64,000 nucleotides of DNA from Rhodospirillales bacterium (GCA_009839325.1 VXPW01000022.1:28038-92037); one strand, 5' to 3'; counted from the first letter of the stretch, positions 1 through 64,000 are shown. Notes: generated by a model not told the origin, from the sequence alone. Translations and numbers: made by a program.

Positions 1-795
1 GTTTGTCGCCTGATCCATCTCCAGTCCTTGGTAGCTGAGAAGCGGATTGCTGATGGCCGCGTTAGTTGCCTCTTCGATCCTGTCCTCGCCGGTAGCCTCG
101 CCGGTACCCATGAGGGCCGCGCCGGCGTCTTTCATGGCCGAGCGGACGTCCGCGAAGTCCAGGTTGATCAGGCCAGGACACATGAGAAGGTCGGTAATTC
201 CCCTGACCCCGTCGTAGAGGACGTTGTCAACCAGTCTGAACGAGTCCAAGAGACTCATCCCGTCGGTCTGCACGTCGAACAATTTCTGGTTCGCAATCAC
301 CACAAATGTATCGATGGCATTGCGCAGGTCCTGCAAGCCCGCCTGGGCTACTTCCGTCCGGTTGACCGCCTCAAACGTGAACGGCGTCGTCACGACGGCT
401 ACGGTCAGGATGCCCCGCTCATGGGCGGCCCGGGCGATCACGGGGACAGCCCCGGTGCCGGTGCCACCGCCAAAGCCGGCCACGATGAACAGCATGTGCG
501 TATCGCCGATCGCGTCCATCACCTCGTCCAGGGACTCTTCAGCCGCTTCACGGCCGATGACCGGATTGGATCCGGCCCCGAGACCCTGCGTGCTGTCCAA
601 GCCAAGGCGGACTCGAACCGGACAAGTGGAACGCCGGAGGGCCTGAAGATCGGTGTTACACGCCACGAACGACACACCTTCAAGCTTGCTTTCGATCATG
701 TGATCGACGGCGTTGCATCCGCCGCCGCCTACACCGACGACCGTGATCCTCGGCTTAAAGTCAAGGTCCTCGGGGACACTGAGACTGATTGGCAT
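1..795 (-). CDS. ftsZ: Cell division GTPase FtsZ (N-terminal 265 codons; 3' end runs off the window)
   Basis: Absent from the ORF track because there is no stop codon in the window. My minus-strand translation from ATG (795-793) reads MPISLSVPEDLDFKPRITVVGVGGGGCNAVDHMIESKLEGVSF... The tubulin signature AGFGGGTGTGAVP is encoded around 441-480. It lies directly downstream of ftsA, as expected in a dcw cluster. Confidence 0.9.
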   Translation of the reverse strand, partial: MPISLSVPEDLDFKPRITVVGVGGGGCNAVDHMIESKLEGVSFVACNTDLQALRRSTCPVRVRLGLDSTQGLGAGSNPVIGREAAEESLDEVMDAIGDTHMLFIVAGFGGGTGTGAVPVIARAAHERGILTVAVVTTPFTFEAVNRTEVAQAGLQDLRNAIDTFVVIANQKLFDVQTDGMSLLDSFRLVDNVLYDGVRGITDLLMCPGLINLDFADVRSAMKDAGAALMGTGEATGEDRIEEATNAAISNPLLSYQGLEMDQATN

Positions 796-836
796 GGTGA
801 TCTCCGTATGCACTCGGACACTACGTCCGCGCTTGG

Positions 837-2054
837 TTAGAAATTCTCTTGGAGCCAGCGGAACGCGGCGCGAAGGCCGCCGGCCCTGGGTGGTAACGCT
901 CGGGAAAGAAACTCGCGGGGGGGATCCTCGGCGTATCGAAGGAGACCCACGAGCACAGCGAATTCAGGCTTGCGAAGCGCATCCGGCAGACCCGGTACGC
1001 CCTCGGGCCGACCGAGGCGCACCCGCCGCCCGAGCACCTTGCTGGCGGCGTCAGCGAGCCCGCGGACCTGGCTGCCGCCGCCGGTCAGCACGACGACGCC
1101 GCCCATTTCTTGCGGGAAGCCGCTGCCAGCAAGCACGTCTGCGAGCTCCTCGAACATAGCCTTGGCTCGGGACGCGACGATCTGATTCACGGCCTCCGCA
1201 GGGATTTCTACCCGCTCGTCCTCGGTATCCGCTTCATGCGGCTGGACCGACACGGGTCCAAGCCCGTCTCCCAGAACCGTCGACGCGTGAAACTTCTTGA
1301 TCCGCGTCGCTTCCTGAAGGGACACACCAAGTCCGCGCGCGAGGTCACGGGTGAAGTAGTCCCCCCCGCCGGCGCAAGCCCACGTGTAGACCATTGCGTT
1401 GTCATGGAAGATCCCGAGTGACGTGCGGCTGGCGCCAATGTCGACCACCACGGAGCCAATGCGGCGTTCCTCCTCCGTCATGACCGCCAGACCGGCAGCC
1501 AGCGCAGGAAACACCAAAGCCTTGACCTCGATCTGGGCGTCGGCCAGACAGGTCTCCAAGTTCCAGCCGACCGATCGTTCGGCGTGCACGAGATGCACGT
1601 TTATCCGTAGGAGGCTGCCGACCATATCGACAGGGTCGGCCACCCGGCTGCCGTCAAGTTCGTAGCTGACCGGCAGCGCGTGGACGAGCTTGTTGGCACC
1701 AGAATCGTCGTCATTGGGATCATCCAGCCGCATCTCGCTGAAACTCTGCTCGGAGATCCGCCCCCCGTTGACCTGAAACGGTGGTAGTTCCCGGTGCGCA
1801 GAGGTCGGCCGGGCGCAGGGCAAGGTCGCGATGACCTGGGTGATCCGACCGTCGGCCATTTCCTCGGCCCGGCGAACCGCCTGACGAATCGCCGTGGGCA
1901 ACGCGTACATGTCGGTCACCACCCCGTTGTCGAAACCTTCGGAGCGGGTATGTCCGCTGCCGATCACGGTCAGCGTTCGTCCGGGCTCCCGCGCGGCAAT
2001 CAAGCAGCAGATTTTCTCTGCCCCGACATCAAGCACCGAATAGACGTCCGTCAC
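837..2054 (-). CDS. ftsA: Cell division protein FtsA (actin-like ATPase)
   Basis: ORF 837..2162(-). Actin-fold phosphate motifs are present (VLDVGAEKICCLIA, VVDIGASRTSLGIF, VVLTGGGSQVRGL). The ORF-track start overlaps ftsQ by 105 nt. GTG at 2054 (VTDVYSVLDVGAEK), 2 nt after the ftsQ stop, is the more likely start. Confidence 0.85.
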   Translation of the reverse strand: MTDVYSVLDVGAEKICCLIAAREPGRTLTVIGSGHTRSEGFDNGVVTDMYALPTAIRQAVRRAEEMADGRITQVIATLPCARPTSAHRELPPFQVNGGRISEQSFSEMRLDDPNDDDSGANKLVHALPVSYELDGSRVADPVDMVGSLLRINVHLVHAERSVGWNLETCLADAQIEVKALVFPALAAGLAVMTEEERRIGSVVVDIGASRTSLGIFHDNAMVYTWACAGGGDYFTRDLARGLGVSLQEATRIKKFHASTVLGDGLGPVSVQPHEADTEDERVEIPAEAVNQIVASRAKAMFEELADVLAGSGFPQEMGGVVVLTGGGSQVRGLADAASKVLGRRVRLGRPEGVPGLPDALRKPEFAVLVGLLRYAEDPPREFLSRALPPRAGGLRAAFRWLQENF

Positions 2055-2056
2055 GA

Positions 2057-2821
2057 TCAGACCCCGTCCGGCAACGACGGTGGCGGGGCGTCCGCCCGCA
2101 TCCGCACCACGATGCGCTCGGGTATCCGCAGATCGACCGCTCCGACGCTGGGGCTCAGCCACTCGATTCCGCCGACAGACCCCGTCAGCTTGGCCAGCGC
2201 GGTCGACGGAGCCGTTTCCGGCAGATGAACGATCAACCCGCTATCTGTTTGCAGGGTCCAGCGGCGCCGTGACACCCAGATGGCCGCATCCACCCGAGAA
2301 GCGAACTGGGGTTGGGTGGCAAACAGGTCCGCAAGATCGCCAAGCATCGTGTTGGCACCTTCCCCGACCACCAGAGGCAACTCCGGGAAGTCGCGGAACG
2401 TGACAGTGTCGATGACGTGGCCCGATGCTTCGATCGCGTACAGCGTCCCACCGGTCTGCCAAAGCGCGACCGGCGTACGCTCCTGCAACGACACCTGCAG
2501 TCTTCCGGGGAGCTGAACGCGCGCCTGGGCGTCCGCTACCCAGTCGAGTTCCCGTACCTTGTCGACAATCGCATCGACGTCGACGAACAAACTGGGCTCC
2601 CCCACCGGAGCCGCCAGTACACGGATGAGCGCGTTTCTTTCAGTCCGACTGCGGCCCTCGACCCACACCTCCGCGATCGTCAGCCCGGCATTTGTACTGG
2701 CATTCTTGGCAGCAGATGCCAGCCGCGTGAACGCGTCGGTCCAGACCAGCAGGGCTGCCATACCGGCGACCACGGCCGGCACCACCAGCACCCAACGCCA
2801 ACGCCACCTCATCGCGGACAT
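2057..2821 (-). CDS. ftsQ: Cell division protein FtsQ
   Basis: ORF 2057..2848(-). It has one N-terminal TM helix (WVLVVPAVVAGMAALLVW) followed by a POTRA/FtsQ-type periplasmic region, and sits between ddl and ftsA. The start is ambiguous (Met codons at 2848, 2821, 2812). Confidence 0.8.
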   Translation of the reverse strand: MSAMRWRWRWVLVVPAVVAGMAALLVWTDAFTRLASAAKNASTNAGLTIAEVWVEGRSRTERNALIRVLAAPVGEPSLFVDVDAIVDKVRELDWVADAQARVQLPGRLQVSLQERTPVALWQTGGTLYAIEASGHVIDTVTFRDFPELPLVVGEGANTMLGDLADLFATQPQFASRVDAAIWVSRRRWTLQTDSGLIVHLPETAPSTALAKLTGSVGGIEWLSPSVGAVDLRIPERIVVRMRADAPPPSLPDGV

Positions 2822-3726
2822 GAGGCGTCCTCCACCATCCACAGGCAAAGCTCCTCGAAGCTCACGCCGGCTTGTCGGGCGAGCTTGGGAACCAGCGACG
2901 TCCGGGTCAGTCCTGGCTGGGTGTTGACCTCCAGCAGGACCAGGCGGTGCCTTCCCGACGTGTCGTCGAGACGGAAGTCCGACCGCGTGACCCCGCGACA
3001 GCCCAGCAGTTCATGGGCGCGCAGCGCGGCATGCAGTACCGCTTCCCGCACGTCGTCAGGCAGGTCGTCCGGCTCGAGGTACTCGGTGCGGTCGGAGTTG
3101 TACTTGCTGTCGTAACTGTAGAACGCTTCCTGAGCACGGATTTCAAGCAATGACAGCGGTCTTCCGTCGAGAACTGCCGCCGTAATCTCGCGACCCGGCA
3201 CGTATTCCTCCACCAGGACCGGGTCGCGCTCGCCGCCCGCCGACGGTGCCGGTAGGGCATCTCCATCCCGCAGGATCGTGACCCCGATGCTGGATCCGCC
3301 TGCCAGAGGCTTGATCACATACGGCCTTGGCATCGGGTCGCTCGCTGCCAGTTCGTCTCGACAGACGACGAGGCCGTTTGCCACGGTCAGTCCGTGGGTG
3401 GCGAAGATGTCACGCGACGCCGGCTTGTCCATCGCCAAGGCCGAGGCCCGTACCCCGGAATGCGTGTAGGGCACCCCCATCACCTCCAGGAGCCCCTGGA
3501 CGGAGCCGTTCTCGCCGGTACCACCGTGGAGGGCGTTGAATACAATCGTCCCTGACGGCTCGACCGCCCGCGCCAGCGCCTGAACACCGAAGCGCGGATC
3601 GAAGGCGTCGACCTGCAGGCCGCTCGCATCTAGCGCGTCAACGACGGCCGCACCGCTGCGGAGCGAGATCTCCCGCTCGTCCGAAGTGCCGCCATGGAGC
3701 ACCACCACCCGCTTGCTGGCCATCAT
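2809..3726 (-). CDS. ddl: D-alanine--D-alanine ligase
   Basis: ORF 2809..3771(-). ATP-grasp Ddl motifs are present (VVVLHGGTSDEREISLRSG, LLEVNTQPGLT). The likely start is ATG at 3726, which forms an ATGA overlap with the murB stop (3723-3725). Confidence 0.9.
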   Translation of the reverse strand: MMASKRVVVLHGGTSDEREISLRSGAAVVDALDASGLQVDAFDPRFGVQALARAVEPSGTIVFNALHGGTGENGSVQGLLEVMGVPYTHSGVRASALAMDKPASRDIFATHGLTVANGLVVCRDELAASDPMPRPYVIKPLAGGSSIGVTILRDGDALPAPSAGGERDPVLVEEYVPGREITAAVLDGRPLSLLEIRAQEAFYSYDSKYNSDRTEYLEPDDLPDDVREAVLHAALRAHELLGCRGVTRSDFRLDDTSGRHRLVLLEVNTQPGLTRTSLVPKLARQAGVSFEELCLWMVEDASCPR

Positions 3727-4640
3727 CCGACCGAGCCTCCAAGCGGTCGCCCGAGCCGGTGAATCTCCCACTCGAGCAGAATCCCGGTTTGCGCCTGCAC
3801 CCGGCGACGAACATCCTCTGCCAAGGCTTCCAGATCGGCAGCGCAGGCGGTTCCGTCATTCACGAGAAAGTTTGCGTGCTTTTCGGAAACGCTTGCGCCG
3901 TTCCGACGAAGGCCCCGGCACCCGGCCCGCTCGATCAGCTTCCAGGCTTTCTGGTTCGGAGGGTTTCGGAACGTGCTGCCGCCGGTGGCAACGCGGATCG
4001 GTTGCGTACGTTCGCGCTGATCGCGGAACTGCTGCATGCAAGTCGCGATCACGGCGGGATCACCATCGGCTCCGGCGAAGCGCCCTGATACGAAGATCCA
4101 GTCGGCAGGCACGGCGGAGCGGCGATACTGGAGACCCAAGTCAGCGACCGTCAGGTCGTGCACACGACCGGCCCGGTCGACGGCGCGGGCGGCAATCGCG
4201 ACGTGACGCGTCTCTTTCCCGTGGCATCCGGCGTTCATCCGCAACGCGCCTCCGATGCTTCCCGGAATGCCTTCAAGGAAGCCGAAGCCGGCAACGCCCG
4301 CTGCCTGAGCCGCGCGCGCGACGTCCGCACTGGCGGTGGCTGCGCCCGCTTCTACGATCTCCCCCTCCACGCGGGCGGTGGCAAAGGCTCGGCCCAGTCG
4401 AATGACCACTCCCGGGACGCCGCCGTCACGGATCAGGACGTTGGAGGCGCGTCCCACGACGGTCACCGGGATGTCCGGGTCGAGCGCGGCCAGGAATTCG
4501 GTCAGGTCCTCGAGGTCCGCCGGACTGAACAGAGCCTCCGCGGCTCCGCCTACGCGAAACCAGCTGGTCTTCGCCAACAGGGCGCCAGCCCGCAGGCGAC
4601 CACGTACGGCCGGGAGGCGCTGCGCCAGCGACGCGGTCAC
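3723..4640 (-). CDS. murB: UDP-N-acetylenolpyruvoylglucosamine reductase
   Basis: ORF 3723..4640(-). The FAD-binding MurB pattern is present (TSWFRVGGAAEALF, GRASNVLIRDGG, GGSTFRNP). There is a GTGA overlap with the murC stop. Confidence 0.9.
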   Translation of the reverse strand: MTASLAQRLPAVRGRLRAGALLAKTSWFRVGGAAEALFSPADLEDLTEFLAALDPDIPVTVVGRASNVLIRDGGVPGVVIRLGRAFATARVEGEIVEAGAATASADVARAAQAAGVAGFGFLEGIPGSIGGALRMNAGCHGKETRHVAIAARAVDRAGRVHDLTVADLGLQYRRSAVPADWIFVSGRFAGADGDPAVIATCMQQFRDQRERTQPIRVATGGSTFRNPPNQKAWKLIERAGCRGLRRNGASVSEKHANFLVNDGTACAADLEALAEDVRRRVQAQTGILLEWEIHRLGRPLGGSVG

Positions 4641-6079
4641 GATGCTGGCCTACCGGGACCGGCGAGCACGTCGTCGAGCGCGCCCGGCAGCCCGGCTGCC
4701 CAGTTGGTGATGTCGCCCGCGCCCAGACAAAGCACCGTGTCGCCGGCCGACACCAAGGGGGCCAGCACCGCCGGAAGAGCTGACGGCGCGGGTAGGGCGT
4801 GCACGCAGGGGTGACCGTACGCCCGGATGCCGCGGACCAACGCGTCCCGGTCGATATTCTTGATAGGAAGCTCGCCAGCCGGATACACGTCGGCAACGAT
4901 CACTGCACTGGCGTCGTCAAAGGCCTGGCAAAAGTCGTCAAACAGTGCTTGCAGCCGCGAGTACCGGTGCGGCTGAACGACCGCTACCACATTCCCCTGC
5001 GTGATGGCCCGGGCCGCGGACAAAACTGCACGGATTTCCACGGGGTGATGCCCGTAGTCGTCGATGACAACGACACCGCGCGCTTCGCCCACCTGCGTAT
5101 ACCGCCGACGCACTCCGCCGAAATTGCGGATGCCGTTGCGGATGCTGTCGGGAGCGACACCAATCGTGCGCCCCACTGCGACCGCCCCCAAAGCGTTCTG
5201 AACGCTGTGCCGGCCCGGCATGGAGAGCGACATTCCCTCGATGCGGCCGGGGCCATTGCCGCAGTTCCCGAATGCTTCCGATCGCAGCAGCACGTCAAAC
5301 TGCATACCGCCGATGTCGGCGCGGACGTTGGTAGCGCGGACATCCGCATGCTCGGAAAAACCGTACGTCACGATCCGGCGATCGGTGACTGCCGCAGCGA
5401 GTCGGCGGACTTCCGGATGATCCACGCAAAGCACGGCCACGCCATAGAACGGCACCTGCTTGACGAAGTCTCGGAAAGCGTCTCGCAGCGCATCAAACGT
5501 GCCGTAATGGTCGAGATGTTCCGGGTCGATGTTGGTCACCACGGCAACGGTCGCCGGCAAGCGGGCAATCGAGCCGTCCGACTCGTCGGCCTCCACGACC
5601 GTCCACGCACCCGTACCCAACCGGGCGTTCGTTCCGTGGGCGTTGACGACTCCCCCGTTGACAAATGTCGGGTCCAGACCGGCCTCATGGAGCACCGCCG
5701 CCACGAGGGAGGTGGTTGTCGTCTTGCCGTGCGTGCCGCCGATGGCCACGGAGGGCCGGAAGCGCATGAGTTCGGCGAGCATCTCGGCGCGACCGACAAC
5801 CGGGATGCGGGCTGACCTCGCCGCCTGCACCTCTGGGTTGTCATCCGGCAGCGCGGCCGACACCACCACGACCGACGCGTCGCCCAAATTGCGCGGGTGA
5901 TGCCCAACGTTGATCTCGACGCCAAGCTCACGCAGCCGGCTGACGTTGCTGTTTTCCGCCAGATCGCTGCCGCGCACCCGGTGGCCCAGATTGTGCATCA
6001 CCTCCGCAATGCCGCTCATGCCGATGCCGCCGATTCCGACGAAATGCACAGCGCCGAGAGGAAGCGGAAAGCCGCTCAC
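4637..6079 (-). CDS. murC: UDP-N-acetylmuramate--L-alanine ligase
   Basis: ORF 4637..6079(-). Contains VHFVGIGGIGMSGIAEVM and the Mur ligase P-loop GGTHGKTTTTS. There is a GTGA overlap with the murG stop. Confidence 0.9.
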   Translation of the reverse strand: MSGFPLPLGAVHFVGIGGIGMSGIAEVMHNLGHRVRGSDLAENSNVSRLRELGVEINVGHHPRNLGDASVVVVSAALPDDNPEVQAARSARIPVVGRAEMLAELMRFRPSVAIGGTHGKTTTTSLVAAVLHEAGLDPTFVNGGVVNAHGTNARLGTGAWTVVEADESDGSIARLPATVAVVTNIDPEHLDHYGTFDALRDAFRDFVKQVPFYGVAVLCVDHPEVRRLAAAVTDRRIVTYGFSEHADVRATNVRADIGGMQFDVLLRSEAFGNCGNGPGRIEGMSLSMPGRHSVQNALGAVAVGRTIGVAPDSIRNGIRNFGGVRRRYTQVGEARGVVVIDDYGHHPVEIRAVLSAARAITQGNVVAVVQPHRYSRLQALFDDFCQAFDDASAVIVADVYPAGELPIKNIDRDALVRGIRAYGHPCVHALPAPSALPAVLAPLVSAGDTVLCLGAGDITNWAAGLPGALDDVLAGPGRPAS

Positions 6080-7170
6080 CGGTTCGCTCCCGGCAAGGCG
6101 CCTTCAACGAGATCGGCGAGCCTTCCCGCGGCTCCGGCAGGCACCACGCAGCGCGTGCTGTCGGCTGCTCCCGCCAGGCGAGCGGGCTCGGCCAGCAGGC
6201 GTGTCACCAGGCTGGCAAGGGCGGCAGGGCCGCCAGCCTCGTCCACGATCCACGCGGCCCCGGTCGCCGCAGCGGCTCGCGCATTGGCCTCCTGGTGGCC
6301 GTCGATTGATGACGGCAGAGGGATGTAGATGGCCGGTCGGCCGGCCACCGAGTTTTCGGTCACCGTGGCCGCACCCGCGCGTCCAACGACCAGGTGTGCC
6401 TGACGCAGGGCGCCCGCCATGTCATCGATGAACGGCACCACCGTCGCCTGAATGCCGGCATCGCGGTAGGCGGCACCGACCGCGTCAACCATCTCGCGCC
6501 GCGCCTGTTGCAGGACTCGGAAACGGCCGCGGGTCGCGGCGTCGGCGGCAGCCAGCGCCGCCGGCACGACAACACCAATGGCGCGCGCACCCTGACTCCC
6601 GCCGGTCACCACGAGCCGCACCGGGCTGCCCGGAGCGGGCGGCTCGTAGTCGATTGCGCCGAGGCGTTCGAACTCGGGACGTACCGGCAAGCCGACCTGC
6701 TTCGGCTGCAGCCCGCTCGGGATCCGCGCCACGCTGCGAAACGTCGTCGCGAGGGCATGCGCCGTCGACGCTAGGAGCCGATTGGCCCTGCCCAGTACCG
6801 CGTTGGCTTCATGCAGAATCAGGGGCACCTGCCGGACCCGCGCCGCCAGGCCGGCCGGGACCGATGCGTAGCCGCCAAACCCTACGACGACGGCCGGTCG
6901 CCGGCGACGGAAGAGGCTGACGGCGCGAATGGCACCAAGCCCCAGGATCGGCATGGCGACGACCTGCGGCCAGAGCCCCCGTCCCGCGATTCCGGCGGCA
7001 GGGAGCACCGTGCACGGAACGTCTTCGGTGGACCTGATGTGATGCGCGCCGCGGCGGTCGGTCACCACATGGGGCAGCCAGCCCCGCTCCAGCAGCTCCT
7101 CGGCCAATGCGGTAGCCGGAAACAGATGACCGCCGGTACCGCCGGCAGCGAGCATGGCCACGCGACTCAT
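6076..7170 (-). CDS. murG: Undecaprenyldiphospho-muramoylpentapeptide beta-N-acetylglucosaminyltransferase
   Basis: This is the C-terminal 364 codons of ORF 6076..8349(-). It starts at MSRVAMLAAGGTGGHLFPA (ATG 7170, ATGA overlap with the ftsW stop at 7167-7169) and contains VTGGSQGA. The upstream 393 codons of the track ORF read through ftsW in another frame and look non-protein-like. Confidence 0.9.
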   Translation of the reverse strand: MSRVAMLAAGGTGGHLFPATALAEELLERGWLPHVVTDRRGAHHIRSTEDVPCTVLPAAGIAGRGLWPQVVAMPILGLGAIRAVSLFRRRRPAVVVGFGGYASVPAGLAARVRQVPLILHEANAVLGRANRLLASTAHALATTFRSVARIPSGLQPKQVGLPVRPEFERLGAIDYEPPAPGSPVRLVVTGGSQGARAIGVVVPAALAAADAATRGRFRVLQQARREMVDAVGAAYRDAGIQATVVPFIDDMAGALRQAHLVVGRAGAATVTENSVAGRPAIYIPLPSSIDGHQEANARAAAATGAAWIVDEAGGPAALASLVTRLLAEPARLAGAADSTRCVVPAGAAGRLADLVEGALPGANR

Positions 7171-8315
7171 CGGTGCCAGCCCATGGGCACAACCCGCCGC
7201 CGCGTCAGCGCCAGCATCAGCCCCATCGAAATCCCGACCGCAAGGAGCGATGAACCGCCCGTGGAGATGAAGGGCATGGTTACGCCCGTCGTTGGCGCCA
7301 AGTTCAGGGTCACCGCCACGTGGATCAACGCCTGAAGGACGAACTGCAGCAGCAGGCCACCCGCGGCCAGCATCGCGAACAGGTCCTGACTCCCGCGAAG
7401 CCGGCTGAACCCTCGGAAAGTGATTCCGGCCACCAGTGCTAGGACGGCGAAGCAGGCCGCCACACCAAACTCCTCGGCGATGACCGGAAAGATGAAATCG
7501 GTGTGCGCGTCCGGGATGCTCGCCTTGACTGTTCCTTCGCCCGGTCCCTGCCCGAGGAACCCGCCGCGTCCGTAGGCTTCCAGCCCCTTGGCAACCTGGT
7601 ACCCGGCTTCCCCTTCCGGATTCAGGAACTGGTCGATGCGCATCTCCACGTGCGGCAGAGTCGTGTAGGCGATTCGAATGAAGCTGGCCCCCACGACGGC
7701 CACCAGCAGCATCAGCCGAAGGCGCAGACCCGCGAGGAACAGCTGGCCGCACCAGGCAATTCCGAAAATGATCGTCATGCCGAAGTCCGGCTGGGCGACC
7801 AGCAGCGCCCACAGGGCAAACAGCAGCCCCAGCGGCAGGAGTAGGTAGGACGGTCGCGAGCGGACCAGCACGCCGAACGACGCATTGCGCCCGCGTGCCA
7901 GCAACCACCCGGTCACGACGGCGAAGAAGGGTTTGGCCAGTTCGGAGGCTTGCAGGGACAGGCCACCGAATTGGAGCCATCGCTTGGCCCCATTCACGGG
8001 CTCGCCGAGAATGAGCGTCAGCACCATCAGCACCATCACGACGGCCAGCCCACCGGCGGCGAAGCGAAACACCCCCAGGGGCGACAGAAACGACAGCGCC
8101 ACCATGACCGCGAGGGTCGGAACCAGCACCCGCACGTGCCAACTGAAGAAATGAAGTTCGTCGAGGCCGCGGTGGATGGCGACCAGATGGGTCGCCGTCA
8201 TCACCGCCAGCACACCGACACAAGCCAGTCCCATGAGCAAGGCAAGGTTGATGCGATCCACGCTGCCCGCCCAACGGACGAACCAGCCGCGCACTACCTC
8301 GCTCCCGGAAGTCAC
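7167..8315 (-). CDS. ftsW: SEDS-family peptidoglycan glycosyltransferase FtsW
   Basis: ORF 7167..8315(-). It is a polytopic membrane protein with SEDS-like motifs (QPDFGMTIIF, PFISTGGSSLL). There is a GTGA overlap with the murD stop. Confidence 0.9.
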   Translation of the reverse strand: MTSGSEVVRGWFVRWAGSVDRINLALLMGLACVGVLAVMTATHLVAIHRGLDELHFFSWHVRVLVPTLAVMVALSFLSPLGVFRFAAGGLAVVMVLMVLTLILGEPVNGAKRWLQFGGLSLQASELAKPFFAVVTGWLLARGRNASFGVLVRSRPSYLLLPLGLLFALWALLVAQPDFGMTIIFGIAWCGQLFLAGLRLRLMLLVAVVGASFIRIAYTTLPHVEMRIDQFLNPEGEAGYQVAKGLEAYGRGGFLGQGPGEGTVKASIPDAHTDFIFPVIAEEFGVAACFAVLALVAGITFRGFSRLRGSQDLFAMLAAGGLLLQFVLQALIHVAVTLNLAPTTGVTMPFISTGGSSLLAVGISMGLMLALTRRRVVPMGWHR

Positions 8316-9676
8316 GACTCGGACCTCGCGAGCGCCTCGACCACTTCACGGAAAGCCGCTCCGCGTGCCTCGAAATCAGCGAACTGGTCGTAGCTTGCGC
8401 ACGCCGGCGAGAGGAGCACCGGCTGCGGCGGCATCCCGCACCGAGCCTTGGCGAAGGCGGATGTCACGGCCGAGTCCAGATGCTCGAACCGAAAGACCGG
8501 GACCCGGGCGGCAAAGGCGGCTTCGAAGACCGGCCCGTCTTCGCCGAAAAAGAAGCCGGCATCGACCCGGTCAGCCAGCTGAATCAACGGGTCCAGATCT
8601 TCATCCTTCCCCCGGCCCCCAGCCACCCAGCAGACCTGCTCGAAACAGGCCAGCGCCGCTGCCGCCGCGGCGACGTTGGTCGCCTTGCTGTCATTGATGA
8701 AGGGGACGCCGGCGACCGACGCCAGCTCTTCCATTCGGTGCGGCAGGCCTCGAAAATCGGCCAAGGCTGGCACCAGGTCGTCGGGCCCCGCTCCAACCGA
8801 CCTCGCGGCGGCCCATGCGGCGACCGCGTTTTGCCAGTTGTGCCTGCCGGCGACCCGGAGCAGCGAGTCCATCGATCCGATGGCGCGATGGCCACCGTCG
8901 AGATCCTCGTGCAACACGCCATCCTCGACCCAGACACCGCCTTCGCAGCTCTGGTGCGCTGAAACTGCGACGACCCGTGGCGCACCAGGACGTTCCGTCA
9001 GCCGGTTCCGTATGCGCAGGCCGTCCGCATCGTCAATGCCGACGACGGCGATGTCGTCAGGGCGCTGCGTTAGAAAGATCTTTTCCTTGGCCGCGACGTA
9101 GGCCTGCCGGGTCCCATGCCAGTCCAGGTGGTCGGTCCCGAGGTTCAGTAGCAGCGCGACGTTCGGCCGAAATTCCCGACAGCGTGCCAACTGGAATGAA
9201 GACAGCTCGAGGACATACACTCCGTCAGCCAGGCGCGGCAGATCGAGCACAGGTGTTCCGAGGTTGCCGCCTGCGACACTGGTACGACCCGAAGCGCGCA
9301 GCAGGTGGTCGATCATGCCCACCACGCTGGATTTCCCGTTGGTGCCGGTGACCCCGATTGTCAGCGTTGGGACGTCCGGATCCCGCGCCAGTCGAGCCGA
9401 AAACTCATCGATGTCGCCGCACACCGGAATCCCCGCCGCCGCCGCCGCTTTCAGTTGCGGGTGTGTGGGCATGACGCCCGGACTGGCCACGATTCGGGCA
9501 AGGGGTGGCGCCAGTTCCCTTACCGGAAATCCCGCTTCGGCGGCGGTGGAACGGACGTCCGCGCGGTCATCCCACACCACGACTGCCTGCCCCGAGGCAA
9601 TGAGGGCGCGCGCCGTGCTGGCCCCGGTGCGGCCGAATCCCAGAATGCCGGTAGGAGCTTCCGCCATTGCCGTCAC
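8312..9676 (-). CDS. murD: UDP-N-acetylmuramoylalanine--D-glutamate ligase
   Basis: ORF 8312..10030(-), trimmed. It contains ILGFGRTGAS and the Mur ligase P-loop GVTGTNGKSS. The start is either GTG 9676 (GTGA overlap with the mraY stop) or ATG 9667. The track's longer N-terminus overlaps mraY. Confidence 0.85.
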   Translation of the reverse strand: MTAMAEAPTGILGFGRTGASTARALIASGQAVVVWDDRADVRSTAAEAGFPVRELAPPLARIVASPGVMPTHPQLKAAAAAGIPVCGDIDEFSARLARDPDVPTLTIGVTGTNGKSSVVGMIDHLLRASGRTSVAGGNLGTPVLDLPRLADGVYVLELSSFQLARCREFRPNVALLLNLGTDHLDWHGTRQAYVAAKEKIFLTQRPDDIAVVGIDDADGLRIRNRLTERPGAPRVVAVSAHQSCEGGVWVEDGVLHEDLDGGHRAIGSMDSLLRVAGRHNWQNAVAAWAAARSVGAGPDDLVPALADFRGLPHRMEELASVAGVPFINDSKATNVAAAAAALACFEQVCWVAGGRGKDEDLDPLIQLADRVDAGFFFGEDGPVFEAAFAARVPVFRFEHLDSAVTSAFAKARCGMPPQPVLLSPACASYDQFADFEARGAAFREVVEALARSES

Positions 9677-10761
9677 CGAAGCTTCAGCGTGGCCAGCCCG
9701 GCTAGCGCACAGACCGCAGCAATGATCCAGAACCGCACCACCACGGTGGCCTCTGGCCACCCTTTCTGCTCGAAGTGATGGTGCAGCGGGGCCATTCGGA
9801 AGATGCGCCGTCCGGTGAGCCGGTATGACACCACCTGCAGAATGACCGAGACGGTCTCCACCACGAACAGTCCACCGATGACCGCGAGGACGATTTCGTG
9901 GCGGGCGATGAGCGCTATCGCTGCCAGCATCCCGCCGGTTGCCAGCGACCCCGTGTCGCCCATGAAAATGCGGGCCGGGTGCGCGTTGTACCAGAGGAAA
10001 CCAAGGCCGGAGCCGATCAAGGCGCCGCACAGTACGGCGAGTTCACCCGCACCGGGCACGTAGTGAATCTGCAGATAGTCCGCAAAGAACGCGTTCCCGA
10101 TCAGCCACGCGATCAGGCCGAAGGCACCCGCTGCGATCATGATGGGAACGATGGCCAGTCCGTCCAAGCCATCTGTCAGGTTTACAGCGTTGGAGGTCCC
10201 CACCGAGACGAAGACGGCCAGCGCGATCCAAGCCAGTCCCAGGTTGGGGAGGAAGTCCTTGACGAACGGAACGGCCAAGCGGCCGGCGAGCCAGTCCGGG
10301 GCCAGCCAGAAGACGGCCAAGGCCGTCGGCAGGGCGACCGCGATCTGCAAGAGGAACTTGACCGAAGACGAGATGCCTCCGGTCAGGCGGCGTCGAACCT
10401 TGCGGATATCGTCGAACAGGCCGATCAGGCCAAACCCGATGCCGGAAAGGATCACCGTCCAGATGTACGGATTGACGGGATCCGCCCAGATGATTGTTGC
10501 ACCGAGTCCTGCGATCAGGATGAGCAAGCCCCCCATGGTGGGAGTGCCCTGCTTGGTCAGCCAGTGCCGGTCGGGACCGTCGTCGCGGATGGGCTGGCCG
10601 CCCCCCTGCATGGCTCCAAGCCGTCGAATCAGCATTGGCCCAAGGCAGAACGCGATCAGCATCGCGGTCACCATGGCGCCGCCCGTTCTGAAAGTGAGGT
10701 ACCTGAACAGGTTGAACGGGCCGAAGGACTCGGCAAGCGGGACCAGGAAATGGAACAGCAT
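9673..10761 (-). CDS. mraY: Phospho-N-acetylmuramoyl-pentapeptide transferase
   Basis: ORF 9673..10761(-). It is a polytopic membrane protein with the MraY motifs NAVNLTDGLDGLA and APLHHHFE. Confidence 0.95.
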   Translation of the reverse strand: MLFHFLVPLAESFGPFNLFRYLTFRTGGAMVTAMLIAFCLGPMLIRRLGAMQGGGQPIRDDGPDRHWLTKQGTPTMGGLLILIAGLGATIIWADPVNPYIWTVILSGIGFGLIGLFDDIRKVRRRLTGGISSSVKFLLQIAVALPTALAVFWLAPDWLAGRLAVPFVKDFLPNLGLAWIALAVFVSVGTSNAVNLTDGLDGLAIVPIMIAAGAFGLIAWLIGNAFFADYLQIHYVPGAGELAVLCGALIGSGLGFLWYNAHPARIFMGDTGSLATGGMLAAIALIARHEIVLAVIGGLFVVETVSVILQVVSYRLTGRRIFRMAPLHHHFEQKGWPEATVVVRFWIIAAVCALAGLATLKLR

Positions 10762-12137
10762 CAGCGCGCCTTCGACCCGGTGACCCGCGCCACCACGGTC
10801 TCAAGTGCATTGGCCCGACTGCCCTTTACAAGCAGAACATCCCCTGCGCGCAGTTCGGAAGCGGCCCGCTCGGCGGCCGTCTCGGCATCGGCCAGCAGGT
10901 CGGCAGCCGTATCCTCCGAAAGTTTTCGATGCAGTGCCGCCATCTCGGGCCCGACGCACCACACCCGGTCCACGCCCTTGAGTGCAGGTGCGAGACCCGC
11001 GTGAAGTTCGGCTGATGCCCGGCCCAATTCTTTCATTTCACCGAGTACGGCCAGACGCCGGCCGGCCGCCGGCATGCTGCGCAGTGCAGCGAGGGCTGCG
11101 CACATCGAGGCAGGATTGGCGTTGTAGCTGTCGTCGATCACCCAGGCTTCCCCGTCCACGAGATGGACGGCATGCCGACGCCCGCGGCCCGCGAGTGGTT
11201 CCACCGTTTCCATGTGAGAACCGGATTCGGCGGGCGACACTCCCAGGAGGTCCGCCACGCAACCAGCGGCCACGGCGTTCAACGCCCAATGGGCGCCTGA
11301 CAGCCGGAGCCGGCAGCGATGAACCTCCCCAGCAAAACTCCAGCGGAACACCGAACCGGTGTCCGTCGGGGTCACTTCAAGCAGACGCGCGTCGGCATCC
11401 TCGCACGTGCCGAAGGTGACAATGCGCGCCGCTCCACTGGCCCGCGCCGCCCGGAGCAGCACATCCGATCCCGGGGTGTTGACAGGGATCAAGGCAGTTC
11501 CGCCGCGCTTGAGCCCCTCGAAGATTTCGGCTTTGGCCTCGGCGATCCGGTCCAGGCTTCCAAAGTGCTCAAGATGTGCAGGCGCAATGCGTGTCACCAG
11601 GGCGACATCCGGACGCACGAGGTCAACGAGCGAACCGATCTCGCGTGCACGGTTCATACCGAGCTCGAACACGGCCGCGGAAGTGGCGGCCGGCATCCGT
11701 GCCAGACTCAACGGAACGCCTATCGCGTTGTTATGGCTCGACGCGCTGGCATGTACGGATCGCAGCGGGGCCAGCGCGGCTCGAATCAGCTCTTTGGTGC
11801 CGGTCTTGCCGACGCTCCCGGTGACCGCCACCACCTTTGATTTGGTGCGCTGCCGCGCCGCGCGCCCCAAATCCTGTAGTGCCTCTAGGGGATCGTCGAC
11901 CTCAAGGTAGCGATCGTCTCTTTCATCTTGCGGGCGCACGAGCGCGGCAGCCGCGCCGGCGGCAAACGCGGCGTCGAGGAACGCGTGGCCATCGGTGTTG
12001 CGTCCTGGCAGGGCGACGAAGAGGTCACCGGCTGCGAGCTGGCGGGTGTCGATCGACACGCCGTACGCACGCCATGACCCGCCGGTCCGGCCGCTGGTGG
12101 CGACGGCCGCCGCATCCGCTGCCCACAACGCGGTCAA
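10761..12137 (-). CDS. murF: UDP-N-acetylmuramoyl-tripeptide--D-alanyl-D-alanine ligase
   Basis: ORF 10761..12137(-). It carries the Mur ligase P-loop VAVTGSVGKTGTKE. The TTG start overlaps the murE stop (TTGA). Confidence 0.9.
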   Translation of the reverse strand: MTALWAADAAAVATSGRTGGSWRAYGVSIDTRQLAAGDLFVALPGRNTDGHAFLDAAFAAGAAAALVRPQDERDDRYLEVDDPLEALQDLGRAARQRTKSKVVAVTGSVGKTGTKELIRAALAPLRSVHASASSHNNAIGVPLSLARMPAATSAAVFELGMNRAREIGSLVDLVRPDVALVTRIAPAHLEHFGSLDRIAEAKAEIFEGLKRGGTALIPVNTPGSDVLLRAARASGAARIVTFGTCEDADARLLEVTPTDTGSVFRWSFAGEVHRCRLRLSGAHWALNAVAAGCVADLLGVSPAESGSHMETVEPLAGRGRRHAVHLVDGEAWVIDDSYNANPASMCAALAALRSMPAAGRRLAVLGEMKELGRASAELHAGLAPALKGVDRVWCVGPEMAALHRKLSEDTAADLLADAETAAERAASELRAGDVLLVKGSRANALETVVARVTGSKAR

Positions 12138-13612
12138 GCCCCACCTCGCCCGATCAAATGCCGCACAACTGCGCGGTCATCGAAAGGTGTCGCAACGCCA
12201 CGCACGGTCTGTGTGGTCTCGTGCCCCTTGCCGGCGACCAGAAGCGCATCGCCATCCCGAAGCAACCCGAGGGCGCTGCCGATGGCCTCGAACCGGTCGC
12301 CGACTTCGGTCGCGTCAGGCGCCCCCTGCAGCACCTCGGCACGAATCGTCGCCGGGTCTTCGGATCGCGGGTTGTCGTCCGTCACCGTGACGCGGTCCGC
12401 ATGCCGGGCAGCGACCTCGCCCATCAATCGGCGTTTGCCCGAGTCGCGATCCCCACCGCAGCCGAAGACGACGTGAAGCACGCCGCGCACGTGCGGCCGC
12501 AGAGCGTCGAGGGCTGCGGCCAAGGCGTCCGGGGTATGGGCGTAATCGACAAATACGGAGGCTCCGCCCATGGTCCCGATGCGTTCGAGCCGACCCGCTG
12601 GTGCGGTCAAGGACGACAATCCGTTGATGGCATCATCCACGGGCACGTCAGACACGACGGCTGCCACCAAGGCAGCCAACGCGTTCTCGGCCTGAAACTG
12701 GCCCAGCGGGCCAAACGACACCGTCCGCTCTCCGTGCGGGGTCAGCAGTCGCAGGACCTGACCCTCGGCGTCGGGAGTCACTGCCTTGAGTTGCCAGTTG
12801 GCTCCGTCTCCCCGCCCATAGGTCAGCACGTTGAGTTCTCGACGCTCGGCCGCGGCGAGGGTGACCCGGTCAACACTCGCCAAGTTGAAGATCGCGGTGC
12901 CACCTGGAATCACCAGTTCGGCGAACAGCCGCCGCTTCGCCGCCCGGTATGCGTGCTCGGTACCGTGGTAGTCGAGGTGGTCACGGCCGACAGTGGTCAG
13001 AATCCCCGTCGCGATGTGCACCCCGTCCAGCCGGTGCTGATCAAGGCCGTGAGACGAGGCCTCGAGCACTGCGTGATTGAGGCCCGCCTCCGACAGGGAT
13101 GCCAGTTCCGCGTGCAGGGTCACGGGGTCCGGGGTCGTCAGGTTCAGTGCCGCCGAGGCCAGATCAGTGCCGGAGCCCGCACTTACGCCAAGCGTCCCGA
13201 TCTCGGCGGCTTGCAAGCCGGCCCCTCGCCACAGTTCGGCAAGAAAGTGCGCCGTCGAGGTTTTCCCGTTTGTTCCGGTGACGGCGACCACCATTTCGGG
13301 CTGGGCGCCGTAGAAGGCTGCCGCCATCCGGGCGAGACGGCGGCGCGGCACGACGTCGGCGACCGCGGTGATTCCGAGTGCCTTGGCCCGCGAAGCTGCG
13401 GCCGGCGGTACCAGCGCGGCCGCGGCCCCGCGATGCACGGCTTCCTCCAGAAACTCGACGCCGTCGATCTGGCCACCCGGCAACGCGGCAAACAGATACC
13501 CTGCGTGGAGTGATCGAGAGTCTGAGCTGAGCCCGCGGATAACAGGGTCAGGCATACCCTCGGGAAGCGGCCGCCCCGTCCGAGCTGCAAGTTCGGCAAG
13601 CCGCATGCTCAC
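12134..13612 (-). CDS. murE: UDP-N-acetylmuramoyl-L-alanyl-D-glutamate--2,6-diaminopimelate ligase
   Basis: ORF 12134..13612(-). It contains VAVTGTNGKTST and the DAP-type DNPRSEDP motif. Confidence 0.9.
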   Translation of the reverse strand: MSMRLAELAARTGRPLPEGMPDPVIRGLSSDSRSLHAGYLFAALPGGQIDGVEFLEEAVHRGAAAALVPPAAASRAKALGITAVADVVPRRRLARMAAAFYGAQPEMVVAVTGTNGKTSTAHFLAELWRGAGLQAAEIGTLGVSAGSGTDLASAALNLTTPDPVTLHAELASLSEAGLNHAVLEASSHGLDQHRLDGVHIATGILTTVGRDHLDYHGTEHAYRAAKRRLFAELVIPGGTAIFNLASVDRVTLAAAERRELNVLTYGRGDGANWQLKAVTPDAEGQVLRLLTPHGERTVSFGPLGQFQAENALAALVAAVVSDVPVDDAINGLSSLTAPAGRLERIGTMGGASVFVDYAHTPDALAAALDALRPHVRGVLHVVFGCGGDRDSGKRRLMGEVAARHADRVTVTDDNPRSEDPATIRAEVLQGAPDATEVGDRFEAIGSALGLLRDGDALLVAGKGHETTQTVRGVATPFDDRAVVRHLIGRGGA

Positions 13613-13618
13613 CGCCTC

Positions 13619-15295
13619 CTAGCGTAAAGCCACCTGTGTGACCGCGTCCGGTGCCGGCGGCTCCACCGGCACAGGCGGCACACCAAGAAGTGGCGCCACA
13701 CCGGCCACCACCGAACCCGCGAGCGGAGCCACGTTCCAGCCGGCGGTGGCAAAGCCGTGGGTCCCGGGAGCTGCCTTGGGCTCGTCCAGCAGCACGACGA
13801 CGACGTACCGCGGGGCACTCATCGGAAAAGCCGCTACAAACGAATTCGTCCGGGCGCCAAGCCGGTACCGCCCGTCAACGACCTTCTGCGCGGTTCCCGT
13901 CTTGCCGCCGATTTCGTAGTTGCCGACGTCGGACAGTCCGGCGGTTCCGTGCAGCACGACCTGGCGCAGCAGCATGCGCATCTGCCGTACCGTCGACGGA
14001 CGAAACGCAGCGGTGGAATGCTCCTGCGACCCTGCAAGCAGCAGTCGAGGAGCCCGGTACTGTCCGTCCCCGACGACCGCCGCCACTGCGGCCGCCAGAT
14101 GCATCGGTGAAACCGCAATCCCGTGCCCGAACGAAACGGTGGCGCGCTGGACCTTTCCCCATGCATCGGGCAGGCGCGGATGGGCAGTTCGAAGCCCCGA
14201 TCCGTCAATGTCGCTCAGGAGCCCCAAGCGTCCCAGGTAGTCCCAATGCTGCTCCTTGCCCAATGCTTCGGCCACCCGCACCATCCCGATGTTCGACGAA
14301 TGCACGAATACTTCGGAGAGCCGGAGCCAGCGTTCCTCCGGGTGGTAATCGTTGATGGTGTAGCGACCAATCTTGATCGGCTCCGTAGCATCGAAATTCG
14401 AGTTCACGTTTGCTCTGCCGGCATCCAGCGCTGCGGCAATCGTGAACGTCTTGAAAGTCGACCCCATCTCGAAGACGCCTTGCGTCCCGAGATCCAACAT
14501 TCCCGGATCGTCCGCGACTCGCACATCATTCGGGTCGAAGTCCGGGAGCGAGACCTGGGCGAGAACATCGCCAGAGCCAATCTCGAGCACCACTCCCGCC
14601 GCTGCCACCGCCTGGAATCTCTCCATTGCGGCCTGCAGGCGGTTTCGCAGGACATTCTGAACCCTGATGTCGAGCGTCAGTTGAAGCGGGCCTTTCCGAA
14701 TGGATCGGTCACTGACGCGCTCGACGCCAGCCTGAGGTACGCCGTCTATGTTGACGTAGCCGACCACGTGGGAAGTCAGCCGACCCTGGGGGTACACGCG
14801 ACGCCTTTCCTCCTGGATGTACAGGCCAGGCGAACCGATGCGCATGGCGGCTTCGGCCCGTGAGGGAGGCGCGTGGCGACGAATCCACAGGAACTGCCGG
14901 TCGCGACGCTTGGCAGACGCTAACCGTCGCGCCAACTCGGCCTGATCGAGTTCGGGAAACACCGCCGACAATTCCTCGGCAAGGGTGGCGGGATCCCTGA
15001 CGTCGGAAGGGTTGACCCAGACCGACGGGACCAAGACCGTGGTCGCCAGCATCGTTCCGTGCCGGTCAAAGACTTCGCCCCGGACTGGCGCTTCGTCTGC
15101 CGGGCGCGGCATTTCGGTTTCGGTCTCGCCGGACAGCGCAACTTCGCCGAGGCGGAGCCCAACGACGACGAAGGCAATCGCAATCATCGTCATGCCGGCG
15201 CGCAGCCGTTCTCCCGTTCTCTCTGAGCGGCTTCTTCCGCTCTGCCAGAGACTGACTACGGGTTCGCGGCGATACTTCCGCCAGCGCCGGCTCAC
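13619..15295 (-). CDS. ftsI: Peptidoglycan D,D-transpeptidase FtsI (PBP3)
   Basis: ORF 13619..15295(-). It has an N-terminal TM helix and the transpeptidase motifs STFK (MGSTFKTF), SSN (HSSNIG) and KTGT (GGKTGTAQ). Confidence 0.9.
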   Translation of the reverse strand: MSRRWRKYRREPVVSLWQSGRSRSERTGERLRAGMTMIAIAFVVVGLRLGEVALSGETETEMPRPADEAPVRGEVFDRHGTMLATTVLVPSVWVNPSDVRDPATLAEELSAVFPELDQAELARRLASAKRRDRQFLWIRRHAPPSRAEAAMRIGSPGLYIQEERRRVYPQGRLTSHVVGYVNIDGVPQAGVERVSDRSIRKGPLQLTLDIRVQNVLRNRLQAAMERFQAVAAAGVVLEIGSGDVLAQVSLPDFDPNDVRVADDPGMLDLGTQGVFEMGSTFKTFTIAAALDAGRANVNSNFDATEPIKIGRYTINDYHPEERWLRLSEVFVHSSNIGMVRVAEALGKEQHWDYLGRLGLLSDIDGSGLRTAHPRLPDAWGKVQRATVSFGHGIAVSPMHLAAAVAAVVGDGQYRAPRLLLAGSQEHSTAAFRPSTVRQMRMLLRQVVLHGTAGLSDVGNYEIGGKTGTAQKVVDGRYRLGARTNSFVAAFPMSAPRYVVVVLLDEPKAAPGTHGFATAGWNVAPLAGSVVAGVAPLLGVPPVPVEPPAPDAVTQVALR

Positions 15296-15624
15296 TGCCC
15301 TGTCCTCCCGGGCAATTCGCCTTGCGATATCACCTCGACGAGTCGAGCTGGCGGACTGACCGGTCTCGGTCGGAGATCAAGATGACGTTGGGCCAGATCG
15401 GCCAGTTGCTCCGGCTGGTTCAGACGTGACCACTCCATGGCCAAACGATCCATCCCGGCGCGGAGTTCTTCCTCCTTGGCATGGAGTGCCTCGAGCCGGG
15501 CCTCCCCGGCGCGAAGCTGATGGCGAAGCCAGATGGTGCTGCCGCCAAGCACCATGACCGAGACCATCGACAGGCACAGCCAGAAGCCCATCAGCCGGCC
15601 GACTCGGAACGCCCACGACAGCAT
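15292..15624 (-). CDS. ftsL: Cell division protein FtsL (small bitopic coiled-coil protein)
   Basis: ORF 15292..15624(-). It has one TM helix (FWLCLSMVSVMVLGGSTIW) followed by a coiled coil (EARLEALHAKEEELRAGMDRLAMEW). It sits between rsmH and ftsI and overlaps both neighbours. Confidence 0.7.
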   Translation of the reverse strand: MLSWAFRVGRLMGFWLCLSMVSVMVLGGSTIWLRHQLRAGEARLEALHAKEEELRAGMDRLAMEWSRLNQPEQLADLAQRHLDLRPRPVSPPARLVEVISQGELPGRTGQ

Positions 15625-16562
15625 CAGGCAACCGCCGTAATGACCGGAGCCGAGGTCCTGACCGCGGTCCGCAGCCGTGCCGACCTGGCCCGCGGATTGC
15701 GATGCAGTTCCGCCTGACCTGGCCTAATCGCGCGCGTTCTCGACAACCGGAATGTCGGCTCGAACGGCGCACCGGTGGGAGGAATGTGACGGTGCGCTCG
15801 TGGGGCGCGATTCGACCGTTCCACCATGAAGCGCTTGACCAGTCGGTCCTCAAGCGAATGAAACGCGACGACCGCCAAGATGGCCCCTTCGATAAGTAGC
15901 TGTTCTGCACTGTGCAGTGCCGCACGCAGTTCACCGAGTTCATCGTTCACGGCGATGCGGAGAGCCTGAAAGGTGCGCGTCGCGGGGTCGATCGTTTCCT
16001 GCCTGCCCCGAACCGCCGAGCGCACCACGTCAGCCAGCTCGACCGTGCGAGCAAACGGCCGGTCGGCCACAATCGCGCGCGCAATCCGGCGGGAGTGGCG
16101 TTCTTCGCCAAACGTTCGCAGAATCGCTGCAAGCGCCGATTCGTCCATTGCGTTGACAATGTCGGCGGCCGTCTGCCCGCAGCCGCCCATCCGCATGTCG
16201 AGCGGCCCGTCCCGGCGAAACGAAAACCCGCGCTCCGCATCGTCGAGCTGCGGAGACGATACCCCTAAGTCGAAGACGATCCCGCCGTTGACATGCTCAA
16301 CATCGAGCGAGGCCAGGACCTGATCCACCCCTCCGAAACGCGCCTGCACGAACTGGAATCGGCTGGCGAACCGCTCCCCCAGCGCGGCTGCGGCCGGACG
16401 CGCGGCCGGATCGCGGTCTATGGCAATCACGCGGCAGTCTGCCGCTTCAAGCAGCGCCCGCGCGACGCCGCCGCGCCCGAACGTGGCGTCCACGTAGAGC
16501 GCGTCGTCGACCGGCTGCAGCTGCGTGACGATCTCTGCAAGGAGAACCGGCACGTGGGCCAT
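15624..16562 (-). CDS. rsmH: 16S rRNA (cytosine1402-N4)-methyltransferase
   Basis: ORF 15624..16604(-). Contains HVPVLLAEIV, DATFGRGGVARALL and FHSLEDRLVKRF. The likely start is ATG 16562 (MAHVPVLL). Confidence 0.9.
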   Translation of the reverse strand: MAHVPVLLAEIVTQLQPVDDALYVDATFGRGGVARALLEAADCRVIAIDRDPAARPAAAALGERFASRFQFVQARFGGVDQVLASLDVEHVNGGIVFDLGVSSPQLDDAERGFSFRRDGPLDMRMGGCGQTAADIVNAMDESALAAILRTFGEERHSRRIARAIVADRPFARTVELADVVRSAVRGRQETIDPATRTFQALRIAVNDELGELRAALHSAEQLLIEGAILAVVAFHSLEDRLVKRFMVERSNRAPRAHRHIPPTGAPFEPTFRLSRTRAIRPGQAELHRNPRARSARLRTAVRTSAPVITAVA

Positions 16563-16616
16563 GGTTGGGACGCCATGTTGGAGGGAGGAAAGGCGAGTGC
16601 CCACGTGCCGGCGTTT

Positions 16617-17150
16617 CTAGAGCCCGGACCTGGAGTTGCGGTCGGCAGCCTCGGCCTCAGCCGACGCCTCGGCCAAGAATGGCTGGACCTGGTCCGGATG
16701 AAGGATGTAGAACCGGTCGCCAGCGCCCATCAGGACGGCTTTCGGCGACCGCATGGAGTAACTGCGCGTCTTGGAACTGCCCTCGCCTGAACGGTCAAGG
16801 GCCAGTTCGGCCGCGATCAGCGCTTCGGCGGGCAACTGGACACGGCCTTCGGGATCAATCAGCTGGGCGGTATATGCGTGGAAGTGGTGCAGCCCGAGCA
16901 ACCCGCGCTGCTTCTGGGAAAGCTCAGTGCGGTCAGCCTGCTCAGAGTTGCGACGGCGCAGGTCCGACTGCATCACGCATTCGATGGCGCAGGCCTCTTC
17001 ACCGCTCGCCGTCGACGCGACGAACAGATGGGGAGACTCTTCCGACCGGAACTCCGAGCGCCAACGCGCCGGAATGCTGATCCGCCCCTTCTTGTCAATC
17101 CGGTGCGTAAACGTGCCGGCGAAGAAGGCGCGGTTTCCCACCTCCTGCAT
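16617..17150 (-). CDS. mraZ: Transcriptional regulator MraZ
   Basis: ORF 16617..17165(-). It has two MraZ/SpoVT-AbrB-type half-domains (IDKKGRISIPARWR and IDPEGRVQLPAEAL) and is the first gene of the dcw cluster. The start is ATG 17150 or ATG 17165. Confidence 0.85.
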   Translation of the reverse strand: MQEVGNRAFFAGTFTHRIDKKGRISIPARWRSEFRSEESPHLFVASTASGEEACAIECVMQSDLRRRNSEQADRTELSQKQRGLLGLHHFHAYTAQLIDPEGRVQLPAEALIAAELALDRSGEGSSKTRSYSMRSPKAVLMGAGDRFYILHPDQVQPFLAEASAEAEAADRNSRSGL

Positions 17151-17190
17151 CGCTCGACCCTCCACACGACGACCCAGCAGCGCTGTTCAA

Positions 17191-17230
17191 CCCATATGGG
17201 TGAACATGGGATTTTACGCCTATTCATGGG
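17191..17230 (-). promoter_or_regulatory. Three helically phased CCCAT repeats (candidate MraZ operator)
   Basis: ATGGG occurs on the plus strand at 17196-17200, 17206-17210 and 17226-17230, which reads CCCAT on the coding strand. The spacings are 10 and 20 bp. One repeat is inside the promoter spacer, one abuts the -10, and one is part of the palindrome CCCATATGGG (17191-17200). Confidence 0.35.
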
Positions 17231-17239
17231 CGACGTCAA
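17211..17239 (-). promoter_or_regulatory. Candidate sigma70-type promoter of the mraZ/dcw operon (TTGACG-N17-TAAAAT)
   Basis: Read on the minus strand: TTGACG (17239-17234), a 17-nt spacer tcgcccatgaataggcg (17233-17217), then TAAAAT (17216-17211). It lies about 45-60 nt upstream of the mraZ start in an AT-enriched patch. Confidence 0.45.
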
Positions 17240-17337
17240 CGATAATCAACGCCTCGACAAATGCTTAGATGATCATCGTTTGTTCTATATCAGCCCGCTG
17301 TCGTGTGGATTCCTGGCAGGTTCTCCCGAGGAACGAG

Positions 17338-17706
17338 TGGCGCCAGACAGCCTGTAAGCCGGGTTCTGTCAAGGATGACCATTCATCTGGGGCATGCGTT
17401 ACCGCGTGCCTCACGCGACCGGCCCGGACGGAGGCGGAAACACCATCGGCCCGGTCACGGGCCACGCCGTCCCTATTCGGTCTTGCTCCCGGTGGGGTTT
17501 ACCGTGCCGTCTCCGTCGCCGAAGACGCGGTGCGCTCTTACCGCACCGTTTCACCCTTGCCGGAGCGTTCGCGCCGGCGGTTTGTTTTCTGCGGCACTAT
17601 CCCTGGAGTCGCCTCCGCCGGGCGTTACCCGGCACCGTGTTTCCGTGGAGCCCGGACTTTCCTCCCCCGAGGAACCCCGGGAGCAGTCATCCAGCCGTCT
17701 GGCCAC
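17338..17706 (-). ncRNA. rnpB: RNase P RNA, bacterial type A
   Basis: The minus strand reads ...GGGGGAGGAAAGUCCGGGCUCCACGGAAACACGGUGCCGGGUAACGCCCGGCGG... (P4 5' strand, plus coordinates about 17641-17665). It also reads ...GACAGAACCCGGCUUACAGGCUGUCUGGC (P4 3' strand and P1, plus coordinates about 17341-17372). P1 pairs GCCAGACGGCU (about 17703-17693) with GGCUGUCUGGC. The ends are approximate to within about 5 nt. Confidence 0.85.
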
Positions 17707-17795
17707 GGGATTCAATGGGATTGGGTGGGCCAGGTCAAGCCCGCCGGCGCCGCCGGCCGGACGATGGCTCTGCGACCGCGGCCGAGCGAATTCCG

Positions 17796-18593
17796 CTAGC
17801 GGGAAATCTGGGCGACCGCTTGTATCAGCGCCCGTGTTTCAGAATCCGCATAACCGTCCACAGTGCCGGGTCGGAACCTCCGCTGGAAGGCAGCCACGAC
17901 AGCCTCGGTCTGGGCACCAAAAACGCCATTGGTTTCGATGCCATACCCGATCGCCCGGAGATTCTCCTGAAGCTCGGAGACGCTCTCGCGCAGGCTGATG
18001 GAATCAAGGCCGAACTCGGTCCGACTTTCCTCGTCGCCGATGAAATCCTCGGCATCATCCATCACACCGAGCCCGCCGTCAGGATACTCCGACACCTCGT
18101 CCGGCCAGATGCTGAAGCCGGCTCGCGCCAGTCGTTCCCACGGAAACAACTCACCCGGGTCTTGCTTGCGTTCCGGCGCCACATCCGAATGTCCGATGAG
18201 GTCACAGGGACGCAGTCCGTGACATTTGAACGTGTCGGCCAGCAGATCCTCCAACGCTTCGATCTGCGGATCCGGGAACGGCCGATAGCCGTAATCGTGA
18301 CCAGGGTTCACCAGCTCAATCCCGATCGAGACCGCGTTCACATCGTGCCAGTGGTGCCAGGAACCCAGGCCGGCGTGCCAGGCGCGCCGCTCCTCGGGAA
18401 CCAGACGGTAGATGGTTCCGTCCTCGTCGATCATCCAGTGGGCGCTCACGCCGGAGCCCAACTGGGTGAGTTCGCGCAGGGCGGCATCGGCGGTTTCCAT
18501 CCCGGTGAAATGAACCACCACGAGCTCGATGTCGGCGCTGACCGGGCGGGCGTTGTTATTCGGAGACCAGACCTCTCGAATCTCGCGGTTCAT
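17796..18593 (-). CDS. N-acetylmuramoyl-L-alanine amidase (amidase_2/AmpD-AmiD type) with C-terminal peptidoglycan-binding domain
   Basis: ORF 17796..18593(-). Contains ELVVVHFTGM, RAWHAG and GHSDVAPERKQDPGELFPW. The C-terminal PG_binding_1-like segment is LQENLRAIGYGIETNGVFGAQTEAVVAAFQRRF. There is an ATGA overlap with the djlA stop. Confidence 0.85.
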   Translation of the reverse strand: MNREIREVWSPNNNARPVSADIELVVVHFTGMETADAALRELTQLGSGVSAHWMIDEDGTIYRLVPEERRAWHAGLGSWHHWHDVNAVSIGIELVNPGHDYGYRPFPDPQIEALEDLLADTFKCHGLRPCDLIGHSDVAPERKQDPGELFPWERLARAGFSIWPDEVSEYPDGGLGVMDDAEDFIGDEESRTEFGLDSISLRESVSELQENLRAIGYGIETNGVFGAQTEAVVAAFQRRFRPGTVDGYADSETRALIQAVAQISR

Positions 18594-19372
18594 TTGCGCG
18601 ACCGACTCTTCATGATTGCTTCGTAGGCGCCGTTGATGGCGGCGAGTCGTTCGGTGGCGTGCTCGATCAGCTCGTCAGGCAGTCCCTTGGACACCAGATG
18701 GTCGGGATGAAACTTGCGCACCAAGCTCCGGTGCGCCGACTTGATTTCATCGTCGGACGCCGTCGGAGCGACGCCCAGCACCTCGTAGTTCGAAGTATCG
18801 GTGGCACCCTGCATCCCATTCCCGGCCGTCCCCTGATGCCGGGCCCGTACCGATGCCACCTCCGAATCGCTGAAGCCGAAGATGCGACCGATTTCACGAA
18901 TGATCCGATCTTCGTTCGGATGAAACACGCCGTCGGCAGCAGCAATCGTGAACAGGCAGTCCAGAATCTGTGCGCACCGTTCGTCCCGCGACCCGAGAAT
19001 CGCGGCCAACTGTTGGGCATATTGTTCGAAACCATCGGAGGACTGCCTGGCCTCGTTGTAGATGGCCGCCACTCTCGCTTCATCGCGCGACGGGAAATGA
19101 AAAACACGGCGGAACGCCCGTATTTCATCTGGCGTCACGCGTCCGTCGGCCTTGGCGACTTTCGCAGACAGCCCGATCAATCCGACGGAGAAGGCAACCT
19201 GGGCCTCCGCCTGATTCCCAGTCACCCCGGCGTTCGGACCTGCCAACGTCCGCCGTTCGCTTTCCCGGAAGCGGTCGAACAAGTGCCCGCCTCCCGCTCC
19301 GATGAGGGCGCCGATCGGCCCCCCTATCGCGAAACCCAAGGTCCCGCCGAGCAATGTACCTAGAAATGCCAT
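18590..19372 (-). CDS. djlA: Membrane-anchored co-chaperone DjlA (TerB-like domain plus C-terminal J domain)
   Basis: ORF 18590..19372(-). It has a Gly-rich N-terminal TM helix, a TerB-like middle region, and a J domain with an HPD motif (YEVLGVAPTASDDEIKSAHRSLVRKFHPDH). Confidence 0.8.
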   Translation of the reverse strand: MAFLGTLLGGTLGFAIGGPIGALIGAGGGHLFDRFRESERRTLAGPNAGVTGNQAEAQVAFSVGLIGLSAKVAKADGRVTPDEIRAFRRVFHFPSRDEARVAAIYNEARQSSDGFEQYAQQLAAILGSRDERCAQILDCLFTIAAADGVFHPNEDRIIREIGRIFGFSDSEVASVRARHQGTAGNGMQGATDTSNYEVLGVAPTASDDEIKSAHRSLVRKFHPDHLVSKGLPDELIEHATERLAAINGAYEAIMKSRSRK

Positions 19373-19796
19373 CGAATCCGCTCGCGGGTGCCCTTTGGCG
19401 GCCGCACCCTGAGGGCGGGAGTTGTCCGCTCTGGATGCGCTGGCATTCTATTATCGGCGCAAGTGTTGACAAATTGTGAGTCGTCAGCGCTCCGCCACAG
19501 ACCCTGTCATTTGGCAGGCTGCAGAATCGCCCATCTGAACTCCGACACCGCCGCGAACTCCAGCGACCGATCACGCCCCATCTCTTGCCTCGGTTCCGCG
19601 CATCGCGTGTCTCGCGCCGCAGATGCTGCGCGGCCGAATGACCGCCGGCACCCGGTTGATATCATTCCGGCAGGCCGTCGGTCGGCCGTCGATCATGGGC
19701 ACCTAGTTCCGGAAACAGCCGGCAAGGCCCCGCGCGCTTTCGGATATGTTCGACCTTGGTTTGCGGGCCCTGCCCGCGCATGGCTTCCTGCAGGAA

Positions 19797-22700
19797 ATGG
19801 GCACATCGCACGGCTGGCAGTTCTGGATTGACCGCGGCGGCACGTTCACCGACGTGGTAGCACTTGCCCCGAACGGCAAGCTGACGGCGAGGAAGCTGCT
19901 TTCCAACAATCCCGGACACTACCGGGACGCGGCCGTGGCCGGCATTCGCGCCGTGCTCGGCGTCGGTGCGGGCGAGCCCATCCCCGGCGGCTCGGTCAGT
20001 TCGGTTCGGATGGGGACCACGGTAGCGACAAACGCGCTCCTGGAGCGCAAGGGACAGCCCGTGGTGCTGTGCGTCACGCACGGCTTCGGCGACGCCCTGC
20101 AGATCGGCACCCAGGCACGGCCCGACATTTTCGCCCGCCGCATCGAACGACCGAAGTTGCCTTATGCCAAGGTGATCGAAATCGACGAGCGCATCAGTGC
20201 GAGTGGAGAAGTGCTGGTGCCGCTCGATGCGGTCTCCGCCGAACGGATGCTGCGGCGGGCCGCCGACGACGGCTTCCAGTCAGTCGCCATCGTCCTGATG
20301 CACGGGTATCGCTATACCGAGCACGAACGCATGCTCGCCGACATCGCCCGCCGGTCCGGGTTCTCACAGGTGTCAGTTTCGCACGAAACTGTCCCGCTCA
20401 TGAAGCTCGTGAGTCGAGGCGGGACAACCGTGGCAGACGCCTACCTTTCACCGGTCCTCGATCGCTACATCCGGGAACTCCAGCGTGAACTCGACCGAAT
20501 TCCGCTGGCCTTCATGCAGTCCAACGGTGGATTGGCCTCGGCGGCACGTTTCCGGGGAAAGGACGCGATCCTTTCCGGTCCTGCTGGCGGCGTCGTCGGC
20601 GCGGCGCGGACAGCGCAGGCCGCAGACTTCACGCGGATCATCGGATTCGACATGGGCGGCACGTCCACCGACGTGAGCTATTTCGGCGGCAACCTTGAAA
20701 GGGTTGAAGAAGCAGAAGTTGCGGGGCTGCACCTGGCAACGCCATCGCTTCGGATTCAGACCGTTGCCGCCGGAGGCGGGTCAATCCTCCATTTCGACGG
20801 GGCGCGCTACATGGTTGGACCCGACAGCGCGGGCGCGGAGCCTGGCCCGGCCTGCTACCGGAATGGCGGTCCGCTCACCATCACGGACGCGAACTTGCTG
20901 CTGGGGCGGGTTCAGGCTGCGCACTTTCCGCCCGTGTTCGGGCCCGACGCTGACCTGCCGCTCGACGCCGCAGTCACCCGCCAGGCCTTCGAGGAACTGG
21001 CTGTGAAGGTGGGGACCACGGCGGAAAGTGTGGCTGAAGGGTTCCTGGAGGTGGCGGTGGCAAACATGTCCGCCGCTATCAAAAAGATTTCCGTCCAGCG
21101 CGGCTACGACGTCACGACCTGCGCCCTAGCCGGTTTCGGTGCGGCCGCTGGACAGCTTGCCTGCCGTGTCGCCGAAAACCTCGGCATGGAAGCGATTCTG
21201 CTGCATCCGCTCGCAGGCGTGCTGTCGGCGTACGGGATGGGTCTGGCCAACCTCTCCGCAATTCGCCAGCAGCCGGTCGGGCGTCAGCTCAACGACGACG
21301 ATCCTGAGCCGGCAGTGGCCGAACTGCAGGCTGCGGGAAGCGGCGCCGCCAATGAGATCTCCGCCGACGACCCGGCTGCAGAGGTCGAACTGACCCGGCG
21401 CCTTCGGGTTCGGTACGAAGGAACGAACACGGCACTCCAAGTCCCTGCCGGTACGGGCGCTCAGGTACGGCAGGAGTTCGAAACGCGCCATCGGCGACTG
21501 TTCGGCTTCCTGCACGAAGGCCGGGCCCTCCATATCGAAGCGGCCGAGGTCGAAGCCTCCACCCGGACCAACCCCCTTCCGGCGTCACGACTGTCCGCCG
21601 AGGACACACCGCCGGTTCCGATCGAGCACGTTGCACTGCATGACCGAGGGACTCACCTTCGGGTCCCGCTGTACCGCCGTTCCGACCTGGGCGCCGGTAG
21701 CTTGCTGAGCGGGCCAGCGATTCTGGTCGAACCGACGGCCACGACCGTTGTCGACGCCGGCTGGCGGGCCCGGATGCTGCCCGACGGGCAACTGTTGCTG
21801 GAGCGCGGGTCAACCAAACAGCGGCGCCGCAGGGAAGAGACCGACGTTGACCCGGTTCTGCTCGAGGTGTTCAACGGCCTGTTCATGTCCGCCGCGGAGC
21901 AAATGGGATCGGTGCTCCGTAACACCGCGCACTCGGTCAACATCAAGGAGCGCCTCGACTTTTCGTGCGCAGTTTTCGATCAAACCGGCGCGCTGGTAGC
22001 GAATGCGCCGCACATCCCGGTGCATCTCGGTTCAATGGGCGAAGCGGTTGTCGCTGTTCGCGACGCCTACGCCGGTGCGCTGCGCCCGGGGGACGCCTTC
22101 CTTCACAATGCGCCGTACCGAGGCGGCACGCACCTGCCTGACCTCACGGTGGTAACGCCCGTCTTCGACCGCGCTGGCGACCAGATCCTGTTCTTTGTCG
22201 CAAGCCGGGCTCACCACGCCGATATCGGAGGCATCACGCCGGGCTCCATGCCGGCAAACAGTACGAACGTTTGCGAAGAGGGCATCCTGTTCGATGCGCT
22301 GCCAATTCTCTCCCAGGGACGTCTACTGGAGGAGGGACTGCGCCGCCATCTCGCGGCGGGACGCTGGCCGGCCCGCAACCCTGACCAGAATCTCGCCGAC
22401 CTGTCCGCACAACTGGCGGCCAGCGAGCGCGGGATCCAAGAGCTGCACGCCATGATCGAGGAATTTGGCCTGGCGACAGTGCACGCCTACATGGAGCACG
22501 TCCAGCGGCACGCGGAGGAACAGGTCCGGCGTCTGCTGACTCGACTGCAGCCCGGAACGGCCGAGGTCCAGCTCGATGACGGGGCCCTCATTCGCGTGCA
22601 GATCACCGTAAATCGTGAACAGCGCACAGCGCTCATCGACTTTGCCGGGACGTCGCCGCAACTTGCCAACAACTTCAATGCTCCGAGCGCGGTTGCCCGA

Positions 22701-23375
22701 TCAGCCGTCCTGTACGTGCTGCGGGTGTTGATCGAACGACAGATTCCGCTCAACCACGGCTGCCTCGTCCCCGTGGAAATCCGTATTCCGGAGCGGTCGC
22801 TGCTCGCTCCGTCCCATCCCGCCGCCGTCGCAGCAGGCAACGTGGAAACCAGCCAAGCCATTGTCGACGTCCTGTTCGCGGCGCTGGGCGTGCAGGCACA
22901 CAGCTACGGTACGGTCAGTAACTTCACGTTCGGAACGCAGGCATTCGGATACTATGAGACGATCTGCGGAGGCGGAGGCGCCGGGCCCGATCATCGCGGT
23001 GCCGACGCCGTGCATTGCCACATGACGAACACCCGCCTGACCGACCCCGAGGTGCTCGAAAACCGGTTCCCGGTGCAAGTCGACTCCTTCGCGATCCGGC
23101 GGGGCAGTGGTGGCGGCGGGTGCTACCGAGGCGGAGACGGCACGGTCCGGCGAATCCGATTTCTGGCCCCCATGACGGCCGGGATTCTGTCCAATCGAAG
23201 GCGGGTGCCCCCGCGCGGCCTGGCGGGTGGCGGCGACGGCGCGCTCGGCATCAATTCTCTGCTGCGGCGTGATGGTACGGTCGAACGACTGCCAGGCAGC
23301 GCTTCCCGCGAGGTCTGCCCGGGCGACGTCATGGTGATCGAGACCCCGGGCGGAGGTGGGTTCGGCCGTGCGTGA
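19797..23375 (+). CDS. 5-oxoprolinase / hydantoinase A-B fusion (ATP-hydrolysing)
   Basis: ORF 19746..23375(+), about 1200 aa. The N-terminus [15 protein letters not shown] is typical of the hydantoinase_A/oxoprolinase family, and the C-terminal half is hydantoinase_B-like. The start is ATG 19797 or ATG 19746. Confidence 0.85.
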
Positions 23376-23406
23376 GACACCGAGGCGCCGCCGGCAATAT
23401 GCGCGG

Positions 23407-24126
23407 ATGGCGACCGTCCTCCTTCTTGGCGTCGTGAACTCCCTTCCGGCGACCGCCGCCGCGCCGGCGGACCCGCTCGAGCCGCTGAACCGGGCGGTCT
23501 TCGAGGTCAACCGCGAACTTGACCGCTTCGTGCTCCGTCCGACGACCGTGGTCTACCGGTTCGCCGTCCCGACAGCGGTGCGACGGGGCATCGGCCAGTT
23601 CCTGGACAACCTGCTGGAACCTGTCTACGCGCTGAACGCGCTACTCCAAGGGAACGCCGCCGGCCTCGAGGTTGCGATCTCGCGGTTTTTGCTCAACACG
23701 TTCGTCGGCTTCGGCGGGCTGATCGACGTTGCGGCGGAGGCCGGCATCCGCGGCGACTCGCACGGATTCGGCCAGACGCTGGCCCACTGGGGCGTCGAGC
23801 CCGGCCCCTATCTCGTTCTCCCGCTGCTGGGCCCATCAACGGTGCGGGAGCTGGCGGGCACGGGGATCGATGCGTTTTCGACGCCGCACTACTACCTGGT
23901 GCGAACCTCGGGGATGAGCGCCACGTTCCAGGCTGCGGAAACCGGCTTTCGGGCGGTGACGTTTCGTGACCGGCACTTCGAACAGATCGATACCGGGTTC
24001 GCGGGTTCACTCGACGCCTACGCGTCTGCACGGAGTGTGTACCTGCAGGTGCTTCATGCCCGCGGCGTCACGGACGAGGATTTGGTGGGCGAAGCTGAGC
24101 TGGACTTCGACGCGTTCGAGGAGTAG
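23407..24126 (+). CDS. mlaA: MlaA/VacJ-family outer-membrane lipid-asymmetry protein
   Basis: ORF 23356..24126(+). Contains DPLEPLNRAVFEVNRELDRFVLRPTTVVYRFAVP and RRGIGQFLDNLLEPVYALNALLQG, which are typical of MlaA. The start is uncertain (GTG 23356, GTG 23368, ATG 23407). No lipobox Cys is visible in the signal region. Confidence 0.75.
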   Translation: MATVLLLGVVNSLPATAAAPADPLEPLNRAVFEVNRELDRFVLRPTTVVYRFAVPTAVRRGIGQFLDNLLEPVYALNALLQGNAAGLEVAISRFLLNTFVGFGGLIDVAAEAGIRGDSHGFGQTLAHWGVEPGPYLVLPLLGPSTVRELAGTGIDAFSTPHYYLVRTSGMSATFQAAETGFRAVTFRDRHFEQIDTGFAGSLDAYASARSVYLQVLHARGVTDEDLVGEAELDFDAFEE

Positions 24127-24498
24127 TGCGCGGCAGCGGAACTCTACCGCCATGTCGCCGCGGCAATCGCTGTCGCTGCCGACGGAATGCGGAGGAGAGC
24201 CCGCTGAACGGCGCGCCCGGCGCCCCCCGGTGGCTCAGTGCGCAGGGCGGTCCCGGTATCGCTGATCCAGTGCCCGCTGAGCGCCGGCGCCCGTTCGGAG
24301 ACATTGCTTGGGCATCGCAAGGCGTCTCAACGGACGGCGTTCGGCGTCAGCTAGCACCGATTCGGCGCGCGCACGAGGAGTCCGCGAAGGAGACAGCCGC
24401 CCTCGGCATGGCTGCGGACTGATGGCACGGACACCAGGGAAGCTTCTCGGTGCCGGGCTGTGGCCTTGGCCGGCGCCCACGCTCCGGCCGCCCGAATC

Positions 24499-25293
24499 TC
24501 AGCGGCCCTGGAAGCGAGGCTCCCGCTTTTCCATGAATGCCTGCCGACCCTCCACGTAGTCAGCACTAGCGAAGCATTCGGCGACGAGGCGCTCGCAAAG
24601 GGCCCGGTCGCGCTGGTCCGAGTCCTTAAGTACCTCGGTCACGATCTGCTTCGAGGCACGGACGGTCAGCGGCGCGTTGGCTGCGATCATGCGGGCGCAA
24701 TCGGCGACAGCCGGTTCCAGCTCCTCCGCTGCCACCACGCGGTTCACGAGGCCAAGCGCGATGGCCTCGGCGGCGCCGAAACGCCTGGCCGTAAACATGA
24801 TGTCCTTGGCCGCAGCCGGCCCCACGATGCCTACGAGAACCTTGAGACTGCTGTAGTCGTAACCGAGCCCGAGGCGGGCTGCAGGAATCCCGAAACGGGA
24901 ATGGTCCGCGGCGATGCGAAGGTCGCACGCAAGCGCCAAGCCGAGCCCGCCGCCGACGCAATAGCCGCCGATCTCAGCGATGGTAGGCTTCGGACAGTTG
25001 CCAAGGGCATTGTGTGCTGCGGCAGTCGCATGGTTGTAGCTGTCGGCAGTGTCCCGTTGCCGCTTGCGCTCGAATTCTGAGATGTCCGCGCCTGCGGAAA
25101 ACGCCTTGCCGCCCGCTCCACTGACGACGACTACCCGCACGCCTTCGTCCGCAGAAAAGGCCTGCATTGCTGTAGCGATTCCGCGCCACATTTCGTAGTC
25201 GATGACGTTGTGTTTCTCCGGCCGATTCAGGATGAGCCGGGCGACGCCTTCAGACGTCTTCGCGATCAGGGAAGTCGGCAGTGCAACAGGCAT
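24499..25293 (-). CDS. Enoyl-CoA hydratase/isomerase family protein
   Basis: ORF 24499..25368(-). It has the crotonase fold motif VVVVSGAGGKAFSAGADISEF and GGYCVGGGLGLALACDLRIA. The likely start is ATG 25293 (MPVALPT). Confidence 0.85.
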   Translation of the reverse strand: MPVALPTSLIAKTSEGVARLILNRPEKHNVIDYEMWRGIATAMQAFSADEGVRVVVVSGAGGKAFSAGADISEFERKRQRDTADSYNHATAAAHNALGNCPKPTIAEIGGYCVGGGLGLALACDLRIAADHSRFGIPAARLGLGYDYSSLKVLVGIVGPAAAKDIMFTARRFGAAEAIALGLVNRVVAAEELEPAVADCARMIAANAPLTVRASKQIVTEVLKDSDQRDRALCERLVAECFASADYVEGRQAFMEKREPRFQGR

Positions 25294-25380
25294 CGATCGG
25301 TTTCCTGCAAAATTTGTTCGTCTGAAACTACCCGCTGAGCCGAAGCCGCCCGCGCAATCGCACTGCAATTCGGCTGGTGC

Positions 25381-26568
25381 TCAGATAATCCCCTGGTCCT
25401 GAAGGGTGCGTAACTCGTCTTGGCCGATGCCAAGTTGGCCAAACACCTCAGCGTTGTGCTGCCCCCGCTCAGGAGCGGGCTGAAACGGCGAATCAGGGAC
25501 GCGACTAAGCCGGATCGGCTGGTTGACCAAGGCCAGCTCACCCAAGCGGGGATGCGAGACCGGACGGGCCATACCGAGATGTTCCACCTGCGGATCGGCG
25601 AACGTCTCATCGATCCGATAGATGGGGCCGCAAGGCACGCCGGCTTCATTGAGGATCCGGATCCAATAGCCGCTGGTTTCACTGCCCAGGCAAGTCTCAA
25701 GCTCGCGATGCAACGCATCGCGGTTGTCGGAGCGGGCCTCCGCAGACACGAAGCGCGGGTCTTCCACCAGATGCCCGGCTTTGAGCGCTTGGCACAGCCG
25801 CCGCCAGATGACCTCACCCGACGCTGCGATATTGATATGCCCGTCTGCCGTCCGGAAGACACCGGTAGGCATACTGGTCGGGTGATTGTTGCCAGCCTGC
25901 GGCGGCACTTCCTGATCCATGAGCCAGCGCACCGCCTGGAAGTCGAGCATCGCGATCTGGGCTTGGAGGAGAGACGTGCCCACCCACTGCCCCTCGCCAG
26001 TTTGCTCGCGCTCCAGCAGAGCCATCACGATCCCGAACGCGCAGTAAATTCCGGCGCTCAAGTCCGCGACCGGTATACCGGCCCGTACCGGCCCCTGGCC
26101 AGGAAGACCCGTGACGGACATAAGGCCGCCCATGCCTTGCGCAATCTGATCAAACCCTGGCCGTCCGGCATACGGGCCGTCCTCGCCGAAACCGGAAATG
26201 CTCGCGTAAACCAGTCCGGCGTTGACCCGACTGAGCGTCGGGTAGTCAATGCCCAAGCGACCCTTCACATCCGGTCGGTAATTCTCCACCAGGACATCCG
26301 CATTGGACACGAGCCGGTGAAACAGCGCCAAGCCACGCGCGTCCTTCAGGTTGAGTGTGACGGCGCGCTTGTTGCGCTGCAGGTTCTGAAAATCCGAACC
26401 ATCCCGCCTGCCGCCCAAGCTAGCCGAGGTGTCGACAGGTTCCGGTGGCTCGATCTTGATCACGTCGGCGCCCCAGTCGGCCAGCTGGCGCACCGCGGTC
26501 GGGCCTGCTCGCACGCGCGTCAGATCCAGCACGGTGAATCGGGACAGTGGGCCTTCTCGGAGCGGCAT
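25381..26568 (-). CDS. Family III CoA-transferase (CaiB/BaiF type)
   Basis: ORF 25381..26829(-), trimmed to ATG 26568 (MPLREGPLSRFTVLDLTRVRAGPTAVRQLADWGADVIKIEPP). The upstream 87 codons are Arg/Pro-rich and look non-coding. Confidence 0.85.
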   Translation of the reverse strand: MPLREGPLSRFTVLDLTRVRAGPTAVRQLADWGADVIKIEPPEPVDTSASLGGRRDGSDFQNLQRNKRAVTLNLKDARGLALFHRLVSNADVLVENYRPDVKGRLGIDYPTLSRVNAGLVYASISGFGEDGPYAGRPGFDQIAQGMGGLMSVTGLPGQGPVRAGIPVADLSAGIYCAFGIVMALLEREQTGEGQWVGTSLLQAQIAMLDFQAVRWLMDQEVPPQAGNNHPTSMPTGVFRTADGHINIAASGEVIWRRLCQALKAGHLVEDPRFVSAEARSDNRDALHRELETCLGSETSGYWIRILNEAGVPCGPIYRIDETFADPQVEHLGMARPVSHPRLGELALVNQPIRLSRVPDSPFQPAPERGQHNAEVFGQLGIGQDELRTLQDQGII

Positions 26569-26801
26569 CGCGGTTCCCGCCTCTGGCGTTGGGTTGTCCG
26601 GTCGCGCTGCATTGTGCCCGATTCGGGCGCCCGCGCGCCAACCCGAGCACCGCAAGACGCGGAAGCGCCGGCGCGATGCGCGCTGGGGAGACCGCGTCGC
26701 CGTGCCCCCGGGCTGGGGCGTCGGAAATGGACGCACCGAGTTCCACTCGCTGGAAGCAACTGGGTATCGTCGCGCGCCGCTCCGAACCCCGGCATAAATC
26801 A

Positions 26802-26830
26802 TTGAATCGACGTTGACGCAGCGATACATT
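26802..26830 (+). promoter_or_regulatory. Weak candidate promoter for the MlaC-like gene (TTGAAT-N17-TACATT)
   Basis: TTGAAT (26802-26807), a 17-nt spacer, then TACATT (26825-26830), about 65 nt upstream of ATG 26895. This is a sequence-pattern match only. Confidence 0.25.
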
Positions 26831-26894
26831 CCACGGGTTGCTTGGCACGGTCAACGCTACCGGCCTACCCACTGGTCCACATTATCGTACGGAT

Positions 26895-27554
26895 ATGTTT
26901 GGCGGGGGCGCCGAAGCGCATGGCGCGATCACCATCCTGAGTTCCGCAACATTGCGCCTCGGCCTCATCGGGCTCGGAAGCCTCGTCGTGGCCATCGCAT
27001 CGGCGTCAGCAGACACCGAAGCAGACCATCCGGCCGCAGTCCTGCTGACCAATTTGGCGCAGGATGTTGCGCCCCTGGTGTCATTCCCTGAAGAACGCCA
27101 GGAGGACCGCGCCCGTGCAGTGCGGCGCATGCTTCACGATTACTTCAACTTGCCCCTGATCGGGCGGGCCGTCCTCGGGCGACATTGGCGCACGATGTCC
27201 GACGCACAGAAACAAGCGTACCAACACGCGTTTGAGGACCACACGGTGCAGCTGGTGGACACGCAGTTGGATCGCATAGCGGGCGGATCTCTCACAATTT
27301 TGCGCACGGTTCCCAGGAATGATCGTGAGACCTTCGTGTACACGCTCTTTCGACGCGACGGAGACGAGCCGCTGGAAGTGCGCTGGCGATTTCGGAATCG
27401 GAAACAGGACGGCCAGCCGCGCATCGTCGAGGTGGCGGTCGAAGGCGTAAGCCTGTTCGCCACCAAGCGACAAGATTTTGCCGCCATCGTGGAAGCCGAA
27501 GGCATTGATGGATTGGTCGAAGCGCTTCGATCGATGAACGAGGCTTCGCCCTGA
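26895..27554 (+). CDS. MlaC/Ttg2D-family periplasmic phospholipid-binding protein
   Basis: ORF 26838..27554(+). It has a signal-like N-terminus, then LPLIGRAVLGRHWRTMSDAQKQAYQHAF ... VEVAVEGVSLFATKRQDFAAIVEAEGIDGLVEALR, which matches the MlaC family pattern. Confidence 0.7.
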   Translation: MFGGGAEAHGAITILSSATLRLGLIGLGSLVVAIASASADTEADHPAAVLLTNLAQDVAPLVSFPEERQEDRARAVRRMLHDYFNLPLIGRAVLGRHWRTMSDAQKQAYQHAFEDHTVQLVDTQLDRIAGGSLTILRTVPRNDRETFVYTLFRRDGDEPLEVRWRFRNRKQDGQPRIVEVAVEGVSLFATKRQDFAAIVEAEGIDGLVEALRSMNEASP

Positions 27555-27628
27555 CTCCGCCCGAACCCGGAGCCCACGCTGTCGGAAGTGAACCCGAGCG
27601 TGGGCGTTTCGCAAAGACCGGGCTCGCG

Positions 27629-29089
27629 TTGGGCGTGCTTGCCGTCCTGCTGACGCTGACGGTGGAACCGCCAGAAGGACTGACCGTGCCCGCGTGGCGA
27701 CTGGTTGGCGTCACGTTGCTAATGGCCTGTTGGTGGATCTCCGAGGCGATCCCGATCCCGGCTACGGCGCTGGTCCCGCTCGCGCTGTTTCCTCTGCTCG
27801 GCATCACTTCAGTCAGCGAGGCCGGCGAGCCGTACGGTCACCGGGTGGTCTTCCTGCTGATGGGCGGTTTCATGATCGCGCTGGCTATGCAGCGGTGGGG
27901 GCTCCACCGGCGAATCGCATTGAACGTGGTGTCGCGGGTCGGTGGTGGGCCACGACGCGTGGTCGCAGGTTTCATGCTGCCGGCGGCCTTTCTCAGCATG
28001 TGGATCAGCAATACCGCTGCCGCCACGATGATGGTGCCGATAGGGCTGTCCGTGCTCGCCCTGTTTCAACAGGATCCCGGCATGAGCGACCGGGATAAGT
28101 CGGCCTTTGCTTGTGCGCTCATGCTCGGCATCGCCTTTGCGGCCAATGTGGGCGGAATGTCAACCCTGATCGGGACCCCGCCGAACGCAGTCCTGGCGGG
28201 TGTCATGCAGGAAACGTTCGGATACCAGATTGGCTTTGTCGAATGGTTGGCGGTCGGGTTGCCCATGACCATCGTGTTCCTGCCGCTGATCTGGATCGTC
28301 CTGACGTATGTCTGCTTTGCGGTGCCGGGTGGCGGCGGCGCACATCACCACGAGCGCATTGCGGCTGACACCCGCGCCCTCGGTCCCCTGTCGCGCGCCG
28401 AGATCACGGTCCTCCTGACATTGCTGGTAACCGCCGGGCTCTGGCTTGCCCGCCGCACGTTGAACGAACTGGCTCCGGGTCTGGGGATCAATGACACCAG
28501 CATCGCGGTGTGCGGCGCGCTCGCACTCTTCCTCATCCCGGTCGGCCGCGATGCAGAGGGCCGTCGGGAATTCGCGCTCAACTGGGCAACCGCGATGCGA
28601 CTGCCTTGGGGGGTCATTCTCCTGTTGGGGGGCGGCTTCTCGCTCGCAGCGGCTATCAAGTCCACCGGTCTCGCGACCTGGATCGGTGATGGCACGACCG
28701 TGGTCGCTGTCCTGCCTGTGCTCGGCCTCCTGTTCCTGGTCACCCTGCTGGTTGTGTTCTTGACCGAGATAAATTCGAATACGGCGACCACGGCGACGTT
28801 CATTCCGGTTCTGGCGGCGGTGGCCGTGAGTATCGGCGAGAATCCGTTGCTCCTTTGCATTCCGGCCACGTTCGCGGCTTCCGCAGCCTTTATGTTGCCG
28901 ATTGCTACGGCCCCGAACGCCGTCGTCTTCGCATCAGGCCACGTGCCCAGCTCCTCGATGCTCCGCGCCGGCCTCGTCCTCAATCCTCTTGCCACGCTCG
29001 TCATCGTCGCCCTTCTGTGGTTTCTTCTCGGGCCCGCACTTGGCGTGGTTCCCGGCGAGTTCCCCGACTGGGCCGTCAATCCAGCCTGA
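27629..29089 (+). CDS. DASS/SLC13-family anion:sodium symporter
   Basis: ORF 27629..29089(+), TTG start in the track. It is a polytopic membrane protein with WWISEAIPIPATALVPLALFPLLGI and a repeated hairpin-like motif later on (SNTATTATFIPV). The true start may lie upstream. Confidence 0.8.
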   Translation: MGVLAVLLTLTVEPPEGLTVPAWRLVGVTLLMACWWISEAIPIPATALVPLALFPLLGITSVSEAGEPYGHRVVFLLMGGFMIALAMQRWGLHRRIALNVVSRVGGGPRRVVAGFMLPAAFLSMWISNTAAATMMVPIGLSVLALFQQDPGMSDRDKSAFACALMLGIAFAANVGGMSTLIGTPPNAVLAGVMQETFGYQIGFVEWLAVGLPMTIVFLPLIWIVLTYVCFAVPGGGGAHHHERIAADTRALGPLSRAEITVLLTLLVTAGLWLARRTLNELAPGLGINDTSIAVCGALALFLIPVGRDAEGRREFALNWATAMRLPWGVILLLGGGFSLAAAIKSTGLATWIGDGTTVVAVLPVLGLLFLVTLLVVFLTEINSNTATTATFIPVLAAVAVSIGENPLLLCIPATFAASAAFMLPIATAPNAVVFASGHVPSSSMLRAGLVLNPLATLVIVALLWFLLGPALGVVPGEFPDWAVNPA

Positions 29090-29162
29090 CCCGGGAGTTC
29101 CGGCACAGGCCTGTGGTCCCCGGAAGAAAGCGGTGCCCTCGCGAAGGAGCTGAATCGATCGT

Positions 29163-30314
29163 ATGCGAATAGTCGTCTTGAAAGAGCTGCACGCGGGCGA
29201 AGACCGTGTTGCCGCCACGCCCGACTCGGTGAAACGGTTTTGCGCCAAGGGCGCCACGGTGGCGGTCGAAGCCGGGGCCGGCCTGTCGTCGGGCATCGAC
29301 GACGGGGCCTACGAAGCAGCCGGGGCCAGCGTCTTCGGATCTCCCGAAGGGGCGCTGGAAGGCGCCGACGTCGTGCTGAAGGTCCGGTGTCCAATGACGG
29401 CGGAGCAAGGTGTAGACGAGGTCGCGCAGCTGCCGGCTGGCTCGCTGGTAGTGGGGTTCCTCAATCCGCACAGCAATCCCGACAATATTCAGGCGCTCGC
29501 CAAGCAACGCGTGACCTCGTTCGCGGTTGAATTCCTGCCGCGCATCAGCCGCGCGCAGTCGATGGATGCGTTGTCTTCTCAGTCAAATCTGGCGGGCTAC
29601 AAGGCCGTTGTGGACGCGGCAGCCATGTTGCCGAAGGCCCTACCCATGATGATGACCGCGGCCGGCACCGTTGCCCCGGCGAAGGTACTCGTGCTCGGCG
29701 CGGGCGTCGCCGGACTTCAGGCGATTGCGACGGCCAAGCGGCTTGGAGCAGTCGTCTCCGCGTTTGACGTGCGGCCTGCCGTACGCGAACAGGTCGAGAG
29801 CCTCGGGGGGCGCTTCATTGAGGTCGATGCCAGCGGCGAGGAAGCGGAGACCGAAGGCGGCTATGCCCGGGAAATGGGCGAGGATTACCGCCGCCTGCAG
29901 CAGGAGCTTATCCACGACGCGGCCGCCGTCAGCGATGTTGTGATCACCACCGCGTTGATCCCGGGTCGCCCGGCACCGGTGCTGCTTCCGGAAGCCACCA
30001 TCGACAACATGCTGCCGGGTTCCGTGGTGATCGATTTGGCGGTGGAAGCTGGCGGCAACTGCCCGCTGTCCCGAACCGGAGAGACGATAAATCGAAATGG
30101 CGTCCAGGTCGTGGGACCACGCAACCTGCCGGGCACGTTGAGCCACGACACCAGCGCCTTGTACGCGCGGAACCTGTACGCGTTCATGGAGCCCCTGATC
30201 GCGGAAGGCGGCGAACTCGACGTTCCATGGGACGACCCGATCGTGGCCGCCAGCGTCGTCACGCGGGACGGCGCTGTCGTGCACGAATCACTTGAGGACC
30301 GAGCGAATGGCTGA
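29163..30314 (+). CDS. pntAA: NAD(P) transhydrogenase subunit alpha, part 1
   Basis: ORF 29163..30314(+). It begins [23 protein letters not shown] and has the Rossmann motif [22 protein letters not shown]. Confidence 0.9.
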
Positions 30315-30633
30315 TCCAACCATCATCAACATCACGATCTTTGTCCTGGCCGTGTTCGTCGGTTACTACGTCGTGTGGTCCGTGACGCCGGCGCTGCACA
30401 CCCCGCTGATGTCGGTGACCAATGCCATCTCCGGGATCATTGTGGTTGGAGCCCTCATTGCGCTGGGGATCGCTCCTGACGAAGACGAGGGCGCGGCGAG
30501 TTCACTTTCGACCGCACAGTGGCTGGGCGTCGTGGCCACTGGCCTGGCAGCCGTCAACATCTTCGGCGGTTTCATCGTCACGCAGCGGATGCTGGGCATG
30601 TTCCGGCGCAAGGAACCGCGGGGCCGCTCGTGA
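30307..30633 (+). CDS. pntAB: NAD(P) transhydrogenase subunit alpha, part 2 (membrane)
   Basis: ORF 30292..30633(+). It is a small three-TM protein ([24 protein letters not shown]). The likely start ATG 30307 overlaps the end of pntAA. Confidence 0.85.
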
Positions 30634-32018
30634 CCGCCGATGTCGCTGCCCTGCTCTACCTGGGAGCAGCGGTCTGCTTCATTCTCGCCCTGAAGGGGCT
30701 GTCGTCGCCCGAAAGCGCGCGGCGCGGAAACCTGTTCGGCATGGCCGGCATGGCCATCGCCGTCATCACCACACTTTTGCAGCCCGGCATGAGCCAGCTG
30801 GGCTGGACGGCGGTGGCTGGCGGATGCGGGGCCGTAGTCGGTACGGCGATCGCGCTCCGCATCGAAATGAAGGCGATGCCGCAGCTCGTGGCGGCATTCC
30901 ACAGCCTCGTCGGAATCGCGGCCGTGCTGGTCGCGTGGGCGGCTCTGTTCGCACCCGATGCGTACGGAATCGGTTCCGCGGGGTCCATCCACCTTGCCAG
31001 CCGGGTCGAAATGGCGCTCGGGGTCGTCATCGGAGCGGTGACATTCACCGGCTCCGTAGTGGCCTTTCTCAAGCTTCAAGGGCTGGTCAGCGGCTCGCCG
31101 ACGGTATTCCCCCTGCAACATCCACTCAACCTGCTTCTCGGGATCGCGATCATCGCCCTGATTGCGCTGTTTGTCGGCGACGAGAACGTGGTCTGGTTCG
31201 GCGTCATGACCGGCCTGGCCCTGGCCATCGGCGTCCTGTTGATCATTCCGATTGGCGGCGCGGACATGCCAGTCGTGGTCTCCATGCTGAACTCGTACTC
31301 GGGCTGGGCGGCAGCGGGCATCGGCTTCACGCTGCAAAACACCGCGCTGATCATCGTCGGAGCGCTGGTCGGCAGTTCCGGGGCCATCCTGTCCTACATC
31401 ATGTGCCGGGCCATGAACCGGCCGTTCCTGTCTGTCATCCTGGGCGGGTTTGGCCAGGAGGGCGACGCGACCGCAGCTGATCAGGGCGACCGGTCGGCGA
31501 AGGGAGGCAACGCGGACGACGCCGCCTTCATCATGGGCAATGCCTCGGGTGTGATCATCGTGCCCGGGTACGGCATGGCTGTCGCGCAAGCCCAGCATGC
31601 GTTGCGTGAAATGGCGGACCTCTTGAAGGACAAGGGTGTCACCGTTCGCTATGCGATCCACCCCGTGGCCGGCCGGATGCCGGGGCACATGAACGTGCTG
31701 CTCGCAGAGGCCACCGTTCCCTACGAGGACGTGTTCGAGCTTGAAGAGATCAACAGCGATTTTTCGGCAACCGACGTCGCCTTCGTGATCGGCGCCAACG
31801 ACATCACCAATCCCGCTGCCCGAACCGATCCGAGCAGCCCCATTGCGGGCATGCCGATCCTGGACGTGGAGCAGTCGAAGACCGTGCTGTTCGTGAAGCG
31901 GAGCCTGGCCCCCGGCTACGCCGGAATCGACAACGCCGTCTTCTACGCTGACAACACGTTGATGCTGTTCGGGGACGCCAAGAAGATGGTCGAGGAAATC
32001 GTCCGGGCGCTCCGCTAG
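30630..32018 (+). CDS. pntB: NAD(P) transhydrogenase subunit beta
   Basis: ORF 30519..32018(+), trimmed to GTG 30630 (GTGA overlap with the pntAB stop). The N-terminal half is polytopic. The C-terminal NADP(H) domain contains [15 protein letters not shown] and NVLLAEA. Confidence 0.9.
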
Positions 32019-32027
32019 ATCAAGCGA

Positions 32028-32819
32028 TCACCAGACATTCCGCAGGTCGCGAAGCGCCAGAAAGACCGCTTCCTCATCGAGGCCGGTCGCCGATCCGGCT
32101 TCTCCGTCGAGCAATCGGGCCATCACTTCCGGCTGGTCAAGGCGCAGGAAAACGTTGATCTCCCGTTCGAGACCGAGACTGGTGGGAACGGCCTTATGGG
32201 GATCTCGTCCACGTACTTCCTTAAGCAAGGACTGCGCCCGCACGTTGCCGGGTTCGCGGTCGAGCGTGAAACCGAGGTTGTGCTCCAGGTAATCGTGTCC
32301 CGGATACACGGTCACGTCGTCGGACAGCTTCGCGATGATCGAGCGAAATGTTCGATACAGCTCCTTGGGATGGCCGCCATTGTGGCAATTGCCGGCACCA
32401 GCGTTGAACAGGGTATCGCCGGAGAAAAGCGACGGTTGGTCTGCATGTGCGAGAAGGCAGACATGACTCATCGTGTGGCCGGGCGTATCCAGCGCTTCAA
32501 GCTCCACGGTTCGGCCGACCTGGATGGAATCCCCCGCCTTGAGCGCCACATCGATGCCTTCGATGGAAGCTCCGGCGCCTGCATGGGCATATAGCGTGGC
32601 CCCGGTGGCCTCGCGCATGCGCGCGTTGCCCCCGGTGTGGTCCAGGTGCTCATGCGTATTGACGAATTTCGTAATGGTCCAACCGCGGCGTTCAGCCTCG
32701 GCCAGGCAGAGGTCTGCCGCCAACGGATCCACGGCGAGCGCTTCGCCGGTTTCTTCGCACGCGATCAGGTAGTTGAAATTGCGATAGTCATTGTTGACGT
32801 AGATTTGTGCGACCTGCAT
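32028..32819 (-). CDS. gloB: Hydroxyacylglutathione hydrolase (metallo-beta-lactamase fold)
   Basis: ORF 32028..32876(-). It has the MBL motif NTHEHLDHTGG and begins YVNNDYRNFNYLIACEETGEALAVDP. The likely start is ATG 32819. Confidence 0.85.
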   Translation of the reverse strand: MQVAQIYVNNDYRNFNYLIACEETGEALAVDPLAADLCLAEAERRGWTITKFVNTHEHLDHTGGNARMREATGATLYAHAGAGASIEGIDVALKAGDSIQVGRTVELEALDTPGHTMSHVCLLAHADQPSLFSGDTLFNAGAGNCHNGGHPKELYRTFRSIIAKLSDDVTVYPGHDYLEHNLGFTLDREPGNVRAQSLLKEVRGRDPHKAVPTSLGLEREINVFLRLDQPEVMARLLDGEAGSATGLDEEAVFLALRDLRNVW

Positions 32820-33021
32820 CTCAACTCCGATCAACGGCTGCAGATACGAAGAGCAAATTATAGGGCACTCAGGCAAACCCGGTCAGAAGAGGCGCAGCCT
32901 CGATCGCACCGAGAGCAGTGGCGGACGATGGAAGGGGCCTCGCCTCAAACCCTCGGATCGCGGTTGCCGCCCTGCACTTTGGCCGGTACGTTCCTGCCTC
33001 CGACCAATGCGGAAATAGGCG

Positions 33022-33588
33022 ATGCGTATCAAGGGAAACGAAGCCGGTCCCGGCATGGTGATTGAGCACCTAGGCAGCATCTGGCGCGTGGTACGGAAGC
33101 AGGCAGTCCGGACAGGCAAGGGCGGCGCCTACGCTCAGCTGGAACTGCGCAACCTCGAAAACGGCAGCAAGTTGAACGAGCGGTTTCGCGCGGCGGAAAA
33201 CCTGGAACGGCTGTACATCGAAGGCCGCTCATATCAGTACCTTTTTGGCAACGGGAGCACCGTCACGCTCATGGACACGACAACCTATGACCAGTCGGAG
33301 TTTCCCGCGGCCATGGTCGGTGACGCCCTGCCTTTCTTGCAGGACGGCATGGATGTCACGGTCGAGTACGCGGGCGACAAGCCGGTAGCGATCCGGCTCC
33401 CGGACACGGCGGTAGCGGTAGTCATGGAGACCGAAGCCGTTGTCAAGGGCCAGACCGCCTCGAGTTCATTCAAACCTGCCGTGCTTGACAACGGTGTTCG
33501 GACCATGGTGCCGCCGCACGTGGAAACCGGCACCCGCGTCGTGGTCAACACGCTCGACGGGGCTTACGTAGAACGAGCCAAGTCGTAG
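33022..33588 (+). CDS. efp: Elongation factor P
   Basis: ORF 33022..33588(+), 188 aa. It has the typical EF-P N-terminus and loop (GMVIEHLGSIWRVVRKQAVRTGKGGAYAQLELRNLENG). Confidence 0.95.
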   Translation: MRIKGNEAGPGMVIEHLGSIWRVVRKQAVRTGKGGAYAQLELRNLENGSKLNERFRAAENLERLYIEGRSYQYLFGNGSTVTLMDTTTYDQSEFPAAMVGDALPFLQDGMDVTVEYAGDKPVAIRLPDTAVAVVMETEAVVKGQTASSSFKPAVLDNGVRTMVPPHVETGTRVVVNTLDGAYVERAKS

Positions 33589-33606
33589 GACGCGTGGCCG
33601 CCAGCC

Positions 33607-34407
33607 GTGCCCTACCCGACCGCCATCATCAACGTCATGTCGGGTGCCGCCGAGAAGGCGGCCCGCCCGCTACGCCGTGACTTCGGCGAAATCGAAAATC
33701 TCCAGGTGTCCCTCAAGGGGCCCGACAACTTCGTTACATCCGCGGACATACGAACCCAGGAAATCTTGCACCGCGAACTGTCGCGGGCTCGGCCCGGCTA
33801 CGGTTTCCTCATGGAGGAAGGCCTGGAGGAAGCGGGCGACGGTGAGCACCGGTGGATCGTCGACCCCGTCGACGGAACCCTAAATTTCCTGCGAGGGATA
33901 CCGCACTTCGCGATTTCGATCGCCCTGGAACGAGCGGGCACGATCGTCGGTGCATTCGTACTCGATCCCATCAAGCACGAAGCCTACTGGGCGGAAAAAG
34001 GCCGCGGCGCGTACGTGAACGACCGGCGCCTCCGCATCACGCCGCGCTCCACCCTCGACGGAGCGGTCATCGCACTCGGTCTTCCGCACAGGAGTCGCGG
34101 AGCACATGACCTGCATCTTTCCCGCCAGCGTCGGATCATGCAGAGAGTAGCCGGGCTTCGCCGGTTCGGTGCCGCTGCGCTCGACTTGTGCTACGTGGCT
34201 TCCGGCCGCGTCGACGGGTACTGGGAAACCGGCCTGAACCCTTGGGACATCGCAGGCGGCATGCTGTGTGTGACCGAAGCAGGCGGTTCAGTCGTCGGGC
34301 TGCGCAGGAATTCCTGTCCGCTGATCACGGGAGATGTGGTGGCTGGTACTCCCGACATCGCGATCGCCCTTCAAGACTGCTTGGCGGAGGCTGACCAACA
34401 AGTCTGA
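33607..34407 (+). CDS. suhB: Inositol monophosphatase family protein (SuhB-like)
   Basis: ORF 33607..34407(+), GTG start. IMPase motifs are present (WIVDPVDGTLNFLRGIPHFAISIAL, WDIAGG). Confidence 0.85.
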   Translation: MPYPTAIINVMSGAAEKAARPLRRDFGEIENLQVSLKGPDNFVTSADIRTQEILHRELSRARPGYGFLMEEGLEEAGDGEHRWIVDPVDGTLNFLRGIPHFAISIALERAGTIVGAFVLDPIKHEAYWAEKGRGAYVNDRRLRITPRSTLDGAVIALGLPHRSRGAHDLHLSRQRRIMQRVAGLRRFGAAALDLCYVASGRVDGYWETGLNPWDIAGGMLCVTEAGGSVVGLRRNSCPLITGDVVAGTPDIAIALQDCLAEADQQV

Positions 34408-34767
34408 CGATGACACCAAGCGCGCAGGGGTTCAGGCCGACCGCATCCGCCCCGGAATACCGGGTCGATGGACGTCAGACGGGGGGCCGCGGCGGCGATC
34501 CAGGAAGAGTTGTCTCGCCGCCCCCTCGGCACCGGCCATCAGCGGCGCTTCCATCGGACAAATCATGCCGCCGACAGATCCCGCTCAGCTTGATCTTTCC
34601 AAATTTTTCTGCCATTTCGTCAGGTACTGTTCGCGTTGGACATGCTGGGCCGATCGCGGCCGCGCGCGCCATCTGGCAGCGAGACTGTTGTCCGCCAGAT
34701 GTGTCCCGCCTCATTCGCGGGTCGACCGCTGTCGGGTCGGCCTCAGCCCAACTAGCGGGAATCAACC

Positions 34768-35982
34768 GTGCATAGTCCCCACCGATTCCTGATTCGCATG
34801 GTCGTGTTCGTCGTGGTGTCGGGCGGCCTTGCGTCGCTGCTGCTGCCGACGCTCAGGGAGGCGTTTAACGCCAATCCAGCGCTCAACGGGCTCATTGCAG
34901 GCGTGCTGGTTATCGGAATCGCGTACTCATTTCGCCAGGTCCTGGCGCTGGTTCCTGAAATCCGTTGGCTGGAGCGCTACGCATCCGGCATGAGTGTCAG
35001 CATCGCCAACGCACGGCCGCCAAATCTGCTTGCCCCGATTGCGCGCACGTTTACCGAACAGACCAAGACTTCGCGACCGCTGATCTCTGCGCTCTCGATG
35101 CGCTCGCTGCTTGACCAGGTCAACTTCCGGTTGGACGAGACCCGCGACATTTCCCGCTACATGATCGGGCTGTTGATCTTCCTGGGGTTGTTGGGGACGT
35201 TCTGGGGGCTACTCCAGACGGTGAGCTCGTTCGGCGCCGTCATCGGTAATCTCTCGATCAGTGAAGGCGGAGACGTCGCGTCGATCTTCGGATCATTGAA
35301 GGCGGGGTTGACCGAGCCTCTGGCCGGCATGGGTACTGCGTTCAGTTCGTCGCTGTTCGGACTCGCGGGCTCACTGGTCCTTGGTTTCCTCGACCTGCAG
35401 GTTGCACAGGCGCAGAATCGCTTCTACCTGGATCTTGAAGAGTGGCTTGCTCGCCGGGCGCACGTTTCTGCAGGGAGCGGCAGCGAATTGGAGCTGGGAC
35501 ACACTCCGGTTCCTGTCTACGTGCAGGCGCTGCTAGAGCAAACTGCAGAAAGCATCGATGAACTCCAGAAAGCGCTGGTCAGGGGAGAGAATGAACGTCG
35601 CAACGTCAGCGAGTCGATGTCCTCCATCGCCACCCAGATTGCGGCCCTCGGAGATCAGCTGCGAAGCGATCAATCGTCGGTCGTTCGGCAGATCGAACGC
35701 ATCGCTGACACCGGCGGCAATCTTGACGAGCACTCCTTGGCGCATCTGCGTAGCGTGGATTCCAACCTCAAGCGCCTGGTCGAAGCGAACGCCACCGGTC
35801 AGGAGGCTTTTCTCCAAGGGGTACGCGGCGAAATCAAGCTGCTCGCACGCACCCTGAGTACTTCCGTGCCGGAGTCCAAACCGACCAGGGCTACTTCGAA
35901 AACGACGCGACGCACTTCCTCGCCAGCAGCCAAGCCCGAGTCGAAGTCGCGCAGTACCGATCAGGCGCGGTCCAAGCGCTGA
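34768..35982 (+). CDS. MotA/TolQ/ExbB-family proton-channel protein with long C-terminal cytoplasmic coiled-coil/basic tail
   Basis: ORF 34768..35982(+), 404 aa. It has four predicted TM helices (residues about 8-27, 41-62, 131-152, 186-209). The channel signature is YMIGLLIFLGLLGTFWGLLQTV ... LAGMGTAFSSSLFGLAGSLVLGF. Residues about 210-365 are heptad-like, and the last roughly 40 residues are rich in S/T/K/R. The start is GTG 34768 or ATG 34798. Confidence 0.8.
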   Translation: MHSPHRFLIRMVVFVVVSGGLASLLLPTLREAFNANPALNGLIAGVLVIGIAYSFRQVLALVPEIRWLERYASGMSVSIANARPPNLLAPIARTFTEQTKTSRPLISALSMRSLLDQVNFRLDETRDISRYMIGLLIFLGLLGTFWGLLQTVSSFGAVIGNLSISEGGDVASIFGSLKAGLTEPLAGMGTAFSSSLFGLAGSLVLGFLDLQVAQAQNRFYLDLEEWLARRAHVSAGSGSELELGHTPVPVYVQALLEQTAESIDELQKALVRGENERRNVSESMSSIATQIAALGDQLRSDQSSVVRQIERIADTGGNLDEHSLAHLRSVDSNLKRLVEANATGQEAFLQGVRGEIKLLARTLSTSVPESKPTRATSKTTRRTSSPAAKPESKSRSTDQARSKR

Positions 35983-35991
35983 GCCTGCGGC

Positions 35992-38727
35992 GTGCCAACG
36001 CGACGCCAATCTCCCAACATTTGGCCGGGCTTTGTCGACGGTATCTCGACATTACTGCTCGTCCTCATTTTTCTACTTGCGATCTACGTCCTATCCGAGT
36101 TTGTGCTGGGGTTGCTGCTAAAGGGGCGGGACGCGGAACTGCAGTCTTTGACCTCCCAGATGGACGCGCTCACGGCGCAACTTGCCCGGGAGGAAACCCA
36201 GAACGCCGAATTGTCCGAGAATGTCCTCGATCTCACCCAATCGCTCAATGACTCCAAGGCACAGGTCAGCAATCTGCGCGGAGCGAACGTCCGCCTGAGC
36301 GATGAAGTCAGACTCCTCACCGAGTCGCTTCAGGCCGCTGAAGCCCTCGGGCAAGACCTAGAGACGAGAAACGAACAACTGACTCTCCGGGTCCGCGAAC
36401 TCACGCAGTCGCTCGCGGCAGCCGAAACCCTCGCGGCAAACCGACGGGCCCAGAATGACGCCCTCGCGGCAGATGTCCGACGACTCACGCAGCTGGTACA
36501 GGAAACCGAGACGCTCGCTGCAGATCTGAAGAGCCAGAACGATTCGCTTTCCGAAGATGTGACGCAACTCACGCAGAAATTGGCGACCGCGCAGACCCGC
36601 GGCGATGACCTCCAGGCCCGGAATCAGGCCCTCGACACCGACGTTCAGCGGCTGACACAGGACCTGGCGACAGCGCACACCCGCGGCAATGACCTCCAGG
36701 CCCGGAATCGGGCCCTCGATGCCGACGTTCAGCGATTGACGCAAGACCTCGCGACGGCCCAGACCAGGGGCGATGACCTTCAGACCCGGGGCGAGACTCT
36801 CGATGCGCAGGTCCGACAGCTCACACAGGAACTGGCGGCGGCGCGGACGCGCGGCGACGAACTGCAGACAGAAAGCGATTCGCTCGATGCCGAAGTCCGG
36901 CGGTTGGCACAAGCGCTACTGAGCGCCGAGACCCGTGGTGACGACCTTCAGGACCAGAACGAAGCCCTTGTTGCGGACGTTCGGCAGCTCGCACAGTCAC
37001 TTGAAGTGGCCGAAACCCGCGGCAGCGAACTTCGGGACGAGAACGAGGGGCTCAACGCCAATATCCGGCAGTTGACCGCTGCGCTGGCAGCAGCACAGGA
37101 CCACGGCGACGAGTTGCAGAACACAAACGAGCTGCTGGCTCGCGACATCGAGCAACTTCGGCGCGCCCTGGAAACGGCCAACACGCACGGCGAGGACCTG
37201 CAGGCGCGGAATCAATCACTCGAGGACAACGTCAGGGAGCTTACGGAGGCTTTCGCCGCGGCCGAGACCCGCGGCAACGACCTGCAAGCAGAAAACGAAG
37301 ACCTCCACGCCAGCATCCAGAGACTGGCGCAGGCTCTGGCCGCAGCGGAAACTCGCGGCGACGATCTCCAGACGGAAAACGAAGGCCTCAATGCCGACAT
37401 CACACGTCTGTCGCAGGCCCTCGCCGCCGCGGAGACCCGTGGCAATGACCTGCAGGCCGCGAATGAAACTCTCGACATCGACATCCAGCGGTTGTCGCGC
37501 GCTCTGGCCGAAACCCGGAGTCGCGGAGACGAGCTCCGGACCCAGAACGAATCGCTGTCCGCCGAACTTCTGGAACTCACGCGGGCACTTGAGATTGCAG
37601 AGGCTCGCAGCAGTGAACTTGGGGCCGAGAACGATGTGCTGAGTGCAGATTTTCAGGAACTCACGCTCTCGCTCGAGGCCGCCGAAGCCCTGGGATTGGA
37701 CCTCCAGACGACGAACGAGCAATTGACCACCGACCTCCAGCAACTTACCCGGGAACTTGAAGAAGCGGGCACCTTGGAAGCCGGCTTGCAGACACGTAAC
37801 CGGGACCTGTCATCCGAGGTCAGGACGCTGCGGCGGTCGCTCGGGGAGGCGCAGGCACAGGAATCAGAACTGAAGGACGAAATCGAACGGCTGCGTGGCA
37901 GCGAGCGGGCACTTCGTGCGAACCTCAGCCGCGTTCGGTCTTCGGAGCAGGGCCTGTCTGACCAAGCCCGAAATCTGGAACTCGACAAGGAACAGCTGGA
38001 AGAACGACTGGCCGAACTCGCGGCGGCGGCGGCAGCAGCCCGAACCGACCTGCTGCAGACGGAAGCAGACCTGGAACAGGAGCGCGCGCTTTCAGTAGCA
38101 GCAAGGGAGCAAGCGACCTTGCTGAACCGCCAGCTGGCCGACGTACGCGCCAGACTGGATGAACTCGGACGGCTTCTGGACGCAGCCGAGGCCGACCGGG
38201 AAGCCAAGGGAATCCAGATTGTCGAACTCGGCAAACGCCTCAATGCCGCCCTAGCCACCCGGGTCAGTGAGCTGGCACGCTACCGGTCCGAGTTCTTCGG
38301 TCGCCTCCGCGACATCCTTGGCGATCGGTCGGATGTGAGGACCGTAGGCGATCGCTTCATCTTTCAGTCCGAAGTGTTGTTCGCCAGCGGTTCCGCGGAA
38401 ATCGGGTCGAACGGTCGGCGCGAAATCACCGAGGTCTCGGACGCGTTGAAGGTCCTCGCCGAGGAAATTCCGGACGACGTACCCTGGGTTCTTCAAATCG
38501 AGGGACATACCGACACTGACCCGATTGCCACCGACCAATTCCCCTCCAATTGGGAGTTGTCCGTCGCACGGGCCACTGCGGTCGCCCGTATCCTCCTCGA
38601 CAACGGGATGCCTCCCGAGAGGCTCTCGATTGCGGGTTTCGCGGAATTCCAACCGATTGATCCGGGAACCAATCCGGCGGCACTCCGTCGTAACCGACGG
38701 ATCGAACTCAAACTTACTAGGCCGTGA
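35992..38727 (+). CDS. MotB/OmpA-family peptidoglycan-anchored protein with giant periplasmic coiled-coil repeat region
   Basis: ORF 35992..38727(+), 911 aa, with a GTG start 9 nt after the upstream stop. The N-terminus is a MotB/TolR-type TM helix with an embedded Asp (NIWPGFVDGISTLLLVLIFLL). Residues 53-668 are 28-residue repeats. The C-terminal OmpA_C-like domain contains VLFASGSAEI, IEGHTDTDPI, NWELSVARA and NRRIELKL. Confidence 0.8.
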   Translation: MPTRRQSPNIWPGFVDGISTLLLVLIFLLAIYVLSEFVLGLLLKGRDAELQSLTSQMDALTAQLAREETQNAELSENVLDLTQSLNDSKAQVSNLRGANVRLSDEVRLLTESLQAAEALGQDLETRNEQLTLRVRELTQSLAAAETLAANRRAQNDALAADVRRLTQLVQETETLAADLKSQNDSLSEDVTQLTQKLATAQTRGDDLQARNQALDTDVQRLTQDLATAHTRGNDLQARNRALDADVQRLTQDLATAQTRGDDLQTRGETLDAQVRQLTQELAAARTRGDELQTESDSLDAEVRRLAQALLSAETRGDDLQDQNEALVADVRQLAQSLEVAETRGSELRDENEGLNANIRQLTAALAAAQDHGDELQNTNELLARDIEQLRRALETANTHGEDLQARNQSLEDNVRELTEAFAAAETRGNDLQAENEDLHASIQRLAQALAAAETRGDDLQTENEGLNADITRLSQALAAAETRGNDLQAANETLDIDIQRLSRALAETRSRGDELRTQNESLSAELLELTRALEIAEARSSELGAENDVLSADFQELTLSLEAAEALGLDLQTTNEQLTTDLQQLTRELEEAGTLEAGLQTRNRDLSSEVRTLRRSLGEAQAQESELKDEIERLRGSERALRANLSRVRSSEQGLSDQARNLELDKEQLEERLAELAAAAAAARTDLLQTEADLEQERALSVAAREQATLLNRQLADVRARLDELGRLLDAAEADREAKGIQIVELGKRLNAALATRVSELARYRSEFFGRLRDILGDRSDVRTVGDRFIFQSEVLFASGSAEIGSNGRREITEVSDALKVLAEEIPDDVPWVLQIEGHTDTDPIATDQFPSNWELSVARATAVARILLDNGMPPERLSIAGFAEFQPIDPGTNPAALRRNRRIELKLTRP
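36148..37995 (+). repeat. In-frame tandem array of about 22 x 84 bp (28-residue) repeats inside the MotB/OmpA-like gene
   Basis: I split the protein by hand into 22 consecutive 28-residue units starting at L53, with no indels. I checked the phase at nucleotide level for units starting at 36568, 37324 and 37744. The approximate consensus is L-T/A-Q-x-L-A-x-A-E-T-R-G-D/N-D-L-Q-x-x-N-E-x-L-x-A-D-V/I-Q/R-R. Confidence 0.85.
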
Positions 38728-38911
38728 CCGAATCGGCGGCCGAAGCCATCGGCGGACATCTGTTAGCATGGCGGCAGCAGCGAACAGGTAGTCTGTTCCG
38801 TCGTTTCGGCACCGTCGGCCCAAGCATCGATCACGGGGGCAATCGTTACGAAACTGATTTCGCCTGATTGCCACTAGCCTCCACCCCGGCGACATCCCTC
38901 GCTAAATTGCC

Positions 38912-40444
38912 ATGCAAGACGTTCTACGAACTCTCCAGAAGAAACGCCGCGACGCCCACTTGGGCGGCGGCACGGCGCGCATTAAGAAGCAGCACGCCAA
39001 GGGAAAGCTAACCGCGCGGGAACGTCTCTCCGCGCTCCTGGATCCGGGATCATTCGAGGAATTCGATATGTTTGTCGAGCACCGAAGCGGTGATTTCGGC
39101 ATGCAGCGGCAAACCATCCCCGGTGACGGAGTCGTCACCGGTTGGGGCGAAATCGGAGCTCGCCCGGTGTTTGTGTTCAGCCAGGACTTCACTGTGTTCG
39201 GCGGATCACTGTCGGAGGCCCATGCAGAGAAAATCTGCAAAGTCATGGATCAGGCCATGAAGGTAGGAGCGCCGATAATTGGTCTGAATGATTCCGGGGG
39301 AGCGCGGATCCAGGAAGGCGTCGCATCGCTCGGCGGCTACGCCGAGGTGTTTCAACGAAACGTACTGGCCTCAGGCGTCATCCCGCAGATTTCGGTGATC
39401 ATGGGTCCCTGCGCGGGCGGCGCCGTCTATTCGCCGGCGATGACCGACTTCATCTGCATGGTGCGCGACACAAGCTACATGTTCGTCACCGGACCAGACG
39501 TCGTGAAGACCGTGATTCAAGAGGAGGTCTCACACGAGGAACTCGGCGGCGCGCGAACCCACACTGCAACGTCAGGTGTCGCGGATCTCGCTTTCGACAA
39601 CGATCTCGAAACCCTCACGCAAATACGGCGCCTGTTCCATTTCCTGCCGCTCTCGAATCGTGACCAGGTGCCGGTCCGCGAGACCGCAGATCCTGCTGAT
39701 CGCATGGAGCCCTCTCTGGACTCGCTGGTCCCCGTGCATCCCAACAAGCCGTACGACATGCGGGAGGTTCTGGAGAAAGTCCTGGACGAGGGCGATTTCT
39801 TTGAAATCCAACCCGACTTCGCCGGCAACATCTTGATCGGCTTTGGCCGAGTCGAGGGACGGACGGTAGGAGTGGTAGCCAACCAACCGATGGAACTCGC
39901 AGGCTGTCTCGACATTAACTCGAGCCGGAAGGCCGCTCGTTTCGTGCGGTTCTGCGACTGCTTCCACATTCCCATCGTGACCTTCGTCGATGTGCCCGGC
40001 TTCCTGCCCGGAACTGACCAGGAGTACGGCGGCTTGATCAAGCATGGGGCCAAGCTTCTGTTTGCCTATGCAGAAACCACTTCCCCGAAAATCACCGTGA
40101 TCACGCGCAAGGCGTACGGGGGGGCCTATGACGTGATGGCGTCTAAGCATCTTCGAGGCGATATCAACCTGGCCTGGCCGACTGCAGAAATTGCCGTCAT
40201 GGGACCAAAGGGCGCGGTGGAAATTATCTTCCGGGGGGACATCGGCGACCCCGAAAAAATCCAGCAGCGCACCGACGACTATCGCCGCAAATTCGCGAAC
40301 CCGTTCGTGGCAGCCAGTCGGGGCTACATCGATGACATTATTCTCCCGCGCGAGACCCGGACCCGCATTGCCCGTTCGCTGAAAATGCTCCGCAACAAGC
40401 AGCTGACGAATCCATCAAAGAAACACGGAAACATCCCGTTGTGA
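38912..40444 (+). CDS. pccB: Propionyl-CoA carboxylase beta chain (carboxyltransferase)
   Basis: ORF 38912..40444(+), 510 aa. It has the typical acyl-CoA carboxylase CT N-terminus ([22 protein letters not shown]) and contains [10 protein letters not shown] and [12 protein letters not shown]. Confidence 0.9.
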
Positions 40445-42438
40445 AGCCTCGACGGCGGACCCGGCCGTTCCGGAAGGTCCTGATCGCCAATCGGGGCGAA
40501 ATCGCGTGTCGGATCATCCGGACATGTCGGCGGATGCGAATTAGGACCGTCGCCGTATTTTCTGAGGCCGACCGGGGCGCCCTCCACGCGGAAACTGCCG
40601 ATGAAGCGGTTGCGATCGGTCCCGCACCGGCGAGCCAGAGCTATCTTCGCTTCGCGTCAATCCTGCAAGCTGCCCACGCGACCAAGGCCGATGCCATCCA
40701 TCCCGGATACGGCTTCTTGTCAGAGAATGCGGCATTTGCCCACGCGGTCGAAGAAGCCGGCCTTACCTTTGTCGGTCCGCCCGCAGATGCCATTGAAATC
40801 ATGGGCGACAAGCTGGCCGCAAAGGAACTGGCCGCAAAGGCTGGTGTGAATGTCGTGCCGGGCCACAGCAGACCCGCGGCAACCGCCCTTGAGGCAGCTG
40901 CCATGGCCGACGGTATCGGCTACCCCGTCATGCTGAAGGCTGCCGCAGGCGGCGGTGGCAAGGGAATGCGCATCGCGGGCAGCGACGCGGACGTCCGGGA
41001 ATTGTTTCCACTGGCATCGGGCGAGGCCAAGTCAAGTTTCGGTGACGCACGGGTATTCGTCGAACGCTACTTCCCAAATCCCCGCCACATTGAAGTGCAA
41101 GTTCTCGCTGACGCGCACGGGCAATGTATCTCGCTCGGTGAACGCGAGTGCTCCATCCAGCGCCGCCATCAGAAGGTTTTCGAAGAAGCTCCGGCACCTC
41201 GATTCGAACCCGAAGCTCGTCGACGAATGGAGCAACAGGCTATCGCACTGGCCAAAGCGGTCGGGTACCGCTCAGCCGGCACCGTCGAGTTCATTGTCGA
41301 TTCGGAAGGGGAGTTCCATTTTCTTGAGATGAACACCCGCCTGCAGGTCGAACATCCGGTGACCGAGCAGGTCACGGGCGTTGACCTCGTGGAGGAGATG
41401 CTGCGGGTCGCGGCGGGCGAACCGCTTCGCCTGCGCCAGCAGGACGTCCCACGCAGTGCGGGATGGGCCATCGAAGCCAGGGTTTACGCGGAGGATGCCG
41501 AACGCGGCTTCGTGCCATCTGTCGGCCGAATTCGACGTCTGACGACACCGCCGACGCTGGCCGGAAACGGAGTTCGCATCGATACAGGGGTGGTCGAGGG
41601 TTCAGAAATCACCCCGCACTACGACCCCATGATCGCCAAGGTGATTACCTACGGCAAAGACCGGCAGACTGCAGTGCGTTCAATGCAAGCAGCGTTGGAC
41701 GGGTTCTACATTCGAGGTCCCCGAACAAACGTAACCTTTCTCGCTGGCGTGGCCCGAACTGAGAGATTCGAGCAAGGGAGACTCGATACAGGATTTCTCG
41801 ATGCCGAGTACCCCGACGGCTACCGACCGCCCCTCCCCGAAGGAGAGACCAGAGACGCACTGATCGCAGCGGCCGCGTTCGTCCAGCGGGTCGAGGAATC
41901 TCGGGTAGGAACGCCAGCGGAGCGGCAGGCATGGCGAGCCGTCGTCATGCTGGGAGAAGAAGCTGTCCCCTGCACGGTCCGTGCCGCCGATGGCGGATGC
42001 GACGTGGAAGTCGGCGATCGGCAATTGGCGGTGAGAAGTACGTGGCGTCCCGGCCAAGCCGTGCTTCACGGCCGCGTGAACGCGAGGCCGGTGGTCATCC
42101 AGATCGATCCGGCGGTGGAGGGATGGACGTTCACTCATGCCGGCGTGACGACCAGGACCTTGGTCCGGACTCCCGAAATTGCCGCACTCGCCATCCATAT
42201 GCCAAAGAAGGCTCTGCCGGATCACTCAAATCGGTTGTGCAGCCCCATGCCTGGCCTGGTGATTTCGATTGCAGTGGCAGAGGGCGATGAGGTACGGGCA
42301 GGCCAGGTGATCGCTGTGGTAGAGGCAATGAAGGCGGAGAATCAACTTCGGGCAGAGCGCGACGGCGTTATCCGGAAAATCAGCGTGAAGGCGGGCGACA
42401 ATATCACCGCTGAAGAGGTGATCGCGGAATTCGCTTGA
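40441..42438 (+). CDS. pccA: Propionyl-CoA carboxylase alpha chain (biotin carboxylase plus BCCP)
   Basis: ORF 40441..42438(+), 665 aa, with a GTGA overlap with the pccB stop. It begins [17 protein letters not shown], has an ATP-grasp region, and has the C-terminal biotinyl-lysine motif VVEAMKAEN. Confidence 0.9.
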
Positions 42439-42538
42439 CGGGCGCCGCTACACGACCCGGCATGAAAGATACTTCCGCCGGACCACCTGGCGTGCTCCGG
42501 TTGGTCGCAGGGTTCCTCGCAGCGGACCTATCTCCCCT

Positions 42539-43342
42539 TCAGCGTGTCGCCGAGCCTGGCCCGAGCGTGCGGAGGCAGTCGTCGTCCAGGGGCCCGACGG
42601 CGGTCCAGTCGCGGGTGCAGAGATGCTCCGGGCGATCGAACTTGGTGGGCGGATTGTCGACTGCGGCAACATTCAGATAAAAGATGCGCCTCGGCCAAGG
42701 GGTGATGTTACCGGCCGACCCGTGAACCATGTTTGCATGGGTGATCAACACCGAGCCGGGTGGCCCGACGAACAACTCGATGCCACCGGTGCGGACAACT
42801 TGCGCAAGACGCTCCTCGCCGATCTGGAACACGGTGTAGCTGGGCGACTCCTGGTTGTCCACGGCGTCGGCAATGAGCCCATGCCGGTGGGAACCGGGCA
42901 CCAGCATTAGCGGTCCGTTGCTGGTCGTGGCCCGGTCCAGCAGGATCGCGACCATGAAGGCACGCGGTTCCAGGAGCCCGTCGCGATTCGACCAGGTGGC
43001 GTAGTCCTGATGCCAGGTCCAGGGGCCGCCGTGAAACGCGGCTTTCGTGTTGAGGCGCGACTGGTGGATGTAGACCGGCCCGCCCATCAGAGCCTGAACC
43101 GGCTCCAGCCAGCGCGGGTGCCTTGCGAGACGACGGAAAGCCTCATTGAAGAGGTGCGCACCGTAGACCATTCTCACAGCGTCTGAATCCGGTTCGTGTA
43201 TCACTTCGGGTCCTTCCCGCGCCGCAACCGCAGCGACCGCGGAGCGCACGCGAGAGATCTCGTCCTCCGAAAAGAGACTGGGCAGCAAGAGGAACCCACG
43301 GTGGCGGAACTGCCGCCGCATGGAATCATTGAGTGCCGACAT
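42539..43342 (-). CDS. Phytanoyl-CoA dioxygenase (PhyH) family Fe(II)/2-oxoglutarate oxygenase
   Basis: ORF 42539..43363(-). Contains FRHRGFLLLPSLFSEDEI, the WHQDYATW (HxD) iron site, and a distal HGSAGN. The start is ATG 43342 or ATG 43363. Confidence 0.8.
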   Translation of the reverse strand: MSALNDSMRRQFRHRGFLLLPSLFSEDEISRVRSAVAAVAAREGPEVIHEPDSDAVRMVYGAHLFNEAFRRLARHPRWLEPVQALMGGPVYIHQSRLNTKAAFHGGPWTWHQDYATWSNRDGLLEPRAFMVAILLDRATTSNGPLMLVPGSHRHGLIADAVDNQESPSYTVFQIGEERLAQVVRTGGIELFVGPPGSVLITHANMVHGSAGNITPWPRRIFYLNVAAVDNPPTKFDRPEHLCTRDWTAVGPLDDDCLRTLGPGSATR

Positions 43343-43806
43343 GGCGCAGCCCCCCGACGGCATCTGGTCGCCATAGTGCAGCGAAGCCGTGTTCTACCTC
43401 TTGAGTCTACGCTGGGCGCCGTCATCAGCACCTAGCACGCGAAATCACCGTTGTACACTGCGCACCAGCGCTCACGGTACAGGCCCTGCGTTCGCAAGCG
43501 GCTTCTCCGTGTCCTCCGAATTGACGCGATCGTCAGCGACCCCGTCAGGCTCTGCCGGCCGTCTTGAGCAACAGGATCCACCAACCGAATTGAATGCGCG
43601 TCGGAGAGCGGCACGTCGAAGGTGCGGTACGGCTCGCCTCCCTTCCGCCGTACGCCGGCCGGGCGCTGTTCCCGTCGTTGTGGACACCCTACTTTTCTTT
43701 TATCGTACTGATTGCTCGGTCGAGTCCCTTGATGTGGCGGCTGGTTTCGTACACCTGTTCGTCCGAATTCTCGACGGCTGCCTCATCTGTTATTTGGAAC
43801 ACAGTA

Positions 43807-44358
43807 ATGCATCGGCCTATCCAAATTCTTGCGGCCCTCGGCACAGCGCTGGCACTTTCGGCCTGCGGCAGCCCCCCCGAACAAGAGCCCACCGCCGAAC
43901 CGGCGGAGGTCGTCGAGGGGACCGGCCTCGCCGACATCACCGCCGGGGGTATCGACGTCGAAACGGATGAAACCGCGGGGGTAACGCAATTGACCCCCGC
44001 TGAGCAAGCCGAAGTCGACCTGATTGATGCTGGTGACCGAGTCTATTTTGACTACGACAAGAGTTCCTTTGGTCCCGAGGGTGAGGTAATCCTTCGTGCG
44101 CAGAGCGAACTCCTGCAGGGTGCTCCGGATGTGACCGTGACGATCGAGGGGCATTGTGATGAACGCGGCACCCGGGAATACAACATTGCGCTTGGCGAAC
44201 GTCGTGCCGAGGCCGTCAAGACCTATCTGGTATCGCTCGGAGTGGAGGCGACCCGAATTTCGACGATCTCCTATGGCAAGGAGCGACCGGAAGTCGAGGG
44301 CCACAATGAACAGGCTTGGCGCCAAAACCGGGTGGCAATCACAGTAATCAATCCGTGA
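43807..44358 (+). CDS. pal: Peptidoglycan-associated lipoprotein Pal
   Basis: ORF 43594..44358(+), trimmed to ATG 43807. It has the lipobox LALSAC (MHRPIQILAALGTALALSACGS). The OmpA_C domain contains VYFDYDKSSF, IEGHCDERGTREYNIALGERRA and NRVAITV. Confidence 0.9.
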   Translation: MHRPIQILAALGTALALSACGSPPEQEPTAEPAEVVEGTGLADITAGGIDVETDETAGVTQLTPAEQAEVDLIDAGDRVYFDYDKSSFGPEGEVILRAQSELLQGAPDVTVTIEGHCDERGTREYNIALGERRAEAVKTYLVSLGVEATRISTISYGKERPEVEGHNEQAWRQNRVAITVINP

Positions 44359-45182
44359 TTGGGCGTGCTGCAGCACTTGTAATCGCGGCCCTCTGCGGCA
44401 GCACTGTCGCTATTCCTGCCGTTGCGCAAGAGGCCGGTGACGAACGGCTCGGTGCACTGGAAACAAGGCTCGACGCCCTCTCAAGGCAGACCGAGGCGAT
44501 CGCGCGCCAGGAGCGACGACTTCAGGAGCTTGAGGACTCGTTGCGCGCCGTGACCGGCAGGATGGAAGAAAACCGTCACCTGCTTGATCAGCTTCACCGG
44601 CAGCTTCAACAATTAGAGGAGACACAGGCAGTACCCGGTGACGCGCTGCCCCCGCCGCTGCCGGCACCGACGGCAGACACCGTACCTGCGGCGCCAGTGG
44701 TTGGCACGGGGCCCGAAACCGAGAACGTGGTGGCGCAAGATCCGCCGTCAGGATCGGCTACGGAAGTGCCCGGACCTGTGACGGCTACGCAGTTTGACGA
44801 CGAGGAAACCAGTTACAGACAGGCCTACGAATTGCTGGTCAGGGCGGACTACGCGGCCGCGGAGGCAGCCTTCCGGGACTTCATTCGCAGATACCCAAAC
44901 GGCACCTTGACCGACAATGCATATTACTGGCTTGGCGAGAGCCACTATGTTCGTGAACAGTACGCGGAGGCTGCCGCCGAATTCGCGCGCGGATTTCGAA
45001 GTGCCCCGGACAAGCAGAAAGCACCCGACATCTTGCTCAAACTGGGGCTCTCGTTAATCGCTCTGGGCAAGAACGACGACGCGTGCGAAGCCTTCCGCCG
45101 CCTTGGCTTGGACTTTCCGGACGCATCGAAGCGTATCCTCGACCGCGCGGTCCTTGGAAGTGAGCGCGCTGGCTGCACCTAG
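44355..45182 (+). CDS. cpoB: Tol-Pal system protein CpoB/YbgF
   Basis: ORF 44316..45182(+), trimmed to GTG 44355 (GTGA overlap with the pal stop). It has a signal peptide, an N-terminal coiled coil (LETRLDALSRQTEAIARQERRLQELEDSL), and C-terminal TPR repeats (AYYWLGESHYVREQYAEAAAEF). Confidence 0.8.
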   Translation: MIGRAAALVIAALCGSTVAIPAVAQEAGDERLGALETRLDALSRQTEAIARQERRLQELEDSLRAVTGRMEENRHLLDQLHRQLQQLEETQAVPGDALPPPLPAPTADTVPAAPVVGTGPETENVVAQDPPSGSATEVPGPVTATQFDDEETSYRQAYELLVRADYAAAEAAFRDFIRRYPNGTLTDNAYYWLGESHYVREQYAEAAAEFARGFRSAPDKQKAPDILLKLGLSLIALGKNDDACEAFRRLGLDFPDASKRILDRAVLGSERAGCT

Positions 45183-45183
45183 A

Positions 45184-46542
45184 GTGACGACGGCTTCCAC
45201 GCCGGTAACTCCCGCAGAATTTCGGCGCCTCGCGGCAGAGGCCGGCCTCTCGCACGACCGGTGCAGTTCGCTCGCCATCGGCGTTTCCGGTGGTACCGAC
45301 AGCATGGCGCTTGCCAACTTGTTGGCGGAATGGGCGGGCGGACGCCGCGGATCCATTACCGCACTGACCGTGGACCACCGCCTTCGCCAAGAGTCCACCT
45401 CCGAGGCCGCCACAGTTTCGCGGTGGATCCAAGACATGGGAATGCAGCACGAGATTCTGGTGTGGCATCACGGGAATATTACGCGCGGGATACAGGCCGC
45501 GGCGCGGGCAGCACGTTTTCGATTGATGGGTGCCTGGTGCATGCGCGTTGGGGTCGCCAATCTATTGCTGGCGCATCATCTCGAGGACCAGGCTGAAACG
45601 TTTCTCATGCGTCTGGCGGCAGGAAGCGGCATCGCTGGGCTCGGGTGCATGCGCGTGCGCGCCCCTATGGCAACAGTCGAACTCGTACGACCGTTGCTTG
45701 GAATTCCGAAGTCCCGCCTGCGCGCAACCCTGGCGCGCAGCGGAGGCAACTTCGTGGAGGACCCATCCAACCAGGATCTCCGGTACACCCGGACCCGGCT
45801 TCGCAGGCTCCTGCTTCATCCCGCTTCCGACCTCCCTAAGCCGGCCACACTGGCCCGTGCGACCCGGACGTTCAGACGACTGGACGCGCTCGCCGAACGC
45901 GCGACTGCAGCCCGACTGCGCGATTCGATGCAGGTGTCACCTCTGGGTTTCGTGACGATCGACCTCGGGCCATTCACTGCCCTTCCCGACCTGCTAGCGC
46001 TTCGATGCATTGCTGCAGTCATGCAGGCCGTAGCGGGCCGGGATTATCCGCCACGTACCCGGTCGCTTCGGCGGGTCCTCGAGCGCATTCACAATCAAGA
46101 GCTTTGCACATCGACGCTTGGGGGAACTGTCCTCTCGGTGACCGCGAGACGGCTCGCTTTCACCCGTGAAGTCCGGGCTGTCTCCAATCCTGCCCGTCTC
46201 CGGTCTCCGAAGCTGCTATGGGACAATCGCTTCCAGATTGAAACCGATTTCCCGGCCGACGATCTCATCGTCGGCGCTCTTGGAACGCAGGATCTGCGCA
46301 AGCTTCCCGTCCCGCTGCCCGGCCCCGCCGTGCGCCGTGATCATCTTGCTACACTGCCGGCATTCCGTGATCTTGACGGACTGGTTGCTGTGCCCCACCT
46401 AAATTGGTGGCGGGACAACCGTCTCCGCACAAGAATACGGGTCGTTTTCGAACCCCGGTCCGGCCTGTTGGCCGCCGTATCGTCGTTGCCGGGGAACAGG
46501 GACGGGACCGGTCGGAACACCGGCTGCCGAGGACACGCATGA
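45184..46542 (+). CDS. tilS: tRNA(Ile)-lysidine synthetase
   Basis: ORF 45103..46542(+). It has the PP-loop motif [16 protein letters not shown]. The likely start is GTG 45184, just after the cpoB stop. There is an ATGA overlap with the ftsH start. Confidence 0.85.
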
Positions 46543-48455
46543 ACGGTTTTGCCCGCAACCTAGCCCTATGGATTGTGATCGGCTTGGTCGTCGTGACCGC
46601 CTACAACCTGTTCAACAGCAGCACCCAGCAGAATGCTGCCGAGATCGACTACTCGACGTTCGTCGAGAACGTGGAAACAGGTCAGGTCAAGTCCATCACT
46701 GTCAGCGGCCGCGTGATCGATGGTCTTTACCGGAATGGCCAGCGTTTCACGACATACGGCCTTGACGACGCCAGCCTGCTCCCGCTGTTGCGTGAACACG
46801 ACGTCGCCGTGCGGGCAGCGCCGGAGGAGAGCAGCGTTTCGCCCGTAGTCGGCCTGCTGCTCAACTGGTTGCCGATGCTGCTGTTCATCGGCATCTGGAT
46901 CTTCTTTATGCGCCAGATGCAATCCGGCAATGGCAAGGCATTCGGATTCGGAAAATCAAGAGCGCGCCTCCTGACCGAGAACCAGCAGCGCGTGACCTTC
47001 GATAACGTCGCGGGTGTCGACGAGGCGAAGGAAGAGCTGCAAGAAATCGTGGAGTTCCTGAAGAGCCCCCAAAAGTTCCAGCGGCTGGGCGGTTCCATTC
47101 CCAAGGGCGTGCTGCTCGTGGGCCCGCCGGGGACGGGTAAGACGCTGCTTGCCCGCGCCGTCGCGGGTGAGGCGAACGTGCCCTTCTTCACGATCTCCGG
47201 CTCAGACTTCGTCGAGATGTTCGTCGGCGTCGGGGCCAGCAGGGTCCGCGACATGTTCGGACAGGCGAAGAAGAACGCCCCGTGCATCGTGTTTGTGGAC
47301 GAAATCGATGCCGTTGGAAGGCAACGCGGAGCCGGTCTTGGCGGCGGCAACGACGAACGTGAGCAGACCCTCAACCAACTGCTGGTCGAGATGGACGGTT
47401 TTGAAGCCAACGAAGGCGTCATCATGATCGCGGCGACCAACCGGCCTGACGTCCTCGACCCGGCGCTGCTGCGTCCCGGCCGCTTCGATCGCCAGGTCGT
47501 GGTCTCCAATCCGGACATCGTCGGCCGCGAAAAGATCCTCCGCGTGCACATGCGCAAAGTTCCGGTTGGAAACGACGTCAACATCCGGACCATCGCGCGC
47601 GGAACCCCCGGTTTCTCCGGCGCGGATCTCGCAAATCTCGTCAACGAAGCTGCGCTGCTTGCCGCCCGAAAGGGCCGCCGCTCCGTCGGCATGGCCGAAT
47701 TCGAACAGGCGAAAGACAAGGTCATGATGGGCGCCGAGCGACGCTCGATGGTGATGACGGAAGACGAGCGAAAGATGACCGCGTATCACGAATCCGGACA
47801 CGCAATCGTGATGCTGAACGTCGAAGGCCACGAGCCCCTTCACAAGGTCACCATCATTCCGCGCGGCCGTGCACTCGGAGTCACCATGTGGCTGCCGGAA
47901 CGCGACAAGTACGCGCACACGCAAATCGAACTTGAAGCACAAATCGCCGGCCTGTTTGGCGGCCGCATTGCCGAGGAACTCATCTACGGCAAGCGTCACA
48001 TCACCACCGGCGCCGGCAACGATATCCAGCAGGCCACCAATTTGGCGCGCCGCATGGTGATGGAATTCGGCTTCAGCGATCGACTCGGTCCGATCCGTCT
48101 GCAAAGCAACCAGGAAGAAGTGTTCCTCGGGCACTCCGTAGCCGAACAGCGCAACATGTCGGATCAGACCGCTCGCATGATCGACGAAGAAATTCGGAGA
48201 ATCGTCGAGGACGGAGAAAGCACCGCTCGGAAAATTCTTGAAGCCCGCGTGGACCAGCTTCACGCCTTGGCCGGCAGCCTACTGGAGTACGAAACGTTGA
48301 CGGCAGACGAGGTCGATGCAGTGTTGGTCGGGCGGTCCATCCACCGCGAAGACGACGAAGGGGCGGCGCCGGAAACCGGCCGACGTTCATCGGTCCCGCA
48401 GAGCGGTGCGTCGCACGATCAGGGCGACGGCACGGCGCAGCCGGAGAACGCATGA
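46539..48455 (+). CDS. ftsH: ATP-dependent zinc metalloprotease FtsH
   Basis: ORF 46404..48455(+), trimmed to ATG 46539 ([19 protein letters not shown]). Walker A is [11 protein letters not shown], the SRH region is present, and the zinc site is HESGHAIV. Confidence 0.95.
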
Positions 48456-48567
48456 TGCGCCCGGCGGGCGGCTAACGGCAGGAGCCAACCCCGTCCTGCT
48501 GCGGCCACGAAAGCTCTCGCGCTTCGCTCATTCCGCCGCCGACAGTCTACCTCTGGCAGGCGGCCCC

Positions 48568-49551
48568 ATGGCATTTGCCGCCGTGGATGAAATCGTCTCC
48601 GGTCACCCTGCTCCCCAAATGCGACCGCTGCCACTGGCGGCACTGGTGGAAGGCAGTCATCAAGCGGTAAGCCATGCCCTTACCGCCGCCCGGGCTCCGT
48701 TTGCCGGGATTGCGCTCGACCGCACCCGTATCGTGGGCGTGGTCAACGTCACACCGGACAGCTTCTCGGACGGCGGCAGCTACCTCACGCCCGAAAAGGC
48801 GGTCCGGCTGGGTTGCTCAATGGTCAGGGCGGGAGCCGACATCCTCGATGTAGGAGGGGAATCCACACGCCCGGGGGCCACGACGGTACCGCCGGCCGAA
48901 GAGATCCGGCGCGTCGTCCCCGTGATCGAAGCATTGCGGCCCACTGGCGCCGTAATATCTGTCGATACCCGCAACCCCGAGACCATGCTTGCGGCCGCCG
49001 ACGCCGGCGCCTCCATCGTCAATGACGTCACTGCCCTCTCGCATTCGCCGGACAGTGCCCGAATCGTTGCTGAAACCGGTCTAGCTGTCGTGCTCATGCA
49101 CATGCGGGGGAACCCGCAAACGATGCAAGTACGGCCCTACTACGACCACGCTCCCAGCGAGGTGTATGCGGATCTTGCCGTCGCCGTAGAGCGGGCCCGC
49201 GCCGCTGGCATTCCGCCCCACCAAATCATCGTCGACCCGGGTCTCGGATTCGGAAAGAACCGGAAGCACAACCTGCAATTGCTCGCATGGCTGCCCATGT
49301 TCCACTGCCTGGGGCATGGCCTGATGGTGGGCGCCTCCCGCAAGTCCCTCATCGGGCACTTGGACGGCAATGCTCCCGTTTCCGACCGAATCGGAGGTTC
49401 GCTGGCGATTGCGCTGCACGCCGTGTGTCAGGGCGCAAACCTCGTCCGGGTGCACGACGTCGCCGAGACGCGACAGGCACTGCGAGTGTGGGCGGCCCTT
49501 GGCCAGTCGATGGCCGAATCGGTCGTGGACGCGGGCAGGCCCCCAAGCTGA
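48568..49551 (+). CDS. folP: Dihydropteroate synthase
   Basis: ORF 48316..49551(+). It has the pterin-binding motifs VGVVNVTPDSFSDGG and DVGGESTRPG. The start is uncertain; ATG 48568 is proposed. Confidence 0.85.
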   Translation: MAFAAVDEIVSGHPAPQMRPLPLAALVEGSHQAVSHALTAARAPFAGIALDRTRIVGVVNVTPDSFSDGGSYLTPEKAVRLGCSMVRAGADILDVGGESTRPGATTVPPAEEIRRVVPVIEALRPTGAVISVDTRNPETMLAAADAGASIVNDVTALSHSPDSARIVAETGLAVVLMHMRGNPQTMQVRPYYDHAPSEVYADLAVAVERARAAGIPPHQIIVDPGLGFGKNRKHNLQLLAWLPMFHCLGHGLMVGASRKSLIGHLDGNAPVSDRIGGSLAIALHAVCQGANLVRVHDVAETRQALRVWAALGQSMAESVVDAGRPPS

Positions 49552-49639
49552 CGTTGGTGATGGTCCGGCCGAACGACGTAGTTGTCCGCAGGCAGCGCGC
49601 TCGCCGGCCGGGCGCAAGCTGATCCCGCCGGCAGCCGAG

Positions 49640-50857
49640 TCAACCGGAGGAGCCGGTGGCGTCCGTCCTGCGAGTCCGGCAGTCCGGATCCTCGAGAAAG
49701 TCGGGCCGAAGGCGTAGCCCGAGCCCCGGCCCTTCCAGCGGACGCAGGAAACCGTTCTCGAGTGGTGGCAACTCAGTCACGATTTCCTGGAACCAGCCGT
49801 AGTAGAAAGCGCGAACCACCTCCTGCACCAGAGCATTCGTCGCATTCATCACGTGATGAACCGATGCGGCAAAGATGACGGGCCCCGTGCAATCGTGCGG
49901 AGCAACAGGGCGGTGCCAGGCTTCGGCCATTGCGGCGATCTTGCGAGCTTCCGAAAGCCCGCCAACCCAGCCGATATCGTACATTACGTAGTCGCAGGCT
50001 CCGAGTTCCAGAAGCTCCCGGAACTGACCCCGGCTTCCAAGGGTTTCGCTTGCCGTCGTCGGGACCCGTGTGGAATCCCGAAAGTCTTTGAGGCTACGAA
50101 GACTGTCCATGCGGATCGGATCTTCGAACCAGAACGGGCTGCAGGGCTCCAGAGCCGCTGCGATGCGTTTCGCCTGCGGTAGATCCCACATGGCGTGAAG
50201 TTCGACCATTACATCCATGGTGTCACCCACGGCGTCACGAATCTTCTGGAACGGTTCCACCGCGCGCGCCAGGTCGGAAGGCGAGATGTAATGTCCTCCG
50301 GAAGCTTCCGCCGCATAGTCGAAGGGCCAGATCTTCATCCCGGTGATGCCCATTTCCTGCAAGCTCTTGGCCAGCGCACCAGCGTCTGTCAAGAACGCTT
50401 GAAGATCTTCGTACGGCCCCTCCGGTTGGTCGCCAGGCAGGTTAAAGCTGTCCGTGGACTGCTTGGAGTGTGTCCGGACATACTGGTAGCCGGCGCAGGT
50501 GTTGTACACGCGGATGGAGTCCCGACTCCGTCCGCCCAGGAGCTGGTAGATCGGCTGCCCGGTCGCCTGTCCCCAGATATCCCAAAGCGCCACATCCAGC
50601 GCCGAGTTGCCCCGCACCTCTGCGCCTGTTCCTGAGTGGCCGATGTAGGTCGTCAACCGCTTGCTGAGCCGGTCGATCTGGAGCGGATCCTCCTCCAAGA
50701 GAAGCTTGGCTGCGTACGAGTGGATATGTCCCTCTGAAGACCCGGTCCCGTAAAAGGTCTCTCCCAATCCGATGATTCCCTCGTCGGTGTGCACATGAAC
50801 CCACAGGAGGTTGGGAAAACGGGCATGCGAGATGGTCTCGATCGCAGTAATTTTCAT
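49640..50857 (-). CDS. Enolase-superfamily enzyme (mandelate racemase/muconate lactonizing family; sugar-acid dehydratase-like)
   Basis: ORF 49640..50857(-), 405 aa. It begins MKITAIETI..VHVHTDEGIIGLGET and contains ALDVALWDIWGQATGQPIYQLLGG. The barrel-domain acidic residues are in MVELH, FWFEDP and the ETL region. Confidence 0.85.
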   Translation of the reverse strand: MKITAIETISHARFPNLLWVHVHTDEGIIGLGETFYGTGSSEGHIHSYAAKLLLEEDPLQIDRLSKRLTTYIGHSGTGAEVRGNSALDVALWDIWGQATGQPIYQLLGGRSRDSIRVYNTCAGYQYVRTHSKQSTDSFNLPGDQPEGPYEDLQAFLTDAGALAKSLQEMGITGMKIWPFDYAAEASGGHYISPSDLARAVEPFQKIRDAVGDTMDVMVELHAMWDLPQAKRIAAALEPCSPFWFEDPIRMDSLRSLKDFRDSTRVPTTASETLGSRGQFRELLELGACDYVMYDIGWVGGLSEARKIAAMAEAWHRPVAPHDCTGPVIFAASVHHVMNATNALVQEVVRAFYYGWFQEIVTELPPLENGFLRPLEGPGLGLRLRPDFLEDPDCRTRRTDATGSSG

Positions 50858-50935
50858 TCCTGATCTCCTGGTTCCCGTTTACGGGTAGCGGTACCGGCTG
50901 TAGAAAGGCGCCACAGTAGCGTTTAGGAAGGGACG

Positions 50936-52300
50936 ATGGGACGAATATTCGGCACCGATGGCATTCGCGGCCGCGCCAACGTGCCACCGCTTACCCCGGA
51001 ATTCGTCCAGCGAATCGGCATTGCTGCCGGCGCGGAATTCACCCGCGGTGACCATCGCCATCACGTGGTTATCGGCAAGGACACACGGCTGTCGGGCTAC
51101 ATGATGGAAACAGCCCTGACGAGCGGCTTCCTGTCCATCGGCATGAACGTGTTCATTGTCGGGCCGATCCCGACCGCCGCGATCCCCATGCTGGTTCGCT
51201 CCATGCGGTGTGACCTGGGGGTCATGATCTCGGGCTCGCACAATCCCTGGCACGACAACGGCATCAAGCTGTTTGGTCAGGATGGCCGCAAACTCTCGGA
51301 ACAAGTCGAACGTTCGCTGGAGGAGCGCCTGCAAGCGTATCCGTCGTCCCACACCCTGGCAGACGCACCGGACGTCGGACGCGCCAAACGAATCGACGAT
51401 GCCGTCGGACGCTATAACGAGTGGGTCAAGGCCACCGTCCCCGCTAACCTCAGACTTGACGGTCTCAAGATCGTGGTCGATTGCGCCAACGGCGCGGCCT
51501 GGCGGGTCACTCCACAAGTACTGTGGGAACTTGGCGCCGATGTCGTGGCCATGGGCGTCGCACCTGATGGCACGAACATCAACCGAAACTGCGGTTCGAC
51601 AGCACCCGACGCGATGGCAGCGCGGGTCCGGCAGTCCGGGGCAGATCTCGGTATCGCACTGGACGGAGACGCCGATCGGTGCGTACTCGCGGACGAGCGC
51701 GGTCGAGTCGTGGACGGTGATCGGCTGATCGCAATGATTGCGCGCGAGTGGCTCGAGAGCGGAAATCTCACCGGCAGCGCGGTGGTCGGCACGCCGTTCT
51801 CGAACTATGGCTTCGAGCGCTACCTGGGCACCCTCCAGTTGGGACTCCTACGCGCTCCCGTCGGCGATCGCCACGTCTCGCAGTGGATGCGGTTGCACGG
51901 ATGCAATGTTGGCGGCGAACCGTCGGGGCACATCATCCTGGCGAACCACAGCGAGACAGGTGACGGTCTGGCCTCGGCGTTGCAGGCGCTGTCTGTCATG
52001 GCCCGTACGGGCAATCCCCTGTCCGAATTGCTGCCCCGCTACGAGGCCGTTCCGCAGCATCAGTCCAATGTCCGCCTTCCGAACGGCCGGGACGTCGACC
52101 CCCTAGTCGACCGGTCCGTCCGGGCGGTTGTGAAGGAGGCAGAACAACGTCTCCGAGGAAAGGGCCGACTGATCGTCCGACCTTCGGGTACCGAGCCGCT
52201 GCTGCGCGTTCTGGTCGAGACCTCGGACGAACCGGCTGCCCGAGAAATCATCGAATCAATTGCAACCGCAGTCGCCACAGCCGGCCGGGACGCGGCTTGA
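50936..52300 (+). CDS. glmM: Phosphoglucosamine mutase
   Basis: ORF 50936..52300(+). It begins FGTDGIRGRAN and has the phosphoserine loop ISGSHNPWHDNGIK and DGDADR. Confidence 0.95.
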   Translation: MGRIFGTDGIRGRANVPPLTPEFVQRIGIAAGAEFTRGDHRHHVVIGKDTRLSGYMMETALTSGFLSIGMNVFIVGPIPTAAIPMLVRSMRCDLGVMISGSHNPWHDNGIKLFGQDGRKLSEQVERSLEERLQAYPSSHTLADAPDVGRAKRIDDAVGRYNEWVKATVPANLRLDGLKIVVDCANGAAWRVTPQVLWELGADVVAMGVAPDGTNINRNCGSTAPDAMAARVRQSGADLGIALDGDADRCVLADERGRVVDGDRLIAMIAREWLESGNLTGSAVVGTPFSNYGFERYLGTLQLGLLRAPVGDRHVSQWMRLHGCNVGGEPSGHIILANHSETGDGLASALQALSVMARTGNPLSELLPRYEAVPQHQSNVRLPNGRDVDPLVDRSVRAVVKEAEQRLRGKGRLIVRPSGTEPLLRVLVETSDEPAAREIIESIATAVATAGRDAA

Positions 52301-53115
52301 CGGAAATCGAGTCTGCTCGTCAAGGCGGCCACTTGTGCGGTCGGTTGCTGATTGTTGCCGGTTCGGATTCGGGCGGTGGGGCCGGTCTTCAGGCCGACCT
52401 CAAGACCGCCATGTCAATGGGCGTATACGCCATGTCGGCCGTGACGGCGATCACGGTGCAAGACACGTATCGAATCCATCGGGTGATGCACACGCCTCCG
52501 GATCTCGTCGCCTTGCAGATGCAAACGGCCTTGAAGGATATCGGGGCGGATGCGATCAAGACCGGAATGCTCTGTTCGACCGAGACGATCAACGCCGTAC
52601 TCGGCACCTTGGCCACCTGCGCCGCCGGATTGCCGCTCATTGTCGACCCAGTGTTGACGGCAACGTCGGGTGAACCTCTGTTGGAGCCGGCAGCCGAAGC
52701 GGCGCTCCGCGACCGACTGATGCGACGCGCGTACTTGGTAACGCCCAATACTCCCGAAGCAGAGAGGCTGACAGGACTTCCTGTGACCAACAGGGACGAA
52801 ATGCTCCTCGCCGGTCGACACCTGATCGGGATGGGCGCACAAGCAGCGTTGATCACCGGCGGGCACCTTGGCGGTACCCAGGTGACCGACCTACTCGTTA
52901 CCGATGCGGGAGTACAGGAATTCGTTGCGAATCGGGTTGACACGCCCCACACCCACGGTACCGGCTGTACGCTGGCGAGTGCCATCGCTTCCGGCATAGC
53001 TAATGGGGCCACTCTGATCGACGCGACGGCACGCGCACACGCCTACGTTCAGCGTGCGATACGGACTGCACCAGGACTGGGCGGCGGTCGTGGCCCGCTA
53101 AATCACCTTGCCTGA
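52297..53115 (+). CDS. thiD: Hydroxymethylpyrimidine/phosphomethylpyrimidine kinase
   Basis: ORF 52297..53115(+), with a TTG start overlapping the glmM stop. Contains AGSDSGGGAGLQADLKT and GTGCTLASAIASG. Confidence 0.9.
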   Translation: MTEIESARQGGHLCGRLLIVAGSDSGGGAGLQADLKTAMSMGVYAMSAVTAITVQDTYRIHRVMHTPPDLVALQMQTALKDIGADAIKTGMLCSTETINAVLGTLATCAAGLPLIVDPVLTATSGEPLLEPAAEAALRDRLMRRAYLVTPNTPEAERLTGLPVTNRDEMLLAGRHLIGMGAQAALITGGHLGGTQVTDLLVTDAGVQEFVANRVDTPHTHGTGCTLASAIASGIANGATLIDATARAHAYVQRAIRTAPGLGGGRGPLNHLA

Positions 53116-53336
53116 AGGGACAACCGTCGAAGCTGGCCGACGAAGCAACCACCTAGCATCCAGTCCGCCATGGCCCCGATAGGACGCGGTCCCGGACTAT
53201 GTTGGTATCCGCTTGGTTTGGCCGCTTCCCGCGGCAACCGCAGAACTAGGTCAGATTGAGCGACGATCCGGCTCGCCACCGGCCAGCACTGGCACGATGG
53301 CCTCAACCCCTCGCTCTGGGACCTCTCAAACCCCTG

Positions 53337-53672
53337 CTACGACAGCGACGCCAATCCGTCGCTGCGCGCCTCATGGATCTGGAAAATCGCGTTAAAGCCG
53401 CTTACCTCGAATACTTCCTTCAAATAGTCCCGCATTGAGCACAGCTCGATCCGTCCAGATCGGGCCTTGACTTCCTTCGCAACCATCAGCAACACCCGCA
53501 AACCGGCGCTGGAAATAAAGTCGACTTCCGAGAAGTCGACGAGGATGACCAGCTCACCGCCTCTTACCTTGTCGAGAAACGCAGTTTCAACGTCTCGGGC
53601 GTTGGTTCCATCGATGCGGCCTTCAGGCTCGAAGATGAGCACGTCTCCTTCTTTAGTACTCTTCATTTCCAC
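53337..53672 (-). CDS. STAS-domain anti-sigma-factor antagonist (SpoIIAA-like)
   Basis: ORF 53337..53720(-). The STAS pattern is LVILVDFSEVDFISSAGLRVLLMVAKE. AAGGAG lies 8 nt upstream of GTG 53672; ATG 53666 is an alternative start. Confidence 0.75.
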   Translation of the reverse strand: MEMKSTKEGDVLIFEPEGRIDGTNARDVETAFLDKVRGGELVILVDFSEVDFISSAGLRVLLMVAKEVKARSGRIELCSMRDYLKEVFEVSGFNAIFQIHEARSDGLASLS

Positions 53673-53991
53673 GGTGACTACTCCTTCTGGAGGCGCTCCG
53701 GACCGACAGTGTCGGGCCACGCCACATCGTTGTCTTGAGTACCATGCTAGTCAAATTGCGTCAACGATCGATAGCGCAATCAAGCCCTTTTCATGTCCGA
53801 GCCGGCTGCCACGCCGCCTACCGGTTCGCCCGCAAAGCGCGACACAACGCGACCTGGCCGAACTCGCTGAGGACGGACCCGCAAGACCGCAGCGCGTAGT
53901 TCTGGCGGTGGCCGCCACAGCCCCGGTCGATGGCCGCGTGAACGCGTACCGGCACCGACCGCCGCGCGGGGAGCGCGTCTAATCCTGTATC

Positions 53992-54022
53992 GACAGGGGG
54001 CGCGTGACCCGCGCCCCCTGTC
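53992..54022 (-). terminator. Perfect 13-bp GC-rich hairpin 16 nt downstream of the GMC oxidoreductase stop (candidate terminator, no U-tract)
   Basis: gacagggggcgcg (53992-54004), loop tgacc, cgcgccccctgtc (54010-54022). The arms are exact reverse complements. No T/U run follows on either strand. Confidence 0.5.
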
Positions 54023-54037
54023 CTCCAAACGAACCCG

Positions 54038-55618
54038 CTAGATCGAGTTGGTCCGCATGGCTTCCGCCATGAGCTCGGCCTGCCGGATTGCCAACGCAAC
54101 AATCGTCAGTGTCGGGTTTTCCGCCGCGCCGGTCGTGAACTGGCTGCCGTCGGAAATGAACAGGTTCGGGATGTCGTGCGTAGCTCCGGAGGGGCCGCAC
54201 ACTCCTTCATCCGCGTTCCCGCTCATCCGACACGTACCGAGATTGTGCGTGCCTGGGAACGGCGGGAGTTCGTAGCTCTTGCTCCCCCCGGCGGCCTCGT
54301 AGACCGCACTTCCCATCCGGTAGGCGTGATTCCGCATGGCCAGGTCATTCGGGTGCTCGTCGAAGTGCACCACCGGAACCGGCAGTCCGTACTGGTCCTT
54401 TTCCGTGTCGTGGAGCGTGACCCGGTTGTCTGCCTGCGGCATGTCTTCTCCGACCAGCCACATGCCTGCCATGTTGCGGTAGTTCTCGATCACCTCGCGG
54501 GTGTAGTCCCGTCCCCATGTTCCTGGGGTGTCGATCGACATGCCGCCGACGTTGCCGGCAATCGCGGCCACACCGAAGCCCGGCAGCGTCTCCATCAGGT
54601 AGCCGCCGGCAAATCCGCGACTGTCGTCATGCCGCACCTCGTCCATGACGATGCCGGCCATCTGGGTGCCGCGGTCGAAGTGGACGGGTCCGGGCATCAC
54701 GGCGTACACGGTGGCGGTCAGGTGCCGCATGTAGTTGCGCCCGACCTGGCCGGAAGAGTTCGCCATACCGTCCGGGAACATGCTGCTGGCGGAGTTCAGC
54801 AGGAGCCGCGGTGTTTCGACCGAGTTTCCTGCTACGGCCACGATCCGCGCCTTCTGCATCTGCAGATTGCCGTCCGCATCCAGGTACTCGACGCCCGTGG
54901 CCTTGCCCGAGTCGTCGTGCACGATCCGCACCACCATCGAGTCGGGACGCAGCTCGAAGTGACCGGTGGCTTCCGCCTTCGGCACTTCCGAATACAGAAT
55001 CGACCACTTGGCCCCGATTGCACATCCCGCCATGCAGAAGCCAAGTTGCAGGCAGCCTGGCCGCCCGTCACGAGTCTCCGGGTTGATCGACATGTTGCCG
55101 GTGTGCACGGTCTGGTAGCCCAGCTTCTTCGCGCCGTACTCCATGACCTTGTAGTTGTTGTTGCCCGGGAGCCGCGGAATTCCGTGGGTACCCGTGGTTC
55201 CCATCTTGTCCTCGGCGCGGGAATAGTACGGATCCATCTCTGCGGCATCGATCGGCCAGTCCAGCAGGGTGGCACCCGCAATATCTCCGTAGGTCGTGCG
55301 GGCCTTCCATTCATGCTCCTGGAAGCGCAGGCTCGCGCCCGCCCAGTGCACCGTGGTGCCACCGACGGTCTTGCAAACCCACAGCGGGTATCCGGGGTTG
55401 AGCACCCCTGAGCCGATCCGCTTGTCGTTCCAACTGAGCTTGGCGCCCATCTCGCCCCAGTCGTTCACGATGTCGCCGAGGTCCAGTCGAGGACCAGCCT
55501 CCAGGCAGACGACATCAATGCCTTTTTCCGAAAGTTCGTGTCCCAGCGTGCCGCCGCCGGCTCCAGAACCGATGATGACGACGACGCTGTCGTCGCTCAG
55601 GTCGTATGTACGAGCCAT
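54038..55618 (-). CDS. GMC-family FAD-dependent oxidoreductase (large flavoprotein subunit, gluconate 2-dehydrogenase-like)
   Basis: ORF 54038..55618(-), 526 aa. It has the N-terminal FAD motif VVVIIGSGAGGGTLGHELSEKGIDVVCLEAG and a GMC C-terminal region (NLFISDGSQFTTGAAENPTLTIVALA). Confidence 0.9.
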   Translation of the reverse strand: MARTYDLSDDSVVVIIGSGAGGGTLGHELSEKGIDVVCLEAGPRLDLGDIVNDWGEMGAKLSWNDKRIGSGVLNPGYPLWVCKTVGGTTVHWAGASLRFQEHEWKARTTYGDIAGATLLDWPIDAAEMDPYYSRAEDKMGTTGTHGIPRLPGNNNYKVMEYGAKKLGYQTVHTGNMSINPETRDGRPGCLQLGFCMAGCAIGAKWSILYSEVPKAEATGHFELRPDSMVVRIVHDDSGKATGVEYLDADGNLQMQKARIVAVAGNSVETPRLLLNSASSMFPDGMANSSGQVGRNYMRHLTATVYAVMPGPVHFDRGTQMAGIVMDEVRHDDSRGFAGGYLMETLPGFGVAAIAGNVGGMSIDTPGTWGRDYTREVIENYRNMAGMWLVGEDMPQADNRVTLHDTEKDQYGLPVPVVHFDEHPNDLAMRNHAYRMGSAVYEAAGGSKSYELPPFPGTHNLGTCRMSGNADEGVCGPSGATHDIPNLFISDGSQFTTGAAENPTLTIVALAIRQAELMAEAMRTNSI

Positions 55619-55638
55619 TGTTTATCCCCCCTCTGCAG

Positions 55639-56202
55639 TCAGGAAGACTGCGGCAGCCAGTCGATGTCATCGAAGCCGCGGTCCAGGTAGCCACCGTGTT
55701 CGACCGCGGATCCCTCGAAGCCCAACGCCGCTGCGACTTCAGGATTGCCGTAGAGACCACCCAATGTCGCGCCGCGCACCGCCTCGAAGAACGCGTTGTT
55801 CGCTGCCTCTTCGCGCTTCAACGCCCTTAGTTGCAGCCCGCCGCTCTGCTCGTGGAAGGCCACAGGGGTAGAGGCGTCGCCAGACACCACTACGCCCAAG
55901 GCGCGCACCCCGTCGGTCAGCTGCGCCTGCAGGTCCGCGTCCTCGGCTGCGCTGGCATCCAGGCCGGCAACCACTTGCACGTACGGCCCGTCATCCAGAA
56001 AGTCGTGCGGATAGAGCTGGCGCGCCATCGCGATGAGGCCACGGATCGTAGTTTCGTCCAAGGCCTTCGGTTCGAAGGCCCAAGACGCGTCTTCTGCGAT
56101 CGCGATGCCACCCGCACCGAGAGTACCCGTGATCGCGACGCCAGCCGCGGTGGTACCCGTACCTTGCAGGAACTTACGCCTGCTCAGGTGACTGAAGTCC
56201 AT
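55639..56202 (-). CDS. Gluconate 2-dehydrogenase subunit-3-family small subunit with twin-arginine signal
   Basis: ORF 55639..56202(-), 187 aa. It has the TAT motif SRRKFLQGTG at the N-terminus. It lies 20 nt upstream of the GMC flavoprotein on the same strand. Confidence 0.8.
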   Translation of the reverse strand: MDFSHLSRRKFLQGTGTTAAGVAITGTLGAGGIAIAEDASWAFEPKALDETTIRGLIAMARQLYPHDFLDDGPYVQVVAGLDASAAEDADLQAQLTDGVRALGVVVSGDASTPVAFHEQSGGLQLRALKREEAANNAFFEAVRGATLGGLYGNPEVAAALGFEGSAVEHGGYLDRGFDDIDWLPQSS

Positions 56203-56335
56203 GTGTCTCCTCCGTTGCCAGCTCCGGAAGCCCCGGAGCCGCTGAGTTGCCGCGCCGGGAGGAGCCGGACCGAAACATCATACCAGCCATGCACAAAACG
56301 CACGCGCAGTGCCGCCGCTTGGACCCAGCGTTACC

Positions 56336-57778
56336 TCACGCAACCTGAGGCAGGTTCGAGCGTTGAATCGGGAACGGCACGATCTTCCCCGGATTCATGA
56401 TGTTGTGGGGATCCAAGGACTGCTTGAGCGCCTGCATGACGCCGACTCCCTCCCCTCGCTCAATCTCCAGGTACTCCATCTTGCCGTAGCCGATCCCGTG
56501 TTCACCCGTGCAGGTTCCGCCCATGTCCAATGCCCGGCGGACCAGACGATCGTGCAGCACTGCGGCTTCCCGAATTTCCTCAGGGCTGTCAGGATCCACC
56601 ATGAAGGCGATATGGAAGTTGCCATCGCCTACATGCCCGGCAACCGGAGCCGGGATCGACGAGTTTGCCGCGATGTCGGCATTCGTCTCCGAAATGCACG
56701 CTGCCAGTCGCGAAATCGGGACGCATACGTCGGTCGTCAGCGACTTGCGGCCCGGCCATCGGGCCATCAGCGCATACAGCAAATCATGACGCGCGCGCCA
56801 AAGCTGATTTCGTTCTTCCTGGTTGGCGCTCCAGGCAAAGTCACGGCCACCGAATTCCTGCGCCAGTTGTGAGACGGTTTCCGCCTGTTCCGCCGTGGAC
56901 GCCGGCGTGCCGTGAAACTCCAGAAACAGCGCAGGTGTCTCGGCGTAGCTCGTCTTGCCCCAACGGTTGAAGCATTCCATTGACAAGGCGTCCATCAGTT
57001 CCACGCGAGCCACCGGCACACCCGAGTGCGTGGTGGCGATCACAGTCCGGACCGCCGCGTCGACCGTCGGGAATGAGCAAACCGCGGAAACGATGGATTC
57101 CGGGTGCCCGAACAGCCTGAGCGTTACCTCAGTCGCGATGCCCAACGTTCCTTCGGATCCGACGAACAGACGGGTGAGATCGTAGCCGGCCGACGATTTG
57201 CGACTCCGTGTCCCTGTCTGAATGACGCGGCCGTCCGCGAGGACGATCTTTAGATCGAGTACCAGTTCGCGCATGGTCCCGTAGCGAACCGCATTGGTAC
57301 CGGACGCCCGGGTAGCGGCCATTCCTCCCAGGCTCGCATCTGCTCCAGGATCGACGGGGAAGAACAGGCCCGTGTCGCGCAGGTGCTCGTTCAGCCGGCG
57401 CCGCGTTACACCGGCCTCCACCGTGCAGTCGAGGTCTTCCGGATTGACGGCAAGTACCCGATCCATTCTGCTCAGGTCGATGCATACCCCTCCTTCAAGA
57501 GCCGCAACGTGTCCCTCGAGGGATGTACCGGTCCCGAACGGGATCACGGGAATATGGTCGCGCGCGCAGAGAGCCACGGTACGTGACACTTCCTCGGTGG
57601 TTTCGCAAAACACGACCACGTCCGGGCGATGTCCCGCGTGGTACGATTCATCCCGGCCGTGCTGATCCAGGATCGCCGGCGCCGTCGAGACTCGGTCACC
57701 AAGAAACTCCTTGAGTTCTCCGACCACGCTCGACTTCGGCGGGAACCGCCGCCGGGAGGCAACTGCGCTGGTTGGCAT
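56336..57778 (-). CDS. FAD-linked oxidase (GlcD / D-lactate dehydrogenase family)
   Basis: ORF 56336..58021(-), trimmed to ATG 57778. It has the FAD_binding_4 pattern (VVFCETTEEVSRTVALCARDHIPVIPFGTGTSLEGH) and a C-terminal FAD-oxidase_C region (GTCTGEHGIGYGK). Confidence 0.85.
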   Translation of the reverse strand: MPTSAVASRRRFPPKSSVVGELKEFLGDRVSTAPAILDQHGRDESYHAGHRPDVVVFCETTEEVSRTVALCARDHIPVIPFGTGTSLEGHVAALEGGVCIDLSRMDRVLAVNPEDLDCTVEAGVTRRRLNEHLRDTGLFFPVDPGADASLGGMAATRASGTNAVRYGTMRELVLDLKIVLADGRVIQTGTRSRKSSAGYDLTRLFVGSEGTLGIATEVTLRLFGHPESIVSAVCSFPTVDAAVRTVIATTHSGVPVARVELMDALSMECFNRWGKTSYAETPALFLEFHGTPASTAEQAETVSQLAQEFGGRDFAWSANQEERNQLWRARHDLLYALMARWPGRKSLTTDVCVPISRLAACISETNADIAANSSIPAPVAGHVGDGNFHIAFMVDPDSPEEIREAAVLHDRLVRRALDMGGTCTGEHGIGYGKMEYLEIERGEGVGVMQALKQSLDPHNIMNPGKIVPFPIQRSNLPQVA

Positions 57779-57959
57779 CGATGACGTTCTCACATTGCTG
57801 CTGTACCCAATCCTAGCGGAGATGAACGTGCCCGACCGTGAGGCGCGTGCATTGGATTGGCCAACGGAGCGAAGAATTGCTGGCCAACGAACGCGACTTT
57901 GGAATTTCCTGACCAATTGCGCAGAATGGGCGTGTCGCGGCAGCTGCCAGGAGATCGCC

Positions 57960-58646
57960 ATGCCTGCGGACCCGCCCGTAGTGCTAGGACCTGAGCAGCC
58001 GTGGAAACGGCTGCTTGCCATGATCGCGTTCGGCGCAATTGGCTATGTCCTGCTTCCTCTATTGCTGCTGCTCGCCGTGGTCCAATTCGGATTTCATCTG
58101 TGGGCTGACCGCAGCAATGAGCGCATCACGCAGCTCGCGGATGCAATGAAGGCGCTGCTGGGCGCGATCCTCGACTTCCTGCTCTATCGGAGCGATCACC
58201 TGCCGTTCCCATTCAATCCCTTTCCGGAATCCTCGGTGCCCGGAGAGCGGTTCGCATTCTCTCCGGATATCGGCGCAGCCGACGCCGCCACGGAAGTACC
58301 GTCCGCCTGGCAGGCATGTCTTCGCCACCTCGGCGGGTGTCGAGCCGGCGAACACACTGAATTGCGCGTCGCCGATGCCGTCCGGGCGGATGACACAGAG
58401 GCGCTGGTTGCGATCGGAATTCGCCCCTGGGTGCTGGAAGGCGAGGCACACATCGCGTTCGCGGCCCGCCACGCCGAATTGAACGGACTGTTTGTAGGCA
58501 CCCGGTGGCAGGGGCGTGCGTGGCTCTCCGCCCTGAAGGGCGCGCCGGGTGCCGTCAATCGTCGGATTCGAATCCAGGCCCACGCCAATCCCCGGCATGC
58601 TGTCTTGATTCCGCTGCGCGTGGTCGTCGCCGCCTTCGACAGCTGA
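57960..58646 (+). CDS. Hypothetical protein: DUF4389-like membrane N-terminus fused to an unrecognised ~140-residue C-terminal region
   Basis: ORF 57711..58646(+), trimmed to ATG 57960. The N-terminus (WKRLLAMIAFGAIGYVLLPLLLLLAVVQFGFHLWADRSNERITQLADAMKALLGAILDFLLYRSDHLPFPFNPFP) resembles the DUF4389 pattern as I recall it. Third-position G/C bias persists through the C-terminal part. The start is uncertain. Confidence 0.5.
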   Translation: MPADPPVVLGPEQPWKRLLAMIAFGAIGYVLLPLLLLLAVVQFGFHLWADRSNERITQLADAMKALLGAILDFLLYRSDHLPFPFNPFPESSVPGERFAFSPDIGAADAATEVPSAWQACLRHLGGCRAGEHTELRVADAVRADDTEALVAIGIRPWVLEGEAHIAFAARHAELNGLFVGTRWQGRAWLSALKGAPGAVNRRIRIQAHANPRHAVLIPLRVVVAAFDS

Positions 58647-58778
58647 GGCCACATGGCGCCACGCCCTCGCGCGTACCGGATGCGTTGCGGAGAACGGCAC
58701 ATCTGCTTACGATGGAAGGGTTTGCTGGCCGGAGCGGTTGACCCCGTCCGGCCAGCCGCCATCCTTGGGAGGAAATAG

Positions 58779-60560
58779 ATGACCCTTTCCCGCATCGGCT
58801 CGGCCCTTGGGGCCGCTGCCACTGTGGCAATGGTCTCCGCGTTGTTTGCATCGTCGGGTTCGGCGATGGATCACGGGAACGAGATCGCCAGTTGCGCTGA
58901 TGAAAACTGGTGCGCCTATCACCGCACCATCGACAAGGCCTATCGCCACTCGCCACTTACCGAGATCAACAAAGACAACCTTGGTGACCTCAACGTGGCT
59001 TGGCTCTTCCAGCCCGGTGGCGCGGAGCAATCAGCCGGTGGACTTCACAGTACACAGCTCGTGCTCGACGGCGCCATGTACGTTGCCTACAACCCATCTT
59101 CGGTGATGAAGCTCGACGCGGCCACTGGTCAGCGTCTGTGGGCCTACGTCCCTGAGATGAACCAGGCGGTGGTTGCCCGCTCGGCATTCGCACACACTCG
59201 CGGCACGGCCGTGGGCGGTGGACGTGTTTACATGGGTCTGGCAGACGGCCGGATCGTGGCGCTCAGCCAGGATGACGGATCTGTTCTTTGGGACCAGCAG
59301 ATCGTCGATTCCGCCAAGATCACGGCGGGCTTCAGCGGCGCGGCCACCTACGTCAGCGAAAACATGATGGTGATCGGGCAGAACGGTGGTGAGTACCCGG
59401 TCGAAGGCCGGATCTTCGGCATCAACCCGCAGGACGGATCGGTTGTTTGGACCTTCTACACGACCGGCCGCGGCGACGACGCAGCGCTGGCGACCTGGGG
59501 TGGTGACTCATGGCTGTACGGCGGCGGCGGCTCCTGGCAGCCCGGTACCGTCGACTTCGACAACAACCAGATCATCATGGGTACGGGTAACCCGAACCCC
59601 GACTACGACTACTGTGGCGCCGACTGCCGCGACCCGAACGTGGACGCGCACCGGCCTGGCGACAACCTCTACACGTCGTCCACCGTGGCGCTTGACCTCG
59701 ACACTGGCGCGCTCAACTGGTACTTCCAGGAAGCGCCCAGCGACCCGTACGACTACGACGCCTCACCCGGCGAGTACGTGATCTTTGAGAAAGATGGTCG
59801 CCGGATGGTCCTCCACCCGGGCAAGAGCGGGTTCAACCACGTTCATGATGCTGCGACCGGCCAGCCGCTGGCGGTCTACTCAGCGATGAACCACCAGAAC
59901 TGGACTTCGGGCTTCAACCTGGAAACCGGCGAGTTCGAGAACATGCTCTGGCCGGTTGCGGGCGAGAAGACCCTGGTCTGCCCGGCCATCGACGGTGGCC
60001 ACAGCTGGAACGCGGGTTCCTACAACCCGAACAACGGTATCTCCTACCGCACGGTCCAGGAGTGGTGCATGTGGCTGACGATCGCCCACAAGGACGGTTC
60101 CGGCCCGATCAGCTTCGGTGAAGCCACGCGGATCACCGAACCGTACGCGCAGGTGTACATGGCCGCAGAGTGGATCCAGGCTGACCCGGAGGCCGACAAG
60201 GCCCACGGCCGTCTGGTCGCGCGTGAGCCGGTTTCCGGTGAGATCCTTTGGGAGAAGCGCTACGACATCATCCCGCACTCGGCCCTCTTGACGACGGGCA
60301 GCGGGCTGCTGTTCAACGCGGACTACACCGGCAACCTCGAAGCCATCGACGGGGACACGGGTGACATCCTCTGGACGTTCAACCTTGGTTCCGGCACGAA
60401 CGGCGGGATCATTTCCTACGCCGTTGACGGCAAGCAGTACATTTCCGTGGCCACCGGTCACGGGACGTACGTCGGCATGGGTATGCTCGCTGGCGCCTTC
60501 GCCGGGGAGACCCTGGACTACCAGCGCAGCGCGCTCGTAGTCACCTTTGCCTTGAAGTAA
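58779..60560 (+). CDS. PQQ-dependent dehydrogenase, methanol/ethanol family (periplasmic, divergent)
   Basis: ORF 58779..60560(+), 593 aa. A GGGAGG Shine-Dalgarno sequence lies 7 nt upstream, and there is a signal peptide. Family motifs are NWCAYHRTIDKAYRHSPLTEINKDNLGDLNVAW, GTGNPNP, RPGDNLYTSSTVALD, PSDPYDYDA and W-rich propeller repeats. Confidence 0.9.
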   Translation: MTLSRIGSALGAAATVAMVSALFASSGSAMDHGNEIASCADENWCAYHRTIDKAYRHSPLTEINKDNLGDLNVAWLFQPGGAEQSAGGLHSTQLVLDGAMYVAYNPSSVMKLDAATGQRLWAYVPEMNQAVVARSAFAHTRGTAVGGGRVYMGLADGRIVALSQDDGSVLWDQQIVDSAKITAGFSGAATYVSENMMVIGQNGGEYPVEGRIFGINPQDGSVVWTFYTTGRGDDAALATWGGDSWLYGGGGSWQPGTVDFDNNQIIMGTGNPNPDYDYCGADCRDPNVDAHRPGDNLYTSSTVALDLDTGALNWYFQEAPSDPYDYDASPGEYVIFEKDGRRMVLHPGKSGFNHVHDAATGQPLAVYSAMNHQNWTSGFNLETGEFENMLWPVAGEKTLVCPAIDGGHSWNAGSYNPNNGISYRTVQEWCMWLTIAHKDGSGPISFGEATRITEPYAQVYMAAEWIQADPEADKAHGRLVAREPVSGEILWEKRYDIIPHSALLTTGSGLLFNADYTGNLEAIDGDTGDILWTFNLGSGTNGGIISYAVDGKQYISVATGHGTYVGMGMLAGAFAGETLDYQRSALVVTFALK

Positions 60561-60578
60561 AGGTTCGCACGTAGTTTG

Positions 60579-60615
60579 GCGGGTGGCGGACACGGGTCCG
60601 CCACCCGCTTTTCTC
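60579..60615 (+). terminator. Rho-independent terminator after the PQQ dehydrogenase gene
   Basis: gcgggtggcggac (60579-60591), loop acgg, gtccgccacccgc (60596-60608). This is an exact 13-bp stem, followed by ttttctc (60609-60615). Confidence 0.75.
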
Positions 60616-60662
60616 TGATGTTGCACCGTTGGAAGGCCGGGTGTTCCCGGCCTTGAACTTAC

Positions 60663-61067
60663 ATGAAACCGTTACTCTTCCGTTCCGTAGTGCTGGCAAC
60701 AGCGCTCATCGCCGGCTCAATTACTCCCGCGGTTGCCGAGAGTGACGAAGTGCCCGACCCCATTGACATCGAATCCGCCAACCCCATGTCGGGAGATCCT
60801 GAAGCCATCGAGGCCGGAGCGTTCCTCTACGGTCGGTGGTGCGTGCAGTGCCACGGAGTCAAGGCCGACGGCTGGTCACCCCGGTGGGGAAAGTGGGGAT
60901 TTGACCTCCGCACCTGGTGGAGGGGCTACGAGAAGTTCATTGAAGTCGTGGCCGTCGGGAAACTGCCGAAGATGCCGCCATTCGGAGAGTACTTGGATTT
61001 CGATCAGATCAGCCAGATCGGAGCGTTTCTCGAAACGGTTTCGATCGAAGGAGCGAACTGGCAATGA
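60663..61067 (+). CDS. Periplasmic mono-haem c-type cytochrome
   Basis: ORF 60663..61067(+), 134 aa. It has a signal peptide (LATALIAGSITPAVA), the haem-binding motif CVQCH, and a distal Met region (LPKMPPFG). Confidence 0.8.
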   Translation: MKPLLFRSVVLATALIAGSITPAVAESDEVPDPIDIESANPMSGDPEAIEAGAFLYGRWCVQCHGVKADGWSPRWGKWGFDLRTWWRGYEKFIEVVAVGKLPKMPPFGEYLDFDQISQIGAFLETVSIEGANWQ

Positions 61068-61462
61068 CCCTACTTCGGATGCTGGGATGCCTCGTCCTGC
61101 TAGGCGCGGCGTCCCCGGCTGTCGCGCAGAACACGTTCACCGATTACTTCACGTTCGGCAAACCGACCTGGATCTGTCGGACCGCCGACGCTTTCCGGAG
61201 CCTTGAAACCCGGCTCGCCGAGACCGACACGCCGGGCGACCTCCCCTGTGCCTTGATCACCCTCGACGACGTGGAGGACATCATGGCGCCTTGGATCGGC
61301 ATCGTTGGCGAGCAGGACGACCTTGTCGAGGTCCAGTTCCTGGTCGAGCGTTACCAGCGGCTCCGACCACCGGAGGTGCCACGGCGCGGCGGGCGCGCGA
61401 CGCGGGTCGAATTCGTGGGCTGGACCAAGCGCGAGTCGCTGGAGGCGGTGACTACCTTCTAG
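61064..61462 (+). CDS. Small secreted hypothetical protein, translationally coupled to the cytochrome c gene
   Basis: ORF 61064..61462(+), 132 aa. It has an ATGA overlap with the cytochrome stop and a signal peptide (LGCLVLLGAASPAVAQ). Third-position G/C bias is high. I recognise no family motif. Confidence 0.6.
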   Translation: MTLLRMLGCLVLLGAASPAVAQNTFTDYFTFGKPTWICRTADAFRSLETRLAETDTPGDLPCALITLDDVEDIMAPWIGIVGEQDDLVEVQFLVERYQRLRPPEVPRRGGRATRVEFVGWTKRESLEAVTTF

Positions 61463-61463
61463 G

Positions 61464-62309
61464 TCACCACGTCGGAACATCGCCACCGGCTCGCATCCGG
61501 GCCTCCCGGTCGGAGGCCCGCTCGGACTGCTTGCCCGGCGCTCCCTGCACCATCTCGATGAGTTCCGCCGCTTCCTGAGCGGTCATCTCACGGGCAGTCG
61601 CGCTCGTGAGGTCGATTTTCTGCGCCTCGTTGGCGCCCTTCGCCTGACCGGCTTCCCGACCACCTTCTCCTGGATCCCCTCCCTGCCGGGCCCGTGACTG
61701 GCCTTCGTTCGGTTGCGGCCGTCCAGCCTTGACGTCCCCGGGATCCCACCCTTCCGGTGTTTCGACCCCCTCGTCGGTGCGGGCCTCCCCTTCAGCCATG
61801 CCCTCGCTGCCCGCAGTTACCAGCAGGCGCCGGGCCAGCTCATCCTGGAGGCGCAGCCCGAGCTCGAGGTTGTACGCAGCGTCTTCCAGCGTCGGGTCGA
61901 TGGCAAGCGCATCCCGATACTGCTCGATGGCCTCCCGCAGGTAGGCATCGGCGTTCAGGAAGCTCATCACCGCGTTTACCGTCTGGCGGTAGCGGACAGA
62001 GCCGAGGTTGTAATGCACCAGGGCTCGCAACTCCGACGGCGCTGTTTCCAGAGCCAGGGTGAAGTACCGATCGGCTGCGGCATTGTCGTGCGCCGCATAC
62101 GCTGCTACGCCCCGGGCGAACAGCGTTTCAGGAGTCTCCCCTCCCTCCGCCTCGGCGGCTTCAAACCGAGCCAGTGCCTCGGCAAAGTCGCCAGCCGCAT
62201 AGGCCCGGATACCCATGTCCATTTCCTGGCGGGCCAGATCCTCCTCCGCGCAACCTCCGAGCGCCAGCAAGCCCGTCACCGCGCCGCACCGGATCCAGCC
62301 CCGAATCAT
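61464..62309 (-). CDS. TPR-repeat (BatC-like) putative lipoprotein with charged low-complexity C-terminal half
   Basis: ORF 61464..62321(-). It has a lipobox-like LALGGC and TPR-like helices (GIRAYAAGDFAEALARFEAA, ARGVAAYAAHDNAAADRYFTLAL, AAYNLELGL). The start is ATG 62309 (ATGA overlap with the upstream stop) or ATG 62321. Confidence 0.7.
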   Translation of the reverse strand: MIRGWIRCGAVTGLLALGGCAEEDLARQEMDMGIRAYAAGDFAEALARFEAAEAEGGETPETLFARGVAAYAAHDNAAADRYFTLALETAPSELRALVHYNLGSVRYRQTVNAVMSFLNADAYLREAIEQYRDALAIDPTLEDAAYNLELGLRLQDELARRLLVTAGSEGMAEGEARTDEGVETPEGWDPGDVKAGRPQPNEGQSRARQGGDPGEGGREAGQAKGANEAQKIDLTSATAREMTAQEAAELIEMVQGAPGKQSERASDREARMRAGGDVPTW

Positions 62310-63301
62310 CGCACCCGCCATCCCAACGCACCGCCCATGAGCAAGACCAGTGCCGGCACCGCCAACCAGTGATACAGCGGCCGACGTCTTTGCTCGCGAC
62401 CTTCGGCCGCGAACGCGCGCCTGGGAGCGCCATCGATCGCGGTGAACACGTCGCCAACGCAGCCGGCCTGGTGGAGCGCGCAGAACGAACCGCCGCTGAA
62501 TGCGGCGAGATCCCGCATGCTCGCATGGTCGGCCCGGCTCCGGACAGGTTCATCCTGGTAAAGCAGCGGCGCGTCGATCCCGTCCGCACCCGGGACGAGC
62601 ACCGGTGTCGGCAGGTGCGGGATACCGAGCGCCAGCACGTGGACCGCCACGCCGGTCCCGCGAAGATTCCGACCCGCCGCCCGCAAGGCCGTTCCGTGAT
62701 CTTCGCCGTCCGAGACCAACACTACGTCGGTAAATCCCTCATCGCCGGTCTCGATGCTGCCCAACGCGGCCGCCAGTCCGGCATCCACGCGAGTACCCCG
62801 GCGGGAGATGTCATGGGGGCCCACGGCGTCGAAGCGGGACCGGAACGCCTCGTAGTCGAGCGCCGGCGGTAGCAAGAGCGTGGCACGGCCGGCAAACGCA
62901 AGCAGCGATAGCCGGTGACCGCCGTCCCCGGCGAGCAGTTCCACCAGCCGATCGACGGCGTCCCGCGCAGCTTCAGCACGGGAACCCGCGTCATGGTCTC
63001 GCGCATACATGCTGAGTGATACGTCCAGCACCACCAGGACGTCGCGTCCCTCGCGGGAGGCGACCCCTTCCTCCAAGCCCCCGATCGGCCTGGCGAGAGC
63101 GATCCCCATCAGCGCAACGGCGGCAGCCACCGACCACGTGGCACGTCGGCGGGCGACGGCCATGACCGACAACTGGCCCGAACCGGGATGGAATATGGCG
63201 ACCGCGCGCGCGCGGGCCCGCGCGGCATGCCCATGCAGCAACAGCAACCCCGCCGCGGCCAGTGGAGCAATCCACAGCAGGGACACGTACTCGAACTCCA
63301 T
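62306..63301 (-). CDS. von Willebrand factor A domain membrane protein (BatB-like)
   Basis: ORF 62306..63301(-), 331 aa. It has N- and C-terminal TM helices. The VWA MIDAS motif is VLVVLDVSLSM, and VVLVSDGEDHG is also present. Confidence 0.8.
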   Translation of the reverse strand: MEFEYVSLLWIAPLAAAGLLLLHGHAARARARAVAIFHPGSGQLSVMAVARRRATWSVAAAVALMGIALARPIGGLEEGVASREGRDVLVVLDVSLSMYARDHDAGSRAEAARDAVDRLVELLAGDGGHRLSLLAFAGRATLLLPPALDYEAFRSRFDAVGPHDISRRGTRVDAGLAAALGSIETGDEGFTDVVLVSDGEDHGTALRAAGRNLRGTGVAVHVLALGIPHLPTPVLVPGADGIDAPLLYQDEPVRSRADHASMRDLAAFSGGSFCALHQAGCVGDVFTAIDGAPRRAFAAEGREQRRRPLYHWLAVPALVLLMGGALGWRVR

Positions 63302-63311
63302 GTCCCGTTCC

Positions 63312-64000
63312 CTAGGGCGCTATGCGCAACACGGTCGCGTCCAAGCCCGCCCGCGCCAGCACCAGCATCAAGGCCAGGCCCAGGAACCACGGATAGACGT
63401 CGACGCGCCGCTGGTAGTGACGGGCGACGTTTCGACCCTTTTCCAACTGGTCGATCTCTTCATAGACCGCTCGGAGGCCCTCGGCGTCGGTCGCCCGGAA
63501 GTAGCGTCCTCCCGTCGCCTCGGCCACCCTGGTGAGCGTGAACTCGTCGATGAACACCTGCACCATCCGAATGTCGGAACTCCCGGGACGCGCGGGCATC
63601 GCGACCCGCCCTCGACTTCCCGCACCGATCGCGTAGATGCGGACCCCCAGCGCCCGCGCCGCCTCGGCGGCCACCAGCGGCTCCACGGTCCCGGCGTTGT
63701 GGCTGCCATCGGTCAGCAAGATGAGGACGGGACTTGCATGCTCTCCCCCGGTCAGGGAATCGAGACCAGCCAGGATCGCGTCGCCAATCGCCGTACCGTC
63801 CTCTTCCGGCAGCTCCACCGGGCGAAGCGAAGCGCTCAGCTGCAACAACGCCTCATGGTCAAGCGTCAGCGGTGTCAGGGTGTCCGCGTAGCGACCGAAC
63901 GTCACCAGCGAAACCAGATCGGAGCCCCGACCCGGCAGGTTGTCGCCAACGCCGGCAATGAAATCCCGAAACGTTTCCTTGACAACCTCCAACCGGTTTC
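63312..64000 (-). CDS. von Willebrand factor A domain membrane protein (BatA-like); 5' end beyond the window
   Basis: ORF 63312..63992(-) remains open to the window edge. Contains LVTFGRYADTLTPLT, TAIGDAI, LILLTDGSHNAG and a C-terminal TM helix (VYPWFLGLALMLVLA). Confidence 0.8.
   Translation of the reverse strand, partial: NRLEVVKETFRDFIAGVGDNLPGRGSDLVSLVTFGRYADTLTPLTLDHEALLQLSASLRPVELPEEDGTAIGDAILAGLDSLTGGEHASPVLILLTDGSHNAGTVEPLVAAEAARALGVRIYAIGAGSRGRVAMPARPGSSDIRMVQVFIDEFTLTRVAEATGGRYFRATDAEGLRAVYEEIDQLEKGRNVARHYQRRVDVYPWFLGLALMLVLARAGLDATVLRIAP

Follow-up and report, generated by a model that had tools for sequence, protein, structure and literature searches.

A putative proton-driven rotary unit with a repeat-built periplasmic stalk in a Rhodospirillales bacterium

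Here, we analyzed a 64-kb window (the whole stretch of DNA under study, 64,000 nucleotides from a Rhodospirillales bacterium) and characterized a two-gene module, A and B. In our judgment, the pair probably encodes an inner-membrane, proton-driven A5B2 rotary unit that is non-flagellar, non-Tol/Ton, and non-Zorya and is anchored to the wall through a dimeric coiled coil. What appears to be novel here, judging from sequence, is the clade-specific growth of the stalk of B to approximately 700 residues by the addition of whole, in-register four-heptad (28-residue) units.

The gene pair, its setting, and its family

Gene A (34768..35982; plus strand, like all features of the pair given below) and gene B (35992..38727) both begin with GTG and encode, respectively, a MotA/ExbB/ZorA-type channel subunit of 404 aa and a MotB-like, peptidoglycan (PG)-anchored subunit of 911 aa. 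The ORF list and direct reading of the sequence agree with the first-pass annotation of this DNA that two same-strand genes lie 9 nt apart (TGA of gene A at 35980-35982, then the spacer, then the GTG of gene B at 35992), and all of the peptides quoted in that annotation were found in the translations. Preceding gene A is a conserved noncoding leader or promoter region (34555..34767), recognized by alignment with loci L085, L087, and L086 and still conserved at L086 despite the loss of efp-suhB upstream there; it has neither an Rfam match nor a consensus sigma-70 site. The flanks reported earlier were recovered in the ORF list, namely efp (33022-33588) and suhB (33607-34407) on one side and pccB (38912-40444) and pccA (40441-42438) on the other. 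Across the 64 kb, the gene content (dcw cluster, pntAB, efp, suhB, pccBA, pal, and ftsH) bears out a housekeeping rather than a defense-island context. The statement that flagellar, tolA/tolB, tonB, and Zorya effector genes are missing from the neighborhood also held up, as none was found near the pair in the scanned parts of the window.

The pair is not, as had been supposed, an orphan. A has at least 8,000 relatives in the database, thousands of them full length, and 514 clusters (50% identity) at an E value of ≤1e-30, and B passes NCBIfam model NF006543 (382 bits; cutoff, 305); A and B are thus real genes and not chance ORFs. The proposed survey of co-occurrence and neighborhood places B directly 3′ of A in 73 of 74 genome loci (median gap, ca. 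23 nt); of 57 loci, 45 have suhB and 43 have efp upstream of the pair. The usual gene order is efp-suhB-(secreted OmpA-like gene)-A-B, and the carriers include Rhodospirillales, Acetobacteraceae, Kiloniellales, Kordiimonadales, and Rhodobacteraceae. Rather than being one of a kind, the A/B module represents a large alphaproteobacterial family, a chromosomal housekeeping unit that is inherited vertically and is widespread in Rhodospirillales-type bacteria. The claim that it has no partner genes fails as well: in many relatives, suhB and A are separated by a third gene, the secreted, Pro-rich product of which has an OmpA-like C terminus; this gene is simply missing in the window's clade, and the composition of the system is therefore incompletely understood. 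Nor was the pair without an earlier record, since B falls within NCBIfam PRK09039/NF006543 and a Komagataeibacter hansenii pair has been studied as "MotA/MotB." The family is mislabeled in databases, where the NCBI product name of the A subunit is "flagellar motor protein MotA."

That K. hansenii pair, which has been overexpressed, disrupted, and GFP tagged (Jacek et al. 2019, PMC6570709; review, PMC7347698), is the only source of experimental data within the family. Its primer-encoded termini and internal peptides (VTRPTTY, EFRLTDR*, AITVVK, and QPLDNG) match the A and B proteins of Acetobacteraceae locus L083, on which basis we place it among the members of the window pair's family. The two pairs have the gene order in common, and in each, A has four transmembrane (TM) helices and B combines a single TM helix with an OmpA domain; however, the K. 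hansenii pair is a short form (348 + 321 aa), whereas the window B has 911 aa. K. hansenii is nonflagellated, yet it retains the pair (PMC6570709). The proteins are found at the cell poles and influence cell length, colony spreading, and cellulose texture (PMC6570709, PMC7347698). The authors considered the pair nearer to MotAB than to ExbBD or TolQR; overexpression increased colony spreading and gave elongated or filamentous cells, which they liken to the effect of tolQR overexpression in E. coli (PMC6570709). These are mostly overexpression phenotypes from an applied setting, with the Asp and the PMF outside their scope.

The channel subunit and the anchored subunit

Hydropathy bears out the four TM helices proposed for A (hydrophobic segments at residues ~8-26, 37-60, 128-149, and 195-213), and the loop charges are compatible with a MotA-like N-in topology. 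The TM1-TM2 hairpin (34789..34947) coincides with AF2 helices 5-24 and 37-72, while the channel helices TM3 and TM4 and the intervening periplasmic loop (35149..35406) were delimited by conservation and ZorA alignment. TM3 carries the motif GLLGTFWGL (Thr144 codon, 35197-35199), which we take to resemble the G-T-x-W-G motif of ExbB and TolQ, and TM4 carries P184...GMGTAFSSSLFGLAGSL (Ser195 codon, 35350-35352). Among 42 sequences, the motifs GLLGTFWGL and P...GMxxAFSSSLFGL are invariant or nearly so: G140, G143, T144, W146, G147, P184, M188, F192, and G198 do not vary, and S193 and S195 are conserved at ≥90%. T144 and S195 align, albeit with a weak E value, with the Thr and Ser of Shewanella ZorA (chain 8vvn_C); in ZorA, Thr147/Ser184 form the ion filter adjoining ZorB Asp26 (PMC11946911).

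The MotA/TolQ/ExbB channel signature ascribed to A is supported by the ZorA HMMs and by fold, but not by Pfam. PADLOC ZorA1 matches A (E = 1.2e-12, reaching residue 309), the ZorA1/ZorA3 HMMs match all 42 sampled family members (best E = 4e-16), and a Foldseek search with the AF2 model (mean pLDDT, 82.4) returned ExbB, TolQ, and ZorA chains as its leading matches (probability, 1.0); ExbB and TolQ are the best by E value, and ZorA 8vvn_D gives the best superposition (TM, 0.55; rmsd, 4.6). On the other side, the Pfam MotA_ExbB score lies below the gathering score (19.9 versus 22.9 bits) and no match of the channel core to PDB sequences is significant on its own, both of which count against a motor.

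Beyond TM4, AF2, the family alignment, and the ZorA1 match define a cytoplasmic helical tail (residues ~214-365; 35407..35862), with helices up to residue 236 and then at 250-314 and 321-365, that ends in the conserved motif E-I/L-R-x-E-I-R/K-L-L-A-R-T. The family is alignable across residues 1-365; what follows is a basic, low-complexity extension (residues 366-404; 35863..35979; pLDDT, <50) that is clade specific and missing from most homologues. The ZorA-like tail described earlier is present as a conserved helical element with ~150 structured residues.

B opens with a W-P-G-F-V-D motif and a single TM helix (36022..36108), mapped by conservation in 78 orthologues and by hydropathy (one hydrophobic segment, residues 21-39). 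Together with direct reading of the Asp16 codon as GAC at 36037-36039, this confirms the proposed MotB/TolR/ExbD-type helix with its Asp. W11, V15, D16, and F27 are 100% conserved and P12 and G13 98% (n = 78). Of the features earmarked earlier for a conservation check, Asp16 is invariant, and the channel motifs of A are invariant or nearly so. At the far end, a family-conserved linker (38227..38376; many positions at 90 to 100% in 78 sequences) with the pattern N-x-A-L-A-x-K/R-V-x-E-L-x-R-Y-R-S-E-F-F-G-R-L-R ... G-D-R-F-V-F-Q-S-E-V-L-F precedes the OmpA/MotB-type PG-binding domain (residues 796-902; 38377..38697), whose presence at the C terminus is confirmed by Pfam OmpA PF00691 (E = 8.6e-16). 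The nearest solved sequences to this domain are those of MotS, MotB, and PomB (E = 3e-16 and weaker).

The stalk of B

Between the TM helix and the linker, the heptad pattern and the AF2 model predict an all-helical periplasmic stalk (residues ~46-745; 36127..38226). The single-sequence model is helical throughout residues 12-776; because its confidence is low (pLDDT, 57.9), continuity of the coil is read from the heptad pattern only. TRF (period 84) resolves 21 in-register 28-residue (84-nt) units spanning residues 74-661 (36211..37974), with the consensus L-x-x-D-V-x-x-L-T-Q-x-L-A-x-A-x-T-R-G-D-D-L-Q-x-x-N-x-x and a self-identity of 0.44 at lag 28 versus ~0.15 at other lags. The heptad d positions are occupied by L (100%), L (100%), A (81%), and L (95%), the first two a positions by V/I (81%; 95% with L and F) and L (90%; 100% with V and F), and the last two by G (67%) and N (81%). 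In every 28 residues, one a position of the heptad core is given over to Asn, a typical feature of in-register dimers, and the coil is presumably parallel and two stranded.

In the window's clade, B measures 771, 855, 911, 939, or 1,023 aa, always 15 + 28n, and the B proteins of five close relatives differ by copy-number steps of exactly 28 residues. The >650 residues of coiled coil noted at first pass are indeed present here, but in other lineages of the 78-sequence alignment B reaches only 323 to 614 aa; the long coil is thus an expansion confined to the window's clade and not a family-wide trait. The best reading is a coil whose length can evolve by whole 28-residue units. Every family member has a stalk of at least ~110 residues, and the family range of ~110 to >800 is hard to reconcile with a single fixed geometry; the periplasmic coil is also the fastest-evolving part. 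If straight, the stalk would extend for ~100 nm, roughly ten times the membrane-to-wall distance (~9 nm from inner membrane to PG; PMC11946911), and so it must fold or lie along the wall. Rotary motors are anchored by coiled-coil dimers, in which uncoiling over four heptads takes a torque near that of the motor (PMC9389320).

Interpretation and comparison with known systems

The stator-type 5:2 anatomy first suggested for the pair is upheld by a channel subunit A, an invariant Asp in the single TM helix of B, and a MotB-type PG anchor. By homology, protons from the periplasm would reach Asp16 of each B helix by way of a polar filter formed by A Thr144 (TM3) and Ser193/Ser195 (TM4), and their passage would drive the A pentamer stepwise about the B dimer. 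The MotB/MotS-type domain, at the end of the parallel two-stranded coil, would hold B in the wall; the tail of A (residues ~214-365) is the likely output, by analogy with that of ZorA; and the ~700-residue stalk would serve as a long leash or soft torsion spring rather than as a periplasm-crossing spacer. Our best guess is a role linked to the envelope, the pole, or division.

An unlikely alternative is a periplasmic-output energizer of the Tol-Pal or Ton type, in which the long helix of B is the working part and takes over the function of TolA. The A ring, moved by the PMF, would pull or twist the coil, which would act on the wall or outer membrane in growth and division, and the tail of A would be merely regulatory. 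The polar localization in K. hansenii and the tolQR-like filamentation on overexpression would fit, as would the rapid evolution of the coil, the secreted, Pal-like OmpA-domain protein added to the operon in many relatives, and a pal-like gene 5 kb downstream of our pair that has no tolQRAB beside it. However, B terminates in a MotB-type PG anchor and not in a TolA/TonB-type C-terminal domain, A has four TM helices rather than three and a strongly conserved tail (~150 residues) that TolQ and ExbB lack, and the tolQ model touches only 1 of the 42 A family members. Moreover, a 100-nm coil cannot serve to span the periplasm, the textbook width of which is roughly 25 to 30 nm. The kinship with ZorA raises the idea of a Zorya-like antiphage sentinel that would detect disturbance of the envelope and use the A tail to signal to effectors encoded at other loci, which we find quite improbable. 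No sequence family is nearer than ZorA to any of the 42 A members, ZorB3 is the best defense-library match of B, tailed A subunits are otherwise a Zorya hallmark (PMC11946911), an arms race could explain the quick change in repeat number in a part exposed in the envelope, and A is directly preceded by a DruA-family gene and transposases in two relatives. Nevertheless, A scores far under the NCBIfam ZorA cutoffs (16 bits versus 500 to 750), its tail has ~150 to 190 residues versus ~500 in ZorA (PMC11946911), and genes resembling ZorC, D, E, F, or G do not adjoin the pair here or in the 80 loci. Defense systems are distributed patchily and on islands; the pair shows the reverse, with a housekeeping position that is conserved in several orders, and K. 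hansenii keeps it with phenotypes unrelated to phage.

That the pair is not a motor at all, with B a wall-bound, cytoskeleton-like periplasmic rod and A its membrane partner or a degenerate channel, seems highly improbable. The coil does dominate B and changes freely in length, many carriers are spirilla, and crescentin, myosin, and SMC rod profiles match B weakly; but these matches reflect generic coiled-coil similarity, all under their own cutoffs, and rod-shaped Acetobacteraceae also carry the family. The invariance of Asp16 and of the Thr/Ser/Pro/Gly pattern of the A channel across deep divergence argues instead for a working ion path. Scarcely credible is the ordinary or auxiliary flagellar stator implied by the NCBI name, notwithstanding the four-TM topology of A, the MotB/MotS-like PG domain, and the spreading phenotype and MotAB affinity reported for K. 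hansenii. Flagellar genes were not found in the scanned parts of the window, a long coiled coil takes the place of the MotB plug and short linker, and flagellated carriers such as Azospirillum possess separate flagellar stators. NCBIfam MotA models match 0 of the 42 A members, B is far under the MotB, MotS, and MotD cutoffs (68 bits versus 301 for the MotB equivalog), and nonflagellated Komagataeibacter retains the pair; A and B are thus unlikely to be flagellar.

The wall-tethered rotary unit that we favor has parts in common with several known systems. The NCBIfam PRK09039 group (NF006542-NF006546, "peptidoglycan-binding protein"), the name of which is silent on motor context and on the A partner, comprises models of 342 to 350 aa, and one of 627 aa; the window B aligns to the C-terminal ~300 positions of all five and has ~560 extra repeat residues. 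With MotAB, PomAB, and MotPS, the pair shares a four-TM A with a cytoplasmic TM2-TM3 loop, an A-then-B operon with a tiny gap, an Asp near the cytoplasmic end of the B helix, and the PG-binding domain; it differs in its HMM profile, its nonflagellar neighborhood and hosts, its stalk, and the extra conserved C-terminal tail on A. TolQR-TolA and ExbBD-TonB likewise couple a long periplasmic helical element to a 5:2 motor and include the best fold matches of A, but TolA and TonB are separate proteins, whereas here the long helix belongs to B; their B-type subunits end in an ExbD/TolR fold, that of the window in an OmpA/MotB domain; and tolA, tolB, and tonB do not adjoin the window pair, whose A has four TM helices and a long tail. 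Nearest in sequence and superposition is ZorAB (8qyd, E. coli; 8vvn, Shewanella; type I and III ZorA), which has the same Thr and Ser of the TM helices adjoining the invariant Asp of B, a cytoplasmic helical tail on A, and a B with a terminal PG-binding domain and no MotB-type plug. Unlike the A/B family, which is syntenic housekeeping, Zorya lies on defense islands with ZorC/D/E/F/G; ZorA has three TM helices and a ~500-residue (70-nm) tail, compared with four and ~150 structured residues in the window A; and the periplasmic linker of ZorB is short, whereas the coil of the B family runs from 110 to >800 residues.

The two subunits

Gene A (34768-35982, plus strand) starts with GTG, encodes 404 residues and ends at the TGA at 35980-35982. 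After a spacer of 9 nt, gene B (35992-38727, plus strand) starts with the GTG at 35992 and encodes 911 residues, with the GAC codon of Asp16 read directly from the sequence at 36037-36039. The ORF list and direct reading thus place the two genes, the gap and the Asp16 codon exactly where the first-pass annotation had put them, and its description of four transmembrane (TM) segments in A, one Asp-bearing segment in B and an OmpA end on B was also accurate, as judged by hydropathy (four hydrophobic segments in A, one in B) and Pfam. Basic residues of A cluster at the N terminus, in the loop 59-128 and in the tail, which indicates a MotA-like, N-in, four-TM topology.

Pfam MotA_ExbB (PF01618) scores 19.9 bits, below its gathering score of 22.9, and NCBIfam holds no model for A; the PADLOC HMMs for ZorA1 and ZorA3 match the channel region at 1e-12 (ZorA1, 1.2e-12). 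When 42 diverse members of the A family were compared with these resources, the ZorA HMMs matched all 42 (best E = 4e-16), the tolQ model matched one and the NCBIfam MotA models matched none. Because sequence searches of the PDB returned either nothing (single-sequence phmmer with the channel core) or weak ZorA and ExbB matches amid coiled-coil noise (channel-core profiles), a fold search was required. The AlphaFold2 model of A, built on a 42-sequence alignment (mean pLDDT, 82.4), is all-helical, with helices at 5-24, 37-72, 108-161, 170-236, 250-314 and 321-365 followed by a disordered basic end; about 150 residues of the tail are structured. In the fold comparison that the first-pass annotation had proposed, Foldseek ranks 1 to 49 against the PDB were all ExbB, TolQ and ZorA chains (probability, 1.0), the best superposition being with Shewanella ZorA (8vvn_D; TM 0.55, rmsd 4.6 Å, 20% identity). 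Residues 366-404 (window 35863-35979) form a Ser/Thr/Lys/Arg/Pro-rich disordered extension confined to the window's clade, with a longer version in the A homologue P0014.

Across the 42-sequence alignment, the motifs GLLGTFWGL and P184-x3-M-x3-F-S-S-S-L-F-G-L are invariant or nearly so, Thr144 is invariant, and S193 and S195 are conserved at 90% or more. A profile of the A core pairs Thr144 and Ser195 with a Thr and a Ser of the ZorA inner helices, in what is a weak match (E = 0.41). In E. coli ZorA, Thr147 and Ser184 constitute the ion filter adjoining ZorB Asp26 (PMC11946911).

B begins with an Arg-rich stretch and then W-P-G-F-V-D. Among 78 orthologues, W11, V15, D16 and F27 are present in 100%, and P12 and G13 in 98%; the motif takes the form W-P-G-F/W/Y-V-D, and Asp16, whose conservation the first-pass annotation had singled out as a test of its proposal, is found in every one. 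Used as a database query, the first 152 residues returned mostly short fragments, with the N-terminal motif found in Rhodobacteraceae. At the other end, Pfam OmpA (PF00691) covers residues 796-902 (E = 8.6e-16), and the solved structures nearest to the last 200 residues are the peptidoglycan (PG)-binding domains of MotS, MotB and PomB (E = 3e-16 and weaker). B also passes NCBIfam NF006543 (PRK09039.1-2, "peptidoglycan-binding protein") over residues 612-909, with 382.4 bits against a cutoff of 305, and fails the models for MotB (NF005831; 68.1 bits versus 301), MotD (101 versus 283) and MotS (84 versus 264).

Family, neighborhood and annotation

The A-B pair defines a further large family, found in Azospirillum, Magnetospira, acetic acid bacteria, marine Rhodospirillales and Rhodobacteraceae. 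Relatives of A number at least 8000 in a set of 5.8 billion proteins, nearly all of them 350-440 aa long and aligning over their full length, and a library clustered at 50% holds at least 514 A clusters at E <= 1e-30 and 1551 at E <= 1e-10. A scan with A of one genome per species gave more than 600 matches, the best 80 of which lie in Rhodospirillales sensu lato, Acetobacteraceae, Kiloniellales, Kordiimonas and many metagenome-assembled genomes (MAGs); looking up the clusters of divergent A representatives yielded hardly any organism names. The first-pass claim of an orphan pair therefore did not survive: this is one member of a large, catalogued (NF006543), mislabeled and lightly studied family. 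The name that NCBI gives to the A family is "flagellar motor protein MotA." Database names of the homologues (P0001, P0033, P0042, P0058 and others) also include "DNA repair protein RecN" for one member and, at JGI, "CII-binding regulator HflD" for some. The NCBIfam MotA models recognize none of the 42 members, and the family appears to be systematically misannotated.

Of the 74 loci that offer enough sequence, 73 have B, recognized by its N-terminal motif and OmpA end together, immediately after A (median gap, about 23 nt); upstream, suhB on the same strand was counted in 45 and efp in 43 of 57 loci. Between suhB and A, at least 34 loci carry a third gene (for example, 7163-7948 in related locus L001), whose product combines a signal peptide or lipobox, a Pro- or acid-rich linker and an OmpA-like C terminus and which is probably an accessory of the A-B system. 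The window and the rest of its clade, whose B stalk is the giant one, lack the third gene. Hence, the statement that the pair has no recognizable partner genes holds for the window but not for these related loci. The housekeeping context proposed in the first pass is borne out both by the efp, suhB and pccBA flanks and by the suhB and efp counts, and the pair is a vertically inherited housekeeping system. In a Rhodobacteraceae MAG (GCA_003504475.1; locus L089, 4790-8129), where A is 35% identical over its full length, tail included, the pair sits in another neighborhood, with a ChaC-like gene, DUF2125 and a peptide ABC transporter.

In the window, the pair is flanked by efp and suhB on the upstream side and by pccB and pccA, within wider surroundings that include pntAB, a gloB-like gene, a phytanoyl-CoA-dioxygenase-family (PhyH-family) gene, a pal-like lipoprotein gene, ftsH and the dcw cluster. 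No flagellar, Tol, Ton, gliding or Zorya-effector-like genes were found in the scanned parts of the window, flagellar Pfam domains were absent from the neighbors and from 30 further window ORFs scanned, and the window yielded no tolA, tolB or tonB. The pal-like OmpA lipoprotein gene (43594-44358) and ftsH (46404-48455) lie a few kilobases downstream in the usual pal-to-ftsH order, and upstream of pal, pccBA and the PhyH-family gene stand in place of tolQ-tolR-tolA-tolB. The dcw cluster (1-17165, minus strand), about 18 kb upstream of the pair, comprises mraW, ftsI, murE, murF, mraY, ftsW, murC, murB, ddl and ftsA; murD and murG were not recovered by crude ORF picking in their expected gaps (8315-9673 and 6079-7167, respectively). 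Genes for a VWA-domain protein (62306-63301, minus strand) and a TPR-repeat protein (61464-62321, minus strand) adjoin at the right end of the window and are unrelated to the pair.

The noncoding stretch before A (34555-34767, plus strand), which includes TTGATTTTTCC...TTTTTCTGCCATTTCGTCAGG, is well conserved between the window and locus L085 of the same clade and partly conserved in clade loci L086 and L087. It matches no Rfam family and holds no consensus sigma-70 site, and a promoter and terminator scan gave signals at or below shuffle expectation; the stretch may be a dedicated promoter or 5' leader. Two other candidates were discarded for the 360-nt gap upstream of A (34408-34767). A remnant of the third gene was sought by tblastn with 43 third-gene ORFs, which matched only the unrelated pal-like gene (44041-44283), and a search for a known RNA element gave no Rfam match. 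In L086 (955-4207) and another clade member, L092 (1-648), transposase genes stand in place of the efp-suhB block before A, accompanied by a gene whose product carries the DruA (Druantia) Pfam domain and, in L092, also by genes for a VWA protein and an ECF sigma factor; both loci keep a noncoding leader of about 200 nt before A despite this loss.

Experiments on the family already exist, published under a different name. Jacek et al. took up the sole "motility-like" genes of the nonflagellated Komagataeibacter hansenii, a motA whose 348-aa product has four TM helices and a motB whose 321-aa product combines one TM helix with an OmpA domain, using primers that encode VTRPTTY, EFRLTDR-stop, AITVVK and QPLDNG (PMC6570709). 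Family member L083 (Acetobacteraceae) has MTRPTTY at the N terminus of A, ELRLTDR-stop at the C terminus of B and the two remaining peptides within B, and it follows from these matches that the K. hansenii genes are an A-B pair. Their overexpression gave elongated cells, threefold-wider colony spreading, a higher yield and cellulose fibers that were looser and thicker, and both GFP fusions were polar, or bipolar in long cells; the authors state that the energized partner is not known (PMC6570709). Disruption led to denser cellulose (PMC7347698). The family is already a handle for bacterial cellulose engineering. Elsewhere, literature searches on PRK09039, the Rgs growth zone and "MotAB-like" alphaproteobacterial proteins turned up no characterization of it, and the consulted papers on 5:2 motors and Zorya do not treat it; neither the paper on Zorya modularity nor the review of 5:2 motors mentions orphan or housekeeping ZorAB-like pairs.

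The stalk of B

From the TM helix to the conserved linker before the OmpA domain, B is one unbroken heptad pattern. Residues 74-661 (window 36211-37974) consist of 21 units of exactly 28 residues with zero indels, and identity at lag 28 is 0.44, versus about 0.15 at other lags. The four heptad d positions of the unit are L (100%), L (100%), A (81%) and L (95%), and the a positions are V/I (81%; 95% with L and F), L (90%; 100% with V and F), G (67%) and N (81%). An Asn at an a position once per unit is characteristic of parallel two-stranded coiled coils that are in register, and its recurrence here every 28 residues fits a B2 dimer. The AlphaFold2 model of full-length B, made from a single sequence (pLDDT, 57.9), supports helicity only, and we leave its helix breaks uninterpreted. 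Antisense ORFs within B (e.g., 36358-36912 and 37216-37743, minus strand) were treated as by-products of the GC-rich repeat; they did not pass a filter on third-codon-position GC.

The coil of more than 650 residues noted in the first pass is indeed present, but it is an expansion of one clade rather than a trait of the family: in 77 other loci, B is 323-614 aa long (median, 397). Within the window's clade, in which A is at least 76% identical and pccBA likewise lies downstream, B measures 771, 855, 911, 939 and 1023 aa in five closely related genomes (the window's and those of L085, 7195-10014; L086, 7225-10296; L087, 7251-9566; L092, 7161-9728). All five lengths equal 15 + 28n, the equivalent of 27, 30, 32, 33 and 36 units. 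The 1023-aa B of L086 contains ten consecutive identical 28-residue units (LDAEVAQLTEALADAEARGGDLQTRNRT), which makes the amplification recent; the array is actively growing and shrinking in whole four-heptad steps. This quantized expansion is apparently undescribed so far, and stalk lengths that differ by whole units in near-identical genomes amount to a natural experiment on tether length in a putative rotary membrane motor. In the nearest short-stalk outgroup (L091, 7126-8241; A 59% identical, pntAB-efp-suhB synteny kept), B is about 330-370 aa; the called gene (327 aa) begins past the TM helix, a stop or frameshift cutting off the W-P-G-F-V-D region, which may reflect an assembly error or a pseudogene. 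The B of L089, called in two pieces in an assembly with a run of N inside the gene, combines IWPGFVD with a coil that is longer than 700 residues and not made of 28-residue repeats, and long stalks therefore arose more than once.

At 0.148 nm per residue, a stalk of about 700 residues would extend about 100 nm, and even the shortest in the family (about 110 residues, or 16 nm) exceeds the distance of about 9 nm between inner membrane and PG (PMC11946911). The stalk thus cannot simply stand across the periplasm and must run along the wall, bend or fold back. Rieu et al. pointed out that rotary motors are anchored by coiled-coil dimers and that uncoiling four heptads takes a torque of 30-40 pN nm, about the motor's maximum (PMC9389320). 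One speculative possibility is that four-heptad modules, free to change in number, would alter torsional compliance and reach and leave the register undisturbed.

Readings of the pair and known motors

Motors of the 5:2 type power flagella, gliding, Ton uptake, Tol-Pal constriction and Zorya immunity. By fold and motif, the A-B pair belongs to this superfamily: A has MotA/ExbB/TolQ-type channel helices (ZorA HMMs and Foldseek; Pfam subthreshold), B has a single N-terminal TM helix with a universal Asp, and the genes are adjacent in A-then-B order (73 of 74 loci; 9-nt gap in the window). The stator-type structure deduced in the first pass was thus sound, given the fold, the motifs, the invariant Asp and the PG domain. 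A complex of A5B2 stoichiometry would pass protons via B Asp16 past A Thr144 and Ser195, and A would rotate around a wall-tethered B dimer; the B coiled coil would serve as tether, and the conserved tail of A would provide the cytoplasmic output, as it does in ZorA. Our best guess for the client process, from the K. hansenii data, is pole- or division-associated envelope work. We tentatively suggest, as a possibility rather than an expectation, that the family forms a functional class of its own among 5:2 proton motors, the fifth. It would be a housekeeping sister of ZorAB, passed on vertically and working at the poles of many Alphaproteobacteria, and its dimeric coiled-coil tether would act as a torsion spring or leash, tuned in length over evolution by exact four-heptad units. 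If this is true, Zorya was recruited from a cellular envelope machine, and tether length is a selectable mechanical parameter of a rotary motor. Of the cellular relatives of ZorA found here, the A family is the closest, and so it bears on Zorya's origin.

The fastest-evolving part of the system is periplasmic, and the filamentation of overexpressing cells resembles that caused by tolQR overexpression, both of which would suit a TolA-like periplasmic output; the MotB-type anchor of B and the conservation of the A tail speak against such an output, which we consider plausible but unlikely. A Zorya-like role in defense would accord with ZorA being the nearest family, but it is improbable given the missing effectors, the subthreshold scores, the short tail and a synteny that is stable rather than island-like. 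Marginally harder still to credit is a purely structural coiled-coil protein, a reading contradicted by the invariant residues of the putative ion path. The least credible is a flagellar stator, for which the database name is the only support. As the first-pass annotation held, the pair is neither the ordinary flagellar stator nor a TolQR/ExbBD orthologue, judging by the missed curated thresholds and the single tolQ match.

Set beside the known systems individually, the pair differs from each. Unlike the flagellar stator MotAB, it does not reach the curated MotA and MotB thresholds and has no flagellar neighbors, and the orthologous pair occurs in nonflagellated K. hansenii. With respect to Zorya, A falls far under the curated NCBIfam cutoffs (ZorA1, 16.3 bits versus 750; ZorA_4, 16.3 versus 500), and the best E values of the family as a whole against these models are only about 1e-7. 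ZorC/ZorD, ZorE and ZorF/ZorG are not adjacent, the window neighbors being suhB and pccB, and no Zorya effectors were found in 80 related loci, where the neighbors are efp, suhB, the OmpA-like gene and unrelated downstream genes. The A tail has about 150 structured residues, whereas that of E. coli ZorA spans residues ~223-729 (PMC11946911). TolQR and ExbBD, finally, pair a three-TM A subunit of about 230 aa with a B subunit that has an ExbD/TolR periplasmic domain, beside tolA or tonB, neither of which was found in the window; here, A has four hydrophobic segments and 404 aa, and B carries OmpA (PF00691).

What the first reader, a model, noticed from the sequence alone, without database searches (positions are those of the whole stretch)
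36148..37995. About 22 perfectly in-register 28-residue (84-bp) repeats, giving a periplasmic coiled coil far longer than the periplasm is wide
Residues 53-668 of the MotB/OmpA-like protein split into 22 consecutive 28-residue units (four heptads each) with no insertion or deletion. I verified the phase at nucleotide level at 36568, 37324 and 37744.

Central units share the consensus L-T-Q-x-L-A-x-A-E-T-R-G-D/N-D-L-Q-x-x-N-E-x-L-x-A-D-V-Q-R. Heptad-like sequence continues for about 100 more residues before the OmpA domain.

Using the established rise of about 0.15 nm per residue in a coiled coil, a continuous rod would be on the order of 90 nm. That is several times the usual periplasmic width, so the region must fold back, lie parallel to the sacculus, or not be a simple rod. 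A Gly is conserved at position 12 of most central units (TRGDDL) and could be a periodic hinge.

Strict preservation of a 28-residue register suggests selection on length or periodicity, as in a ruler, spring or lattice.
Basis: partly seen in the sequence, partly recalled or inferred. Interest (0 to 1): 0.7.

Follow-up and report, generated by a model that had tools for sequence, protein, structure and literature searches.

The report
Over-long periplasmic coiled-coil stalk, repeat-built
A wall-binding, MotB-like membrane protein of an uncultured alphaproteobacterium has had its periplasmic coiled-coil stalk stretched about five-fold, to roughly 100 nm, by tandem copying of an 84-bp module; this gives a natural length series for an uncharacterised but widespread membrane-motor family.

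Summary
ORF 35992..38727 (911 aa) has a MotB-type transmembrane helix, 22 in-register 28-residue units (36148..37995), about 100 more heptad residues and a MotB-type OmpA domain. Identity at lag 28 is 0.47, against at most 0.15 in shuffles. One heptad frame runs unbroken from about residue 25 to 760.

The array is not an assembly artefact: seven independent assemblies of a sister strain and two related MAGs also give 911 aa. It is under purifying selection (dN/dS 0.11-0.19).

The protein belongs to NCBIfam PRK09039. It always follows an ExbB/TolQ/ZorA-like gene, in a conserved efp-IMPase neighbourhood, so it is neither a flagellar nor a Zorya system.

The ruler reading is only partly supported.
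- Sister species carry 20, 21, 22, 24 or 26 units, with independent near-identical amplifications.
- The nearest short relative is 368 aa, and other lineages expanded with other unit sizes.
- What is conserved family-wide is heptad phase. The distance from the TM motif to the pre-OmpA motif falls in classes 4, 4+3 or 4+4 mod 7 in about 95% of proteins.
- The core code L-L-A-G-L-N-L-V is also conserved.

Most likely this is a parallel dimeric stalk lengthened by unit-wise recombination, lying obliquely as a leash. Its function is unknown.

The parts
34768..35982 (+). A-subunit gene (404 aa). It is ExbB/TolQ/ZorA/MotA-like, with membrane helices and a cytoplasmic two-helix tail. Its stop lies 9 nt before the B gene.
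   Evidence: Pfam MotA_ExbB scores 19.9 bits, below the gathering score of 22.9. PADLOC ZorA1 gives 1e-12. The top 50 Foldseek PDB matches of the AF2 model are all ExbB, TolQ, ZorA, MotA or PomA. The gene lies immediately upstream of the B gene in 73/80 related loci. More than 8000 homologues of 374-404 aa were found.
35992..38727 (+). B-subunit gene (911 aa), a member of NCBIfam PRK09039 'peptidoglycan -binding protein'.
   Evidence: NF006543 scores 382.4 bits against a cutoff of 305, but the profile is only 350 positions long and matches residues 612-909. dN/dS over the whole gene is 0.09-0.14 against three relatives.
36028..36120 (+). Transmembrane helix (residues 13-43). It carries the invariant W11-P-G-F-V-D16 motif; Asp16 is at 36037..36039.
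   Evidence: AF2 predicts a helix at 13-43. W11, P12, G13, F14, V15 and D16 are invariant in 42 aligned family members. The codon was read directly.
36148..37995 (+). Array of 22 in-register 84-bp (28-aa, four-heptad) units, residues 53-668.
36568..37575 (+). Core of the array: units 6-17 (residues 193-528). These are the strongly related copies with consensus LTQALAAAETRGDDLQTxNExLDADVQR and core code L-L-A-G-L-N-L-V. This is the zone where relatives gain and lose units.
   Evidence: Profile scores are 39-51 bits. Unit-level alignments place all gains and losses here. dN/dS is 0.12-0.24.
37996..38319 (+). Distal non-repeat coiled coil (residues 669-776). It is conserved across the family and leads into the Y-R-S-E-F-F motif. 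The array's heptad phase continues to about residue 760.
   Evidence: The heptad phase continues to about residue 760. dN/dS is 0-0.05. The region is orthologous to the coil of the short form P0241.
38332..38718 (+). MotB-type OmpA-like peptidoglycan-binding domain (residues 781-909).
   Evidence: PF00691 gives 8.6e-16. PDB matches are MotS 9ljk at 4.7e-15, then MotB and PomB. AF2 pLDDT is 80-95.

Best explanation
The array is the periplasmic stalk of the B subunit of a conserved alphaproteobacterial two-gene membrane complex. The A subunit is ExbB/TolQ/ZorA-like and the B subunit is MotB-like, so the pair is presumably a 5:2 ion-driven complex.

The stalk is most likely a parallel, in-register two-stranded coiled coil. 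It keeps one heptad frame from the transmembrane helix to the peptidoglycan-binding domain.

In this lineage the stalk grew from about 140 residues to about 710 by tandem amplification of an 84-bp module of four heptads. Unequal recombination or slippage between modules adds or removes whole 28-residue units, which accounts for the perfect register. Purifying selection removes anything that breaks the heptad frame or the eight-position core code L-L-A-G-L-N-L-V. In that code the buried Asn, and the Ala-Gly notch, would keep the two chains in register and the rod pliable.

At about 105 nm the stalk is 5-10 times the membrane-to-wall gap. It therefore cannot stand upright. It must lie obliquely or nearly parallel to the membrane, as a long flexible leash between the membrane complex and the sacculus.

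Shown: the anatomy, family membership, copy-number dynamics, selection and phase rule. Inferred: dimer state, parallel orientation, periplasmic topology, geometry and the leash role. The physiological function of the family is unknown.
For: - **Anatomy and periodicity:**
- **Helical content:** AF2 predicts helix over residues 13-776.
- **Family:** NF006543 scores above its cutoff.
- **MotB-type PG-binding domain:**
- **A subunit:** its fold matches only 5:2-motor A subunits.
- **Operon and synteny:** the A gene lies immediately upstream in 73/80 loci. efp is found upstream in 51/80 loci and the IMPase gene in 60/80.
- **Copy number:** relatives have 20, 21, 22, 24 and 26 units, always differing by whole units. 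L009 has 10 units at 96-100% DNA identity, L007 has 5 at 98-100%, and L006 has 4 at about 90%.
- **Nearest short form:** 368 aa, with the same TM helix and distal coil.
- **Selection:** dN/dS in the repeats is 0.11-0.19 at dS 0.18-0.26, with no indel.
- **Core code:** all eight a/d positions are the most conserved columns in 85 distinct units. G12 and N19 are each present in 79/85.
- **Phase rule:** the TM-to-YRSEFF distance mod 7 falls in classes 4, 0 or 1 in 170/179 proteins. An independent set gives 67/70, with 15/26 unique lengths in class 4 (binomial p = 3e-7, not corrected for phylogeny).
- **Dimer preference (established coiled-coil rules, from my own knowledge):** Leu at d, beta-branched residues or Asn at a, and B subunits that are dimers in solved 5:2 motors.
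Against: - No oligomer model or experiment is available. The only structure model is a monomer (pLDDT 66, pTM 0.30) that folds back on itself.
- No paper on the family's function was found.
- The e/g positions show no strong charge complementarity that would fix a parallel orientation.
- The width of the periplasm in this uncultured organism is unknown.
- The mod-7 statistics are not corrected for phylogeny.
- Near-identical repeats in L007 and L009 could be miscounted if those assemblies are not from long reads.
Confidence: 0.6

Rival explanations
1. Extra length is functionally neutral. The stalk only needs to exceed a minimum of about 20 nm and keep its heptad frame. The 84-bp array is then a runaway, slippage-prone coding minisatellite that drifts in copy number without adaptive meaning.
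For: - Copy number differs among close relatives, and very recent amplifications are seen.
- Independent expansions with other unit sizes occur in other lineages.
- Central units are the least constrained part of the protein: dN/dS is 0.12-0.24 against 0.05-0.09 for the OmpA domain.
- The A subunit does not change with stalk length.
Against: - All eight clade genomes keep 20-26 units. None has collapsed back towards the 368-aa form.
- The core code, including Gly and Asn, is about 93% conserved.
- The count stayed at 22 across lineages separated by dS of about 0.2.
- Rhodobacterales also maintain stalks of about 400 residues.
Confidence: 0.3
2. The region is not an extended rod. It folds back at some Gly sites into an antiparallel multi-helix bundle about 24 nm long, which fits across the periplasm.
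For: The AF2 monomer breaks the helix at residues 117-122, 285-297, 455-469, 543-553 and 723-740. Every break is at a Gly, and the resulting segments are about 160 residues, or about 24 nm.
Against: - The breaks have pLDDT below 50 and pTM is 0.30. Fold-back is a common artefact when AF2 models a coiled coil as a monomer (my own knowledge).
- Adding 2-4 units to one central segment in L006 and L009, or removing units in L004 and L007, would unbalance an antiparallel bundle.
- Family-wide mod-7 quantisation of the whole TM-to-OmpA distance is not expected if loops interrupt the coil.
- An Asn ladder at a positions is typical of parallel dimers (established knowledge).
Confidence: 0.12
3. The 28-residue period itself is functional. 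The rod lies along the inner face of the sacculus, or forms a lattice with neighbouring rods, and presents a conserved A-x-x-R-G-D-D notch every 4.16 nm as a periodic binding site. Alternatively, the stalk acts as a torsion spring for the rotary complex.
For: - The R11-G12-D13-D14 notch is highly conserved in central units.
- Heptad phase between the TM helix and the PG-binding domain is conserved family-wide, which suggests angular coupling matters.
- 28 x 0.148 nm = 4.16 nm is close to four peptidoglycan disaccharides. That dimension is from memory and was not tested.
Against: - The unit type is confined to this clade.
- Other long-stalk lineages use 14-, 35-, 56-, 63- or 70-residue periods, or no detectable repeat at all (for example P0038, 934 aa).
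- No binding or structural data exist.
Confidence: 0.1
4. The repeat count is an assembly artefact, or the ORF is not a real gene.
For: Some short-read contigs end inside the array: L001, L088 and L089.
Against: - Seven independent assemblies from different samples and pipelines, plus L002 and L003, give the same 911-aa ORF.
- dN/dS is well below 1.
- The window's units are only 39-86% identical at DNA level, so collapse is unlikely.
- GC content is uniform.
Confidence: 0.02

Closest known systems
Flagellar stator B subunits MotB / PomB / MotS
   Same: Both have a single N-terminal TM helix with a conserved Asp and a C-terminal OmpA-like PG-binding domain; the best PDB sequence matches fall here. 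Both are encoded directly after an A-subunit gene.
   Different: - All MotB-family equivalog HMMs score far below their cutoffs: 68 bits against 301, and 101 against 283.
- MotB has a plug and a flexible linker, not a heptad-continuous coil of 140-830 residues (MotB anatomy from PMC11946911).
- The neighbourhood here is efp / IMPase / pccBA, not flagellar genes.
Zorya ZorAB (5:2 PG-binding motor)
   Same: The A subunit resembles ZorA (PADLOC ZorA1 at 1e-12; Foldseek hits 8vvn and 8qyd) and has a helical cytoplasmic tail. The B subunit has a MotB-type PG-binding domain. A very long coiled coil is attached to the motor.
   Different: - In Zorya the coil of about 70 nm is the pentameric ZorA tail in the cytoplasm, and the ZorB PG-binding domain is fused to the TM helix without a linker (PMC11946911).
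- Here the long coil is on the B subunit, in the periplasm.
- No ZorC/D/E-like genes are adjacent.
- NCBIfam ZorA models score 16 bits against cutoffs of 500-750.
- Housekeeping synteny is conserved across Alphaproteobacteria.
NCBIfam PRK09039 'peptidoglycan -binding protein' (NF006542-NF006546)
   Same: NF006543 scores above its curated cutoff. The protein shares the TM motif, the distal coil, the YRSEFF motif and the OmpA domain with hundreds of family members.
   Different: Typical members are 320-630 aa, and the profiles are 342-627 positions long. This clade is 855-1023 aa because of a clade-specific 28-residue module.
Braun lipoprotein Lpp and TolA domain II (periplasmic helical spacers)
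   Same: These are helical periplasmic elements whose length relates to envelope spacing. Over-long Lpp+21 is accommodated by tilting (PMC8824477).
   Different: Lpp is a short trimer linking the OM to PG, and about +21 residues is the longest extension that still supported close to normal growth. Here a presumed dimer links the IM to PG and tolerates hundreds of extra residues. The TolA comparison is from my own knowledge.
Copy-number-variable coiled-coil repeat proteins (streptococcal M proteins, trimeric autotransporter stalks)
   Same: Both have tandem in-frame repeats that are multiples of the heptad, with copy number differing between strains or species through recombination (from my own knowledge).
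   Different: Those proteins are surface-exposed adhesins or immune-evasion proteins under diversifying selection. This one is an internal periplasmic stalk of a housekeeping membrane complex under purifying selection.

Membership tests
NCBIfam PRK09039 peptidoglycan-binding protein (NF006543) | Whole-protein HMM score at or above the curated cutoff | tested here: met
   382.4 bits against a cutoff of 305. Sibling models NF006542, NF006544, NF006545 and NF006546 score below their cutoffs.
NCBIfam PRK09039 peptidoglycan-binding protein (NF006543) | Architecture: N-terminal TM helix with the W-P-G-F-V-D motif, a coiled coil, the Y-R-S-E-F-F motif and a C-terminal OmpA domain | tested here: met
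   These are invariant columns in 42 aligned members. The motifs were found in 179 + 70 family proteins.
5:2 ion-driven motor superfamily (MotAB / ExbBD / TolQR / ZorAB) | A subunit with the ExbB/TolQ/MotA membrane fold | tested here: met
   The top 50 Foldseek PDB matches are all A subunits, but the matches are weak: best E = 2e-3, with TM-scores normalised by target length of 0.23-0.56 (0.45 for the top hit, 0.56 at best), from a model with pLDDT 70. Pfam MotA_ExbB scores below its gathering score.
5:2 ion-driven motor superfamily (MotAB / ExbBD / TolQR / ZorAB) | B subunit with a single TM helix carrying a conserved acidic residue, encoded adjacent to the A gene | tested here: met
   Asp16 is invariant. 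The A gene lies directly upstream in 73/80 loci, with a 9-nt gap in the window.
5:2 ion-driven motor superfamily (MotAB / ExbBD / TolQR / ZorAB) | A5B2 stoichiometry and ion-driven rotation | not testable with these tools
   This needs multimer modelling, cryo-EM or biochemistry.
Flagellar stator MotB | Score above the cutoff of a MotB/MotS/MotD/PomB equivalog model | tested here: not met
   NF006541 scores 101 bits against 283, NF005382 84 against 264, and NF005831 68 against 301.
Flagellar stator MotB | Flagellar gene context | tested here: not met
   Neighbours are gloB, efp, IMPase, pccB and pccA. The same synteny is seen across Alphaproteobacteria. Flagellar genes elsewhere in the genome were not examined.
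Zorya anti-phage system | ZorA and ZorB model scores, and presence of ZorC/D or ZorE/F/G partner genes | tested here: not met
   NCBIfam ZorA models score 16 bits against cutoffs of 500-750. The PADLOC ZorB hits cover only the OmpA-proximal C-terminus: residues 744-906 for ZorB3, and 789-909 or 834-908 for the ZorB1 models. No partner genes are adjacent.
Canonical heptad coiled coil (parallel dimer) | Unbroken 7-residue hydrophobic a/d pattern in a helical, Pro-free segment | tested here: met
   One phase holds from about residue 25 to 760. The FFT peaks at 3.5 and 2.33 residues, and there is no Pro between residues 12 and 827. AF2 predicts helix.
Canonical heptad coiled coil (parallel dimer) | Oligomer state and strand orientation | not testable with these tools
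   Only a monomer prediction was available. The dimer and parallel assignments are inferred from Leu at d, Val/Ile/Asn at a, and the B2 stoichiometry of solved 5:2 motors.

The most novel reading that the evidence does not exclude
The family is a distinct functional class of PG-anchored 5:2 motor. In it, the B-subunit stalk is a phase-locked mechanical element, such as a torsion shaft, a spring or a wall-tracking rod. This would explain why heptad phase between the TM helix and the PG-binding domain is conserved while length is free. In this clade the 4.16-nm module, with its conserved Arg-Gly-Asp-Asp notch, would be a periodic contact site that lays a rod of about 100 nm along the sacculus or into a periplasmic lattice.
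Probability: 0.1. Interest if true: 0.85.

Novelty: new variant of a known kind. Interest (0 to 1): 0.5.

Why it matters
The A/B pair is conserved next to efp across Alphaproteobacteria. The A subunit has thousands of homologues, yet I found no paper on the pair's function.

This clade gives a natural length series of 20-26 modules, and the family as a whole spans 320-1023 aa. The family also obeys a clear rule: heptad phase is conserved and length is not.

That makes a concrete question testable. Does a PG-anchored stator-like complex need a rigid, phase-defined link to the wall, and how does the envelope house a rod 5-10 times longer than the membrane-to-wall gap?

The L-L-A-G-L-N-L-V core code is also a ready-made case for studying how very long homodimeric coils keep register and flexibility.

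Tried and rejected
- **TRF on DNA** found only two 2.5-copy arrays, because the units are 39-86% identical. The periodicity had to be shown at protein level.
- **The first homologue search** with the full protein returned only C-terminal matches (at most 54% identity over 24% of the query) and missed the close orthologues. These were recovered through genome contigs and through the neighbouring A protein.
- **The metagenome-contig scan** found no clade member; the best match was 59% identical (L156). It was used only to replicate the mod-7 test.
- **Literature.** 'PRK09039' gave two irrelevant papers. Searches for MotA/OmpA/coiled-coil in alphaproteobacteria, Zorya homologues and periplasmic coiled-coil repeats found nothing on this family. 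Two of the eight search calls failed on term syntax. The S. meliloti Rgs protein lead was checked and dropped, as the text has no MotA or OmpA terms. The stator-evolution preprint only mentions unnamed 'GIT' clades of unknown function.
- **Flagellar MotB and Zorya membership** were rejected on HMM cutoffs and gene context.
- **Beta-layer (MATKDD-type) reading of 'AETRGDDL'** was considered from memory and rejected. Beta-layers need a 2- or 6-residue insertion into the heptads, and this unit is exactly 4 x 7 with no phase break.
- **Apolipoprotein-like 11/22-mer amphipathic helices** were rejected. The period is 3.50, not 3.67, and there is no Pro punctuation.
- **The AF2 monomer fold-back** is not trusted: pTM is 0.30 and pLDDT at the turns is below 50.
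- **A sequence-profile search of the A subunit against the PDB** gave only coiled-coil noise. The fold search was needed.
- **Other scans** were uninformative. Rfam found nothing. The promoter and terminator scan was at background. There was no compositional sign of horizontal transfer.
Full report
**1. The observation**

The window encodes a 911-aa ORF at 35992..38727 (+). Cutting residues 53-668 (36148..37995) into 28-residue blocks gives 22 blocks, each starting with Leu.

Self-identity is 0.47 at lag 28, 0.44 at lag 56 and 0.42 at lag 84. At other multiples of 7 it is about 0.12-0.16. The maximum at any lag in 200 shuffles was 0.152.

A profile built from units 6-17 finds 18 units, all in phase (units 3-20). 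Units 1, 2, 21 and 22 share only the heptad/Leu frame. At DNA level adjacent units are 39-86% identical, which is why TRF reports only two short arrays.

A simple a/d scoring finds one absolute heptad phase for all 28-residue windows starting at residues 25-732. There is no proline between residues 12 and 827. The hydrophobicity spectrum peaks at 3.50 and 2.33 residues.

**2. Real gene, real count**

The neighbouring A protein (99% identical cluster P0121) led to nine places in independent assemblies from ENA, NCBI and Logan samples. Seven carry a complete downstream gene, and all seven are 911 aa. They differ from the window by 212-214 nucleotides and 50-52 residues, with no indel. Two further contigs end inside the array. 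Two species-level MAGs (L002, L003) are also 911 aa.

Nei-Gojobori dN/dS against three relatives, at dS 0.18-0.26:

| Region | dN/dS |
|---|---|
| Repeat array | 0.11-0.19 |
| Central units | 0.12-0.24 |
| OmpA domain | 0.05-0.09 |
| Distal coil | 0-0.05 |
| A gene | 0.03 |

GC content is uniform. The array is translated, constrained, and not an assembly artefact.

**3. What the protein is**

The C-terminus is an OmpA-family domain (PF00691, 8.6e-16). Its best solved relatives are MotS, MotB and PomB. The N-terminus has one TM helix carrying W-P-G-F-V-D16, which is invariant in 42 aligned family members.

NCBIfam NF006543 (PRK09039.1-2, 'peptidoglycan -binding protein') scores 382 bits against a cutoff of 305, but the profile is only 350 positions long. 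All MotB, MotS and MotD equivalogs are far below their cutoffs.

The gene 9 nt upstream (34768..35982, 404 aa) is weakly MotA_ExbB by Pfam and ZorA-like by PADLOC. It has more than 8000 homologues of about 374-404 aa. Its AF2 model (pLDDT 70) matches only ExbB, TolQ, ZorA, MotA and PomA chains among the top 50 PDB hits.

In 80 related genomic loci the A gene lies immediately upstream in 73. efp is found upstream in 51 and an inositol-monophosphatase gene in 60. In the window the downstream genes are pccB and pccA.

This is therefore a conserved housekeeping A/B pair of the 5:2-motor superfamily. It is neither a flagellar stator nor a Zorya defence island. I found no paper on its function.

**4. 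Comparison among relatives**

A genome scan with the C-terminal 300 residues found eight close relatives (78-97% identity), all unnamed alphaproteobacterial MAGs. Three are chromosome-scale single contigs. Measured from the TM motif to the stop codon:

| Locus | Length (aa) | Units |
|---|---|---|
| L007 | 846 | 20 |
| L004, L005 | 874 | 21 |
| window, L002, L003 | 902 | 22 |
| L006 | 958 | 24 |
| L009 | 1014 | 26 |

These lengths differ by exact multiples of 28.

The five N-terminal units, about six C-terminal units and the distal coil are orthologous across species. All gains and losses lie in the centre. L009 has 10 consecutive units at 96-100% DNA identity, L007 has 5 at 98-100%, and L006 has 4 at about 90%. 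These are independent recent amplifications.

The module type is confined to this clade. The nearest representative outside the clade (P0241, 67% identical at the C-terminus, with the same TM helix and distal coil) is only 368 aa. Of the best 150 cluster representatives, only 10 exceed 600 aa.

Other lineages lengthened the stalk independently, with other unit sizes. Examples are 14- and 28-mers in L055, 56-mers in P0311, 35- and 70-mers in P0001 and P0002, and about 400-residue stalks in Rhodobacterales. P0038 (934 aa) has no strong repeat at all.

**5. What is actually conserved**

Over 85 distinct central units from the eight orthologues, the eight a/d positions are the most conserved columns:

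| Position | Residue | Units (of 85) |
|---|---|---|
| 1 | L | 83 |
| 5 | L | 80 |
| 8 | A | 76 |
| 12 | G | 79 |
| 15 | L | 82 |
| 19 | N | 79 |
| 22 | L | 85 |
| 26 | V/I/L | 81 |

Gly12 and Asn19 are therefore core positions, as constrained as the leucines.

Across the whole family, I measured the distance from W-P-G-F-V-D to the pre-OmpA Y-R-S-E-F-F motif, which ranges from 172 to 865 residues. In 179 proteins it is 4 mod 7 in 109, 0 in 32 and 1 in 29. The classes n, n+3 and n+4 thus cover 95%. An independent set of 70 metagenome proteins gives 67/70 in the same classes, with 15 of 26 unique lengths in class 4 (binomial p = 3e-7, not corrected for phylogeny). The window's distance is 753, which is 4 mod 7.

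By established coiled-coil knowledge, +4 and +3 are the classical stutter and stammer. The family thus conserves the heptad phase between the membrane helix and the wall-binding domain, while length varies six-fold.

**6. Structure**

The AF2 monomer, run with a 42-sequence alignment, is helical from residue 13 to 776 and gives a confident OmpA domain. It folds the helix back at residues 117-122, 285-297, 455-469, 543-553 and 723-740. All these sites are at Gly, all have pLDDT below 50, and pTM is 0.30. I take this as support for helicity, and weak support for Gly sites being the weakest points. I do not take it as evidence for a compact fold.

Three points argue for a continuous parallel homodimer:
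- unit-wise gains in one central zone, which only a self-pairing architecture tolerates;
- the mod-7 rule;
- Leu at d with Val/Ile/Asn at a, together with the B2 stoichiometry of solved 5:2 motors.

This remains an inference.

**7. Geometry**

At 0.148 nm per residue the array alone is about 91 nm, and the whole coil about 105 nm. Published E. coli figures put the IM-PG gap at about 9 nm (PMC11946911). An alternative estimate of about 20 nm follows from an IM-OM distance of 30-32 nm minus an OM-PG distance of about 10 nm (PMC8824477).

The shortest family stalks (about 137-146 residues, 20-22 nm) fit an upright rod. Stalks in this clade are 5-10 times too long, so they must lie at a shallow angle, much as over-long Lpp+21 tilts rather than stretching the envelope.

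**8. Interpretation**

The ruler idea (selection on length or on the 28-residue period) does not hold.

Whole-unit changes are what recombination between 84-bp repeats produces, and copy number drifts among sister species. Selection acts on heptad phase and on the core code.

My best reading is a flexible, parallel dimeric leash between a 5:2-type membrane complex and the sacculus, enlarged by module amplification (confidence 0.6 overall; the leash role itself is weaker, about 0.4). Whether the extra length is adaptive or nearly neutral is open (rival at 0.3).

A more exotic reading is not excluded: a phase-locked torsion element, or a wall-tracking rod with a 4.16-nm contact period (about 0.1).

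**9. Verdict**

This is a real and striking feature, and a new variant of a known but uncharacterised family (PRK09039). It gives a clean natural length series and a testable phase rule, but no known function. Interest: 0.5.

Noticed in passing
window 32018..32028; L081-L085 at about 1245..1875: Sister-strain assemblies carry a PIN-domain gene plus a small RHH/FitA-like gene (a toxin-antitoxin-like pair) in an insertion of about 1.2 kb between pntB and the gloB-like gene. In the window pntB ends at 32018 and the gloB-like ORF ends at 32028, so the pair is absent.
   Followed up: partly
window 33022..35982 and 80 related loci: The gene order efp - inositol monophosphatase - A subunit - B subunit is conserved across many alphaproteobacterial orders. 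efp is present in 51/80 loci, the IMPase gene in 60/80 and the A gene in 73/80. This is an unexplained linkage of an envelope complex to efp.
   Followed up: partly
window 35863..35979 (A subunit residues 366-404): There is a clade-specific, basic, Ser/Thr/Pro/Lys-rich C-terminal extension of the A subunit (SVPESKPTRATSKTTRRTSSPAAKPESKSRSTDQARSKR). It is predicted disordered (pLDDT below 50). Relatives carry unrelated Pro/Ala-rich tails of very different lengths.
   Followed up: no
window 36358..36912 (-), 37216..37743 (-), 37653..38258 (-): Long antisense ORFs of 175-201 aa lie inside the repeat and coil region. They look like by-products of GC-rich, stop-poor repetitive coding sequence and have no independent support.
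   Followed up: no
window 34408..34767: A 360-bp gap lies between the IMPase gene and the A-subunit gene. It is overlapped by a 152-aa ORF (34334..34792) that has no Pfam match and poor conservation beyond close relatives (41-52%). No Rfam family and no sigma-70-like promoter was found. A regulatory region is possible.
   Followed up: partly
P0311 (926 aa) and L055 (555-aa stalk form): These are independent stalk expansions in other lineages. P0311 has 56-residue repeats and an extra C-terminal domain of about 260 residues after the OmpA domain. L055 has 14- and 28-residue repeats and a poly-Ala run.
   Followed up: partly
L001 (start), L088 and L089 (ends): These short-read contigs terminate inside the repeat array. 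The locus is evidently a common assembly break point, and full-length long forms may be under-represented in protein databases. The first protein search returned none of the close orthologues.
   Followed up: partly
window 30366..31688 (-) versus 30519..32018 (+): A 440-aa minus-strand ORF with no Pfam hit overlaps a 499-aa plus-strand ORF. The plus-strand ORF sits where relatives have pntB, so the minus-strand ORF is probably spurious. This was not checked further.
   Followed up: no
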